Notes under the pieces: model-generated | What the model was told of the DNA's origin: nothing | Databases searched by the model: none | What the model saw: only the letters and a program-made list of their open reading frames with translations | Position numbers and translations under genes: made by a program | In this document: positions 1-64,000 of the stretch, in pieces | Layout of the letters: every line of letters begins with the position of its first letter | Position numbering within the stretch: position 1 is the stretch's first letter | Assembly: GCA_017499595.2 (NCBI GenBank) | Contig: CM039004.1 | Location: forward strand, 682,001 to 746,000 | DNA length: 64,000 nucleotides | Direction of reading: 5' to 3' | Origin: Psilocybe cubensis | Lineage: Eukaryota

Positions 1-910
1 CCGCGGAATTCGGGGCTTCGCGATCATAGGAGGAAGCGCAAAGTTTACTCTTTGGAAGCTGCAGGGGAACCAGGCGAGTGCAGCTCTCCGTCTTCATCAA
101 AATTCCCCCCCCTTGCTTCCTATCAAGAACTAAACCCCGGTCATTTTCTTCTTCTATTGTCCACAGGGCGGAGCCGCGAACACCCCGGACACCTTCCGCG
201 GATACCTCAACGAAGGCGGGCTCTACGCAGAGCGAGTTGGCGCGCACCTCCCTGATTTCCCGGACGCATCTTGGGCAGACGGTACACCTCTCACAGGAGG
301 AGGCGTCAAAGGGGCTGGGGTAAATTTCTTCAGAACCACTTTTGATCTTGTAGGTTTTTACGTTCGTCGCTATTGGCATTGGGTTCTTCATTTTGAAATC
401 GATCAAACGCATTTTTTGGCAGAGAGTGCCTGCTGGAATTGACATGCCCGTCCGGCTTTCTATCACTCCCAGTGCTATCACCTCCAACTTCCGAGCTCAG
501 ATCTATCTCAACGGGTGGCAAATTGGGAAATACATCAACAACATAGGGTACATATCCAATCTATCCGTTCATCTAGCATAACAAGTTAATGATCTTCTTC
601 GTCCTCACAAAATTGTAGCCCTCAAACTCTATTCGTTCTTCCTGCAGGGTGTGTTCCGTCCTACTCCGATTAAAAAGAAAAAATACTAAAAAACTTTAAT
701 TATACAACCAGGATCTTACGCCGCAATTCGACCAACACACTAGCACTTTCCCTTTGGTCCCTTGATGGGGGAGGTGCCAGCCTCGCAGGGTTGAACCTCG
801 TATCCGATGGAACCTTCGAGACATCCTTCCAGTTCAACGACTACGTGACGCCCGATTATGCAGACCAAGCACACCTGCGACCTGCTGCTATCTTCGACGC
901 GCCAATGTGA
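1..910 (+). CDS. Beta-galactosidase (GH35), C-terminal jelly-roll region, 5'-partial, multi-exon
   Basis: Spliced translation RGIRGF..WKLQGNQ|GGAANTPDTFRGYLNEGGLYAERVGAHLP..NFFRTTFDL|..FRAQIYLNGWQIGKYINNIG|PQTLFVLPAG|ILRRNSTNTLALSLWSLD matches the fungal GH35 C-terminus; TGA at 908-910. Confidence 0.9.
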
Positions 911-1057
911 GCCTTCATCATGGGAGATGGATGTCATAACTGGTTTCAAGTCGATATAAGGAGAGAAAAAGGCGATAAGAATAGGTAAAATGAATAAAGA
1001 AAGCCATATTAATCGCATCAATAAATATGGACGAGGATTTTACTTGGCGTATAACGT

Positions 1058-3109
1058 TTATTCTTCATCGCTTTGATCCTGAAGGAAAGCTGCGATACTT
1101 CTACGAGCGTTTGCCTGCCAAATCATATATTACTAAGATTATTTGGGCCGAAAAAAATCACATTGCTCACCATTTTTCTGGGTGCTGGTACTTCATCTTC
1201 TGACTCGTCTTCATCCTTTCCTTGGTCAGATTTATCTTCATCGTCGTCATCGTCGTCGGGATTTTTAGAAACAGCGCTTCGGCTTCGCGACTCTCGACCA
1301 CTCTTCTTCTCAAATTCCAGGACATCCTCTACGTGAAAATCCATTTCATTAATTTAAAAAAAAATAAAAGTGCAAAGACATCTTTCCATGAAAAGACTTA
1401 CGTATCTCCTGCTCAAGCTCTCTTTTCTCCTTGATCGCTTTCGCTTGTTCTAGACTCATCCTGCCCGTCATGCCCAATTCGGTGAGAGTCTCTTTCAATT
1501 TTCTAATTTGTTGCTGTGGTGTATCGCATCCCTCTAAAAATCGCGACCACACCTTGCGCATGCCGCAGGCTATCATAAGAGACTAGCTTGTTGGTTCAGC
1601 GAATGTTTTCATTCGACCAGAGATCAACATGCAGCTTACCTTGAGGCGTTTGATGGTTGCCTCATCTTTGGATATTGCAGCGGCAGGTTTTTTTGAGGTT
1701 GATTTAGATGATTTCTAGAAATTCGTGAAAAAGGGTGTATCAGAACACCTATCCGGCGCAGGAGGAAGAAACGAAATGGACATACTTTTTCTGAAGTTCC
1801 TGATGTCGATTTTCTCTTTTTCTTCGGTGGCTCGTCGATTAGAACGGAGAGCACAGAAGCATCGCTTTTGTTTCCCTCCTAGATCACACATGTCAGTCTA
1901 GATCCACAGCAGTAGCCCGCCATACATACCTCCTCATCTTCTGTCTTCTTAGCCACAGGTTTTGATTTCGACTTTGGCTTGGAACTGGGTTTAGCAGGTG
2001 CTGCCTTGCGAGGTGTGGAGTCCACTGTCTTGCTCCTGGGTTTCTTTACGGGTGATGAGAGGGGTTTCTTCGATAGCGGGTCATCGGGTTCGTCTTGCTC
2101 CATATCTGAAGTCGGGACGTGTTCCTAATCAGAGTTAAAGCAAGAACAGTAAAGCATAGTAAGACGAAGAACTCACCAAGGACTTGAATTTCTTGTTATC
2201 AGACTGCTTTTCCTTCCCTTTCCCCGTAGTTTTGGCTTTACTAACACTTGCGGGTTTGGAATCCTCGACTTTATTTGTCTTTTGTTTCGATTTCGGCTTA
2301 GCCTTTGGTTCTTCGTCTTCATATTCATCATCGTCGACGTTCTCGTCATCCTTCTGCAAGTCCGGCTCATGGTCTTCCTCGTCCTCCGTATCCGACAGTA
2401 CTGTTCTTGATTTTGACTTTGCTTTCCTCGGCGTAGACTTTGTCGTCTTTGGGGTAGTCTTCGAAGCCGGCTTCTCGCCCTTTACATCCAATTTTGCTGA
2501 TTTCTTCACAGGGCTGCCCCAAAGACTATCCTCTTCATCATCATCTACCTTGTCAACTACGTGCTTAGCCGTCTTCGGAGTCGGCGCGTCATCTTCCTCA
2601 TCGTTGTCGCTCACAACGACCTTCTTTAGCTTTCCGTTTGCACTGCGCTTCTTAGTGGTCGGGTTGGATGCATCAGGTTGTGACGTCTTTTTCATAGTCG
2701 CTTTTGTTTTCGACTTTGGAGGAATGGCAGCTTCTTCTGTCGGTGCGTCTTCATCTTCTTCACTGCCATCACGTTTAGACTAAACAGCAGCAGTAAGAAT
2801 TGAATAAAAAGACGCCGCAGGTTGTATAAATCAAACGACGTACAGCTTCAATAGCGTCCAATGTCGCCTGCTTGATCGGACCCTTGTACTGAGGCACATC
2901 CAAAGAACCCTTTGCAAGCTCGAATTCTTCCTCAATCTTCTGTCGGATAATTCGCTGAGTTAACTGCCTGTTTGTGAACCAAATCATTGGTCAGGTTAGT
3001 ATATGAATGGCAAAGACGAGACGAACCCTAGTGCGCTTTGTTTTGCTGCTGATCGGACGAGCTTTGTCGCTGCTCTTTGGAGCTCGGAAACTGAAGGATT
3101 GGAAGACAT
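1058..3109 (-). CDS. HIRIP3-like (HIRA-interacting/histone chaperone) protein, multi-exon
   Basis: ATG 3109; N-terminal LTQRIIRQKIEEEFEL (DEK_C-like); K/D/E-rich disordered middle; C-terminal IACGMRKVW..LKETLTELGMTGRMSLEQAKAIKEKRELEQEI; ends FLQDQSDEE-TAA at 1058. Confidence 0.65.
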
Positions 3110-3831
3110 ATTCTAGACCGGTTTTGAACAAGCCTGAGTCGTGTTGGGAGTCAAATTTTAAATCGGAGGTGAATTGGGGTCTTGTTGGGGTGCCAGGGAG
3201 GTATTTAACGTTGCAAAACCGTATCCTAGATCAATGATACTGAGGTTACAAGAGATTCAGAGTGCTTAAGCAACGAAACAATATCGCAGCCGGGATGGTC
3301 AATGGTAAGAGGCAAAGAACGGAATGCGCTTGGAATGCGCACCCGATGCTGATGGACAACACGGTTTAATTATAGCATGTGATGTGACGTGCCGTGTTTG
3401 GTCACGCAGATCGACGCGCCTTGTCGTAGCGGTGGCAATTCGGCAAAAGCGAGTTACCAGTTGGAAGATTCTCTCATAAGGTTACTCATATAGGAGAATA
3501 AAATAGTGTATAACTAAATTAATGGTCAATACATTTTATTTTTCATCCAAGTGCGATAATGGTGATGATGTAGCGATAGGGGCTAAATAGGGGAAACGTC
3601 GTAGGTCGCCGAATCGACAAAAGAAATTCATAACTCGAAAGCAATAGTTGTTTAGTACACCAATAAATAATTGAAAACATATACTACTTCACATAAAACA
3701 GGAACACGTGTAGATGTTTCTAGATTATTTGATAGTGCAATATGTTATAGTATGATACATGCATCAGGATTTCATTGTTCAATGGGAACGTTCGTATATT
3801 GTAAATTGTTCCAGGAGGTGCTAGAAGCCGC

Positions 3832-5478
3832 TCAAGAGAGCCATAATTGAGAGGGGAGGCCAAGACGAGGATCAACTTGTAGAACTATGCGCGAATTTGA
3901 AGGTTTAGCATAGCGTATATCGACTTTGAAAGAGTCTTTGTCGTTGAATTGTTTTAAGATCGTTTCCATCTGTGAATTATCAGATTCATGTTCCCGAAGT
4001 ACCACAATTCTCTTTAACTTGCTGACCCCAGGACTGGATCTGTCTCGCCGAAGATGTATGAATTCTAACAGCTTTTCGTCGGAGAAATGTGCTGGAGTAC
4101 CCCAGTCAATGATTTGTAACTTTGGTAGGAAAAAGCGGCCTGCGGAATCCGGGGTGCACAGCAAGTCTAATAGAGCGTCATTAAAGTTGAGGTGTCGTTG
4201 GGGCGTTTGCTGAGTTCGGGAAACTCTCACAAAGATCGCCAAATTGGGCTTAGGGCAGCTGGACAGGTTGACGAGGTTAGGACAGTGACGGAGGCACAGT
4301 AGAAAATCCTCGTTCGACAACAGTTGAAAGTCTGAGATAAGAGTTTGAAGACCGTTGGCTACTCGTGGTATAAATGACAACAGAGTGCCTTTGCCTTCAG
4401 GATAAGTGTAATGATATCTAATATATTGGAGGGAAGGGACATCCAGACAATCCAAGAAGTTACATCCAGTGTCAAAAAGAATCAACGAATTTAGCATCGG
4501 AAGAGTAATGGTTTTATTGTATGAAGAAGAGGAATTGGGCGTAGCCACGATATGAAGCCGGAAAAGTGACTTGCATGACTCTAACACCTTCCCCACGTCG
4601 GATATTGACCTTGATCCGCAGGTCAAAGATAATGTATGAAGGCGTGCCCAATGCAATGGGAGCTGGGTGAGATCCTCGGGTATATTTTCGAATGAGACAG
4701 CAGTGAGGTTTGATGCTTCACAAATCCCGTGCCTTTGAGCCAACGTAGGCCGATCTAGCAAATATAAATCCACAACGGTTATGGCCAAAGAGGTCAACAT
4801 GGGGAATTTTGACCTATCCATCGCAAATATATCGGACAGATACCTCGAAGGCATGTTGAAGTTGGTTTCCTTCCAACGGTGGGAGTTACTGTTCAGGCAT
4901 CTCAGCACTTGTTTCTCAAAACCTGCCCAGACAGGGTGGGAATTGACGGGTATGAAGATCGATATGTACAGTGGACATTCCCCCGACCGAGCAATCCAGT
5001 CAAAAACCAGTTTAGTTCGACATTCGACTTGCCGAGAAATATAATCATCTCGGAGGGTAAGCGAGTTCCGTGAATCTATGGGTGGTGTAGAAATGTGAAT
5101 TGTGGACCAAATAATGGGTGTGGTGAGAGCAATCTTGCGCCATTTACTGCATACGCGAGTGAGGATCAACGGTGCTTCGTTTGGGCTAATGATTGAATTT
5201 GTCTCGGTGGGGAGGCAGTAGAAAAAGATCTCCGCTAGGATTTCAGTAGGAAGCCGTCGTAATGGGGAGGCCAATGCCTTGTATTGGTCGATCTTCAAGG
5301 ATAGCGTGTCGTATTGTGTGCGAAGGTCTTCATACGCTTTGAGAGCCAGGTCCACCCTTGCCTCAAGAACCTTTAACTCGGCCATGTGTTCTGATATATG
5401 TTGCTTTATTGTGACGAGCTCGATCTCATTGGGGATGTAGGTTGAGCCTAGTTGTGAAGACAACAAAGGGGCAGACAT
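3832..5478 (-). CDS. F-box protein with LRR-like C-terminus (agaric expanded family), single exon
   Basis: Coiled coil, then SPLRRLPTEILAEIFFYCLP..APLILTRVCSKWRKIALTTPIIWS, then LxxLxL repeats. Confidence 0.85.
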   Translation of the reverse strand: MSAPLLSSQLGSTYIPNEIELVTIKQHISEHMAELKVLEARVDLALKAYEDLRTQYDTLSLKIDQYKALASPLRRLPTEILAEIFFYCLPTETNSIISPNEAPLILTRVCSKWRKIALTTPIIWSTIHISTPPIDSRNSLTLRDDYISRQVECRTKLVFDWIARSGECPLYISIFIPVNSHPVWAGFEKQVLRCLNSNSHRWKETNFNMPSRYLSDIFAMDRSKFPMLTSLAITVVDLYLLDRPTLAQRHGICEASNLTAVSFENIPEDLTQLPLHWARLHTLSLTCGSRSISDVGKVLESCKSLFRLHIVATPNSSSSYNKTITLPMLNSLILFDTGCNFLDCLDVPSLQYIRYHYTYPEGKGTLLSFIPRVANGLQTLISDFQLLSNEDFLLCLRHCPNLVNLSSCPKPNLAIFVRVSRTQQTPQRHLNFNDALLDLLCTPDSAGRFFLPKLQIIDWGTPAHFSDEKLLEFIHLRRDRSSPGVSKLKRIVVLREHESDNSQMETILKQFNDKDSFKVDIRYAKPSNSRIVLQVDPRLGLPSQLWLS

Positions 5479-5889
5479 GTTTTATTCCGTCAGTGAAGAG
5501 GGACTTGAGTTGGTGCAACTTGGAGAGAGAGAAATTCTTGTGTATGGAGCCTGACCTGATGACTCATAGGTGCGTCGAGGCCGGAATCTAGAATGTATTA
5601 TTGGCACACAAGTACGATTGTCTAATATTAATACGATTTCCTGGATAACATCATGGTCATGAAAATGCCTAAACACACTCGTAATATTTGGTCGCTAATA
5701 GCGGCACGGAATAGGTTGATGATTGAGAAATACAGTAAAGCGAAAGTCAATGGGTATAGGAATACGGATATCAAAGCTCAATGGAAGTATATATACAACA
5801 GGAAAAGGGTAAGATATAGCACAGGAATAGTAAAATCTTCAAGAGGGGTACAATAGCGCAAGATGGATACCACTGGACCTTAACTTTGC

Positions 5890-7086
5890 TTAACCTCTGA
5901 CTCTTGCCCGCTTGCTGACGCTGCTAATGGATACTGAAACGTCCACTTCTTGGCTCCTTGTTAGACGGTGTCTGCGAGGGATGGGCCTAATAACCCTTTG
6001 CTCTGTAACGGTTGACACCGACAAATCAGATACATGTGCAAGTGAAATAGTCTCGCGTTCTTGCCATGTCCCAGTTCGATCGCGATTGGGACTAGATTGT
6101 TCCCATACAGCGTTGCGCAAGCGCGGATAGGACATGTCATGACTGTTTGAAGGGGAGCTTTGTGCCGATGACGCTCGTTCTTTGCGCAGGACGCTGCAAA
6201 GCCCCTCCTCGACGCTGATTCGACGAGCATCAGAGTGCCTGAGCCTACAAACATTCAGCATTCTGTCAAAAACAAATTTGAGTATATACCTTTCCTCCAT
6301 CTCCTGCATCATCTCCGCCAGCCTCTCATTCTCCGTCTTCAAACTGTCCCTCTCTGCTTTTACATCATCAATTGTCTTGCGAGCACTTCCGATGTATTCC
6401 TGGAATTCGCTTTCCAAATCTCCTAGCTTCTCCTCGAGTTCATTAGCATGGTCACGTAAGTCCGCCTCCCCTGTCCGGTGCGCATGCATAGTCGCCTGAA
6501 GACGGTCATAGCTAGCCATGAGGTTTTGTTCTCTTTTCTTCCGGTCCGCGAGCTTCTTGTATACTTTTTCCAGTTCGTTTTGCAGGTGCTCTATTTCAGC
6601 AGCAGAGGCGGCGGCAGCGTCAGTTTGGGAGGTTGGGCTGATATAAACACGGCGAAGAGAGTGAGAGACAAAGGCATGGTATTGTTTTGGGAGAAATCGT
6701 AGCTAGAATCATAATGAAATTTGTTAAGTACGCGCCATGTCGGTACGAAAGAGAAGCAAAAAGACAGACGTACATCAGGAACCACTAGCGACAGCATAAA
6801 GAAAATTAGAACCTACGGGAATAAGTTGAAAGAAACTCACCCAAAGGAAAATCGCTTCGACACTCTGGACACGTCGATGTCATACCAACACTGTCTGAAC
6901 GCAGGTTAACGTGCTGAGTGATGCATTCTTCACAATAAAGATGTCCTGTGAATGCAAGGGATGATATATAAGGTGAGAACACAGTTTCTTTAGTTTTATG
7001 CAATGACCATCCAAACCATTCCACTCACCACAAGGTAAAGACATAACGGGACCCTTGAACTCAGACAAACAGATACCACAAGCCAT
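5890..7086 (-). CDS. RING-finger/coiled-coil protein, paralogue 1
   Basis: MACGICLSEFKGPVMSLPCG|HLYCEECITQH..TCPECR (C3HC4 split by an intron), coiled coil in 5890-6519, C-terminal RVIRPIPRR. Confidence 0.8.
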
Positions 7087-7169
7087 TATTAGTTCAGGGT
7101 CAATTATAGCGGTGTAAAATTAGAGATATATGCGAGTTATGATGGTACAGAGAGGAAAGGTCGTTGTAG

Positions 7170-7270
7170 TCCGGCCTCATCTATCCTCGATCGCTTGCTA
7201 AACCAAACAAAAAGGGTTGGGCTGTGCTTGAGTGAGCTCAAGGCGGGCACGCAGAGCGGATTGAGCCGCT
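7170..7270. repeat. Split direct repeat B2 (101 bp, identical to B1 7614-7714)
   Basis: tccggcctcatctatcc...gattgagccgct occurs twice. Confidence 0.95.
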
Positions 7271-7429
7271 GGGTGGGCGGGAAATCCTCTCTGCGATTAA
7301 ATTCAGCTCAACAAGCTATCGAGGATGTCAGATGCGACCAAAATTATTTACATGTTCGATACTATACTATGATGCAACTAATAAAATTTACAAATAATTC
7401 ATGATGACAAGGGCGGGTAAGGGTGGGAA

Positions 7430-7714
7430 AAAGAAAAGTGAATCGAGCAATTTCTGCGATTCTGGATCGATTGGAACTACTGAAGAACTAACGATGGGTA
7501 GAATTTGTTTTGTGGTGGACGATAAAGAAAAGAAAGTGAAACGTGGGAAATCAATTTGCGATCTGTGTTGCCGTTCGGCTGGACGCTGGTGCTGTTTGTC
7601 CGCACCTTGCTACTCCGGCCTCATCTATCCTCGATCGCTTGCTAAACCAAACAAAAAGGGTTGGGCTGTGCTTGAGTGAGCTCAAGGCGGGCACGCAGAG
7701 CGGATTGAGCCGCT
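7430..7714. repeat. Adjacent A2 (7430-7614) and B1 (7614-7714) repeats: the circle-junction copy
   Basis: A2 is identical to 12464-12648 and B1 to 7170-7270; junction ttgctac-t-ccggcc. Confidence 0.95.
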
Positions 7715-7858
7715 TACCCATCAAGCCTTCACTCTCACTGCGGCACAATCGTGAAGCCAGCCCAACCCGAGTGAAGGCGTGTTACGTGTAACCTGTTGGT
7801 ATGTAACATGTTTAGAGACATTCATCAAAACTAGGAAAACTGATTACCCACTATCATT

Positions 7859-10800
7859 TCAGGATGTACGAACGAGATTTGGATGATGGAATGACACTCG
7901 TGAGCTTCCTAAATGTCGGTTTGCGATGAGTTCGAAGGAACGAATGTACACTTGGTAAGCCAATGATTTCCATCTGCCTGCAACTCTAATATGTTCCGGA
8001 TTCTTTCCTTCTGCTAGGTAAAAAGATGCACCACCTATCCTGAAGGAGTGTCCGAACATTGTTCCCCATCCCCACGCCTGCAAGATGTTATTGATCCGTT
8101 TGAGGGCTGCAGTCCTTACCATGGGGCGTATGTTTCCGTTCCTATCTGACCATGAAAATAATGGGTCTGACGCGCCGGCGGGAGTCACTTTTGCCATGTT
8201 CTCTAAAGCCTGTATTGGGCATAAGCCAGGTTGTGGTACTACAAAAACAGACTGAATTTCTCCGGATTTTGCAGTTTTGGCGGACGGTAAGTCCAATCTT
8301 GCGTATCTCTTTCCATCTAGATCAAAATCTAAGTGTACGTCTTTCCTTTTCAGATGTTTCTTCTGGTCGAAGTTGTTCCTGCTTTTTACGGTTACCTCTC
8401 CAAATCTCATCATTCCCCAGAAGGCGCAAGTTGCTATTGCCCAAATACATGCGTCAAATGAGTCGGATAGGTTTAGTGTTGATTTGAGTGCATGAAGCAT
8501 CGGAACTGTGATTGGTGGGCGTACAGGACGAGATCTCGAGCCAAAAACGTTTTCAAGTCCTCGAAGCGACCATTCAATTCTTTTGTGTTGATCTCCGGTG
8601 AGTGGTTCTGGCCAACCTTGTGCTAGATGCCATGCTCTAATTCCGGATAGGTACTTTGATACTGTTGCCTTTGCAATTGTTTCGAATTTGATTTCATTAA
8701 CAATTGACGGGTCTAATGTTTTGGGGTCGGTTATTGCCCATATGGCAAAAGAATTCAATACTTCGAATGAAGCTGGTAAACGCATAGCCTCGGGTATTGA
8801 AAATATATCACAAAAGGTGTGAAATTTCTTGATGGCTGACCCGGGGCTTGAAGTGTCTCTTAATGAAGCATGTGAAGCTAAATCCGCAAGAAAACGTATA
8901 ATTGGAGCGTTGATGGTCGAGAGAGGAGGTTGGTTTATCCCTTTCCATAAAAATATCCTCTCGTCTGCTCTGCAGTTAGGGCGTAACTCGGTGTTTGGTT
9001 GCATTTGATTGTGCGTGTCTTCCTCTACAAAATTGTCTAGCCCTAGTAAATTGTCGAATGCTTGCGTAGGATGGATTAATGCCGATGCGACTGTTATCAC
9101 ATTGGTACTAGGAGTTCCTTTAAATGGAGTGGTAGGATTAGCTTTGATTTCCGATTGGCCTTTGGGAAGCCTGATAAAAAACCGGATATGTCTCCTCTTG
9201 AAAGTGAGTCTGTGATGTTTGTTCGACTTGGGACGTAGATTGCTGATAATCGCATTTTGTGCTGCGCTAGAATTGTATATATGTTCTTCAATATCATGTT
9301 TATTTCGTTGTTCCTTGAACGTCCCCCGTTGAGGACTGCTACCACTCCCTCGTTGTCTGATCGTACCAGATAATGCCCCGCTGACATGTTCAATTCTTGG
9401 ACTGCCATCCGTAATGCCAGCTCGACTGCAACTGCTTCTGCCCATCCTATATCGTATCTCCTCTTGGGTCCAATCTTGATTCCGGGTGCCCATTTCCACA
9501 CTCCCCATAAGCTGCTGACAGTTGCCCCAATTCCAAATGATGTGCTTGCATCTCCCCACCAGTCTATGTCCTGTGTATGTGACCCCATTAATGGTAGCTC
9601 GTTGGGAAGTATCTCGAGCAGTTCTAGTATCCATCTTATGTCCTTCAGCACTGCTGTTGTGGGAAATAGATGTGCGCGGAAGGATTGGAATTTTGTTGCG
9701 AATTTGGAAATGGCCACCATAAAAGGTCGAATGAGGGGGTAGATGCCAGATATGTGCACTAATTTTCCATGCAGACTTGCCGCCTCTTGTGCTGAAAATT
9801 TTGCGCCTTCTACCAGCCAGGATCGTAATAAGGATTGTAGTTTGTCTAGTTTTTCCACTGGAATGCTGACTGATTTGAGTTTCAGATTCCAGTCGAAGCC
9901 TATGTAACGTTGTATCAGCGCAAAAAGCCTGACTTTTATCAAGCTCCATGGCACTCCTAAATCTGCTGTAAATTTGATGAATTCTTCTTCTGTCCAAGTT
10001 TGACCGGGTAAGCGAATTACGAAGAAATCGTCTACCCATTTGATCAATGGACCAAAACCTGCTGCAGTATAGATGTCTACCAGCATATCGGCTACCCAAC
10101 CAAATACCCCTGCACTTGATGACATTCCAAACATGACAGCACGGTCGACCCATACTCTTCCTTTCCAGTAGATACATAATGAATTTTGCTGCTCGGGACG
10201 TATTGGAGTCATCCGATATGCTGCAGATATGTCGAATGTGGCTGCTACAGCTCCCGGAGGAATAGATAAAAGCATTTCCGATGCTTTCTCGAATGTTCCC
10301 CATGCTGTCGGAAATTTGTCTGAGTCGATTCCTGCATTGACTGATGTAATTGGACCATTGCGAGGATATGATAGGTCTTGAATCATCCGGTATTTCTTGG
10401 ATGAATTTCCAGGTTTTGGAACTAGACCGATGGGAGATGTTCTGAATGGGCCAATCAGATCTTCCAATTCTTGAGGTGAGTATGAACGTGAATAACGTCC
10501 CGCTTTTTCCTCCTCTTCTATGTAAGAATCTATAAATTCCGTGTCGAGTAACGATGATGAATGATTTTCGAAATAACAAGGTTTTAGTTGGTTGTGATTT
10601 TATTCCAACGTCAAACCCATTGCGTAATCCTTGTAAAACGTGCGTCCAATCGTCAATAATTCCCAATGCCTTTAACAATGCTTCACACTTGTCAACATTG
10701 ATTGGTGTTACCACCTGTCTAGGATCCAACGCCATATTAGTATGATCTAGAGGCTTTGGGACATGCTCTCGCTCCGTGGTTAACATCTCCGCACACGCTG

Positions 10801-11050
10801 CATCCATGGAAATTGAAGCAGCCTCCTCCGTATGTGCAAGATGAATCTTTTGCCCAATTGAAACAGAAAGACTTTCCGTTGTTATTAATGAGGGTATTTC
10901 TTCCTCGCCCATTCTCGGTGGTAACTGTTGCTGCTGGAATGCCGGCTGCTGTGACATTGGCTTTGCAATCTGCTGGCATGTGTCCTGCAAAGCCGCATCG
11001 AAAGCACAATTGACTGTGTGTGGATATTCCTGTGCGTGCACGTTTGCCAC
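7859..11050 (-). CDS. ORF whose C-terminal ~400 aa is a tyrosine recombinase; its upstream part overlaps RT in another frame and includes the RT N-terminus
   Basis: GMMRFGE (R), SAKTAK (K), GHSFRIGGA (HxxR), AGRWKS (W), AYQVY (Y); YR domain approx. 7859-9100. Confidence 0.9.
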   Translation of the reverse strand: MANVHAQEYPHTVNCAFDAALQDTCQQIAKPMSQQPAFQQQQLPPRMGEEEIPSLITTESLSVSIGQKIHLAHTEEAASISMDAACAEMLTTEREHVPKPLDHTNMALDPRQVVTPINVDKCEALLKALGIIDDWTHVLQGLRNGFDVGIKSQPTKTLLFRKSFIIVTRHGIYRFLHRRGGKSGTLFTFILTSRIGRSDWPIQNISHRSSSKTWKFIQEIPDDSRPIISSQWSNYISQCRNRLRQISDSMGNIRESIGNAFIYSSGSCSSHIRHICSISDDSNTSRAAKFIMYLLERKSMGRPCCHVWNVIKCRGIWLGSRYAGRHLYCSRFWSIDQMGRRFLRNSLTRSNLDRRRIHQIYSRFRSAMELDKSQAFCADTTLHRLRLESETQISQHSSGKTRQTTILITILAGRRRKIFSTRGGKSAWKISAHIWHLPPHSTFYGGHFQIRNKIPILPRTSISHNSSAEGHKMDTRTARDTSQRATINGVTYTGHRLVGRCKHIIWNWGNCQQLMGSVEMGTRNQDWTQEEIRYRMGRSSCSRAGITDGSPRIEHVSGALSGTIRQRGSGSSPQRGTFKEQRNKHDIEEHIYNSSAAQNAIISNLRPKSNKHHRLTFKRRHIRFFIRLPKGQSEIKANPTTPFKGTPSTNVITVASALIHPTQAFDNLLGLDNFVEEDTHNQMQPNTELRPNCRADERIFLWKGINQPPLSTINAPIIRFLADLASHASLRDTSSPGSAIKKFHTFCDIFSIPEAMRLPASFEVLNSFAIWAITDPKTLDPSIVNEIKFETIAKATVSKYLSGIRAWHLAQGWPEPLTGDQHKRIEWSLRGLENVFGSRSRPVRPPITVPMLHALKSTLNLSDSFDACIWAIATCAFWGMMRFGEVTVKSRNNFDQKKHLKRKDVHLDFDLDGKRYARLDLPSAKTAKSGEIQSVFVVPQPGLCPIQALENMAKVTPAGASDPLFSWSDRNGNIRPMVRTAALKRINNILQAWGWGTMFGHSFRIGGASFYLAEGKNPEHIRVAGRWKSLAYQVYIRSFELIANRHLGSSRVSFHHPNLVRTS
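9097..10467 (-). CDS. Reverse transcriptase-RNase H of the YR retrotransposon (frame open to ~10600; N-terminus in another frame)
   Basis: SPIGLVPK..YRMIQDLS..FDISAAY..MFGMSSS..WVDDF; RNase H WGDAS..AEAVA..SDNEG..DSLSR. Confidence 0.92.
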   Translation of the reverse strand: MEDLIGPFRTSPIGLVPKPGNSSKKYRMIQDLSYPRNGPITSVNAGIDSDKFPTAWGTFEKASEMLLSIPPGAVAATFDISAAYRMTPIRPEQQNSLCIYWKGRVWVDRAVMFGMSSSAGVFGWVADMLVDIYTAAGFGPLIKWVDDFFVIRLPGQTWTEEEFIKFTADLGVPWSLIKVRLFALIQRYIGFDWNLKLKSVSIPVEKLDKLQSLLRSWLVEGAKFSAQEAASLHGKLVHISGIYPLIRPFMVAISKFATKFQSFRAHLFPTTAVLKDIRWILELLEILPNELPLMGSHTQDIDWWGDASTSFGIGATVSSLWGVWKWAPGIKIGPKRRYDIGWAEAVAVELALRMAVQELNMSAGHYLVRSDNEGVVAVLNGGRSRNNEINMILKNIYTILAQHKMRLSAIYVPSRTNITDSLSRGDISGFLSGFPKANRKSKLILPLHLKELLVPM

Positions 11051-12484
11051 GGTTTGGACTGGTAAAATAATCTGGGGCTGATCTGCGTAGTGAGTGTCCT
11101 ATTGCGGGTGTGCTATGACCTGCCGGACCAGTGGTATGTGCCCCCATGATCATTTGCATTGTGTTTCTTGTTGCGATTAATGTTAAGGCTTGGTGATCTA
11201 ACGTGCTTAGATCATGTGTTAGATGTAGTGCTGCGAGTTCTCGCTGTTGGATGTCATATTCGACCGCTACGCTCCAACTGTGTGACCTCGATAAGTCAAT
11301 CACGATTTGGTGGTGTTTAGAAAGAGCTGCTGCCCTCTTCTCTCCGTGGTAGATGCGAGTTCGTTCCTCTGCAACCTTAGCTGCCCCAAGCCAATCTGAC
11401 AAACTGATATGTTTCTCATCTCTCCGATCCAGTCCTTTGGCCGTTAGACTTCCCGATGCGTTTATCAAAAATTCCTCTTCGCCCCTCGATGCCTTCAGAC
11501 GAGCGGCAGATGTCAATGAAGTATATGGAACATATTTAAAATTTGCGAATGCCTCGTCCACTCTGTGTGAAACGGCTGGTTGAAAGAAACAATTACAAAG
11601 GATGGTCAGCAAAAATTTTTTTTTTTTTTCCAAGTTTGACTAGCACATTATAAGCCTATCGCTTAATGGACCTGGTGGCTATCATATAAGCACCCTGAAA
11701 CTATGCGGTTAACTATACCAAGCCTATCGCTTGTACGTTGAACGTTCTATGGCCTATCGCCTAAAACATTATGCCACTGGCATGCACTTCTATTAAGTGA
11801 TGTCATTGTCCTCTCAAGCCTATCGCTTGGACTCTAAAGCCTTTCCAGAAGCCTATCGCTCAGGTTCATTCATCCCCATGTTGAGCCAATTATGCTCATC
11901 TTATGCTACGGCACACTTGCTGCGATTGCGTAGCCGCAGTCGATTTTGAAGAGAAATGCACGAGGAATTAAATTGTAACTCTCACCTATCTCTAGTGAAC
12001 TTGCTTTAAAGCCAGGAACTATCTCAGGCAATGAGACCTTCTTTTTCACTAGATCGGTTCCTTTGTTTGCAGCCTCTGCTCTGATTCGGGCCAAAGTATC
12101 TTCGTCCACGAAAAGTTGTTGTGTTGGAGTGCTATTTTCTTGAACCTCGGACCGCTCCTGTTGTCTGAGTGCTTCGACTTGTGCCATCAATCGTTCAATT
12201 TGTTCCGCTCTGTTGCTTCTGTTTCGGTCATTTTGTTGAGTGTTGGTATCGTCTGTTTGCGATTCCATTGATGCTGTATTTGATGACGTGTTGCAAGGTT
12301 GAGTCGCAGGTGGTGGGTTCTGTGAATTGTTGTTGTGTGATTGAAAGGTGCTCGAACGTTGCATATCTTCTTCTTCCTCGCTCTCGTTCTCTCTACGGTT
12401 TTGGTTAAGCCTCAAATTGAGGTGAGAATGAGAAGAATGTGACTGTGAGTTATTGGTCATTGTAAAGAAAAGTGAATCGAGCAA
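10737..12484 (-). CDS. gag-like protein, two exons (11986-12460 and 10737-11578, approximate)
   Basis: Zinc knuckle CFRCGFAGHMPADC and C-terminal CFNW..C..C..H.CSVC....H....C; GT donor near 11985, AG acceptor near 11580. Confidence 0.75.
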
Positions 12485-12648
12485 TTTCTGCGATTCTGGA
12501 TCGATTGGAACTACTGAAGAACTAACGATGGGTAGAATTTGTTTTGTGGTGGACGATAAAGAAAAGAAAGTGAAACGTGGGAAATCAATTTGCGATCTGT
12601 GTTGCCGTTCGGCTGGACGCTGGTGCTGTTTGTCCGCACCTTGCTACT
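12464..12648. repeat. Split direct repeat A1 (185 bp)
   Basis: aaagaaaagtgaatcgagc...ccgcaccttgctact, identical to 7430-7614. Confidence 0.95.
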
Positions 12649-13587
12649 ACTACGGATAAAAAGGTTTTGTTGCGCCCCACGAGGACGCGACTTGCATTGG
12701 TGGCACGTGACAAAATATGCAATTTAGACTCGCGACCCCTAATTTCTTTCGTAGAGACTCAGCGTTCAGAATATCATAAAGCGCACGGTACAACTGCAGA
12801 CTACTAAGACTTACCACACGACACTGACCCATTCCGAGGTTGAAGCTCGCTGAAATGTTTGAAGAGGAGTTAGACTGGACTTTCGTCCGTTGGGGAATGT
12901 GTGGCATTTTTCCGAGCTCGGTAGTAGGTACATTAAACCTTCTACACGGGTGGTCTTTGCGGAGGGTGGGGTTTAGCCTAGTAAAATGAGGGTATAGATA
13001 AGATGTTGAATCCGTTTTTGCAAATATCCCGGTACATCATTTCGTTTAGTTTTTCAAAGGATATATTTAAAAGTCGTTAGCAGGTGTAATTACCACGTTA
13101 ACTTATTCGTTACTTCAAATGGTGGTGGAAAACACGTCGCGTAATGTACCATACATTTACCACAATGTTGTCAATTTTTCCCAAAGGTCTTAAGACCGCG
13201 TTGGTACCGGGTTAATGTGGTATCTCTACACACACTGAAGTACCTAAAAAGAAGACAACATTTTCATCCAACTAATGACTTTCGTCGGCTCTCCTCTGTA
13301 TGCGAGGTTTTGAGATAGGTATATATACATAGAATGAATACATATAAGCAACTAGCTGGATGCTGAAATAGTTGAGACAAGACGGGAATGGAATGAAGAT
13401 CAACATGTGGTATAAGAAAAATTGGGGGTATAAATGTTCCAGATGAGCCTTAAGCTCGATGTTACAGAAAAGATACAGTGCATGAAACGCATGAGAAAGT
13501 GAATGTTTTCGGAAAGCAAAATGAGAAAATCCAATCGGAAATATAAAAATACTTCATTGAAAACAGCGAAGCCACCGAGGTTGCGGG

Positions 13588-14908
13588 CTAAGAATGGCGA
13601 CCATTGTGCCTATGATGGGAAGGAGAGGATTCAAGTGTTACACGGGGTGCAATTGATCTGCGTGGCATTGGCCTAACAAGTCGATGCGATGGTGATCTTG
13701 GCATAGACGGAGGAGGAATATTCTCCTTCTCCCAACATGTAGCCGGGTGCTCTCGACATGATTTATGGGAATTTACTCCATCTGTGGTGCCACAGGAAAC
13801 ATCCTCCTCGTCAGAGTCGTCGGTATACATTAAAGCTGAACTTGTTGCCGCGATAGCGTTGACCAACGAAGCTGTTTTTAAGGTGTCGGTAGAGGATGAT
13901 GCATTCTGATCCTCTTGCATAAGCGTCAGCTGGCTGGTGAGAGTCTTGACGCGAAAATTTAAGGCTTCTACCCTGTCATATACGTCAGTATCTTATTTTA
14001 AGTTCTTCAACTCTATGCAGCAAACATTACGGTCCATTAACCCAGTCTTGGTGACGAGAAGCACAGAAAGCGAACGGTCTACTCACTCTCCAGATAAGCC
14101 GCTGCTCGCATCTTCAATCACCTTATATTCATTCTGTAGCTGGGTGTACTGCAGTTGCAGTGTGTCGTAGCGGTGCCGTAGATAAATGGTCTCATTTTGA
14201 AGCCGAACATGTTCATGTTCAAGCAATGAGACTTTACAACCCGCTTCTCTGTAAATTCTCGTGAATCGTTCCTCTGCGGCTTGCGCCCTTTTCGAGAAGT
14301 GGTTTCGACAGTCTGCCAGCTTGAATTGAAGGCGATCGTTTTCGGTACGGTATCGTTCGACGGTTGCTCGGGTTGATGCAAGCTCAGCCCTCAGGCTGTC
14401 GATTTCTGCTTTTAGACACTCATTCTCCTCCGTCGATGTGGGAGGAGTGAAATCAATCAGGAGTTTTACCATTGGTAGTATAACATGCTTTCGATACTGT
14501 ATAGGAATTGCAGTTATCTGCAAGATACATCGATGTCGATACAGGTTCAGGTTACCGAGGCGAAATAAAAGACTTACACTTGTCGCCTCTGAGCACCAAA
14601 GCATTCCTATTTATTAGAGATATGTCAAATCGTAGCAAAAGAAAAACAACATACCCAAGCTATAACTTTGCCTACATGTTGGGCAGGTAGGGGTTGTGAA
14701 GGGTGACTCTACACTGTTAAATTGACGGTATTGTGCATGTCGCCGCAAACAACCTCCACAGAAGACATGCCCTGGTAGACCAACTTTCAGAACATAAAGT
14801 GCTTAGTATATTAGTAGGCTAGAACTTACCGCACGACAAAGCGTATGGTTGAGCGTTGTCGTCTTCTCCCGGGCGGCAGAACAGGGCAAGGCAGATTATG
14901 CAAGACAT
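13588..14908 (-). CDS. RING-finger/coiled-coil protein, paralogue 2
   Basis: MSCIICLALF..PYALSCG|HVFCGGCLRRH..TCPTCR; coiled-coil exon 14083-14480; C-terminal EKENIPP..LVRPMPRR. Confidence 0.75.
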
Positions 14909-15589
14909 TATCAAGGTAAAAGAAGGTAATTGCGTAGTGTTGCAAATGTGAAGAGAGGTAATATCGCTAGAGAAACGCGACCTGTTGGTCAATGACTAAA
15001 ACACTGGAGTGGGAGATGGCAGAGAACCGTGAAATGAGCGGAAGGTGGAACTCTTTTATCGTCGATCACACGTGATCCATCCTGTCCTTTTCCCTGAATT
15101 GCGGCAGGCACAGTTACCCAAAATAGCAGTTTGTGGCATGCTCGTGTTGATTGCGATGGTTATGCTTGGCGACTTTCTTGGGAGGCCGTGTCCGTGCCGC
15201 CGCAGACCCGTGATAAAATGATCCAAATATGGTTACGATTTGCTCATGTTTTGGATGAATTTACTGACAATGGGTGGGTGATTCGGGCATTATACATGGT
15301 CTAATTTGCGCTGGATTGATATTTCTGCTGTCCAATGATGTAAGCGATAGGACGAGATTTAGCAGAATATACATATCATTTGAATGATGAAAAGGCAACA
15401 CAGGAGATAATATAACAGTATTTGTACGTGATACATATGTAGCAAGATCATGAAAAAATATGAAGGAAGAAAACATGATGGTAGTAAATGAACGTGAAAA
15501 TCCTGAGGAAAGAGCAGCGAAATAAAACACCTTATGAGATAGAGACTTGTCGTGTGGCTCGTGAAGGTGAGAGAATGTTCTTGTTCAAT

Positions 15590-16306
15590 CAGGTGTCCAT
15601 GAATGCCCCCAAGCCATCCCTTTCTTCGGTGCCAACAGTGGCATGAACAGTAGGGTCACTTGTTGGCGTCGTCGAGGTCCCTGTACGCCGAGGAAGGGGC
15701 CTTATTGGGCGTCCGTCCGTCCAAATTCCGATCTGGTCAACGATTGCCTCAAGTTACGAGCGTGGCGCGCTACAACTCACATTTTGAGAATCTGAGCGCA
15801 AATTTCATCATCCATGACACAGATAAGTAGACACTTGCGCATTTCTGGAGGAAATTACGCGCACCAAAAGGAACATATTTGATCAAACACCGTTTGGGCA
15901 CTCAAAAACCCCCTTTCTTCATCCTGGGCGTCCGTCCATCTACAAACACATTCTTTGCAGAATACGTGTCCTGTACGGCGTAGCAGAACAAAAAATCAGA
16001 TACATTGATATTCTGAGTACCAGAGTAAGAATACATACTGCAGGGCAGTGCTACTAGCTGCTTCTCAGATGCTACAAAAGATTGGATACAAATTACACAG
16101 GAAAGAGCAGCAAATTCCTGTGGAATAGCTTGTTTCCATCGATTTCCACTGCAACTCGGGGTTGGTTGCCGAGTGCAACCTGAGTGGTGCATGCGCCCGT
16201 TTGCAGTGTGTACAGCAGGACCCATCGAGGTGTGCTGAAGAGGCGTTAGACTGAACAATTTTCTGTTGAAGATCGGGGGCTTCTTGTTTGGAGGTATAGG
16301 AGGCAT
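15590..16306 (-). pseudogene. RING-finger paralogue 3, apparently frameshifted (3' end uncertain)
   Basis: SCVICIQSFVASEKQLVALPC|HVFCKEC is collinear with paralogue 4, intron included; two 1-nt deletions near 15893-15908 break the last CPxxC. Confidence 0.6.
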
Positions 16307-18525
16307 TGTAGGGAGTAGGAGAGAATGAAGCGGGTGTGGTACGAGTGTGGAGGTGATGGATTAAGAGATTTTAAGCACTGGTACGGGTTTTAAGACAGCA
16401 CAGATTGTGGTAAAGTGATAAGGACGAGTAAGCCAACCGATTCTCTCACTATTCAATCTGCCCTTTGACCAGGATTGCCTGGAAATTGTTGATTTACATG
16501 ATCAGTGGCGAGGCCGCAAAGATTCAAATAAGGTCTTTTGGATAATGATACTCTTTGAGAGCCATTTTGCTCAACTATAAAAGGGGCATATACATATACC
16601 ATTATAATAAAATTCAACAAGGCGAAGAAAGAGCAAAAAGTGACTAACATTGATTATATATTCTCAACAAAGAATCCTTTCAACGAATCAAAGCATCAAT
16701 GGAAACACACCTTGGTCGGTGATCAGCAGAACCTGTCCTTTCAAATTACTCTTTTGATATTGTGGGCTACAAAGCGCTAACAATGCTCTCGACATACCGT
16801 GCATCAGGCAAACAAACAAAATTGACGCGGACGTGTCGAAAAGACGCAAAGTCAGATCACTCGTGACTGTGCGAAGATTGCGGAATTTACCGCTGCCACG
16901 GAGATTGGTACATCGAACTATGATTCCAGTCACTCACTCAAGTTCTACATCGGCAACCAGGGACACGGTAGAACACTAGCTTCATATTCATCGTGTACTT
17001 TTATAGTCACATGGTATCAAAGTCTATCTACGAGAGACCAAATTGCCAGCTAGTGACCTGGAGCGAGCATATCATGACTCTATCCGACATTTTGAGCAAC
17101 ATTTTTCACTCCTGCACGAGAATTGTCTCGATCTTGGCTTTGTGAGTGAGTTGGCCTTAGAGCTTACCTATTTGCAAAGAGAGAAAGGTACTACCTAGAA
17201 AATAAGGGGTTGATCAATAAACTGGAAGGAAATATATATAACCGTGAAATGACCGGATGGTGAACTTGGTATTGTCAATCACACATAGGGATTCAGTCTG
17301 ATCTTCGCCTACATGCTGGATTGGGGTTTTAGCTCGTAAATCAGTTTTTATTCTTGATTCTATTTGTCAGCAACTCTCATAAGATAGACATTATACAATA
17401 ATATGCATTGCTATTGCTAATTGTGGGATTGTACACTGTCTAATTTATTTCTGATATTTAAGGATGCAAGTGAGAATGTGATTGAAATCAATGATTAATT
17501 AGATAACAAAATAGTGGTACATGTACAACATTTAGATTATGATTTACATGGTAAAGCACAGGATCATAATTAGGAAAGCATAAAAGCAATGAATGAATTA
17601 ATAATGCTAAAAGAACGTGAAAGTCATGATGACATAAATCAAAACCAAAAAAAACTTAGAAATCCGTGAAGGACGACGTTGCATGGGTCTTGAACTTGTG
17701 AATGGCTTAAACCGACATGTAGTTTGTTCCAATCTCCTTCTGCCATGCATGGCTCCATCACTCTTGTATAGCGATTCTCACCCGGTCGTAATCTTCAGTG
17801 CCGTCGGCGGCACGTTCTGCAGAGGCGCTACCTTGGGCCACCACTGAAGACCCAGCTCTGCGAGGTAGTGGCCTCATAGGTCTCCCCCCAGTCCTAACTC
17901 CTACTTGATCCTGAATAGACGCGACCGCCGTCCCTGAAGTTGAAGAAGGTCTGCACGATCCAGGCGGCAAGCGTGAGGTTGATGCCACAGGGGCGATATT
18001 CTCCTTGCCGCCTTTGACTGCAGCCTGACGGTGTCGAAGGCCATCATAAATAGCTGCTGCCGCGTCTCTTCGCAATTTGGCAGATGGGACCTTGGGCTCG
18101 AGCGCCTCGGCGACTGCAGCGGAGATTTCATCTTCCAAAGGTTCTACGGATGTGGTGGGTGAGACATCCGTAAAAGCAGTATCGACTATTTGCCGTTCTT
18201 GTACCGTAGTGTGCGATGTTGATGAGGAGTCAGACTGGTCTTGATGTTTGATGAATGCCATTGCGAGCGTAGCTACTTCTTGTAACCTGGATTAAGATGG
18301 CTGGTATGAGTACAAGTCTAAGATGCGTCGCCGGTGGCATGGAGCGTTTAAAAGGAATCGTAACGGGCCCTATCACAGCCGTCAGCACAGTCACACATTC
18401 AACCAGTAAGGTACAGTGTCCAGACAAACAGCAGTGGCGCAAATTCCACTGACTAAATCATGGGAGAAGAGAAAGAAAAGAAAGCAAACCTACTGCGACT
18501 CGAGCTGCCCTTTTTCCTGCTTTAC

Positions 18526-18843
18526 CACATAAGACAGTTTATTTATAACGTACATTACCTAAGATTTAATAATAAGGATATTACGTGACATACGGTGGAT
18601 TTACTCCCGCTACCTAATTAGGAGATTAGCGTGATGTACGTGTGATTTAGCCTGGCAAATCATAGCGTACATGACGTGCCATTTAGCGCTAAATGGAGCC
18701 GCCGGGTGGCCTGCGGGATCCGCGCGTCTACCTACACGGAAGAAACACGGGCCGGAAATGAGCCGGACGGGTCCATTTGCATCCCGTGTATTGCAAGCAG
18801 ACGGATCCGCTTGACCCGTGTTGTGCTGTCAGACGGACCCATT
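18526..18843. repeat. Left TIR of KDZ element
   Basis: cacataagacagttt...gacggacccatt, reverse complement of 33957-34274. Confidence 0.95.
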
Positions 18844-18921
18844 TGACCCGTATCTTCCCAGAGAGGGAGGGATATTTGAGAGGTATTGCGAATCAATGAG
18901 CACAAGGGCTCCAAAAATAAT

Positions 18922-20208
18922 TTATTCATCTCTACCGGTATACAAATGCTTTTCCAAACTCGATTCAATCCCTGCCAGCCCAGCGTCAATTTCCTCCAGC
19001 GCATTATAAGTCAGAATTTCTGACTGCAGCTGATGCAGGCAGAGGTTCTTAAACGTTGTGACCTTGCTGTCATAACTATTGTCGCCGACGGAACTGTCGA
19101 TTATTTGGTCGTATGTTGCCCGTAGCTGCTGCTCGGTATAATTCTAAAATAGTTGTCAGTATCTAGTGCTTGGTAATATCTGAGTGCATACATATAGAAA
19201 AGGAGGGTTAAAATATGCCGTCTGATCTGTCACATCCTCGAACTCAATGTCAGACTGGGTGGGAGGCGAACCGGGGTAGCCGCCCATGGGATCAAACCTG
19301 CCGTAGGTTCGAAAATAAGGGTTTTGAAGGAGCAGGTAGCATGCTTCAGGGGGTGGAGAATAGCGACCTTGCTTCCTCTCAGAGGAAATAGCTGGACGAG
19401 AGTCCATAATGATTTTGTCGACGACAGACGTGTATGAAACATGTGCTGCCATCAACGGCGGAGCCACATCATCCCGGATGACAGGCATAGGTGGAGGATC
19501 CAGGGTATCTGGAATAACAGGCATAGGGGGAGGAGCCAGGGTAGGTGGAATGACAGGCATAGGGGGAGGAGCTAGGTTATCTGGAATGATTGGCATTGGC
19601 GGCGGAGCCGTGTTGTTCCGGATGACAGGCATTGGCGGCGGAGCCGTGTCGTTCCGGATGACAGGCATTGGCGGCGGAGCCGTGTCATTCCGGATGACTG
19701 GCATTGGCGGCGGAGCCAGGTTAGCTGGAATGACTGGCATAGGGGGTGGAGCCAGGCTAGCTGGAATTACTGGCATTGGCGGCGGAGCCAGGTCTTTCCG
19801 GATGACTGGCATAGGGGGCGGAGCCAGGTTAGCTGGAATGACTGGCATAGGGGGTGGAGCCAGGCTAGCTGGAATTACTGGCATTGGCGGCGGAGCCAGG
19901 TCTTTCCGGATGACTGGCATAGGGGGCGGAGCCAGGTTAGCTGGAATAACAGGCATAGGGGGTGGAGCCAGGTTAGCTGGAATTACTGGCATTGGCGGCG
20001 GAGCCAGGTCTTTCCGGATGACTGGCATAGGGGGCGGAGCCAGGTTAGATGAAATGACTGGCATAGGGGGAGGAGCCAGGTTATCTGGAATAACAGGCAT
20101 AGGGGGTGGAGCCAGGTTATCTGGAATGACTGGTATTGGCGGCGGAGCCAGGTCATCCGTCCTTGCTGTGCGTTTGCTTTCCTTAGAGTTGCTAATATTT
20201 GAAGACAT
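18922..20208 (-). CDS. KDZ cargo: proline-rich tandem-repeat protein (upstream exon to ~20460 possible)
   Basis: 19 copies of a 12-aa unit (LAPPPMPVIxxx); spliced last exon NYTEQQLRATY..LYTGRDE-TAA at 18922. Confidence 0.6.
19455..20151. repeat. Coding minisatellite, 36-bp unit x19 with a 108-bp higher-order period
   Basis: ggcatagggggcggagccaggttagctggaatgact-type units. Confidence 0.95.
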
Positions 20209-20693
20209 TGCTGATGCTCAGAAATCAATTAAAATTTACTTGAATTAATGCCATTAGTCTTACATTTTATAGGTTTTACGGGAGGAGGTTCCTTCAGTTT
20301 TTCAAGAAGCCTGGTAAGATTGTTGAGACTGGTGTAGTCAATGGGGGAATTTTTGCTAGAGGTGGGAATAAAGTTGTAGGAGGACATACAGTCCAGAAAG
20401 TGCAACTGGGTGGGCTTGTTTATATATCTCACGGAATACAATACTATCCGAGGATTCTCCATGACACGGAAATAGATTCACCCGTGTATCGAACTTAGCA
20501 ACTTTTGCACAAACTGGATCTGGTGAAGAAATCACATGACTCAGATTGTACATGTTTGTGTATGGTTTTGTTTTGCGGGACCGCTTTTTTTTAGACTTTT
20601 TTTAGACTAACTCCAACCACGATCACCACCCTCACGTTCTACCGTGCCTCACCACTTTAACGCGTCTTCCCCCATAAAAACACGCTTTTTTCA

Positions 20694-23264
20694 ATGGCCG
20701 CTTCATCTTCCACCACCGCCACCTTCGCCCAACGCCTCGCTGACTGGGAAAAAAAGTTTACCGAGTGCTACCGCAACGGTGAAAGCGCGTTCAACGCTGA
20801 GTTGGAGCAGCTTTACAGGGACTTGGTAAGTTCTCAATTTTATAAGATCATGACTTGCTCAACAAAAAAAAAAAAATTCCAATAGGTTCCATTGTGTCAG
20901 GAGCATGTCAGGGACGCCGCACGCTTCCGGCTCATTGACTATGTTGCGAGCCCCGTTGTCTACTCGTACAAAGTCATCCAGGGCAAGGACGGCGAGAACA
21001 TCTACAGGTTTGAGGTCGACTGGGCGACGCTCAAACATCAAGTCGCCAACTTCAAGGCCTACCAGGAAGGCCAGGAGGCACAGAGGAAGAGGAGGGAGGA
21101 GGAGGAGCAAGAGAAGAGGAGGGAGAAGGAGGAGCAAGAGGAGGAGGAGAGGCAGAGGGTGGAGGAGAGGAGGAAGAGGGAGGTGAGGAGGAAGAGGGAG
21201 GAGAAGAAGAAGAGGGAGGAGGAAGAGGAGAGGCAGAGGGAGGAGGAGGAGGAGAGGCAGAGGGAGGAGGAGAGGAGGAAGAGGGAGGAAGAGAAGCAGA
21301 AGGTGGAGGAGAGGAGAAAGGATGAGAGGAGGAAGAAGGAGCAGGAGAGGAGGACCAGGGAGCAGGAGAGGCAGAAGGCGGAGGAGAGGAGGAAGAGGGA
21401 GCAGGAGCAGGAGCAGGAGCAGGAGACAGACGAGGAGAGGAACAAGGAGGAGACGGAGAAGAGACGGGCCGAGAAGGGCAAGGGCAAGGCAGTCGAACCC
21501 CCGGTGGAAGACGGACCCGTGACAGACGCCCACAAAGACAAGGGCAAACGGAAAGCGGCGGACCCCGTGGAGTCCATTCAGTTGGCTCCAGCGGATTACA
21601 GGGGCCCACGGACAAAGAAGGGGGAAATTATTCCCCACATTACCGCCTCCAACATGCCCGGTCACCCAGCGTACAGGGAGAAGCTGGAAAGATTGGCGAA
21701 GTCCAAGCAGGGGAAATTCAGGAGCAAGGCGATCATAGGAAGCCACACGGACGAAGACGCGGACGCGGACGTCGACGAGGACGACGAAGGCGATAACAAA
21801 GGGGCACCGCCTACCACCCCCACTGCCACCCCCACCCGGAAGATGCGCACGCGTTCCGTAAAGAAGGACACCGAGGACGATGTCCCCCCCATCAGGAAGG
21901 CGCGGTCGAGATCCCAGAAAGTGCGCCAGGTGCCAGAGGGGATGGTGGACATGGTGGAAAGGTGCACGGCATGCATCAAATTCAAGGTGCCATGCTATGT
22001 CAAGGGGGAGACAGGCACTGAGCCTCTCGTCCCCGTGAAGCACCAATCTTGCGAGTCTTGCAAGTCTCGCAAGATCCACTGCAGCTTCTACCCGGGGCGC
22101 AACACCTTCGTGGGTCAATTTTTGACGACGCCACTAGGAAGCTATGGGGAGGCGTTGAAGTTGGAGGAGGGAGAAGATGTTCCGGCGAAGGGGAAGGCCG
22201 GGGAAGGGTCGTTCCCCGAGGATGTGGGAGAACTGCTTGTGCAGCTCTTTGAGCGCCAAGGCAGAATCATGGAACGGCTGGACGGGTTATCCGCGTCCAT
22301 GACGGCGATTAATGCACGGATTGCGACGTTTGCCGAGACGAACTTGGCGGTGGAGAACAGGATGAAGAGCATCAAGGACGGCATCCAAGAGGTGAAGGCC
22401 GAATGGACCATGGCCAAAGAACAAGTGGCAGGAAGCACCTCGCTTTCCGTCACGATGTTCAACGACATCACCAAGAGGATCAACCACGTCCGAGATGTGG
22501 TCGACGATTTGCTGGAGCAGGATGAACAAAGGAATCCCGCCCCCAAACAGGCAGCAGGACCCTCCAAGACGGAGGTCGAACAAGAATCGGGTCCGTCGCG
22601 GACCCGTGAACCCACCTCTGTGCCACAATCCCCAAGCGCACCACCACCGCCAGCACCCCTCCCTTCCCCACCTCCACCTCCAGCAGCACCCATTCTCCCT
22701 TCCCCTCCTCCACCACCGCCAGCACCTGTCCTCCCTTCCCCTCCCCCACCTCCACCCGCACCCGTCCTCCCTGCCGTGTCTGCGCCACCAACAGCGCTAT
22801 TCTTGCCCGGTTCGACTCCGGAAGCGCCTTCGCCCCCCCCAGCTGGCCGACCCTCGCTCCCACCGGTACCGCCCATCCTTTCCCTGTCTCCACCACCCCC
22901 TCTCCCAGCTCCACGTCCTCGAAGTTCGACGTCAAAGGCCGCACCGTTGTCAAAGGGTGCACCATCGTCAAAGGCCGCGCCATCGTCAAAGGCCGGCCCA
23001 TCCTCAAAGGCTAAGCCATTGTCAAAGGCTAAGCCATCCTCCAAGGCTGGGCCATCCGGGAATGGACACTCATCGGAGTTGTCTGATCCCTCGGACAGCG
23101 ACGAGGTTGAAATTGTGGAGGAGGAGGATGTTGAGATCGTGGCGTCCACGCTGCCCGCGTCAAACATAGCCACAAAGACAAGGGCTGGACGAAAGCGAAA
23201 GGCGGAAACGACTCTGGCTGAAGCATCGCGCTCGCCCAAAAAATCCAAGGCCCAAAAAAAGTAG
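20694..23264 (+). CDS. KDZ cargo: charged coiled-coil plus Zn2Cys6-like cluster protein
   Basis: Exon 1 from ATG 20694, intron ~20826-20885; CTAC-x6-C-x18-CESC-x6-C at 21963-22082; E/R/K tract; Pro-rich tail; basic NLS-like end. Confidence 0.7.
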
Positions 23265-23542
23265 TGTATTTCAATTCTTTGTAACTTTTTTTTGGTCTCC
23301 TTTTTTGCCTGTCATATATTACATTGCTCACATCCCTATACAATTTTTTCATCATTTGGACTGTATATAGTTTTTACTCTCATGTGCTCATCTGTTTTAT
23401 ACCTCTCCCAAAAAGTAGCACTTGATGATTTTTAATGAACCCCGCTTTCTGTTTTGATTTTGTGTGAAAACATGTTTGAGAAACATCAAGATAAGAATAA
23501 AAAGCATCACATTCAATAGGTATCATGAATCTACTTCAACAG

Positions 23543-25853
23543 CTAGGCTTTCAAAGTTTTTTTTCTTTGTCTTTTACCTGCTACAGCAAGCAGACTTGCT
23601 TCCTGAAGTGCTAAGGCATCCGAAGTCACATTCCTGCGGGCCCGTGTTTCATCCGTATCTGGACTTGTTACTGTCTCCACAAAGGCATCACAAGTCACGT
23701 CCCTGCCGGCCCGTGTATTATCTGTGTCTTGGGTTGTTCCTGTTTGGACTCCATCTTCTTCCACTGTGTTAAGTGGATCTGAGTAGGGCTTTGTTCTTTT
23801 CCTAGGTTGAATCCTTCTAGTTGGTTTTGGCTTAACTGGGGGGGGTACAGAACTCTCTTCATCGGGTCCGTCCATTTCCGCCGTTCCGACATATGGCTTT
23901 GTTCTTTTTCTTGGCATAATCTTTCTAGCTGGCTTGGGAGGCGCCTCCTCAACCTCTGGAGTTGGGCTGGATGATGGATTGACAATTGTTGGGCTGGATC
24001 TACTTGGTAGAGAGGGTGGCTCGCTAGATCTTGAAGGTGCGTCGGTAGGAGTCTCATCCGTCTCTGGCGTGACTTCAAATCTGGCAGTAGTGCGTGGCAT
24101 CGCGGATGCCGGACTACCCCGTCCATTATCAAACTCTGACAGATTGGATGATTCAGAGTCGCTTGAAGATTGGGTTTGAAGTCGTATAGCTTTTTGCCTC
24201 AGCCGACGTTTGGTTATGGCTGCAGGAGGTGGAGGTATCGGGTGGGCTTCTAGGCCGTCAAACAAGTTGGACGGATAGAGAGGTTCCATAATGTCATAGC
24301 CATTTCCAAAAACCTTTGAGAATTTAAAGGGGATGTCTCCTTGCGCTTGACGGTCCCTCCATAGCTTGAGAATTGCAGAAGTTGACTCCAGGCGGAGCCG
24401 GCTCGGATCCGTCACGGGGATTGAACTTGGCCAATACTCTGGATCAATCATTTCTGCAGAACGCCTTTCAAGAGCATCCCAAGGAACACTTGAACCAGGC
24501 CTATCCTTGGCTAAAGCTGTATACATAGTTAGCAAGTTTGTTGAGGACATAGACAAATTACACACCATAAACCTTGTTCATGTAAATTCTAATAATTGAC
24601 TTTTGCGCATAAGCGACTTCTCTCCCAGTTGAGCCATAGATAGGACTAGGTACTATTGGAAATCCATTGCTGCTAAACTTGAGGGATTTTTCATGAAACG
24701 ATGCATCTGGCAGTGCTGGATTGGCCACACCCTTCTCTATTTCTGAAATGTGGACGAGGTATTGAACAAACGCTCTGCGAAAAGCGGCCAACTCGGATGG
24801 AAAGAGTTGCCCAAAGGAAGGAATTCTGACATCGTCGAGTGCTAGATCGCTTGTCTGGGTCCTTCAATGCCCATCAGTCAACATTAATACGGGCCAAATT
24901 ATTCCGCCGTGAATGCTTACGGCGGAAACTTTATCCGCCGTAGGGTGTTTACGGCGGATAAAGTTTCCGCCGTAAGCATTCACGGCGGAACTTGTTCATG
25001 CCGTGTTTAACACTTACATTGAGTATTCGATTTTACCCTCAATATCATAATGCCCCTCAAAGGTAATGGACCTCATACCCATTCTCTGCCACTTAAGTTT
25101 CTCCATTTGTCGAAGTATTTTTCTGCCTTGCCTGGCAGCAGTCCTGCAGATGTCAGATTGACGGCGGAAACAAGTTCCACCGACTCACTTTGCCTTCATT
25201 GATTTTGAAACACCTTTCTTATTCCATTCCTCGAGGATCTCCATGAACCTGTCCCGCTCCTCCTGAGTCAATCTGGCCTCAACCTGCTTACGTCCTTGTT
25301 GATAAAACTTCATCCAATCTTTACTTCCACGAGCAGCATTCCCTGATAGAAGCGCAACCTCGGAGTCAATCTCTGCCGACTTCTCCTCACGGAATACCGT
25401 CTGAAAGGTTATACGGGAGTTCAATCCTTCCAATTTTACACCAATTCGATTTGACGCATGGTTTCTAAACCAATTAAAAATTCGCTATTGTGATGGTTTA
25501 TGTGTGTAACAAAATTTTCAAAGAAACAACGAGCTCACATGCTTCTTCACCTTCCATTCTTTGTGTAGTTGCTTATCTTCCTTCCTAGCACGTCTAGAGT
25601 ATCTGTGATCCCATGTAGCTTGCAGCTCAGGTATGACAGTGTTCTGTATGTAGTCTGCTTTGGATGACTTTGATGTATCTTTGTAGGGCTGTACATGCTT
25701 TTTCAACACGCGCATTTCCTTTGTGGTCCATATATTTGATTCTTCCGGCGGAAAGTCACCCTCCGCCGTCTGTCCGCTTCTGGGTCCGTTGTGGGTTGTG
25801 GCATTTGCGGTGGAAGGAAGCGGATCCGCGTCGGGGGATGCAATGGTGGGCAT
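23543..25853 (-). CDS. KDZ cargo: unknown multi-exon protein
   Basis: ORFs 25518-25853, 25185-25433, 24558-24791 and 23543-24568 linked by GT-AG introns; VPWDAL..MIDPEYWP..DPSRL motif seen in agaric TE-associated proteins. Confidence 0.6.
24902..24990. repeat. Perfect intronic palindrome (41-bp arms, 7-nt loop) made of ACGGCGGA motifs
   Basis: ttccgccgtgaatgcttacggcggaaactttatccgccgta gggtgtt, then its exact reverse complement. Confidence 0.95.
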
Positions 25854-26732
25854 AATTGCAGCGATGTAACAAGTAGCTTATCGATGAGTATCTGTGTGAT
25901 CTAGTCAAATCTCACGTCATACGGAGATAAAATAAGCTTCCGATCATACTAAATGAATGATGTGATGTCATATTTTTCCCAATCAGGTAATCCCGCTTCA
26001 TCGTCGGCCACGATGATCAAAGCATGCTGGTCGCTGTCACATACATTGACCTCATGATTTTGCAATAGTTCCCTCTGCACTCAATCAATAAACATGAAAT
26101 TTTGTAAACATTTAGCGCTTTATATAAAGATAATCTTACAAGGTTTTAAATTCTTGTTAGATGGCTGTAAAGATACAGAAACACAAAATTCAAATTCACG
26201 TCTTCTCACCCAAAACTTGTGAAACCCAAAACGGCAGTCATCTCAGAGACCATGAGAGGTATTCAAATGCATAATTTTTTTCAAAAAATATAATGATCCC
26301 AGTGAGCTCATTTTGACACATTTTCTAGTATATTGAGAATATCTCCTTAAATACGAGGATTCACATTCTACAAAAAATGTCATTCGGTAGCTATTAAAAA
26401 TATCTTTCATATGATATACGCCGGAGGAATGAGGGGCCAGCCAGTGAAAAGATATTTCAAAAACACTCCAAAGTGTGGTTCTGAAAGGGTCGTTCTGCAT
26501 CATATTGTACATTTATGATGGGATCACGTCCATTTTGTGCATCTCTGGATTAAGTTTTGTTCATAACATTTCACTCACTCATCCAAATATGCTGCAAGAT
26601 AGATCATATGAAAGCTATTTTTCTCCTCTTTAAAACGGCATAATTGAGGGAAATTTATCTACAGAAATAAACATGTTATACTACATTTAGATCTGCGCTC
26701 ACAGGCTGTCAGACTCTTTGTTTCCAACATCC

Positions 26733-29700
26733 ATGGGCTTCAAGAAAGTACCTGATAGGGGATCGGATGAGGAGTTTCCCAATGTTCGGGAGGCCTCCTG
26801 GTCTAGTGGGGCCAAGAAACGAAAGAGAGGGCGGCCGAGGATCCACAAACTTCCTGCAGAATCATCATCAACAAACCTCCCTCAAACAACGACTTACTCT
26901 TTCCAAAACCATGAACACAACATTCTGGAAGAAGAAATACCTCATTATCCGGGAGATCTAACTGATCAGCAGGTACTTGATAACCTGAGACAGCTAGATG
27001 ACGACAGAACGGGAGGAAAGGTATGTTTTAACATGTTTTCAGTAGAATGATCAGGATGACTTTACCTATCCAGTCTCAAAATGATTACCTGAGGGAATGG
27101 CTCCCGAAACGAGAGGTGTATCTTGGAACAATGATTGGAGGAGAAGCCCCGGATCCGGATCTGAATGGACGGTGTCAGCAATGTCAAGGAATGTCTGGAG
27201 TGTGGAGATGTTGCCAATGCTTTGGCTCTAGAATTTTGTGTTCTGAATGCCTGCGAAGAAACCATCAATTTACACATTTCCACCGCGTTGAGAAGTGGAC
27301 GGGTCTATATTTCCGTCCGGGAGCTCTGTGGGAAGTGGGTGTCAAGTTGTATTTGGGTCATAATGGGAAGCGGTGTCCTTATCCCACGGATCCGAGCCAT
27401 CTAGGATGCGACGGCGGAAACAATTCATCCGGGAGTCATGGGCACGGCGGAAACAATTCGCCCATCTTTGAGGATGAACACGGATTGGACCTGGATCCGC
27501 TTCCTGCGAGCAATGACCAAGAATCCTTTACGGCTCAGCTTCTGGCGGACCCGGAGGTACCCCATTTGGTTGAGCTGGACGATGGAGACGATGAAGATGA
27601 TGATCTATTCGAGGAAGTCGATACAACCTATCTGGACCAACCTCGTCCAAAGGCAGCAGACAACAATGGAATTCCTTTCAAGGCAATTGTGCACACCTCC
27701 GGAGTCCATTATCTGCCCGTGCGAACATGCACATGCCGGTCCGTCCGCCTTCCGTCTATCGATTTACAGTATCTGGAGATGGGATTATTTGCAGCCAGCT
27801 TTGAAAACGTTCAAACTGTGTTCACAGTTGAGGTCCTTGAGGACTTTCGGATGGACAACCTCGAGTGCAAAACGTCGGCTTATCAGTATTACCAAAAGTT
27901 GCGAAGACTGACTTCGCCAGCGTTTCCAAAAAAGGTGCTGAACCGCTATCGTGAATTGAGAAGGCTTAGTAGAGAATACAGGGACCTTGTCCTGAGACGA
28001 CAATATGGAGAAGGGCATACAAGAGAAGCGGTGGTCCCTTACTATCATCATTGCCATGATTCATCACCAGAGAGGATGGGTATTAATGTATCTGATCCAA
28101 TTGACGGCGGATCTGATAGTCCGTCTCAAGAAGTCGGAATGTCAACGGACCCGTCTCTGGGACACGGCGGATTAGATGGTCCGCCTGCACCACAAATGAC
28201 GCGGACCGAGGATCATCCCAAAGTTGAAGATAGGAGAGGGAAGTTGGCCTTATTCTGCCCCGCCTGTCCACAGCCTGGAATAAACCTACCTGATACCTGG
28301 ATTGATGATGCTGACAGGCAAGTTTTAGTTATTCTTCAAGGGTGACTGCAATTAACAGCAAATAGCAATCTGTACATACGTAGTTATGTTGCAGATGGTA
28401 ATTTCAAAGCAGATCACCTCAATCAGAAAAACGAGGGAGACTATGTTTGGTTGAGCGTTGGAGAAGGATACATGACTGCTCCGGGCCCATACAAGGAGCA
28501 CATCAAGGAAGCAATTTCTCTTGCTCCACGTTATAAACGGGTGCGTTATCTACCATGATTTATCTTTCACGGCGGATGCTTACGTTCCGTGTCACAATCT
28601 TCCACGGCGGATGCTTCCCTTCCGTGTCAAAAAAATCTTCCACGGCGGATGGCTTATCCTCCGTGTAAAAAAATATCAGGAACAAACATGTCATAACTAC
28701 CACGCCCAGAAAGCTGAAAACAGAGTCAGCCCGGGTAAGAGAGTACGTGGAATTGGGGCACACGCTTGCGCTAGGCACGGATGCTTCTGTCCATCCAGCG
28801 TTGTCGATTTTGACAAAGGCGAAAAGCAGATGCACATGGATTGGTCTTTGACTCAGGCCAGGGAAACTACCAACACACAGGGAATCACAAAACATTTGGA
28901 AATCTACGATATAAACTGTCAATATTGCGTTAACTTGGCAAGGCGTCTCTCAGAGTCCACAAAAATGCATTGGCCACCTTCTGTTAAAATGATTTTTGCA
29001 ATTGGTTTATTTCACGTCCACGGGCACAAGACGGAATGTCTTTACAACTACGCATCCACCTATGTCCCGGGTGTGGGAATCATTGACGGAGAAATCCTGG
29101 AGCCGTTGTGGTCCGTGTTAAATGACACATCCCGGAGTACACGTTCCGCTACCACTGCCCATCGAGCAGAGGTTTTGGACGACCACATGGGGGATTCCAA
29201 CTGGAAGAAGACCATTAATATGGCTGCAACAATTGCTGCAAAGTTCAAACGGGCACGGGAACAGTCCGGAATCACAGACCGATTTTATAGGGGTATCACG
29301 GATCAACAAGATTCCGGGCTCATCAACACTTGGGAAGATGAAATTTCAAAAGCAGAAGCGGACCGAGAACAAGGTGTGGCCGACGCTGTTGGCAAGGTAA
29401 TGGCAAGCAAAGTGAAAACGGCTGCTGGACGCCAAGAAATTGAATTGCATCTTTCAAATATGGAACTTACATCTAATGGTGCTACTGGAAAGGCAGCATG
29501 GATATCATCCGGCTTAAAACTGGAGCAAGCGCAGTACAATTATTTCAATTGCATCCTACAGAATTTAACATGCTTTTAGATTGGAGCTCAGGGACCATGT
29601 CAGAAAGCTCGGAAAGCATCCTTCCACCGCGCAGAAACTTGACTTGGTCAATAAACGTCGCTCCATGCGGACCCGCGTTGAAGCCTTCTGTCGATCCGCT

Positions 29701-30655
29701 ATGACCTTCATGGGCGAAGATGTCTTGGAGGATATTCAAGGGGACATCGCTCCCATACTTGACTATGAAGTCAGTGACAACGACGATCCTGATCTTGGAA
29801 ATGTCAACATTACCCGCGCGGATCCGGAACGACAGCCGCTTCCGTTTCCCTCCGCCGTCAAACAAGATTTCTTTGACGGCCTTGACGCAGGAACAAACCT
29901 CATTTTAAAAGGGCTTCGCAAACTTGAACTTCAAATAAGACATGGCCACGCAGAGGACTGTCTGGAAGCGGTCCGGTCAGCCTTGATCCAGCTTTCTTGG
30001 CAGTATAAATATCAGGTTCGGACCGCCGACTCCGTCTATATGGGGACTCGTGCTTGGGATGGCGTCAAGCTTTTGAATGCTTCCTGGAAATTGCACCGGC
30101 GACTCTACAACACAAACCGTCAGAAGATGATCTATTTATCTGCTGGCGTGCGAGACGAGGATAATATTCGGAAACAATATCCCATTCTGCAAGTCCATGA
30201 TTGCAAGCATAGTAATGCCGTGTCGGATCCGAACATTCGCGGAGGAAGCTCGGACCGTCTAAGTTGGATTTGGAGATCCCGTCAGGGCCTGGACAATGAT
30301 AATCAATTATACGTTAATGAGTGTGAGTACTGCTATTTGTATTTCTAATTTTTTTCTCAAGGGCTTCTTAGTCTTTAGGCTAAACTGGCTCCGCGCGCGA
30401 GCTCAGAGGAATAGATGGCAAGAGGAGCTGGCCTTGACAAAAAAGGAAATGGAATGGACTGTCAGATTTTATGTGTATATGGCAAAGACATGGCGTGCAC
30501 GGCATGATTTTGTTCCTGACAGGTTAGTTGGTCACAGGGCAAATGCTCAAAAGCAGATTGCCATGTGGAATGATCTGGGGCGGGCCGCGGATAAGGTCTT
30601 CCGTCAAATTAACCCGGAGTATCCGTCCGTGTGGAGATTTATAATTACAGATTAA
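26733..30655 (+). CDS. CxC2-KDZ transposase, multi-exon
   Basis: AT-hook-like KRKRGRPR; CxC2-type CQQC..WRCCQC..CSECLRRNH..FHRVEKWTG; LALFCPACPQPGINLP; VADGNFK, CARHGCF..DFDKGEKQ, YDINCQY, FHVHGH..C, DGEILEPLW; SWIW and RLNWLRARAQRNRWQEE. Confidence 0.93.
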
Positions 30656-30699
30656 CCAGTTCTTTGAACATTCTTGTTGTATCCCATCTCGTTGAATTC

Positions 30700-32324
30700 A
30701 TGCACTTACCGCGGCTTTTTAAACCTCCTGTCGAGGACGAACATCATCTCCTTACCTATGATGAGCGACGTGCTCTGGCCAAAGTTCATGTCCATATTTG
30801 TGGTGCACGGATCCGTGCCGGATACCGTTTGTTCATTGCAAACGGAGACTCTGTTTCCTCCGTGCGTCGCCAAAAATGGATGTATTTGCTCGACCTGGAG
30901 GTGGTAAGACAGTAATTTTGAACGATTATATCTTGTATTGAGAACTGGTCGTCAGGCTATACTGCTGAGAGTACTCGGATACTGCTATGTCAATGGATTC
31001 CAAGTCGATATTCCATTTTTTATATCAGAAATTCTCAATCAGAGCGTACATGCCGTTTTGAACCGAACTCCCCACCATCGAGCTGTTCTATTTGAATCTC
31101 TAAATCAAAGCTGGTCAGCATGGGAAGATGATGAAATTTTAAATCAGACCAAGAGCTGGGGATATTGGTGGAGGGACGGATTTGCTGAAGGCGATGAGTG
31201 GCAAGTTGCCTTTGTTACCGTTGAATCGCAAGCAAGAGAATTTTGGAACAAGGTATGTTTTTTTATTGCTGTGGATTATATCTGATTTGCGTCCTTCCCA
31301 CCAGGTGGTTCTGCCTGAATACCAACAAGAGGTACTCCGGCTAAATAATCAGAGGAAAGAAGCTAAGGAGGGCGCAAGTTCATCTACCTCTGGGCCTCCA
31401 AGAAATCAGGAAAACAATCCCAAGGGCAAGGGAAAGGCGGCTGAACGGACATCCGTCCCCACCTCGGGGAAGCACGGATCCGCGTTGACGGGAAAGCACG
31501 GCTCCGCGTTTTCACCGCCCACGGGGAAACCCAATCCGCCGACCCGTGTTGCAAACACGCGGGATGAAACATCCCCAATTGCAATTTCTGACCACAGACC
31601 GCCCTACTGTCCCCGCTGCGGTCAGCCTATCCTAACGGGCGTAATGAGGGAGTTGGCTCACCTGCGCCGGAATGTGGCGGACAAAATGAAAAATGCCCAT
31701 AAAGCAGTGACTACTTCTTCGGCCGCCTTGGGCAGATATTCTGTATTGGAGAAGATGTGGATTGACTCTAAGGAGCACCCGTTCTCTAACGGCAAGGGGC
31801 TTTCAGCCAAATACAAATTTCAGCATCCCGTTCACCCTTCTCCTGACAGTTGGGGCGCTATAACGGCTCAAGCCCGGTCCTTCGAGGTCTCAAAGCTCAA
31901 AGTCGCTTCATTTTACATCAACGACATTTTTTATTCTTTTATTGCCGTCAAGGAACTACCTTTTCATCCACTCTAGTATCATTCGCCACCCTCCAACACT
32001 GCAAATATTCATCTCCCAACAGATACTCTGCCTACTCCCGGTTCCGTCAGCCCTCCGTCAAATGCACACACCAGCAATGCCTTCCTTTTTAACGCAAGGT
32101 CAAGACCTGTTTTCCCGGGAGAAGAGGATGATATTGATAGAACGTCCGATACCACTGAATCCTCTACACCAGCTACGTTTTTAGAGCATCTCGCACAGGA
32201 CTTTGAAGAGGAGGCGGATGAGGAGTCTTCCGCCGGTGATACGACGGAGGAGTCAGATGCTTCCGGTAACTCGGAAGAGCTTAGCGAGGACGTGTCGGAA
32301 ACACCCTGGGATGAGGAATCTTAG
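30700..32324 (+). CDS. KDZ cargo: unknown multi-exon protein (in-frame TAG at 31974-31976)
   Basis: Exons from ATG 30700, ~30957-31252 and ~31304 onward; CPRC motif; the same frame stays open after the TAG through an acidic tail to 32324. Confidence 0.5.
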
Positions 32325-32551
32325 TTGCCCACCTCTCGCACAGGACATCGAAGAGGAGGCGGATGATGCCTTTTCCGCCGGTAATACGACGGCGGAGTCC
32401 GATGATTCCGGTAACCTTGGAAGAGCTCAGCGCGGGCGCGTCGGAAACACCCTGGGACAGAGAATTCTGGTTGTTCTGTAGCTTTCGTACCGTTTTGTTT
32501 TGGAAATATAAAAAAATCTTCCCCAAACCCAACTTCCAAGTCAAAAACTGA

Positions 32552-33831
32552 TCATATTTCAAAATCAAAAGTGTTGGTGGCCGGTAAATTTGCAAAAAGA
32601 TCGTACGTAGTAGACCATCCCGCCTCTTGGACTCCCAGCTCTTTAAATACATTCCTACGCATGTAATAGACTATGACTGCCCTATCTCCCTCGCACACCG
32701 CGCCGTGTTGAAGCAACCTGCCAGTAATTGCAACAAGGGTCATGGGATCATACTTGTACCGAAGTCCAAGGCCAGGAAGCTCAAGCCGTCCGTGTTCACC
32801 CTTCCCAAGTGGCATCAAAAAATCGTACCATGAGTAGCATGACCCATTATCCCGATGGTACGGTGTATCTCGGTTGCTGATGGCGGTCATGACTCCAAAG
32901 GGCGAACTCCATATTGTGAGAATTTGCTTCAATATTTCGGCCTTATGGACGAACTCCGGTTCCGCAGCAAGCCGTTGAAGAAATTTTATTCCCGCCCGGT
33001 ACTGCTCGGGGTGTATAATGCTCAAGATGGCTCCCAGCAAAGCCGAAGATGTCATCATGTCTCGTATAAACTCCTGTCCAATAGGATTACACAAGTCCAA
33101 GGAGACCTCAAGCGGGTTGGACGTCTGAGGAAAATATGAGGCAGTATAATACTTAGCAAACAAGTTTCTCACCTCATGGCCTTGCTGAAACCATGCCGGG
33201 GAAAAGTTAAGATTTCCAGGTTGAAGCCAACCTGGCTCATGTCGAAAGTAACTGTCATTGACCCTCCAGCTTGTGGCCAAAGGTGCCGCCTTGTGAATCA
33301 TTGTTTCAATATCCCGTAATGAATTCCACACACTCTCCTGTTACTCTTTAGAACGCATAATATAGGAATTAATCGGTCCGTTTCTAAAACTCACCACCCT
33401 TGTCTCTGACAAAATACCTGGCAGGTACCACACCAATATGTTGCCTGCACTATCGATTACAGTTCCGGGCAGGGTTTGGTACTGTAACGTGGAATGCACC
33501 GGAGGAAACTGGTCTTTCAGGCGAGCCTCAACGGCAGAATTCTGACCCGTGCAACGTGCGCTGAGATGGGTCAAATATTCTTCTGCATCCCACGTCGTAT
33601 ATTCTGCCATTCACACATTATTTAATCTCAATTTTCAAAGCTTATTGATTGCATACCTTGATTTTCAAATGCCTGCAAAATCACCTCCACAGCTAGATTG
33701 CACTCAAACATGGTCTCAGCACTGAAGTTTTCCCGGATTTGATTAGGCAGTTCTGCATGCCAAAGACGACTAGCTATCTTTGCCTTCATGTAGTTTGAGA
33801 GGGATTGGGTTAGCTCAAAGGCATAATCCAT
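32552..33831 (-). CDS. TET/JBP-family 2-oxoglutarate/Fe(II) dioxygenase, four exons
   Basis: NILVWYLPG, NFSPAWFQQGH, ISNRDTPYHRD (HxD), LELPGLGLRYKY, GRLLQHGA (distal H), GDRAVIVYYMR (2OG-binding R): the fungal TET/JBP pattern. Confidence 0.88.
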
Positions 33832-33956
33832 ACTATCAGGGTATGTGGAAAGGAATTTGCTGCCAGTATAATCTATACACCTTATTACATATATTAACGG
33901 TCATCCAATGTACGATTCAAGGCGGATATTTGTCGGAATACAGAAGCGGATGGATG

Positions 33957-34274
33957 AATGGGTCCGTCTGACAGCACAACACGGGTCAAGCGGATCCGTC
34001 TGCTTGCAATACACGGGATGCAAATGGACCCGTCCGGCTCATTTCCGGCCCGTGTTTCTTCCGTGTAGGTAGACGCGCGGATCCCGCAGGCCACCCGGCG
34101 GCTCCATTTAGCGCTAAATGGCACGTCATGTACGCTATGATTTGCCAGGCTAAATCACACGTACATCACGCTAATCTCCTAATTAGGTAGCGGGAGTAAA
34201 TCCACCGTATGTCACGTAATATCCTTATTATTAAATCTTAGGTAATGTACGTTATAAATAAACTGTCTTATGTG
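33957..34274. repeat. Right TIR of KDZ element
   Basis: Reverse complement of 18526-18843; no mismatch seen by eye. Confidence 0.95.
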
Positions 34275-36494
34275 GCTTTACTTCCTCAAGCTGCGCCTCG
34301 AGAGCCTTCATTCCCGAGACCATGGTTTCAACAACCGCTGCACCTCGCCTGACAGACCCCTCAAGTACGCTGTTGTCCACACGCAGCTGCTCGTTTAAAC
34401 TCTTGCTCTCTGCAAGGGCGGCCTCCAACCGCGCGATTTTTGAGAGCAAGGCCTGAATCTCGTCGGCTTCGGATGAGAAGTCGACAAAAAGAGGTACATA
34501 ATGTCCGACCAGAACTTCGTCGGCTTCTGGCTGTCTATACTGTGGGAGAGTATGTGATCAGTAATATGTACTGGCGTTGGTCTAGCCACAATTTACGAGC
34601 ACGAGGGGAGATTACATACATTTCTGGCATCTGAGTGCGGAATGCCATGGTTCATGGCATTGGTAAGTAGCCATTTGAGGAATACTAGGAGAAATCACGC
34701 GCACCAAAGGGAGTGTACTTTATTGAGCACCGATTGGGGCACTCATAGTACCCTCGATCCTCATCCTGCTGCTCCGTCCACCGGGAAATGCAACCAGTAC
34801 AGAACACATGCCCTGTTGGCGAAGTAGAACCAAAAATCAGCTACGTTGATATTCTAAGTAACAGAGTAAGATTACGTACCGCAGGGCAGTGCTATTGGCT
34901 GCCTCTCAGATACTTCAAATGATTGGAGACAAATTACACAGGACATGATATAATACAAAACAAAAATACACTGTGCAAAAGAGGGTATATGAGGGTGCAC
35001 AGCACCAGAGAATATATGTGTAGGAAATGGTAGGACGAAGAGCTGAAGGGAGAGAACAAATTCAACAAACTGCGAAATTCCAGGGGCACGGTGGGCACCC
35101 CGCACATGTGATCGTTGAATCCATCTAGCCCAAATTTACCACAGATGGCACTTTTGCCTGATATGGCATTCGTGGGGAATTGGGGGTGCGTTGTTTGAAC
35201 TTGTGTGGGTGATGATGTGAACAGTGAAATACAGTGATGCCGATGATACAGTTGGGCGTAGATTGGTTCAACCATTTTTTTATGGATCAATTTGGTTGTA
35301 TTACAGCAACTCTTGAGTGTTTTATTATTGTGGGGTTTCTCGTGTTAAAAATGCAAATTGAATGCATCCTTGCCCTCTCATTCAAGAGCGAGAATTAAAA
35401 CCCCCTCCGACTCGAACACTCTATAAGTATTTGACTCATGACCGTTTGAACTATCCCATCAGACCCGTCTTTTACCCTTAGACTCATCCATTGTGATCAG
35501 CCACCATTGCATGCGTTAACGCAAATTGACATCACAATAGAAACAGAGACGGTGACAGAGATAGAGATGATGGGCTTATACACAAAATAGATCATACAAA
35601 GTGTGTTCAAACGAACTAACTAGTAAGAATGCAAACGAAAAAAAATGAAAGCAAAACTGATATTTGTTCGGTGCGCCTGGCGCTCAAAAGTATTTTACTT
35701 CTTTTGCTATTCTTACTCCTTTCACCCTTGGGTTTTGGACCCTTCTTTAATTTGCCCTAGCCTTTCCAGGGGTCGCATATTGGCCCCATTAGTCACTCAA
35801 GAAGCTTTTCGTCTAGATTATCAATTGCCCTGCTAGCTACCTTGTCGTACATCTCTACCGTAAGGCTTAGCCACAGTAGGAGAATAAATAGTGAGGGTGA
35901 GGGTAGGGGAGGGCTAACCTAGAGGCGTATCGACACCCACAATCGTAATCATACCCAAACCTCCAAACCTCCAAAGTTAAAAAAAATTAAAGATCACAAA
36001 AAACACTTAGAGAGAGAACAAAAGAAAGAAATTCATTCCAAAATACATGACATTACCCAAATAACATATAGGGAAGGAGAAGGGGATTCTAATGAGATAT
36101 CCAATAGCCGATAGCATGAGCAATGAACATCGTGATAATAATGGATGATGGTGGCAGTGAATGAATGTCTGGATATTAATGATGATAATTATGATTGTGA
36201 CTATGGATGAGGACGAGGATGTGGATGTGGATGGGGATGTGGATGGGGATGTGGATGTGGGTGAAGATGAGGTGACGAACGGAATCTACGTGCATAGCAG
36301 AGAGCATTGGCAGTAGCATTGGCAGTAGCGGGTATCAAGTAGCAGTGCAACAAGGAAGCTGAAGTTGAACAAGGAACAAGGACCAAGGAGAGGAATAACA
36401 CGGATAGAGGAGTGGGTATCATCCCAAGCGGTAAAAAAAGAAAGAAACCAAGAGACTCTCCAATCAACTTTGACCTTAACCGCAAGAATTAAAA

Positions 36495-39000
36495 TCATGA
36501 TGGAGGTGGAGGACGCGTCGTCGGCGTCCCAGAATCTTGCGGGCTTCCATTTCCACCACCGCCATCGCCGACGTTGCTTTTGCTCTGCCCAGACTCCGGC
36601 TCCCCTCGTCCGGCAGACCGCATGAGCCTCTTCAACCGTGCCAGCTCTTCTGATAAATGTCTACCAAAGCAAGGAAAGGAAAAAGAAGAAATTAGTATCG
36701 ATTTTTATTAATCAACCCAAGAAAGGAATAGTAAAATCCCAGGCCATAAATCAAAAAAGCTAGAAGAACGCAAAAAGAAAAAAAAAACCAACCAAGAAAA
36801 AGACGAAAGAAGCGAAGCGAACAAAACATCCAAAATAAAAACAACCAAGAAAAACACTCACTTTGCAACCTTCCTAGCCTCCTCACACGCACTGGATTCC
36901 TTATCCACCTCCTCCTTCATCTCCTTGACCCTCTCCATCCAATACTTTTCCACCTCCTTCGCCGACCTTGCGTCCTCCTCCCTCAAACGCCTGACCTCCT
37001 CCTCTTCCTGGCTTTGTCCCTTACCCTTCCTCCTAACCTCCTCCTCAAGCTTCCTCGCCATGGCCCCCACCCTCTTGGCCTCTTCACCGACTCTCTCCTC
37101 TCTCCTGCCCATCTCCACCCTCAGCCCCTCAACATCCGCACGCCACGTATCCCCCATCCCCTTCACACTTTCCCGTAGGACTGTGTACTCACGCTCTGCT
37201 TTTGCTGTGCGCGCAGTGCACTCTGCGAGGGACGATTCGAGTTCGCGGATGGTCTTTTTGGAGGTGGATGTTTCGGATTTGAGTTGGGATTTGAGGGTGG
37301 CGGCTTCGGCTTCGGCTTTACGTGCGCGTTCGAGGACCTGTGGGGTGGGTTGTTAGAGGAAAAGAGAAAATATGGATGAGTGAATACAAACAAATTATGT
37401 TTGTTTGATCCCCGCACATAGAACAAAACTTAGAAACTAGTACTCACCTCCTGCAACAATCGCTCCTTCCTTGCCACAACATTGTTCAATCCCTCATTCT
37501 CCAATCTCAACCTCTCCCTGCCTTCCTTCAAGTCCTCCGTCTGCCTTGTCAGCTGCGCCACACTCCGCTGCGCGAGCCGTAACTGAGCTTTCGTGTTCTC
37601 GAGAGCGTTGCGCGCGTTCACGACGCCCGTTTGCAGGTCCGCGAGAACTTTGGTGGTACCCCCTGCCCCGGGTGTCAGCGAGAGCCGTTTGTTGGGGGAG
37701 GAAGGTGTGGGTGGCGGGTGTAGACCTGGGGTGAGGGATGCTGAAGACGTGTCTGGCTGCAATGAGGAGGGTGTGTGCCGTGACGAGGATATGGAGATGT
37801 TTCCTTCCTCTGCGAGCGCACGCGCATTTCCTGCGTCCAAAGATGCGATGTCAGAGGTGTTCTATGAAGAAAAAAAGGGGAGGCTGAAGCAATAAAGAGA
37901 AGACTATCTAGCAGAGTCACGCCAGACCCTATAATCATATTTGAATGGAGGCTGCCTCCCCACCGCGGTGCGGAAAAGGTGGATAAAGACAATTAATATC
38001 AGACTATGTTTTGACATACTGTCCAACAAGCAAAAGTACGGGCATCTAGCCCTGCAGGAGTGAAACTCCAGAGACCTTGGATACCCATAGCACTCGGTAC
38101 TTTAAGTGAAACGGGTGTGCCAGCAAAAGAAACGAAAAATACTGTAGGAGAAGGGTGCTTACCTACAGCTGACACAGGGATCCCTGAATCCAATAATCGT
38201 CGCAGTTAAAAAAATAACAACAGGTAAGTTGAAATCGTAAGACAGGGTCTACCAAAGTGTGAAATACGCACGAGATAGCGTCCGCGTGGGACTCGCTGGG
38301 CGTTTGGTAGTGTAGGCTGTGGGCGAGGGGATACCTTCGCGAATTCCGCTCTGCACTAAACTTGAGGGGCCGGCATCGTCAGAGGGATCGCTGCGTCGTG
38401 GTAGAGGCAGGTTGGACTCGGGTCCTGCGAGACTTAGGAGTACGTCGTGGCTTGACCGGCGCTGAATGCGCGTCGTCGTGCCTGGAGGGGTTGGTGATGC
38501 TGGGGTGTACGAGGATGGTCCTGAGCCAGGAGATATAGATGTAGATGAAGAAGATGATGCCATTGCGTTGACGTTAGAGGTAGAGACAAGATCGTCGAGA
38601 AGCTCTGGACCGTACGGGCGCGGACCGCTGCGCACAATGTTTTCGAGGTTGTTGAGTTGTGCTTGTTGTTGCCGGATGTTGTGTTTGAGTGTTGACATGT
38701 GGTTCCGCACCGAGACTAGAATCCCATTCCGTCAGTCAATCTTCAAACTCAATTTAAACGCAAGATATCAAAAGTTAAAAGGTTGAACATCGATATTGAT
38801 ATCCAGAAAGAGCATGCCAACGTACCTGGGTCGTCGAGAGAAAACGACGGGCTGTGTGTGCGCAAAGAGGAGCGTGAAGATGGCCTGGATACAGACCGCT
38901 CGCGCGCTGTCTTGAACGGCGAGAGCGCTCCCTCCGATGTGGTGTAGGCGTTCTGCGTTGCTTGACTTGAGTTAGCTGCTTTCGTCGGACTCGAAGGCAT
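36495..39000 (-). CDS. Conserved-looking long coiled-coil protein (She3-like in some fungal annotations), multi-exon
   Basis: ATG 39000; SVRNHMSTLKHNIRQQQAQL; TTKVLADLQTGVVNARNALENTKAQLRL..RLENEGLNNVVARKERLLQEVLERARKAE; TGA at 36495. Confidence 0.7.
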
Positions 39001-39349
39001 TCACTGGCTAATACAAGCGTTTGTTGTTGATGGGTGTTGACAGCGATGTAAACCCCGCTTGAGTAGTAAATCTAAAGTTTGTAAGAAAAATTAGGGAATG
39101 CGTAGCTTGTAGTTGTAACTCTATAGTCCAGACTGTCCAGGTGGGGAGTAGCAGCGGTCAACTTATCACTGCTCCGCTGCTCCAGGCGGCGCACCAGCTT
39201 TGATCATGTTTGCTTACATGGTCACATGGTGTAATTTAGGTCTCATCGGTTGACTCATTTCGCTTCTTTGTTTCTTCCCGCCACTCATCCGCGACGACGA
39301 CACATATCCTCCACTTCATCATCTCAAGGGTACCTGCGAAACCTGAAAA

Positions 39350-39953
39350 ATGCCTCTCCAATGCTCGATCTGCCTCTTTGCGTTCAGAGAGCCTGTGTCT
39401 CTTCCATGCGGTAAGACGAGATTGTGGCATTCAGTGCAACAACTACATGGCCCGTGTTTTGACCTTTTTCTGATCCGCAGGCCACATCTACTGCAAAATC
39501 TGCCTTACGGATCATGTTAATGTGCCTACGAATAAAGGGATGACCTCGACGTGCCCAGAGTGTCGCAAGCCCTTCCATCTCAGTAAGCCGTGCCCCAGAC
39601 CCCCCGCTCTATCCTCACCTTTTTGATCCCATCGATAGCTGTTCCGGATGTACGTACTCTTACCCAATTTCTTCTCACCCTAGACTGATTCCCCTTTGGT
39701 TATCAGGTAACATACCTGCCCGAGAAATACCGCCCGTTCATCGCACATGCCATTCGCCGCGTCTACATCGACACCGCGCCGACAGAAGCCGAAGCCGACG
39801 TTGCATTGCTCACTGAAAAAGTCGCCGAGCTCTCAAGGCAGGTAGTCAAGCTCCAAGGCAAGCTCACGCGCCAGGCGAAGATCGAGGCAATGCTCGATGA
39901 GTGCGAGTGTCTGAGAATCAAATATATGTATGGGGAAATTGACCGTCTGTAAA
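39350..39953 (+). CDS. RING-finger paralogue 5, probably 3'-truncated by the TE complex
   Basis: MPLQCSICLFAFREPVSLPCG|HIYCKICLTDHVN..GMTSTCPECRKPF, closest to paralogue 1; the coiled coil runs into TE-like sequence near 39910. Confidence 0.7.
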
Positions 39954-40293
39954 CTGTGATTTGCTAGCCGACGATCTGTAGCGCTATGTACCTTCCTAGC
40001 CCGGTAGGGTCCCTGTTTAGGTAACTGCCTCACATGACTATGTATAGCATTTGGTAGCGCTATATAGCGACTCATAATGGAGTCAGTAGACCTTATAGGA
40101 ATGCTGTAAAGCAGTAAGTAGTATGATATATAATTCTCTGTAGTACTACAGAAGGCATCACTTCATTGTCTGTAGAGGTCAATATCAAGCTTTATGGCAC
40201 TGTGTAGCATAGCGCAGTTAGCTATAGAACACTATAGTGCTTGGTTGAAATAGGTAATTGGTAGCATTTATTCCAATGATAGGCTTGCCCCAT

Positions 40294-41378
40294 CAACTAA
40301 ATAGGCAGTAGATTACAATGCTATGTAAACCAATACAATAAAATTTTGGTCTTACAAATCCACCCAATTTTGGGGGCCCGGTTTACATTGTCAAGCAATA
40401 TCTTTATTAACTTTACAATATCCAAACAATTATTTGTTCTACCCTGCAAATTCAAGTCAGAATTTTTGTATGTTTACGACAAGTCCGGTTGACCGGCCAT
40501 TACATAACCGGTCAACATAGGGGCCGTATGTCTTGGCCCGGCGCGTGTGTTTAATATAACATACAATCGCTCATTTGAAGTTCCAAACACAGTAAGCGTC
40601 ATATTTCTATATGTATACATGTAATAAAAAGACTAATCTATTAAAAAACCGTCAATATCGAGGTCATCGTCGACGATGATGACCAAAACGGGCGTGGAAA
40701 AGCGCACCGCAGTTGTCAACGACAGCGGCGCGCTTCTTTTTTTCAACACCACCACCACCACCACCACCAACACCACCAAACCCGCCACAGCGTGCCAGGG
40801 CATCACCACCGCATTCTAAAGGCATCAGCAGAGTTAACAGAAGAGTACATATGGATGAGCAAGGTGAGTCTTCAATATTCAAAGTAAATACTCACTGTTT
40901 ATTTTTTTTGCACTCCAAGGAGTACAATTCGGTCTCGCGATCGATCGCGACGGCCTCAGGCTCAACGTCGCCATTGATGGCCACAACGGGCACACCAAAA
41001 TCAGCGTCAACGTCGATACCAACAACAAGGTCAAAATTGTTTTCAGCGTCGAAGAGCCCGCGAACAGGCGAGTCGACACCAACCCTGTCGCTTTGACCAA
41101 CGGCCAAATTCGAGAGCGGGAGGGAACAGGTCAACAGGTAGTTGATGTTGCAAATTGTATTGAAGACTTGGGGACCGTAGAAGGCGGCAACGTCAAGATG
41201 CGCGATGGGGAGGGGGATGATCAGGACGTTGAGATGATGGAATAAAGGGCCCGTTCAACAGGCACTCTGAGTTTACCGTGACTATATGGCGCGCGTGTAC
41301 AATGAAATCTCGTTTTATTTTTCAAAATACATCCATGTGAGATTTGTATACCCCTCCCTCCCCATATCAACGCCTCTT
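40294..41378 (-). mobile_element. Diverged, inverted copy of the right end of the 49959-63177 Plavaka element
   Basis: Collinear with the reverse complement of ~62117-63177, starting at the same terminus caactaaa..gtagattac and also preceded by AT. Confidence 0.88.
40851..41245 (+). CDS. Small two-exon gene in the Plavaka end (homologue of 62240-62626)
   Basis: MDEQ|GVQFGLAIDRDGLRLNVAIDG..DVEMME-TAA; GT-AG intron; frame open. Confidence 0.55.
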
Positions 41379-41682
41379 ATTAGGGTTTCTCCAGTTTCCC
41401 CTCTTTATCTTCACAGAATTATCTTATCCTTTCATTATCTTATCAATTACCTGATTAGATAGTTTATTTCTTTCATCACAGCCTTCTTGCTCCACTTCTT
41501 TCTAGTAAATTCTATATGATTCCTAGTCTTACTCATTCTTTTTCTATATAATGTCACTTTTATTCTTTAACCTTCCTTTATGATGTAATATAGGGAATAT
41601 TTTAGAATAGCTGTAGAGTATAAATACTGGACTTGTAGGTAGCTGTAGCTTCAGCTTCAATCTCTTAGGATATCCACTATCA
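41378..41682 (+). mobile_element. Putative degenerate LTR inserted in the Plavaka end copy
   Basis: Homology to the other copy stops abruptly; TA(TG-like)..CA segment of ~305 bp with TATAAATA, followed by TTGGT; no second LTR in the window. Confidence 0.4.
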
Positions 41683-43116
41683 TTGGTGTGATCTCTTAGA
41701 ATCATTGAGTCTCTCTCACTTTCTTATTCTCTCTCTGCTCTCTTACTCTCCCTTTGCTCTCTCTCTCTTTCTTTTGCTTGATCTTTGTTGGTGGCCTTGT
41801 CACACTGATTATAGTGTTGCCCTGACACCTCTTTGTGTCTGTTTCGACCTCTGTGCATCTGTTTTCCGGTCCTTTTGACATCCCTAGCCACTAGGTGCAC
41901 TAGCCGTGGTCTCTGCGCATCCGTCCCGTCGACCGCTTCCCCCCCGGCCCCGCACTTTAGACAATCAGAGCTCTGGTGGTCGCCTCTGGAAGGCAATGAC
42001 ATTGCAGGTACGTCAGCACCATTCCTGGGCATTGAAGGACCACTACTCACCCTTGTTCATAGCTCTCTGCTTCCATGCAACCACATCTCTTCAACTCACA
42101 ACCAAAGCCCTAACAGTGGTCTTTGGTGCATTACAGGTTTGTCAGCATCATGCCCTTGTTCTCAGCTCTCTGCATCCATACCAACGTCACTTTGCAGGTG
42201 GTGTATATCCTTGACATGCGCGGCGTGCTCTGATGGCTAACTATAACGGTGTGCGTATTCTTCAAAACTTTGTTAGCAGCATTCCTGAGCACAAAATTGA
42301 CAGTACTCACCCTCGTTTCAAGGCTCTCAAGGCCGTCAGTGTGCATATCGGCGTATGTCAGTGGTGCAGCACTTGCTGAAGGTCTGTCAGCATTGTTTCT
42401 GACCACGATATAGGAGGTAGTCACCGTCATTCCAAGCCCGTCGCTGTCGTTGGCGACAGCATCTCCTCTCAACGTGTGGGACGTGTTGGTCAGCGGGGCA
42501 AAGTGGTAGTGGTGCTGTGTGCAGGAGACAGCAGGTAAGCCCAAGCACCTATTGTGCAAAAGTTCATCTACAATAGCGGCAGTACTCACTTGCGTTCCAT
42601 GTCTCTCTGCCCCGCACACACCGCTCAGAGGTTCTCTTAGCACTCGCCTCTGCCAACCCATCCACCCACCCTTCTCTCTCCACCACCTCCCTTCCCAACC
42701 TCACCGAACCCCAAGACGCTCCAATCCCCTTCAGCACCTTCACCCCGCACATCCACTCCTCCAACCTCAAAGCCATCCAACACACGCACATGTCCCTCGT
42801 CCAATCCCACATCCTCCCCCTCCTTCCGACCCTTGCTCTCCCACACACCACCCACCCCGGGGCATCCCGCACGCACCCGCGCGACCTCCTCGTAAAAGCC
42901 AAAACGATGAGAAGAAGACGAAGAAGAAAGGCAAGAATGCTAAGAATGCCAAAGGTGAGCTCCTTCGCCCATCATCACTTCCAACGTCAACAACAATGCC
43001 CAAGTTAATGCGAAGGACAACCGGCTCTCCGTTGAGTCTGCGTATGCCTACGCGACATGCAGGCCGAGCTCAATGCTTTCCACTAGTAGCTGCCACTTAA
43101 ATCAATCATAACATGC

Positions 43117-46100
43117 TGAGTGCCTACATGGCGATGTGCATTTTCACCACATTTTAATGATATGAAATCATGGATTATTGCTGTAAGTTATAGCTAAATG
43201 GTATATCTTTCAATACTGTAACACAGCTAAGTAATTGCAAATCATTAAAAGGCTTGTAATCTACAGTAATTTGTCAATAAGATATCATAAAGTTGCTTGT
43301 AAGCTACCACATTCTGGAATCAGATCATTAAGATCATTGTAAATTACAGAAGAGTAGTAAATATTATATGATATCATTACTTGTAAGCTACCATACCCTA
43401 AAGCGAAATCATTAGGGTCACTGTAGTCTATAGAAATGCAATAAATGCTAGATCATATCATTCCTTGTAGGTTACCACATGATGGAATGAGATTATTCAT
43501 TCCTTTCTGATTAGATATAAGCATGTATCTTATCTGTGCTTGGTCATTTGTGATATGATGCCATCAATTCAGGAACCCTGGCTAAGTCTGGATCCTGCCA
43601 TCAGCTCTATCAAAACTATTATTAAATAGACATTCTGATCTCGGCCCCTGGGTCTATAAATAATGCTCATCCTATGCTACTTTTGTGCATTGCTGGCAAT
43701 GCATTGGGCGCTTTTGGGGGCATTTCTGGGCTGTTTCCCTTGGTGTTTTTTGGTAGACCTATAATTTTAATGTGTCCCAATTTGAATCTGAAATCAGAAT
43801 TGCAATATCTTTACTCATTATTGTGCAATTAAGCGTACAATGTTTTGGTAAAAAAGCGCACCTTAAATAGCACCCTCCAGGGGTTGGTATGCACCCTTCT
43901 GACTATGCCATTATTTGTTATTCATATTAGACAGAGTACATGCCAAGTTTTAGCTTAATTGGAGCAGTGGAACCTATTGAACTAGAATGTGCACCCTACC
44001 CCTCCTCCTACCCCTTGTATAAATGCCTTTCTGATTAGATAAATTTAGGCCCAACTGGGGCTCGGTAGGCGCCTATTATAACAATTTTTAGAGCCCTTAA
44101 TCTTAATCAAATTCCAAGATTGGATGGTACCATTCCCCATCCTTCCCAGATTTTGTGTATTTTATTATGGGATAGAATGGGCCTTCAGACCATTAATAAA
44201 CATGTAAATTTAACACTACGAGTACATAGAGTTCAAAACCTGTCCTTGAACACCCTCTGTAGCAAGGGAACATACTGATTAAAGGGGGGGTATGAGGAGA
44301 GGTATGGTAGGTTATTGATCAGGCCATATCTCTACAAATACTTCGTCATAAATCATGTTCTTGACGTCTACAGATACCTATAGATGCCTCCAAAATATCA
44401 TTTTCAGTGCCTAAAAAGATCCATCCATTAGATGAGATACTGCAGAGAGAATACCAATCTTCATCAAAATGCACAGTATTTTTGCATTTACCATATATAA
44501 ACATTCAAGATCAGGAAATATTAAAGCAGTATAGTATAGCCCCAAAATGTAGCTTTCCAGAACATCAAGGATGTTGTGCATTGGACCAGTGGGTGTTGAG
44601 ATATGGAAAGAAAGGTGTTGAAGAACCCATCAGAGACCAGGATGGATATTGGCCTTTATTTATGCTTTGTTTGTGGTCACCTCTTTGGCCTTTCTCCGAG
44701 ATACATTTTGACATATCTCAGCTCATACTCATCGGATTTCTATGAGGCTATATACCACAGATAGGTATCATTTAGGGCTACACAGCCATATAGTTTATGT
44801 ATTTTATAAGTGTTATCTTTTACATCATATTTCGCTTTTCCTCCATTTTTGAACAACAATGCTTCTTCTTCTTGTACCATCTTGTTAAGCGTTCTGGTCA
44901 TTTGGAAGTATGAATATAATATGTAGAGGACCTTAGTAGCTATCTGTGAATGTAAGATATGTGCATTTTGGTGAAGTATAAGCGGTGATATGGTCATATT
45001 ATGTTGCACATCCAATACCTTCTTATTGGCCTCATAACCAAGGTGTTTCCCTTCATTCTGAATGTTTCAAAGATATGTATTGTGTCTGTGGTACTATATA
45101 GAGCAGATTTACATATCTATATGTGCTGGGAATAGCCATTCTATCCCATAATAAAATACACAAAATCTGGGAAGGATGGGGAATGGTACCATCCAATCTT
45201 GGAATTTGATTAAGATTAAGGGCTCTAAAAATTGTTATAATAGGCGCCTACCGAGCCCCAGTTGGGCCTAAATTTATCTAATCAGAAAGGCATTTATACA
45301 AGGGGTAGGAGGAGGGGTAGGGTGCACATTCTAGTTCAATAGGTTCCACTGCTCCAATTAAGCTAAAACTTGGCATGTACTCTGTCTAATATGAATAACA
45401 AATAATGGCATAGTCAGAAGGGTGCATACCAACCCCTGGAGGGTGCTATTTAAGGTGCGCTTTTTTACCAAAACATTGTACGCTTAATTGCACAATAATG
45501 AGTAAAGATATTGCAATTCTGATTTCAGATTCAAATTGGGACACATTAAAATTATAGGTCTACCAAAAAACACCAAGGGAAACAGCCCAGAAATGCCCCC
45601 AAAAGCGCCCAATGCATTGCCAGCAATGCACAAAAGTAGCATAGGATGAGCATTATTTATAGACCCAGGGGCCGAGATCAGAATGTCTATTTAATAATAG
45701 TTTTGATAGAGCTGATGGCAGGATCCAGACTTAGCCAGGGTTCCTGAATTGATGGCATCATATCACAAATGACCAAGCACAGATAAGATACATGCTTATA
45801 TCTAATCAGAAAGGAATGAATAATCTCATTCCATCATGTGGTAACCTACAAGGAATGATATGATCTAGCATTTATTGCATTTCTATAGACTACAGTGACC
45901 CTAATGATTTCGCTTTAGGGTATGGTAGCTTACAAGTAATGATATCATATAATATTTACTACTCTTCTGTAATTTACAATGATCTTAATGATCTGATTCC
46001 AGAATGTGGTAGCTTACAAGCAACTTTATGATATCTTATTGACAAATTACTGTAGATTACAAGCCTTTTAATGATTTGCAATTACTTAGCTGTGTTACAG

Positions 46101-46199
46101 TATTGAAAGATATACCATTTAGCTATAACTTACAGCAATAATCCATGATTTCATATCATTAAAACGTGGTGAAAATGCACATTGCCATGTAGGCACTCA
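43117..46199. repeat. Foldback-like structure: 1064-bp inverted repeats (43117-44180, 45136-46199) around a 955-bp spacer
   Basis: Arms are reverse complements with only two differences noticed, both CpG transitions near the outer end. Confidence 0.92.
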
Positions 46200-46904
46200 C
46201 CACACTGTAGGATATAAGTAGCACACACCAGTCCCGCAACCACATGACCTGGTGGGTCCAATTTAGCAGACCAATTAAATATGCACCCCTGGACCCATAA
46301 ATGTGAGGCGCATTAATTTCATTGGTGGACTAGATGGATGCTATGAGCCATGGGCCCACATATAGATGAGCGATGATAAGCACACCTACCAGGTCCACTT
46401 GCTGCGTGGAAGCTGCTAAATCCCGATTCTAGGTTCAATTGGTCAATGGTAATCTCAGCTTTGGGTTACAATTTGGAAACCTAACTGTAGATATAGAAAC
46501 TCCCGACATCATTGTGCTGTGTCCGCTCCCGTTCTTTCTCAACATTATTGTTCAATAGGTATATACACATTACTATTATTAGATGGATAGTAATCATCAT
46601 TTATCTTTATAGTGTTCAGTGAATGCATATAATATATGCTATTTGCAGTTGCCATCTGCAGCAGGATTGCATTCACTGGTTCAATAAATTCTTTTAACCC
46701 ACATTATATTGGAAATTTCATTCATCAGGAAAACCCTCCTCTAGTAATCTCTTTATAATTACATACTATTATGTCTAATCTCCAGCAAATACAGAGAATT
46801 TCTCTAAATTTATTAATACACCGTAAATGTCACTAAGGTGGTATAATTATCCGCTACAAATTCTCTAATAGTTGTTAATTGTGTTCATTACATTGGTGCT
46901 ACTC

Positions 46905-49900
46905 CTAGTACACATTAAAGTACGTATGACGGTCCTTGAAACAGTTCAAATAAAATGTGCTACACTTGTCTAAGACATTGACTTTAGTCCAATCGGATGG
47001 GACTGATCGTCCCCATTTAGGTATAAGGTGAACACTCCTTTGTATAAGTGATACTGGTATCACCGACGCAATTTTCTCACCATTTTTGATACACCACCTG
47101 ACTTTGTAAAGATTTAAGTCAGGATCGGGGACATGGTCAAATTTAGTGAACCATTCAACATAGGCAAGGTGGCGTGGCGGGTAGATACCAGAAGGGAAGA
47201 GTTGTTGTAAAGAGTTTGGGGGCAAGGTAAAAATGACCCAAACTTGGCCAATGCGCATGCCTAGTGATATCAGAAATGGATTAGTTACTGAACAACAAGT
47301 AATATTTAATTTATCCTGCCTTTAAGCGTTGATATCTGCTGTTCCAAAGGAGTTTCTGGGTCTTGATTGTCTTTGTACACTTGAATTAAGGCTGTATCAA
47401 AGCGTCCAGGAACCAGCATGACACCTTCATTGTCTAGATGAGGTGGTTGTACATGGATTGAGTCAAGTGTCACATTTCCATGAACTTCCTCATTCCAAAA
47501 TTTGATTCGGTGGTATGTCGGCAGAGATAAAAAAGGTAGATGGATATCGAGTGACATTTCATTGAGTAATCGCATGTTGGTAATGTTGGAATTGTTGAAT
47601 TGTGCAATGAATCGGGAGAGAGAAGGAATAAAGAATGTTGCACCATAGTGATTTGGAGAGATAATGTGATCTAAAGAGACTGATTTACATGTCGGATGGA
47701 TAGTCATTTTTGGACGGAGTTCACATGCCATGTCTGGGGGAGACCAACTAATATATTCACGTGCAGACAAGGTAAATGGCCCGATAACAGGTTGGCGTAT
47801 CTGCCAATCCAGATAATTGCCATGTAGGTGAATCTTCTCTTGACGTTCAAGCCACCGTGTCATCTGTGAGAACTCGTCTTTATGATTTGTGGCGCCATAT
47901 GCATCTTTGGCAAAGTCAATGTGAAGCCGTTCAGTCATTTTGGTATTATAGTTATCAGTAGTGCCGTAGAGTTTGATTGAGTGAATATAATGATTGAGAA
48001 AATGCAATTTGGGGAGATTGAAGTTGGTACGAATACCCAGCTGGACAAAAATGTGCTTGTTTTCATGAAAGATAGCCAATGCGGTGTCGAGAGACTCCAG
48101 AGTCTTGTTGGTGTGAACCGGGTATTGCGCCAAATAAAGAAAGTCTAATAAAGCTTGTGTGGCCCGGATTAGAGGTGCAGAAGGCAGTCCGTTGGGTAGT
48201 CGAATGTCGACTAAAAGCCCAAGTAGAAAGCTACTCATTTGTTTGTGCTCCAGACCACTAACTCGAGACAAAGAGGTTATACCTTTTTAAAAAGGGTGGA
48301 CCGAATGATTTGGTGGCAATGCTTTGACACGAGCATCTATTTCTGAAGCGCCACATGCATCCAATAGCCACTCAATAAGGTGTTTGATGACACCTTGGTG
48401 AAGCTGGTGTAAAACATCAGGAGTAATAGAGCGAAAGATATTGGTGTATGGGAGGTTTTCCCAAAAGGGGTGCTGGATTGGCTTAATATTTGCTGCACGA
48501 CAGACGCTGGCATAATCCGGGGATCCTAAGTGATCAAGAGCTTCAAAGACTTTAGCCAAATCTCAAAAGCTATGATGCGACGGATATTCTCCAAGCTCCT
48601 CGTTAGGGCATTCACAAGTGGGGCAGTTGCCAGTATATGCTCCTGTCACAAGAATTTGCTCGGGATAATCACCAATATAGGTTGCAAAAATTGGGTGGCA
48701 ACGACAAGTAACACCGTCTCCACTTGTCATTGGTAAACCATGAGCACCAGCACTTTTGAGAGGCTCAAGAATCTTCTTAATGCAGTGATGAAAAATGTTT
48801 GAAATGATGCGCCGCCGTGCAGCTTTATTTGAGATATGCTGCAGTCGTGAAGTCAGCAGTTAAGCCAATAGAATCTGGCCTTGATGAGAAGGCTTGTGCC
48901 GTATGGATTTTGGAAGGTTTCCAATTGTGAGATAAACAGAATATACTGATTTGTTGCGGAACAGTGTGATCTGTGTCTTATCAGATGATAGCAGTATGGG
49001 AATTATTGTAGCACCGGGATTTTCAGATTCAAGGACTTTCTGTATTACATTTTAAAAGTAATAATCAGTATGATTCATAGGCCGCAGAAAAGATTACAAC
49101 TTGCCTGTGTGCTCCACCACCATCTTCCGGTATATATTTCATGGTACAGCCTCATGGTACGATTGGCGTCCGAATAATGACGTTCTGGTACAAATGCAAG
49201 ATATTGGGCATGTTCTGGATTGCCATACAGCTCACGAATACATTCCAAAACATCGCAACTAAAGTATTCAAGCACTTCGCCTTCTACTTCAATTTCACGG
49301 CACTCAAAAGTGGGTCTCTTTCTAGGAAGGCTTTTGTCGATCAGTTGATTTAATTCCTTGGAATTTTTGTACAAAAGGCCTAGCATCGAGCAAAGCTAAA
49401 CACCCAATTGAAGAGTATTCAATATCAAAAAACTTTCAGATTGTAAAGACGTGAATGGACTTACTCCACCAATTTCCAGCAGTTCATTGAAGGCGGTCGC
49501 ACTAGGCCCTTGCAATTTGGCCCACTGTGCAATTTTCCAATCCATTTCTGAAGAAAACGGAGCCCATCGGTTCTCTTTGCTTCCAACTTTCTCTCCGTAT
49601 GACGCATATCTAGTCAGATCAGGGTGTATAGTATGTATTGGTGCACCCGCATGCCCTTCAAAACAATCCACAAAGGCAGGAGATGCACGAAGAGCATTGT
49701 GATCAAGCAAAGAGGTGCCTCCAGGAGCGCAATTCTGAATTGGGATAGAACTAGGCTGAGGGTCCATACACATCTCCGAGTCAAAGTCAGCTTCTAGCTG
49801 CAAATTTCCAGGAAGACCAGGATTCCGATCACTGGCGGCACCCACACTAGGTGCTCGAGCCTCCCAAAAATCAAACCCAGATAATGTAATAGCATTAGAA

Positions 49901-49956
49901 TCCAAGTCAGATTCCTCAGAGTCACTGGAGCCATTAGAATCATTGTTATCGTCCAT
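46905..49956 (-). pseudogene. Plavaka transposase 1 (body), decayed
   Basis: WAPFSSEMDWKIAQWAK, LYHEIYTGRWWW, IPILLSSDKTQIT, IGDYPEQ..CPTC, ITPDVLHQLHQG, FNLPKLH..GTTDNYNTKMTERLHIDFAKDAY, LAYVEWFT; stops near 48861 and 48563, frameshift near 48287. Confidence 0.9.
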
Positions 49957-50367
49957 ATCATAAAAAATGCGGGTAGATTACAAAGCATTGTAAACCCAAT
50001 TAAATATTTTTTTATTCGAAATTCTCGCACTGCGTTACAACCCTCTTGAAATGTTGTGAGAAACCGGAAATATTGCAGTGTGAATAAATTAATTTGAGGT
50101 TTACAATATTTTTGGGTATTGCAATATGAAAGAATAAGCGGCTAGTTTATAATCTCAACAAATTACTATATGAGATGACAAGGAATCAAGAGCGTTATAA
50201 AACATTGCGAGAATTTATTGGGTTTTTCAATGATAAGGAGGATTGAATGGGATTTTGAGGCACCCAGAAGATTATAATAGAACAAATTTATTTATTCAGT
50301 AATAAAAGTACAGGCATGGTATGTAAAGCAGGGCAGAGCAGAGCAATAATTACAGCAATGAGAGACA

Positions 50368-52472
50368 TCAGAATTTCTTAGCCTTACGTTTGATAGGTTG
50401 GCGCGTTCCCATGGTCTGGGCACCTTTCTTGGCCTTTTTAGCTGGTGGTTCTTCACCGTCGGCGGCAGTGGCGTCAGAATTGGGAGTAGGCAGGGCCTCA
50501 TTCCCGGTCTCGAAGGGGTCTGAAGGTGGTGCCTGTAGCTAATATGAGCCCTAGATAGAGAATGTAATAAATACACTCACGTCTTTACGCTTTGGACCAG
50601 GGCGGCGTGGCGCCGCTTTCCTCTTTGCAGGGAGCTAATCATAATATTAGTGTAATAAACCAATTTCGAGTGAAAACGCACCTTGATCTTGATCGGGGCT
50701 GGTGGGGAAGGGGAGCGTTCGTTTTCGGAAGAAAGAGAGGAAGAATCCTCGGAAGGGAGGTCAGGGGGGGATTCTGAAGGGATCCTAATCGCGTTTAATG
50801 CCATTCGGCGACGGGAGACTTGTTGAGGCACAGGTTCCGCCAGTGAAATAGCTGCAAATGCTTTAGCTAGTGCTGGTGCAGACCCATTATCTGGGGTGGG
50901 GTGGAAGGAGGGTGCGCGTGCTTGAGGAGATGCAGGTGCGGGTGTGGGTACACGAGCAGGTTCGGGTGTGGGTGCACAAGGGGGTGCGGGTGCAGGTGCA
51001 CAAGCAGGTGCACAAGCAGGTGCAGGTGCTTGAGCCGCAGCGGCCATTTGAGCTTTACGCCGTTCTACCGGGTCTCTGAGGCGTCCGTCGCGTGCACTAC
51101 CTTCCAAAGGGGATGACTTCTTGTCATGATCCACGGGCTCAGATGGCAAGATAATGTTCCTAGAAATTCATTAGCATAAAATCAAGCGTGTAAGGCACGC
51201 TTACTCTTGCCACCAAGCCACAGTCTCCTTGGCCCACGTATCGTCATTAGAAAGACCCGACAGAAGCGTCAGAATAGATGCGTAGAGGCGGTCGGCCTTC
51301 AAAATGCTCTTCGCCTCAGGCCAAGTCTTACCGCTGATTGCAATGACAAGCTTTGAAGGAGGTTAGCACTGACAGACTACTGGCAATGTCCACTTACCAT
51401 CATGCAATAATAACATATGAGTCTTATCGTTAGTTCATATACTTTGTGAATCTGTCCTTTGCTGGCACGTCCTCCAAGCCTGTTGGCCTCGCCTACAAGC
51501 ATACGTTGGACAAACTAGAGTGCCAATATGTATCAATGACATGTCAAAACATAAAAAAAAACTTACTTGGGGACCCAAGGGTGGTTGAAACAGACCTTGG
51601 ACCTCGTTGTCTATGTCAAATGGGATGTCAGGGTCATACAAGCAAGCTGGCCAATCCAGCGCGTCTCCATTTTTGGTATCGGCTTCGAGTGATTCACATC
51701 GCACGCTATCCACAAATAAATCAACTCATATTCGCGGAAAATAACAAGCCGACTTACAGAATTTCACGCGCATTGAGGTCGGTGAGCTCGGCGAACTTGA
51801 CACGCGGGATTAAAAGAGCGGCGTATGCAGGGTATTTATAGCCCCGGTTCACCCTGGCACAGGCCAGTTTGTAGGCCTGTAGGTCAAGTGGGACCCTCAG
51901 ATCAAATGGGATCAACTCCGGGATCAACTTATGTGCCTTGAAGAGATCGTCGGATCGCGAATGAGCTGCAGCACTCGATACCTTACAAGTATGGTTAGTC
52001 GATCTGTACATGCGACCTCACAAAATTCTTACCAAATCAATGACTTTGCCAATCAAGGCAGAATTGTCCTCGCACTTCTTGATGATATCCATAAGGTCGG
52101 GCATCAAGTCCTGCATCTCATAGAAGGACCAGAGCTTGGGTTGTAAACTAATATATGCATAAATAAATGCCCCAGAAAAAAAAAGGCGCATATACTTACT
52201 CCAATATTTGTTGTCGGGTCATACCATCCGTTATATGGTTGGCCAGAAACTCGAGACCCTCTTGGATGACGCTCTTTACGTTCATAAATGGGTTGATGGA
52301 CTGGTGAATCCATCTCGCGCCCTTCAGAGTGTCTGCTAGTTCGGAGCATCTACAAATAACGTTAGCGGTTAACGCGCATGGGGACGGGGGAGGGGGGGAT
52401 TCAGGCTTACTCGAGTTCTTTGTTGGTGTCGATAGCCGTGAGGGCTTTTTCAATCTGGGTCGGGGTGAGCAT
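50368..52472 (-). CDS. Plavaka 2 cargo: unknown multi-exon protein
   Basis: ATG 52472 MLTPTQIEKAL|..ARWIHQSINPF..RGYKYPAYAALLIP..LDWPACLYDP..GLF..; Pro/Ala-rich tail; KRKAKKF-TGA at 50368. Confidence 0.6.
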
Positions 52473-52708
52473 GGTGGTGGATGGTGGTGGTACGGGAAGA
52501 AAAGGGATGAAAAAAACTCCCTTCCGCATATACCGAGCGCAGTGGTTATGTAATGGACACCTGAGGAGGTACAGATGTCCGCGCTATTCCGCGCCATTGC
52601 CATAACTAGCGGGCGAAGGAGGCGCGATCGCCATCGACAGCAAGCTGTCAGAGGATAAAAATAGCCCACCGCGAATCACCATAGCCAGGAGGTAGCCACC
52701 CAAGACGC

Positions 52709-53270
52709 CCCAGGTATACCCGTGCGTTGAAGCTTGTGGCCAGGGCTTTCGACGACGAGAAGGGGTGTATACGCGCACCGAACGAACCCCCAGGTATCTC
52801 CGTGGGTTGAAGGGGGCTGGTAGTCCGTAGCAGCGACAGGAGCACCCTACAGAGTACAGAATTGCCATAGTCAAGCAGCCGCACCCAACGAACCCTCAGG
52901 TATTTCCGTGGGTTGAAGGGTGTAAGCACCGACTTGAGCAGCCTACAGACTACGGAATCACCATAGTCAGCAGACTGCCACCAAACTCCGAGACGAACAA
53001 CCGCCAGACTGCAGAAATACCATAGTCAAGCAGCCGCACCCAACGAACCCTCAGGTATTTCCGTGGGTTGAAGGGTGTGGGCACCGATTTGAGCAGCCTA
53101 CAGACTACGGAATCACCGTAGTCAGCAGACTGCCACCCAACGAACCCCCAGGTATTTCCGTGGGTTGAAGGGTGTGGGCACCGATTTGAGCAGCCTACAG
53201 ACTACGGAATCACCGTAGTCAGCAGACTGCCACCCAACGAACCCCCAGGTATTTCCATGGGTTGAAGGGT
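52709..53270. repeat. Dispersed/tandem repeats of a self-complementary ~40-bp unit (97-bp period in the last three)
   Basis: cacccaacgaaccc[c/t]caggtatttccgtgggttgaagggtg at ~52776, 52882, 53037, 53134 and 53231. Confidence 0.9.
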
Positions 53271-53400
53271 GGTAGTGGTGCGGAAGTCAACAGAGCCAAC
53301 AAACGGAACCCTACCCAAATTCAGATTCCGCCTGATGGCAATTTCAAACTCCGACACGCGTGGTGATCTCAACACGTTCCTGCGTCATTGGTTCTTCTTC

Positions 53401-53527
53401 GCTACCCAGGCTCATTGCTCGGGCAGCCTCACTACCCAGGCTCATTGCTCGGGCAGTACGCGCAACCTACCCAGGCTCATTGCTAGGGCAGAACGCTTAA
53501 ACTACCCAGGCTCATTGCCAGGGCAGT
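53401..53527 (+). repeat. Hairpin array 1: four CCC-AGGCTCATTGCNN-GGG units
   Basis: Four units upstream of the 53829 ORF. Confidence 0.92.
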
Positions 53528-53828
53528 ACGCACAGATAAATTGGAATTCCTGCTCCCCTGACTGTCCATAATGCCCCCCGTATGTATCTTACAATATCGA
53601 GGTGTATTTGGTTGCTAATTCTACGTACAACAGACTACGCCCTCCTTTGACTGGTCCCAGGGCTCCGTCTTCCTACAAGACGGTATAATTTACTACTCTC
53701 CAAATTGTAACCGACCAGTCCGTATCAAGGCCCCAGAGCGGAATCACCCCCACCCATTCCCCGAACGTGCAGAGCCAGATCCCACCTCTGTCAAGCATCC
53801 TGTCTGGTGGACAGACACCTTTGGGTGG

Positions 53829-56680
53829 ATGTCCTTCATACCGCTCAACCCATCCTTTATCTCCGACCCCTTTGACACCTTTACCTGGCAGCCTGAGCTG
53901 GATGTAACTCCTAGCTATAATACTCCACCCGGTCCCACTCTCTACCAGCTCGAAATTCATACTATAAAGCATTGGCGGTTTAAGGAACAATGTTTACTGG
54001 AAGCTGCGCACAAAATGAAGCTATGGTACCACGTACCAGCCAGTCAACCACCCCCGCCTTCCATCTTTAAATACGATGAGCCCTACACATCGAAAGAAGA
54101 AGCTTATCGCCAGATTAAATTGGCGCGAGATTGGTTTGCCGTATGGATGGGATTCTTTGCATATTTCGCTGCGTGTGCAAAGTATGACAAGTATTGTGCA
54201 GGAAAGATGGTGAGAGAGAAGGGCGAGTTACTACCCCGATGGTATACCAGGCTGCTCGAGGAGGTTCCGATGCTACAGCGATCCTGGTTGGACGGGCTTT
54301 TAACATCGCCAGCGTGTGTATTCTCACCCGACACTCAGCGTGCAGGGATAGTTATTCCCTGGTATGAATATGACAATCGGAGGCCCGAAATACAGTTCTT
54401 CCTGGACCAGCAGATTTCTGTTTTCTTTCCGTGGTGTGCCATCGCAGAACAGGCCATCATAAACAACCCCACCCTTCGCTATCTTGAGCCTCCTGCAAAC
54501 CTTGTTCGGGATGCCCTTGAGAAGTTTCTGAACCGATTCCCCAGTGTTCCTCTCGCTGGCCTAATCCTTAGGTCCTACTTTCGATTTCATGATCGCCCGC
54601 TGCACTCCACCAAACATATATTGAGAATGGAACACAGTACGTTGTTGGTCACGAAATATATGTATGAAAAATTTGCCTCGCAAACCGACAAGGTCAAGGC
54701 GGCTATGGAGGAGAACCAGGTGGAGGCCACGGTTGCAGAATTGAGGGAGATAGTAAGCCGAGCCATGGACATGGACCTCGCAGAGGCCGAGCGAGCCATA
54801 GCAAATCTCCCCACTCACGATTGGATGGACAAAGGTGACTACCACCGGAGAGGAGAGTTGTACGACCACGTCTCGATATTCTTGGAGAAACGCGAGAGAA
54901 ACCAGCGCTTTATCATTGCGACTGAGACCAAGGACGCAAAGATCAAAAGGCTTCAAAGAGAGGAGGCCCTCCCGGGGTACAACACATCGGTCTATAGGTG
55001 GAAAAGTGTCACGACGCCGGGGGGGAAGGAATTATACATGCGAGTTCGCCTCCTTCGATCAAAGCACGAGAGACTGTTCGCAAAGGTGCCTCCCTCTCAA
55101 CGAACATACAATGCAGTCTCAAACGAGTGGGACATTTTTGATGAAGTGGATTTGCCACGAAAATATCTGCAATTTGTGGACCCCCCTCCTAGGAAGGACG
55201 GTTATATCTACGACTATCCTATCCAAGCCGCCCGCATCAATCCCCAGTCCATCATCCCCGACAACGATGTACCCCGTGTGGAATCCATTCCCGTCATCCC
55301 AGAACCCTGTGTAGACTCTTCCTCGGGTGGTGCGACTTCCCCTCATGAACCTCAGTACAAAACATTCCCCATGGACACGGAGGAATTTCAGGAGGGGCCT
55401 TCCCAGCCTCCGGTACATCATCCAGAGCCGGGCCCCTCCACCATGGATACCAACACTGATGAAGCTTTGAAAATCCACAATTACGATTGGGACACCGCCG
55501 ACCTCATCTCCAACTTGCGATACAGCTATGGATTCGTAGCCTCTGTAGTCCCGAAGAAGGAGGATAAGACACCGGAAGGCTGGAAACACGCCTGTCAACA
55601 CTTTGGGTTTAGGAAGGATGGGGCAGAACAGTTTGTCTCAAACACGGATCGTCAACTCATCTGTCAGTTTCATGACGGTTTGATGGGGTCAACTGACCGT
55701 CCGCTCCCTCAAGACATTCAGGATCTCCACCCGCAAAATTACCTATCCCTTCAAGTTTTAGGGAATCTCAGCCTCATCCATCGCCCCATCCCAAATCTAT
55801 TTGTTTTCGCTCATCACGACATACGTGCACCTCAGGAAGAGTCCGACAGAATGTCTGCTGATTGGAGTATTGGAGTCGAAACCCCAGAGGCTGCTTTATA
55901 TGTCTTACGAGTCTTCCAGTCCCATCCTGGGCATACAGTTGTCAGTGTGGCACACAGACTTTTGTCCAAAGGAGTGCAGTTTCGAACTCTTGTCGGGCGT
56001 AAAAATGTGGTTCAGGTGCATCAACCCTACAAGGAAGTTACCTTTTACCGCAAAGTCAGCTACAAGTTTACCAACGACGACTATGAGTCCTCGATGCTGG
56101 CCTGTCGGCAGATACTGGACCAACAACGCGGTCGTGCAGCGCTACTCATGGGTGGAATAGTAGGACGAATCGCCAAAGAGTATCTGAGCACAGAGTCTGT
56201 TCTCCAGGGCCCATCAGTGGAATTGCTGAGAAATGGACGCGGATATGTCGCTAATCCAGAGGCCGAGTTGCTGGCTTACTGCGATGACGGGCTTACAGAA
56301 CACGATATTGCGATTATTATCGGGTCGTATTCTCTCATGACGGGTAAGTGTTCACTACATTTAACTGATCGCTCTATTTAATGTCGTTTTTAGATTTTAA
56401 AAATCAGGTCGGAGTCAAGTCTTGGTTTCCTCCCCCGGCGGTATGGAATGAAATCGACAGGAATGGGATAGGATGGCTGGAATGGACTGAACGCAACGAG
56501 TACTGGTACCAGACTAGGCTGGAATTAATTCGAAATGGCAAAGCGCAACCTTTAACGCTTCAAGACTGGAAGAGCCTTCTCAAAAATAAGCCAGTCCGTG
56601 TTCTAAGGGAATCGGTGCGAGCTCGATCAGCGGCATTTGTCCATGAACATATCCCCGTAACCAGGAATCCTCGTAGATAG
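53829..56680 (+). CDS. Plavaka 2 cargo: large unknown protein (~940 aa; true start uncertain)
   Basis: 850-aa ORF plus last exon after an intron at ~56344-56393; RGRAALLMGGIVGRIA, YCDDGL, SWFPP..W, EWTERNEYWY motifs seen in agaric TE-linked proteins. Confidence 0.75.
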
Positions 56681-57011
56681 GTAGCACATTTTTCTTGTTT
56701 CTTCATTCACGGATCTACACCACTACTCACAGTGTATTTTTTCCTTCGTACATACTACAAAACAAATTTTATGTATACTATCTATATTTCTTCGTACAAA
56801 CTATTGGTCAGATATCATGTATACCACGGAAAAAATTGTTTGGACCTGCATCGAAACATGTGTGAATCAATTCTGAGCCCAAAAAACATAAAAAAAACAT
56901 GAGATTGCTTACAGTAAGCCGGTTAGGCCAATCAAAACTCCGCTAAGTTTTGAACTCCGACACCGCGCCCTATCACGCCTGAGGTTGATGTCTGCACTCT
57001 CCTTATTCGCT

Positions 57012-57308
57012 CTACCCAGGCTCATTGCTCGGGTCAGAACGAATCGGTGGCTCGCTATCCAGGCTCATTGCCGGGATAAGAGCTTCCTATCCACTGTCCA
57101 GGCTCATTGCTAGGACAAGGATTTTCTACCCCCTATCCAGGCTCATTGCTGGGATAAGGGTGTTGTTCGCCTGCCCAGGCTCATTGCTTGGGCAAGGATA
57201 TCCCCCCTATCCAGGCTCATTGCTGGGATAAGGGTATCGTTACTCTGCCCAGGCTCATTGCTTGGGCAAGGATTTTCTACTCCCTATCCAGGCTCATTGC
57301 GTGGATAG
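57012..57308 (+). repeat. Hairpin array 2: eight units with an invariant AGGCTCATTGC loop and covarying stems
   Basis: Units every 36-42 bp, ending ~24 bp before the transposase ATG. Confidence 0.95.
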
Positions 57309-57331
57309 TTGTACTTCAGCAGGCCGTAATT

Positions 57332-60300
57332 ATGTCCGACGAAAAAAGACCCTGCTTAGGGTGCCATAAACTCTTCGTACCAGGTCGCTCCTTGAAGCAG
57401 CATACCAACAAATGTAAAAAATATCCTGCTGCAATGAGCAAGGTCCTGAAGGGGTTCCAGGAAAACTTCAGCAGGCAGAATCAGAACAGTAATGTTGCCA
57501 GTGGTTCTTCGCACCAGGCAACCCTGAATAATGAGCCCGGGCCTATGGAGGTTGATGTCCATCATGAGTATCTCAATGTGGATATGGTACCACCTCCAAT
57601 GCCCCCTGCGCCTCCACCTAAATCACCAACACCACCACCACATCCCCCGACACCACCACCTCCCATTGAACGGCCCAGAGGACTTCCTCCACGCGTTATT
57701 AGATTGCCACAGCGCTTCCGAGACGAGGTCCCACCCAAACCTCCTCTAATTATACCACCAGTCGTGGAGGAGGAACCACCTCAGCCTCAGGAACCTCCAT
57801 CTGTGGAGAGTCTGTATCGAACACCAATGAATGGCTATGGGATATTTCGAGAGTATACCTATGGTCCCCCTTCTATTACTCCTGACAAACATTTCATACT
57901 GTCATCAGTGTCCGATTCTCCAAATATTGCCAAAGACCCAGCCGACTCTTTGAGAAAGGCGTCAGAGGGAACACCAATGGCCCTACCTTCGGATTGGTCC
58001 TTGGATTCTGAGCCAAAAGACGACAAGAGCTTGCTATTCAAAAATCGTTCTACTCAACTTATCATGTCTTGGTTTTACAACGGCCACGGTACTAAATCCT
58101 ACGCTGATACCAACAAATTGATTCACCAAGTCGTACTGGACCCGGATTTTGACCCCAAGGACTTTGATTCCTCCTTTTCTACTGCTCGAGAGGTAGCGCG
58201 TCTGGACGAAATCTCCACCCAAAAAAATTCTACAGATCCTACTTTGTCAGAAGTGTGTCGACCGGAAGCTGGGTGGATCAAGGGCAGCTTTTCAATACCA
58301 GTGCCATGCGACGGTTTCATATTCGATTCGGAAGAGGAGGCTCCTCAATTTGTTGTTGAAAACATCATGTATCAAAAACCTCTAGAAGTTATCAAACAGG
58401 CCTTTGCAGAATGCACCTCTGAGACGTATACGACCATACCGTACAGAGAATTTTGGCGTCCCTCACCCAACAAACCACCCGAACGCTTATTCTCAGAGTC
58501 CTACGTGGCGGACATTTTCAATGAAGAGTATGAAAAGATCAAGTCAGAGCCACGCACAGGTCCCCACAGACACCTGGAGCCCTTTGTCGTTGGTATCGGG
58601 ATTTTTTCAGATTCTACCCACCTGACCAGTTTTGGCGATGCTTCTATATGGCCGATCCTTATGTATATCCTCAACCAGTCAAAATACACCAGAGGGAAAC
58701 CTAAAGAATTCGCTGCGCACCATATTGCGTATATCCCTAAAGTAAGTTTGTATTGACTGGCATGTACTATTCATATTAACGTTTGGGTCATAGCTCACAG
58801 ACACTTTTCAAGATTGGCATCAGCGACAGTTTGGCAAAGCTGCGACATCTGAAATGCTCACCCATATGAGACGCGAGGTCAATACAGGCGTCTGGGGGCT
58901 ATTACTTGATGAGGATGTCAAACGAGCGTATGCTGAAGGAGAGGCCGTAGAACTGGCCGACAGAGTATGTCGAGCTATATATCTCCGTTTTATTTTTAGT
59001 TCAAATGACTACCCCGAAAAGTAAGTCAACATCTACTCGTTATTTCGTTTGATAACTAATGTACAAGCAGAATGCTGCAGTCCTGCTGCAAGTGTCGCGG
59101 CACTTGCTTGTGTCCACGTTGTTTAATTCAAACTATGAATGTCCCAAAGGTTGGATCAAAGATGGATATGCGAAACCGGCTCAAGCTAGCTCGCGTTGAC
59201 AGCAAAACTCGTCAATTTGACATCGAAACTGCCCGTAAAGCATTGTTCTTGGGGAAAAAGGTTAACAGCAAGGCAGTTAATGGCTTGCTGCAACAGACCT
59301 CTGCTTTTCCAACTCGGGTATATTTTTATTTCCTCATATCTACATATTTTGTCTAAGAATATTACATAGAACGCTTTTTCCAAGGCTTTATTTGAATATG
59401 GCTTCAACTTTTATCGGATGTTTACTGTCAACTTCATGCACGAAGTGGAACTGGGTGTCTGGAAGGCCCTATTTAGTCACCTACTCCGGATTCTTTATAC
59501 CTCTAGCAACCAGAACGCCATTGCAACTCTGAACGAAAGGTATTGTTGTGATATCTCGATTCTTACTCAAACTAACTATAGATTTAGATACCGCCAAGTC
59601 TCCCCTTTCGGCCTCACAACTATCCGACGTTTTGCTAGGAATGCTTCAGATATGAAGAAACTGGCAGCACGGGATTTTGAAGATCTCCTTCAGGTAGGCC
59701 TCAATTGCGTGTGATGTTTGATTTTAATTGTTAATGATTCTATAATAGTGCTCTATACCAGTCTTTGAGGGCTTGTTGCCAGAACCTGCACACAATAAAA
59801 TTATTCAAAACCTCTTGTTTGAAATGGCGACATGGCACGCCCTAGCCAAGCTTCGACTTCACACCGATACCACTCTGGACGAGTTGGGGAATTCGTGTAC
59901 TTGGTTATGTGATCTCCTTCGTCAGTTCCAAAAGGAGGTTTGTAGTCAGTACGCCACTCGCGAGCTTCCATCAGAAACAGCTGCTAGAGGAAGAAGACAG
60001 GCAGCCAAGGCCAAAAAGGCAGCGAGTGCGGGTCTGCCAGTACCTCCGACTCAACCCAATGAACCCAAGACCCGCACGTTCAATATGCAAACGTACAAAT
60101 TGCATTCCCTTCCCGATTACGTCGATTCCATTCGCCAATTTGGCACCACTGATGGCACGAGCACTCAGATGGGCGAAAGCGAGCACAAGAGAGCGAAACT
60201 CTTCTACAAACGGGTCAAGAAAGGTGATCATATTCGAGGTATCGCCAAACACATCTACCGAGAACATGTGGTACACCGCACTAGCCGTGTCGAGATGCGC

Positions 60301-61506
60301 AAGCTGCTGCGTGAGGACAGGGAGTTACTGGAGCCCACTCCTCCTGATTTACATTATCACATCTCATCAGACGTGCGTCGAAAGTTAGATATACTACCCT
60401 GGATGTCACAAAACCAAAACGATCCGGCGACAAGGGTAAGCCGGATTTTTCGCTTGTTTTTATATACTCAATGTCGTATTTAGGACTTTATGCTTCGTCT
60501 CAAAACTCACCTTTATGCCCGCTTATCAGGGGCAAACAAATTCAGTGATAGCATTGGTACCCATGAGCGACTCCAAATCACAATACTCGGTGACCGAATT
60601 TACGAACATCAGGTTCTACGCATCAACTATACTTCGTATGATATGCGTCAAATACAAGATACCTTGAAGCCAAACTCTTCCCAATGTGACATCATGGTAC
60701 TCGCTAGCAACAAAGGTTCAGATCAGCAGGTTCATCCTTATTGGTATGCCCGTATCATTGGAATCTACCACGCCAATGTGGTAATATCTACCCCTGATAA
60801 TTACTACCGTGCCTCCAAGCACAAAGTGGATTTTCTTCATGTCCGATGGCTGGGTGTTTGTGAAGATTGCCATTACGGTTGGAAATATAGAAGGCTTCCA
60901 CAGTTGGCGTTTGGTGATATCAATGACTCTGCGTCGTTTGGTTTTGTGGACCCATCCCTCGTACTTCGTGCAACCCATTTGATCCCTCGCTTCATTCTTG
61001 GAAAAATACCGACTCTCGGCCCATCTGTAGCTTATAGAAGCAAAGAAAATAATGAAGGGGAAGAATGGGAGAGATATTATGTCAATTTGTGAGTACATTT
61101 AGTCACTTCTTACCTTTTACTAATTTTTTACAGTTTTGTGGATCGCGACATGGTCATGCTGTACAGAGGTGGTGGAGTTGGCCACGCTAGCACGCAAGCC
61201 ACTACCAATTCTCTTAGGCAAGACCGATGTGCAGACGACATTGCCTCTCGCAAAAAACGCCGCGAGGCACATGAAGCTCCCGATCCTGATCTGGAACCAG
61301 ATGGGGCCTCAGACCAGGAGCAAGACGCTCAGGACCAGGCTGAAGTGGCACCTGAAAACAGCGCCGATTCTGATGACAATGAAGACGACAGCGACCAGCA
61401 TACCGATTCTGAAGAGGAGGAGGAGGAGGAGGAGGAGGAGGAGGAGGAAAGCGACGAGGATGAGGACCGGGGTGACCTCGATGAACTCGGGTTTGCTGAA
61501 TACTAA
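57332..61506 (+). CDS. Plavaka transposase 2, multi-exon
   Basis: N-terminal CLGC..H...C finger; PERLFSESY, IFSDSTHLTSFGDASIWP..NQSKYTR..HHIAYIP, NDYPEK, CLCPRC, MHEVELGVWK, WHALAKLRLHT, YKLHSLPDY..FGTTDG.STQ.GE.EH, HPYWYARIIGIYH, FGFVDP..RATHLIP, DRDMVMLYRGGGVGH. Confidence 0.92.
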
Positions 61507-61867
61507 CTGTAGCTTTATGTGAGTCTGTCGTTGATTCTCTTGTACCTCTACTAACACCTTTTTAGATGTATCCTTGTCTTGGCGAGTAATACACAATACT
61601 TTTCTTGATTTTCGCGTGATTCGGTAAGGAAATGTATTGATATTTAACTGAAATTTTATTGTAACATCCCTATACATCGCTGTACGCCCTTTGGGCTCTA
61701 CTCTCTCATTGTGCAACTACGTATGTGTGCCTTACCCCCCTCACATCAACCCTCATACACCACCTTAGCTGCAGCCCGACACGATACCGCCCTTATATTT
61801 CAGCGATAAGGACAGCACCGAGCATCGCCCCCAACCCAGTTCCGCAGCCTATTTCAACCTGGACGTG

Positions 61868-62100
61868 CCTGGCGCGCGCCACGCGTGTGCTGCGTATGCG
61901 CGCGCCACGCGTTTGAGGCGTATGTGTGCGCCACGCGTGTGTTGCGTATGTGCGCGCCACGCGTGTGTTGCGTATGCGCGCGCCACGCGTGTGTTGCGTA
62001 TGCGCGCGCCACGCGTGTGTTGCGTATGCGCGCGCCACGCGTGTGTTGCGTATTGCGCGCGCCACGCGTGTGTTGCGTATGCGCGCGCCACGCGTGTGCG
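61868..62100. repeat. CpG-rich minisatellite, 26-bp unit x ~9
   Basis: gcgcgcgccacgcgtgtgttgcgtat repeated. Confidence 0.95.
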
Positions 62101-62239
62101 TGTTCGTCCAGATACAAAGAGGCGTCGATACGGGGAGGGAGGGGTATACAAATCTCACATGGATGTGTTTTGAAAAATAAAACTTGATTTCATTGTACAC
62201 GCGTCACGGTAAACTCAGAGTGCCTGTCGAACGGGCCCT

Positions 62240-62626
62240 TTATTCCATCATCTCAACGTCCTGATCATTCCCCTCCCCATCGCGCATCTCGACGTCGCTG
62301 TCTTCGACGGTCCCCGAGTCCTCGATACGATTTTCGACTGCGACAACCTGTTCCTCCCGCTCTCGAATTTTGCCGTGAATCGAAACGACGGGTTTGGTGT
62401 CGACTCGCCCGGTTGCGGGCTCTTCTACGCTGACAACGATCTCGACCTTGTTGTCGGTATCGACGTTGACGCCGATTTTTGCGTGCCCGTTGCGGCCATC
62501 GACGGCGACGTTGAGCCTGAGGCCGTCGCGATCGATCGCGAGGCCGAATTGTACTCCTTGGGGTGCAAAAAAAAATTAACAGTGAGTACTTACTTTGAAT
62601 ATTGAAGACTCACCTTGCTCATCCAT
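62240..62626 (-). CDS. Plavaka 2 small two-exon gene (~108 aa)
   Basis: MDEQ|GVQFGLAIDRDGLRLNVAVDGRNGHAKIGVNVDTDNKVEIVVSVEE..DVEMME-TAA; frame and intron conserved in the 40851 copy. Confidence 0.6.
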
Positions 62627-63177
62627 TTGTCGTCTTCCGTTAACTCTTGTTATGCCGTTAGAATGCAGTGGTGACTCGCTGGCGCGCTGTGGCGGGTTTG
62701 GTGGTGGTGGTGGTGGTGGTGGTAGTTGAAAAGAAGCACGCGCCGCCATCGTTGATGACTGCGGCGCGCTTTTCCACGCCCGTTTTGGTCATCGTTGTCG
62801 ACGATGAGCTCGATATCGACGAATTTTGAACGGATTAATGTAGTTATTACATGTATACGTAGAGAAATATAACGCTTACCGTGATTGGAACTTCGTTTGA
62901 GCAATCGTATGTTATATTTAACACACGCGCCGGGCCAAGACATACGGCCCCTATGTCGCCCGGTTATGTAATGGCCGGTCAACCGGACTTATTGTAAACA
63001 TACGAAAATTATTACTTGAATTTGCATTGGTGAGCCAATAATTGTTTGGACATTTTAAAGCTAATAAAAATATTGCTTAACATTGTAAACCGGGCCCCGA
63101 AAATTGGGTGGGTTTGTAAGACTAAAAAAATATTGTATTGGATTACATTGCTTTGTAATCTACTGTCTGTTTAGTTG

Positions 63178-63489
63178 ATGCATGCACTGTACTTTCGGTG
63201 CTGCGTGACTATCTGTATAATCAGTGCCAAATAAATCACCGGCAAAGACATCAGGTGTAATATTGGGTGCGACATCGGGTGCATCAGTTTGAGCATGGAC
63301 CCCTAAACCACCATCCGGACGGCGGTTGCATTGCACGGGAGGACAAATAGAAGCTTCAAATAAAATGCGGGCCTGATTGCACGCATTGGACAGGCTAGAT
63401 CCTTTTTGAAAATGCTGGATGAGATGGCCAGGGCGCTTGAATACTGTGAGACAACCCGTGCACTGCAGAGAATTTGCAGCATAAGACAT
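63178..63489 (-). pseudogene. N-terminal part of Plavaka transposase 1
   Basis: MSYAANSLQCTGCLTVFKRPGHLIQH (zinc finger)..FAGDLFGTDY..VQCMH joins 49956 in frame across the nested element. Confidence 0.8.
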
Positions 63490-64000
63490 CGTCCGAATGG
63501 TTGAGATAGAGCACTAGCAATCATATTCAAGTCATCTATGTAGGAACATCTGAACAGTAAACTGATTGAAATGCAAATCTACGCTCCGAATTTGGTAAGC
63601 CAGCATTCAAGTGCATCAATTGGGAAAAGGCCGTTCTGCGTACCTGAATGTCCCTCCAACCATGCATGTCGCATGTACTGCCAGCCACTGTCCTTGTATT
63701 CAAACCACTACTAAGTACCCACCATCGATATTTTTTCACCACCACAGGCCCTCTGTCGTCCCAATGCCGCAACAAAACTTGAATGTGCCACGGCCAAACA
63801 GAAGGCCAGGTGGTCGAGGAATTGGCACACTTACACCCAGTGCGGCGGTAATTGCAGACTCAGTGGTGGAAGGTGACGTGGCAGAGTATGCAGCTGGTGG
63901 ACCCCCAGTTCAGAGACGTCGTATGTATAAAGCATCACAATGGTGATTAGATACTCACCTCAGTCCAGCTCGCCGTGAAACCGCAGAAAGACTGTTAGAA

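Follow-up and report, generated by a model that had tools for sequence, protein, structure and literature searches.

A CpG-Containing Word Confined to a TET-Carrying Kyakuja Transposon of Psilocybe cubensis: A Possible Self Motif for an Element-Encoded Zinc Protein

Introduction

Kyakuja transposons that carry a TET gene were described by Kojima (2025; PMC12730594), whose report, in the parts drawn on here, gives them a KDZ transposase with a CxC2 domain, a Tet_JBP gene, a 7-bp TSD and 5′-CA..TG-3′ termini, and includes Laccaria families without TIRs. Those parts describe neither cis motif arrays nor a zinc-cluster cargo, the text containing neither "zinc" nor "subterminal", and Psilocybe is named nowhere in that text or in the supplement text searched (PMC12730594). 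The Cryptococcus elements KDZ1-3, according to the parts of the source used, are large (9–11 kb) and mobile, with long TIRs (139–241 bp), few copies and insertions that differ between strains; neither TET nor motif arrays are described for them there (PMC12810828).

The 64-kb stretch of P. cubensis DNA analyzed here (64,000 nucleotides; hereafter the window) contains an element that shares all four of the listed Kyakuja features, and its first seven nucleotides, CACATAA, are those of Kyakuja-1_AuPo (PMC12730594 supplement, in part), whereas its TIRs are perfect over 318 bp, unlike the TIR-less Laccaria families. It resembles the Cryptococcus elements in size, mobility, TIR length, low copy number and strain-specific insertion, but differs from them in its TSD (4–8 bp in Cryptococcus) and in carrying CxC2 rather than CxC1 (PMC12810828, in part). 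This mushroom transposon bears a CG-rich word, ACGGCGGA, which may be an address label for a zinc protein of its own.

The Transposon and Its Genes

The limits of the element are given by its TIR pair, by read ends and by sequencing depth:

18519–18525: left TSD copy, GCTTTAC, 7 bp
18526–34274, plus strand: intact Kyakuja (KDZ) DNA transposon, 15,749 bp, with terminal letters 5′-CACATAAG..CTTATGTG-3′
18526–18843: left TIR, 318 bp, 100% complementary to 33957–34274
33957–34274: right TIR
34275–34281: right TSD copy, GCTTTAC
19156–20217, minus strand: gene A, proline-rich, with 36-bp repeats (12 amino acids, APPPMPVIP-like)
20695–23264, plus strand: gene B, cargo protein; P0001 and P0002 map to 20694–23261, with an intron at about 20829–20885
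23543–25853, minus strand: gene C, 668 amino acids, five exons
26733–32324, plus strand: KDZ transposase gene with CxC2 and KDZ domains, ~1691 amino acids in the paralogue model
32552–33340, minus strand: main exon of the Tet_JBP dioxygenase (PF12851, 3.1e-19), with more exons upstream to ~33900

In the reads of run X14, the empty-site joint 18518→34275, with seven letters common to both sides, occurs in 87 reads; loose read ends with many different flanks fall exactly at 18526 (301 reads) and 34274 (321 reads), and the depth over the element is ~5-fold that of the flank. With perfect TIRs, an empty allele in another strain and approximately five copies, the element is young and active. It carries five genes, namely the KDZ transposase gene, the Tet_JBP dioxygenase gene and three others (A, B and C). 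Pfam searches with genes A and C gave no match, and an atlas search with gene C returned unnamed Basidiomycota clusters alone.

A Dyad Word Confined to the Element

The window contains 19 copies of the word ACGGCGGA, against 0.79 ± 0.89 expected from 100 dinucleotide shuffles (largest count 3). All 19 fall within the element's 15,749 bp; the other 48,251 bp, a background of flanking DNA that includes host-like genes, have none. The enrichment inside versus outside the element that a first-pass annotation of this DNA had proposed to examine is therefore borne out within the window; every site listed there was found in its place, and five were added (19455, 23877, 25762, 29851 and 32389), four of which lie as follows:

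23877–23884, minus strand: ACGGCGGA in gene C exon 5, adjoining CGGGTCCG
25762, 29851 and 32389: single ACGGCGGA sites in gene C exon 1, in transposase exon 5 and 3′ of the transposase ORF, respectively

The 19 sites represent about 10–12 separate loci, since the palindrome, the tandem trio and two coding duplications described below are each counted several times. The shorter word CGGCGGA occurs 32 times within the element and nowhere else in the window, and the gene A repeats supply, besides one ACGGCGGA (19455), nine further CGGCGGA words. CpG observed/expected ratios within the element (0.67–0.93) do not exceed those of most outside bins, so the excess of ACGGCGGA does not stem from CpG richness.

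The sequence TCCG follows 7–10 nucleotides downstream of 12 of the 19 sites, as compared with 2.35% of random element positions; the sites are thus dyads with a unit of ~24 bp, R-CGG-CGGA-N7-10-TCCG-Y. The inverted pair CGG-N2-CCG is found 27 times inside the element and 3 times outside, versus 5 and 6 times for the everted control CCG-N2-CGG, and ACGG-N11-15-CCGT is found 19 times inside and once elsewhere in the window. The divergent promoter region (25852–26732) contains none of the three mapped motif classes.

Multiplication in Introns and Coding Linkers

Many of the dyads lie in introns of gene C and of the transposase gene or in weakly constrained coding segments:

24864–25016, minus strand: gene C intron around the palindrome, GT..AG, removed in paralogue model P0128
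24902–24990: perfect palindrome, 89 bp, in this intron
25141–25185, minus strand: gene C intron, GT..AG, removed in P0128, with a single ACGGCGGA dyad at 25161
27405–27460, plus strand: variable coding linker of the transposase with two ACGGCGGA (27411, 27444), read D-G-G and H-G-G
28095–28190, plus strand: lineage-specific coding insert of the transposase with ACGGCGGA dyads at 28104 and 28164 and ACGGACCCGT at 28145
28541–28676, plus strand: transposase intron 3, with about these borders in paralogue model P0008

The palindrome has two arms of 41 nucleotides (24902–24942 and 24950–24990) that are 100% complementary and separated by 7 nucleotides, which confirms its earlier description as perfect, and its six ACGGCGGA half-sites (24903, 24919, 24934, 24951, 24966 and 24982) alternate in orientation every 15–17 bp; the outer units are 26 bp long, TTCCGCCGT-N8-ACGGCGGAA. 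Transposase intron 3 holds three tandem CACGGCGGATG-N-TCCGTGT units (28569, 28604 and 28642). The intron assignments made in the first-pass annotation are consistent with the GT..AG borders, with ORF continuity and with the models P0128 and P0008 that the source annotation gives for paralogous copies, and both segments that it had called low-complexity inserts proved to be linkers that do not align; the second insert is present in 3 of 12 aligned transposases, and the DGG/HGG words occur in this family alone.

These arrays differ between element copies in both palindrome length and number of tandem units. Among the run X14 reads, 126 and 129 support forms of the palindrome that are 63 bp shorter, with 9-bp microhomology, whereas the intron 3 array has one unit fewer in 73 reads and one more in 13. 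The same reads show that the palindrome is not an independent MITE found genome-wide, a possibility raised earlier.

Kinship with the TIRs and Excess in Exons

A second word, CGGATCCG, occurs 10 times inside the element and never outside it in the window, and related units form direct repeats near the left end:

18762–18861, plus strand: three subterminal direct units, (C)AGACGG(A/G)YCC-N-CCCGTRT
18802, 24404 (24404–24411), 25821, 27150, 27387, 29819, 30224, 30808, 31475 and 33991: the ten CGGATCCG palindromes

The subterminal units are ACGG-N11-13-CCGT dyads (18767, 18801 and 18833), two of which have mirror copies in the right TIR (33981 and 34013); they contain CGGATCCG (18802) and ACGGACC (18833), both of which are present in both TIRs. 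The ACGGCGGA units of introns and exons align with the three TIR units (GACGGAT versus GGCGGAT, and CCCGTGT versus TCCGTGT), and this kinship points to the transposase at least as much as to the cargo protein as the reader. None of the 19 ACGGCGGA sites lies in the TIRs, however, and because the TIR units are related to, and not identical with, the ACGGCGGA units, there may be two readers.

The remaining eight CGGATCCG copies lie in gene bodies, where six read NCG-GAT-CCG (x-Asp-Pro). Relative to 2000 synonymous-codon shuffles of 9,192 nt of coding sequence, ACGGCGGA (7 seen versus 0.57), CGGATCCG (7 versus 0.44) and CGG-N2-CCG (20 versus 2.96) are all in excess, and no shuffle reached any of the three observed counts; the everted control shows no enrichment (645 of 2000 shuffles reach its count), and total coding CpG is not raised (483 versus 518). 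Asp-Pro dipeptides are not enriched either (19 versus 20.8 expected), but their proline codon is CCG in 9 of 19 cases, compared with a usage of 21% overall, and eight of these nine follow an NCG codon. The exon excess is a DNA-level effect that arises from synonymous codon choice.

Related TET-Carrying Loci

A set of 29 related metagenome loci, 87,992 bp in all, yielded a single ACGGCGGA and no CGGATCCG; each related Kyakuja family repeats CpG words of its own. Sixteen loci, all partial soil contigs, are informative in that they include 150 bp or more upstream of the homologue of transposase exon 4, and in 13 of them a CpG-bearing tandem array lies directly upstream of this exon. Two of the 13 (L013 and L020) also include exon 3, placing the array in the homologous intron; in the other 11, exon 3 lies off the contig and the intron is assigned from position alone. 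The four loci with both exons comprise two with arrays, one with a single motif and one with none. Pooled over the metagenome loci, CGG-N3-CCG is found 137 times, versus 12 for the everted form, and a TET homologue lies downstream on the opposite strand in 7 of the 7 loci that reach far enough. The related contigs stop short of the cargo-gene region, and most also lack the transposase's DNA-binding N-terminal part. As judged from these loci, the position of the array in the transposase intron is kept across families while the motif itself is family-specific.

Candidate Readers and Alternative Explanations

These observations suggest that ACGGCGGA may be a family-specific cis self motif read by an element-encoded, zinc-chelating DNA-binding protein, a tentative interpretation with a probability of roughly 0.4. 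On this view the dyad unit is one form of the repeat found near the ends in the element's TIRs, GACGGAYCC..CCCGTGT; its copies have multiplied in introns through tandem and inverted duplication, are tolerated in unconstrained coding linkers and, together with the short palindrome CGGAYCCG, have entered exons through synonymous codons. The dyads would then be binding sites of a zinc-chelating protein that also reads the element ends. The likeliest reader would be the KDZ transposase through its N-terminal region, where zinc-finger-like and CxC2 modules lie, since each related family has both this protein and its own motif array; the transposase is favored over the cargo protein as a candidate. 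Binding along the whole body could mark the element as self for transposition assembly or regulation, and possibly for local action of its TET enzyme.

It is less probable that a dimer of the gene B protein binds the dyads and brings TET or the transposase to the element in a VANC/VANDAL-like anti-silencing system. The predicted product consists of an N-terminal domain, an E/R-rich stretch, a Cys6 domain, long helices and a Pro-rich tail:

21963–22082, plus strand: Cys6 domain, C-x2-C-x6-C-x18-C-x2-C-x6-C
22224–22532, plus strand: predicted long alpha-helices (residues 129–196 and 203–231 of the 240-residue query, pLDDT ~80)

The canonical Zn2Cys6 domain (PF00172; GAL4, LAC9, LEU3, PPR1 and HAP1) likewise has six Cys in two C-x2-C-x6-C units, a basic C-x2-C-K-x-R-K-x-x-C half and a long helix behind the domain, here predicted at 68 residues. 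Its first half, as in PPR1 RTACKRCRLKKIKCD, is the half that reads DNA, and it classically binds CGG pairs that are inverted and set at a fixed distance, an arrangement that the sites here share. In the cargo protein the order appears to be reversed: the C-terminal half, C-E-S-C-K-S-R-K-I-H-C, resembles PPR1 RTACKRCRLKKIKCD, and the N-terminal half matches the second half of the known proteins, which is of the P-C/V-P-C type (LEU3 EPCTKCAKKNVPCILK versus cargo ERCTACIKFKVPCYVK). The domain thus looks like a circularly permuted Zn2Cys6 binuclear cluster; the swapped halves and the 18-residue loop (16–18 residues between halves) leave the fold unproven.

The Zn2Cys6-like character that the first-pass annotation gave the cargo protein is supported. 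PF00172 is the sole Pfam family matched by four of four cargo-family domain sequences (best E 6.6e-7), all five PDB matches at E ≤ 10 are Zn2Cys6 proteins (LAC9, LEU3 twice, PPR1 and CYP1), and the distant relative P0007 keeps all six Cys at 24% domain identity and scores above the curated cut-off (21.7 bits, cut-off 21). The window protein falls slightly below it (19.5–19.6 bits), and the full-length paralogues P0002 and P0003 have no Pfam match at E ≤ 0.1; the AF2 pLDDT is 58–61, and Foldseek returned no match. The protein also departs from known Zn2Cys6 proteins in being encoded on a transposon, and neither an activation domain nor a regulatory middle domain was detected in it. The absence of ACGGCGGA from the TIRs would allow a reader other than that of the ends, and the anatomy is that of VANC targets, whose motifs lie in introns as well as noncoding DNA, form tandem repeats and are gained or lost from copy to copy. 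Steering of TET to element copies, for which the pairing of IDAX with TET2 offers a sequence-guided parallel, is a conjecture. Against the cargo protein stand the homology of the units to the TIR repeats and the small size of its family (five matches in 1.84 billion representatives and none in the metagenome scan), whereas arrays are a general feature of the related Kyakuja families that carry TET.

Fungal Zn2Cys6 factors read CGG pairs, and tandem multiplication is typical of enhancers; the arrays could accordingly be intragenic enhancers or regulatory modules, for which each family took another host transcription factor to time expression. The kept position in the transposase intron, the tandem growth and the family-dependent spacing (N2 here, N3 or CCGCGG in relatives) would fit such a role, which is nevertheless improbable: the same unit type occurs in the TIR repeats and the words occur in exons of all element genes, a distribution more in keeping with a mark on the element as a whole, while the divergent promoter region lacks the three motif classes and the neighboring 48 kb with host-like genes has none of the 19 sites. 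Just as improbable is a functionless by-product of mini-satellite and palindrome slippage with ectopic conversion within the element. Differing array number and length, microhomology at deletion ends and recent local duplications (27411/27444, 28104/28164, the tandem trio and the palindrome) are what it would produce, but it would not account for an 8-mer at ~10–12 separate loci against ~0.2 expected in 15.7 kb, for an exon excess over synonymous shuffles with a clean orientation control, or for an array position kept in 13 of 16 informative loci with a different motif each time. Cruciforms, or intronic RNA hairpins feeding or evading RNAi, are very improbable, since strong folding of the palindrome (−56.7 kcal/mol, z −17.3) and of the tandem trio (z −3.4) is not matched by single units (z −1.0) or TIR units (z −0.1), the second arm is just 4 nt at many sites, short palindrome forms coexist in other copies and an Rfam search matched no family.

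Comparison with Known Systems

Subterminal binding-site repeats are known from plant transposons, as in the 12-bp motifs of En/Spm TnpA and the AAACGG hexamers of Ac. Like the units described here, these are short CpG-containing repeats present in both subterminal regions, some as inverted pairs, and they have an element-encoded reader, which would be the case here by analogy. The Psilocybe element differs in that its units have, in addition, multiplied within an intron of the transposase gene, at a site kept across families, and are dispersed over the exons of all five genes.

The analogy with plant VANC/VANDAL, drawn in the first-pass annotation, fits in anatomy. The VANC targets of VANDAL21 in Arabidopsis, in the parts of the source used, are motifs in introns and noncoding DNA that form tandem repeats and are gained and lost between copies (PMC5735166). 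As here, a short motif is strongly enriched in its own family, lies in introns and weakly constrained DNA, grows via tandem repeats and differs among related families, and the element encodes a non-transposase protein (PMC5735166, in part). VANDAL21 is Mutator-like, whereas the present element belongs to KDZ, and the proteins have no sequence relation; the Psilocybe motif further differs from the VANC targets described there in containing CpG, in forming dyads and palindromes, in its TIR kinship and exon copies, and in sharing its element with a 5mC oxidase gene (TET/JBP). By these comparisons, ACGGCGGA would be the cis self code of one transposon family, in analogy to the targets of VANC or the sites of TnpA.

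Structure and assignment of the element

The ends of the 15,749-bp element were read at 18526 and 34274, with the termini 5'-CACATAAG...CTTATGTG-3', at a pair of perfectly complementary inverted repeats of 319 nt (18525-18843 and 33957-34275). A 7-bp TSD, GCTTTAC, is present on both flanks, and a TSD of this length together with 5'-CA..TG-3' termini, also seen here, is given as the hallmark of Kyakuja in section 3.2.1 of Kojima (2025; PMC12730594). The Laccaria Kyakuja families of that paper have no TIRs, whereas the window element does. The predicted transposase carries a KDZ catalytic domain (PF18758, 7.6e-38, 130.8 bits) and, N-terminal of this core, a CxC2 zinc-chelating domain (PF18803, 1.4e-21), and its best protein matches are CxC2+KDZ proteins of Agaricales (120 listed of 226 hits). 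The element is assigned to the Kyakuja (KDZ) DNA transposons by these sequence hallmarks, namely domains, TSD and termini. The region is intron-bearing eukaryotic sequence, and the proteins it encodes share 98-100% identity with annotated proteins of Psilocybe cubensis. Introns were defined by GT..AG borders and by the annotators' models of paralogous copies.

Genes of the element (window coordinates; genes A to C and the transposase are predicted models)
19156-20217, minus strand: gene A, proline-rich, built of 36-bp repeats
20695-23264, plus strand: gene B, cysteine-bearing cargo protein
23543-25853, minus strand: gene C, 668 aa
26733-32324, plus strand: transposase with CxC2 and KDZ domains
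32552-33340, minus strand: predicted Tet_JBP dioxygenase (PF12851, 3.1e-19, at 32555-33340), within the TIRs

The predicted dioxygenase gene, whose translation contains an HxD motif (HRD), lies inside the element borders, which makes this a TET+ transposon. The gene A protein has no Pfam match; its 36-bp coding repeat (19374-20249) specifies 12-aa APPPMPVIP-like units in 17 registers, and its copy number varies among the element copies of another strain, X14, in which reads join back by 288 nt (101 reads), 144 nt or 72 nt. In an atlas search, gene C matched only Basidiomycota clusters without a name, all below 0.9. The transposase N-terminus (26733-26860) contains a basic stretch, KKRKRGRPRIHK, whose core, GRP, resembles an AT-hook; the stretch likely includes a nuclear-localisation signal. 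A separate word, (A/G)CGTACAT / ATGTACG, is repeated in the outer TIR (18526-18760), with four or more copies, and may be the actual site of terminal recognition, as opposed to the inner dyad units described below.

Copies, mobility and surroundings

Raw reads of X14, a single strain, were mapped on 18400-34400. Depth is ~116 in the flanks and ~440-650 inside the element, which suggests some 4-6 copies in this strain. An empty-site joint, 18518 -> 34275, is present in 87 reads with 7 shared letters, so the insertion is polymorphic, and reads run into many different flanks at 18526 (301 reads) and 34274 (321 reads). Internal deletion derivatives were also identified: 20341->27254 (10 reads), which has lost gene B, gene C and the N-terminal end of the transposase, and 32931->33926 (27 reads), which is without part of the TET gene. 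Such derivatives are natural controls for function.

From the window copy to the other copies in X14 reads, the changes are chiefly C>T (136) and G>A (147), against 74 each for A>G and T>C; the other copies have lost C/G relative to the window copy, a pattern that methylation followed by deamination would produce. In contigs of runs X10, X11 and X12, which bear the labels of three other organisms, there are pieces nearly identical to the element (0-8 differences per 175-840 nt); these organisms may be close relatives, or the element may be common to several species. The element interrupts a coiled-coil-like ORF (18400-18525 and 34282-34557, minus strand), the intact, empty site of which is present in X14 (87 joint reads at a flank depth of ~116). 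Direct repeats of 70-87% similarity (15801-16102 and 34641-34943) flank the element at a distance, indicating insertion into already repetitive DNA, and an exact 185-nt direct repeat (7430-7614 and 12464-12648, 5 kb apart) possibly represents the LTRs of a retroelement.

A second large element of ~22.9 kb (40291-63180) has imperfect TIRs of ~1.1 kb (86-94%; arms 40291-41378 and 62117-63180). One of its ORFs, at 57158-58753, matches Plavaka transposase (PF18759, 4e-10); being Plavaka and not KDZ, it offers no comparison of motif-protein co-variation. It has words of its own, CCCAGGCTCATTGC arrays at 53401-53534 and 57011-57307, as well as a 26-bp CpG-rich tandem repeat (61846-62132) adjoining its right TIR. 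Within it, an inverted repeat of 1096 nt (99%; arms 43114-44209 and 45107-46202) lies in the most CpG-depleted region of the window (CpG observed/expected 0.24-0.54, TpG+CpA raised), and resembles a foldback or nested element that is old and has undergone deamination.

Element-specific words and their excess in exons

The first-pass annotation had drawn attention to the CGG-type word ACGGCGGA. All of the sites that it listed were recovered, along with five further ones, giving 19 in the window against 0.79 expected. All 19 lie inside the element and none in the remaining 48,251 bp, so that the enrichment it called for is borne out, as measured against 48 kb of window flank. The second, short palindromic word CGGATCCG and the word ACGGACC each occur 10 times inside the element and never elsewhere in the window, and CGGCGGA occurs 32 times inside and never outside, with nine copies contributed by the APPP codons of gene A. 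The inverted dyad CGG-N2-CCG is found 27 times inside and 3 times outside, compared with 5 and 6 for its everted form, CCG-N2-CGG, and ACGG-N11-15-CCGT 19 times inside and once outside. CpG richness does not explain these counts: CpG observed/expected inside the element is 0.67-0.93, not above most outside bins.

The coding portion of this excess was examined by synonymous-codon shuffling.

Words in confidently assigned coding sequence (9,192 nt) and in 2000 synonymous-codon shuffles
ACGGCGGA: observed 7; shuffle mean 0.57; observed count reached in 0/2000
CGGATCCG: observed 7; shuffle mean 0.44; reached in 0/2000
CGG-N2-CCG: observed 20; shuffle mean 2.96; reached in 0/2000
CCG-N2-CGG (everted control): observed 3; shuffle mean 2.02; reached in 645/2000
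CpG: observed 483; shuffle mean 518.5; reached in 2000/2000

The exonic excess of these motifs arises at the level of the DNA. Gene bodies hold eight CGGATCCG copies, of which six, across two genes, read as NCG-GAT-CCG (x-Asp-Pro). A peptide-level Asp-Pro motif was rejected, as Asp-Pro itself is not enriched (19 versus 20.8 expected); CCG encodes the proline in 9 of these 19 pairs (CCG usage overall is 21%), and an NCG codon precedes 8 of the 9.

Site anatomy and kinship with the TIR repeats

TCCG follows 7-10 nt downstream of 12 of the 19 ACGGCGGA sites, compared with 2.35% of random element positions, which indicates that the unit is a dyad. Ten sites are situated in three introns, eight are exonic and one is located beyond the 3' end of the transposase ORF; the TIRs contain none. 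The four in transposase exons are all in unalignable linkers, and the second transposase insert is present in only 3 of 12 aligned transposases (the closest hits plus a spread of genera, chosen from 120 listed of 226 hits). Copies of CGGATCCG and ACGGACC(CGT) are found in the two TIRs, and all others in gene bodies. At its inner edge, the left TIR carries three direct units, CAGACGG(A/G)YCC..CCCGTRT, and the right TIR mirrors two of them. When aligned with MAFFT, the intronic and exonic ACGGCGGA units match these TIR units (GACGGAT versus GGCGGAT and CCCGTGT versus TCCGTGT), which makes the ACGGCGGA motif a variant form of the subterminal repeat of this element. The dyads show no significant bias towards the sense strand (6 sense versus 3 antisense among independent loci).

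Two of the intronic concentrations, a perfect 89-bp palindrome in a gene C intron (24902-24990) and a tandem trio in transposase intron 3 (~28541-28676), are also the only places with unusual folding (z -17.3 and -3.4, respectively), which single and TIR units do not show; Rfam returned no family match. The first-pass annotation would have given way had the palindrome been an independent MITE with many outside copies. Such copies were not seen in X14 or in the window, and the MITE reading was rejected: depth at the palindrome bin is 443, against 499 and 562 in the adjacent bins, its borders do not appear among the loose ends listed for X14, and the word is found nowhere in the window outside the element. 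Both concentrations vary in length among X14 copies. Forms of the palindrome shorter by 63 bp arise by the joints 24901->24965 (126 reads) and 24918->24982 (129 reads), each with 9-bp microhomology, and retain a single 26-bp unit, TTCCGCCGT-N8-ACGGCGGAA; the intron-3 array lacks one unit in 73 reads and has one extra in 13 reads.

Arrays in related Kyakuja families

When metagenomes were scanned with the exon of the KDZ core, 29 partial loci were identified (87,992 bp in total; 41-72% identity), in which ACGGCGGA occurs once and CGGATCCG never. Each related family instead repeats CpG words of its own, including GACGGTCAC (21-23-bp units), GACGGGCA, CCGCGGGC, CCCGTCGG, TCGGTGCCCG (25 times in locus L013), GCGGGACC (35-bp units), TTCCGCGGAA palindromes and CAAACGCG. 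A CpG-bearing tandem array is located upstream of the exon-4 homologue in 13 of the 16 loci with at least 150 bp of upstream sequence; two of the 13, L013 and L020, also hold exon 3, and in both of these the array occupies the homologous intron. Three loci depart from the pattern: L001 (a 47-bp intron), L016 (weak) and L022 (one intron motif, with arrays further downstream). With arrays in 13 of 16 loci, each with its own word, the position of the array is conserved while the word is family-specific. In the pooled loci, CGG-N3-CCG is counted 137 times and its everted form 12 times; CCGCGG is present in 127 copies. A TET homologue lies downstream on the opposite strand in all seven loci that reach far enough. 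In L010, the core GACGGGC is common to the intron array (5830-5924; units of GTGACGGGCGCCCGT) and to a palindromic repeat (105-182) that lies past the TET gene, near a likely element end, which echoes the link between array and subterminal repeats in the window element.

The 29 contigs stop short of the region where a gene B counterpart would be expected, and within them neither a six-frame search for C-x2-C-x6-C..C-x2-C-x6-C nor tblastn with P0002 and P0007 (gene B relatives) and P0128 gave a match.

The gene B cargo protein

Gene B had been described as encoding a Zn2Cys6-like protein, and this description holds in part. The whole protein has no Pfam match, and its cysteine domain (C-x2-C-x6-C-x18-C-x2-C-x6-C) possesses the six cysteines of PF00172 (Zn_clus), all invariant in the four aligned family members, one of them at 24% identity. 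Tested alone, the domain matches only PF00172 (E 0.001, 19.5-19.6 bits), below the 21-bit gathering cut-off. All four family domains match PF00172 (best E 6.6e-7); the distant relative P0007 scores 21.7 bits as a whole protein, above the cut-off, P0006 scores 16.4 bits, and P0002 and P0003, taken whole, have no match at E<=0.1. The inter-half loop of Zn2Cys6 clusters is usually 5-12 residues, and that of gene B is longer.

The canonical order of the two halves is not found. A PDB profile search returned five sequences at E<=10, LAC9, LEU3 (twice), PPR1 and CYP1, and in all four printed alignments (LAC9, LEU3 twice, PPR1) the first C-x2-C-x6-C of the query corresponds to their second half, and its second C-x2-C-x6-C to their first, basic half. 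The swapped halves point to circular permutation, and we read the domain as a putative circularly permuted Zn2Cys6 cluster. AF2 models of the domain are of low confidence (pLDDT 60.6 for 240 aa and 58.0 for 50 aa); in this low-confidence region of the 240-residue model, a short helix is predicted to start at each C-x2-C, and Foldseek found no PDB match for the models at E<=0.001. A 68-residue helix is predicted behind the domain (pLDDT ~80), and a predicted complex of two copies of the helical region scored 0.11. The family is tiny, with 5 hits among 1.84 billion representatives, and a metagenome scan for relatives gave 249 pattern matches, 0 confirmed. Among the literature matches listed, Zn2Cys6 proteins were described neither as circularly permuted nor as transposon-encoded. 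Zn2Cys6 is the largest fungal transcription-factor fold, and a circularly permuted version on a transposon would, if real, be a new form of it.

Candidate readers and comparison with known systems

The data fit a cis "self" code kept by selection on DNA, which would take three forms: subterminal repeats, an expandable intronic array and dispersed copies. The transposase is the likeliest, putative reader of this code, with a probability of roughly 0.4, because the units are kin of the TIR repeats and because related families have arrays whereas the cargo family is rare. The first-pass annotation had proposed instead that the gene B protein reads the ACGGCGGA sites. The same rarity of its family counts against that protein; it is nonetheless a serious, if unlikely, candidate, because the TIRs contain no ACGGCGGA and because Zn2Cys6 domains read sites of this grammar. 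A more comprehensive scheme, which we regard as quite improbable, is that TET+ Kyakuja elements carry a family-specific, fast-evolving CGG-dyad "address code" written in TIR subterminal repeats, one expandable transposase intron array and synonymous codons across all genes. An element-encoded zinc protein, which in the Psilocybe family would be the circularly permuted Zn2Cys6 cargo, would read this code and confine the element's 5mC oxidase to copies of the same family. If true, such a system would be a fungal counterpart of VANC that works through an enzyme, and it would explain how each of several TET-carrying families can benefit from its own TET when they share a genome.

Fungal transposons that encode TET/JBP dioxygenases are believed to remove the silencing marks placed on them, and these enzymes have no known sequence preference. 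In section 4.2 of Kojima (2025; PMC12730594), each TET is taken to serve its own family, yet non-specific action is also speculated upon. Such a cis code, family-specific and CpG-containing, is a concrete candidate for the missing determinant of TET specificity. In the window element it is maintained in the DNA even within exons, and in related families other words take its place at the same intron. This makes the specificity question testable, and a young, strain-polymorphic element with deletion derivatives in a cultivable mushroom makes experiments realistic.

Among known systems, the nearest are the subterminal TnpA or Ac binding repeats and the VANC targets of VANDAL elements (PMC5735166). 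The VANC/VANDAL analogy drawn in the first-pass annotation applies in that the motif is enriched in its own family and rare elsewhere (19 versus 0 in 48 kb; 1 in 87,992 bp), and in that tandem repeats are located in noncoding DNA (10 of 19 sites, in three introns) with gain and loss between copies; it differs in that 8 of the 19 ACGGCGGA sites of the window element, unlike VANC targets, are exonic.
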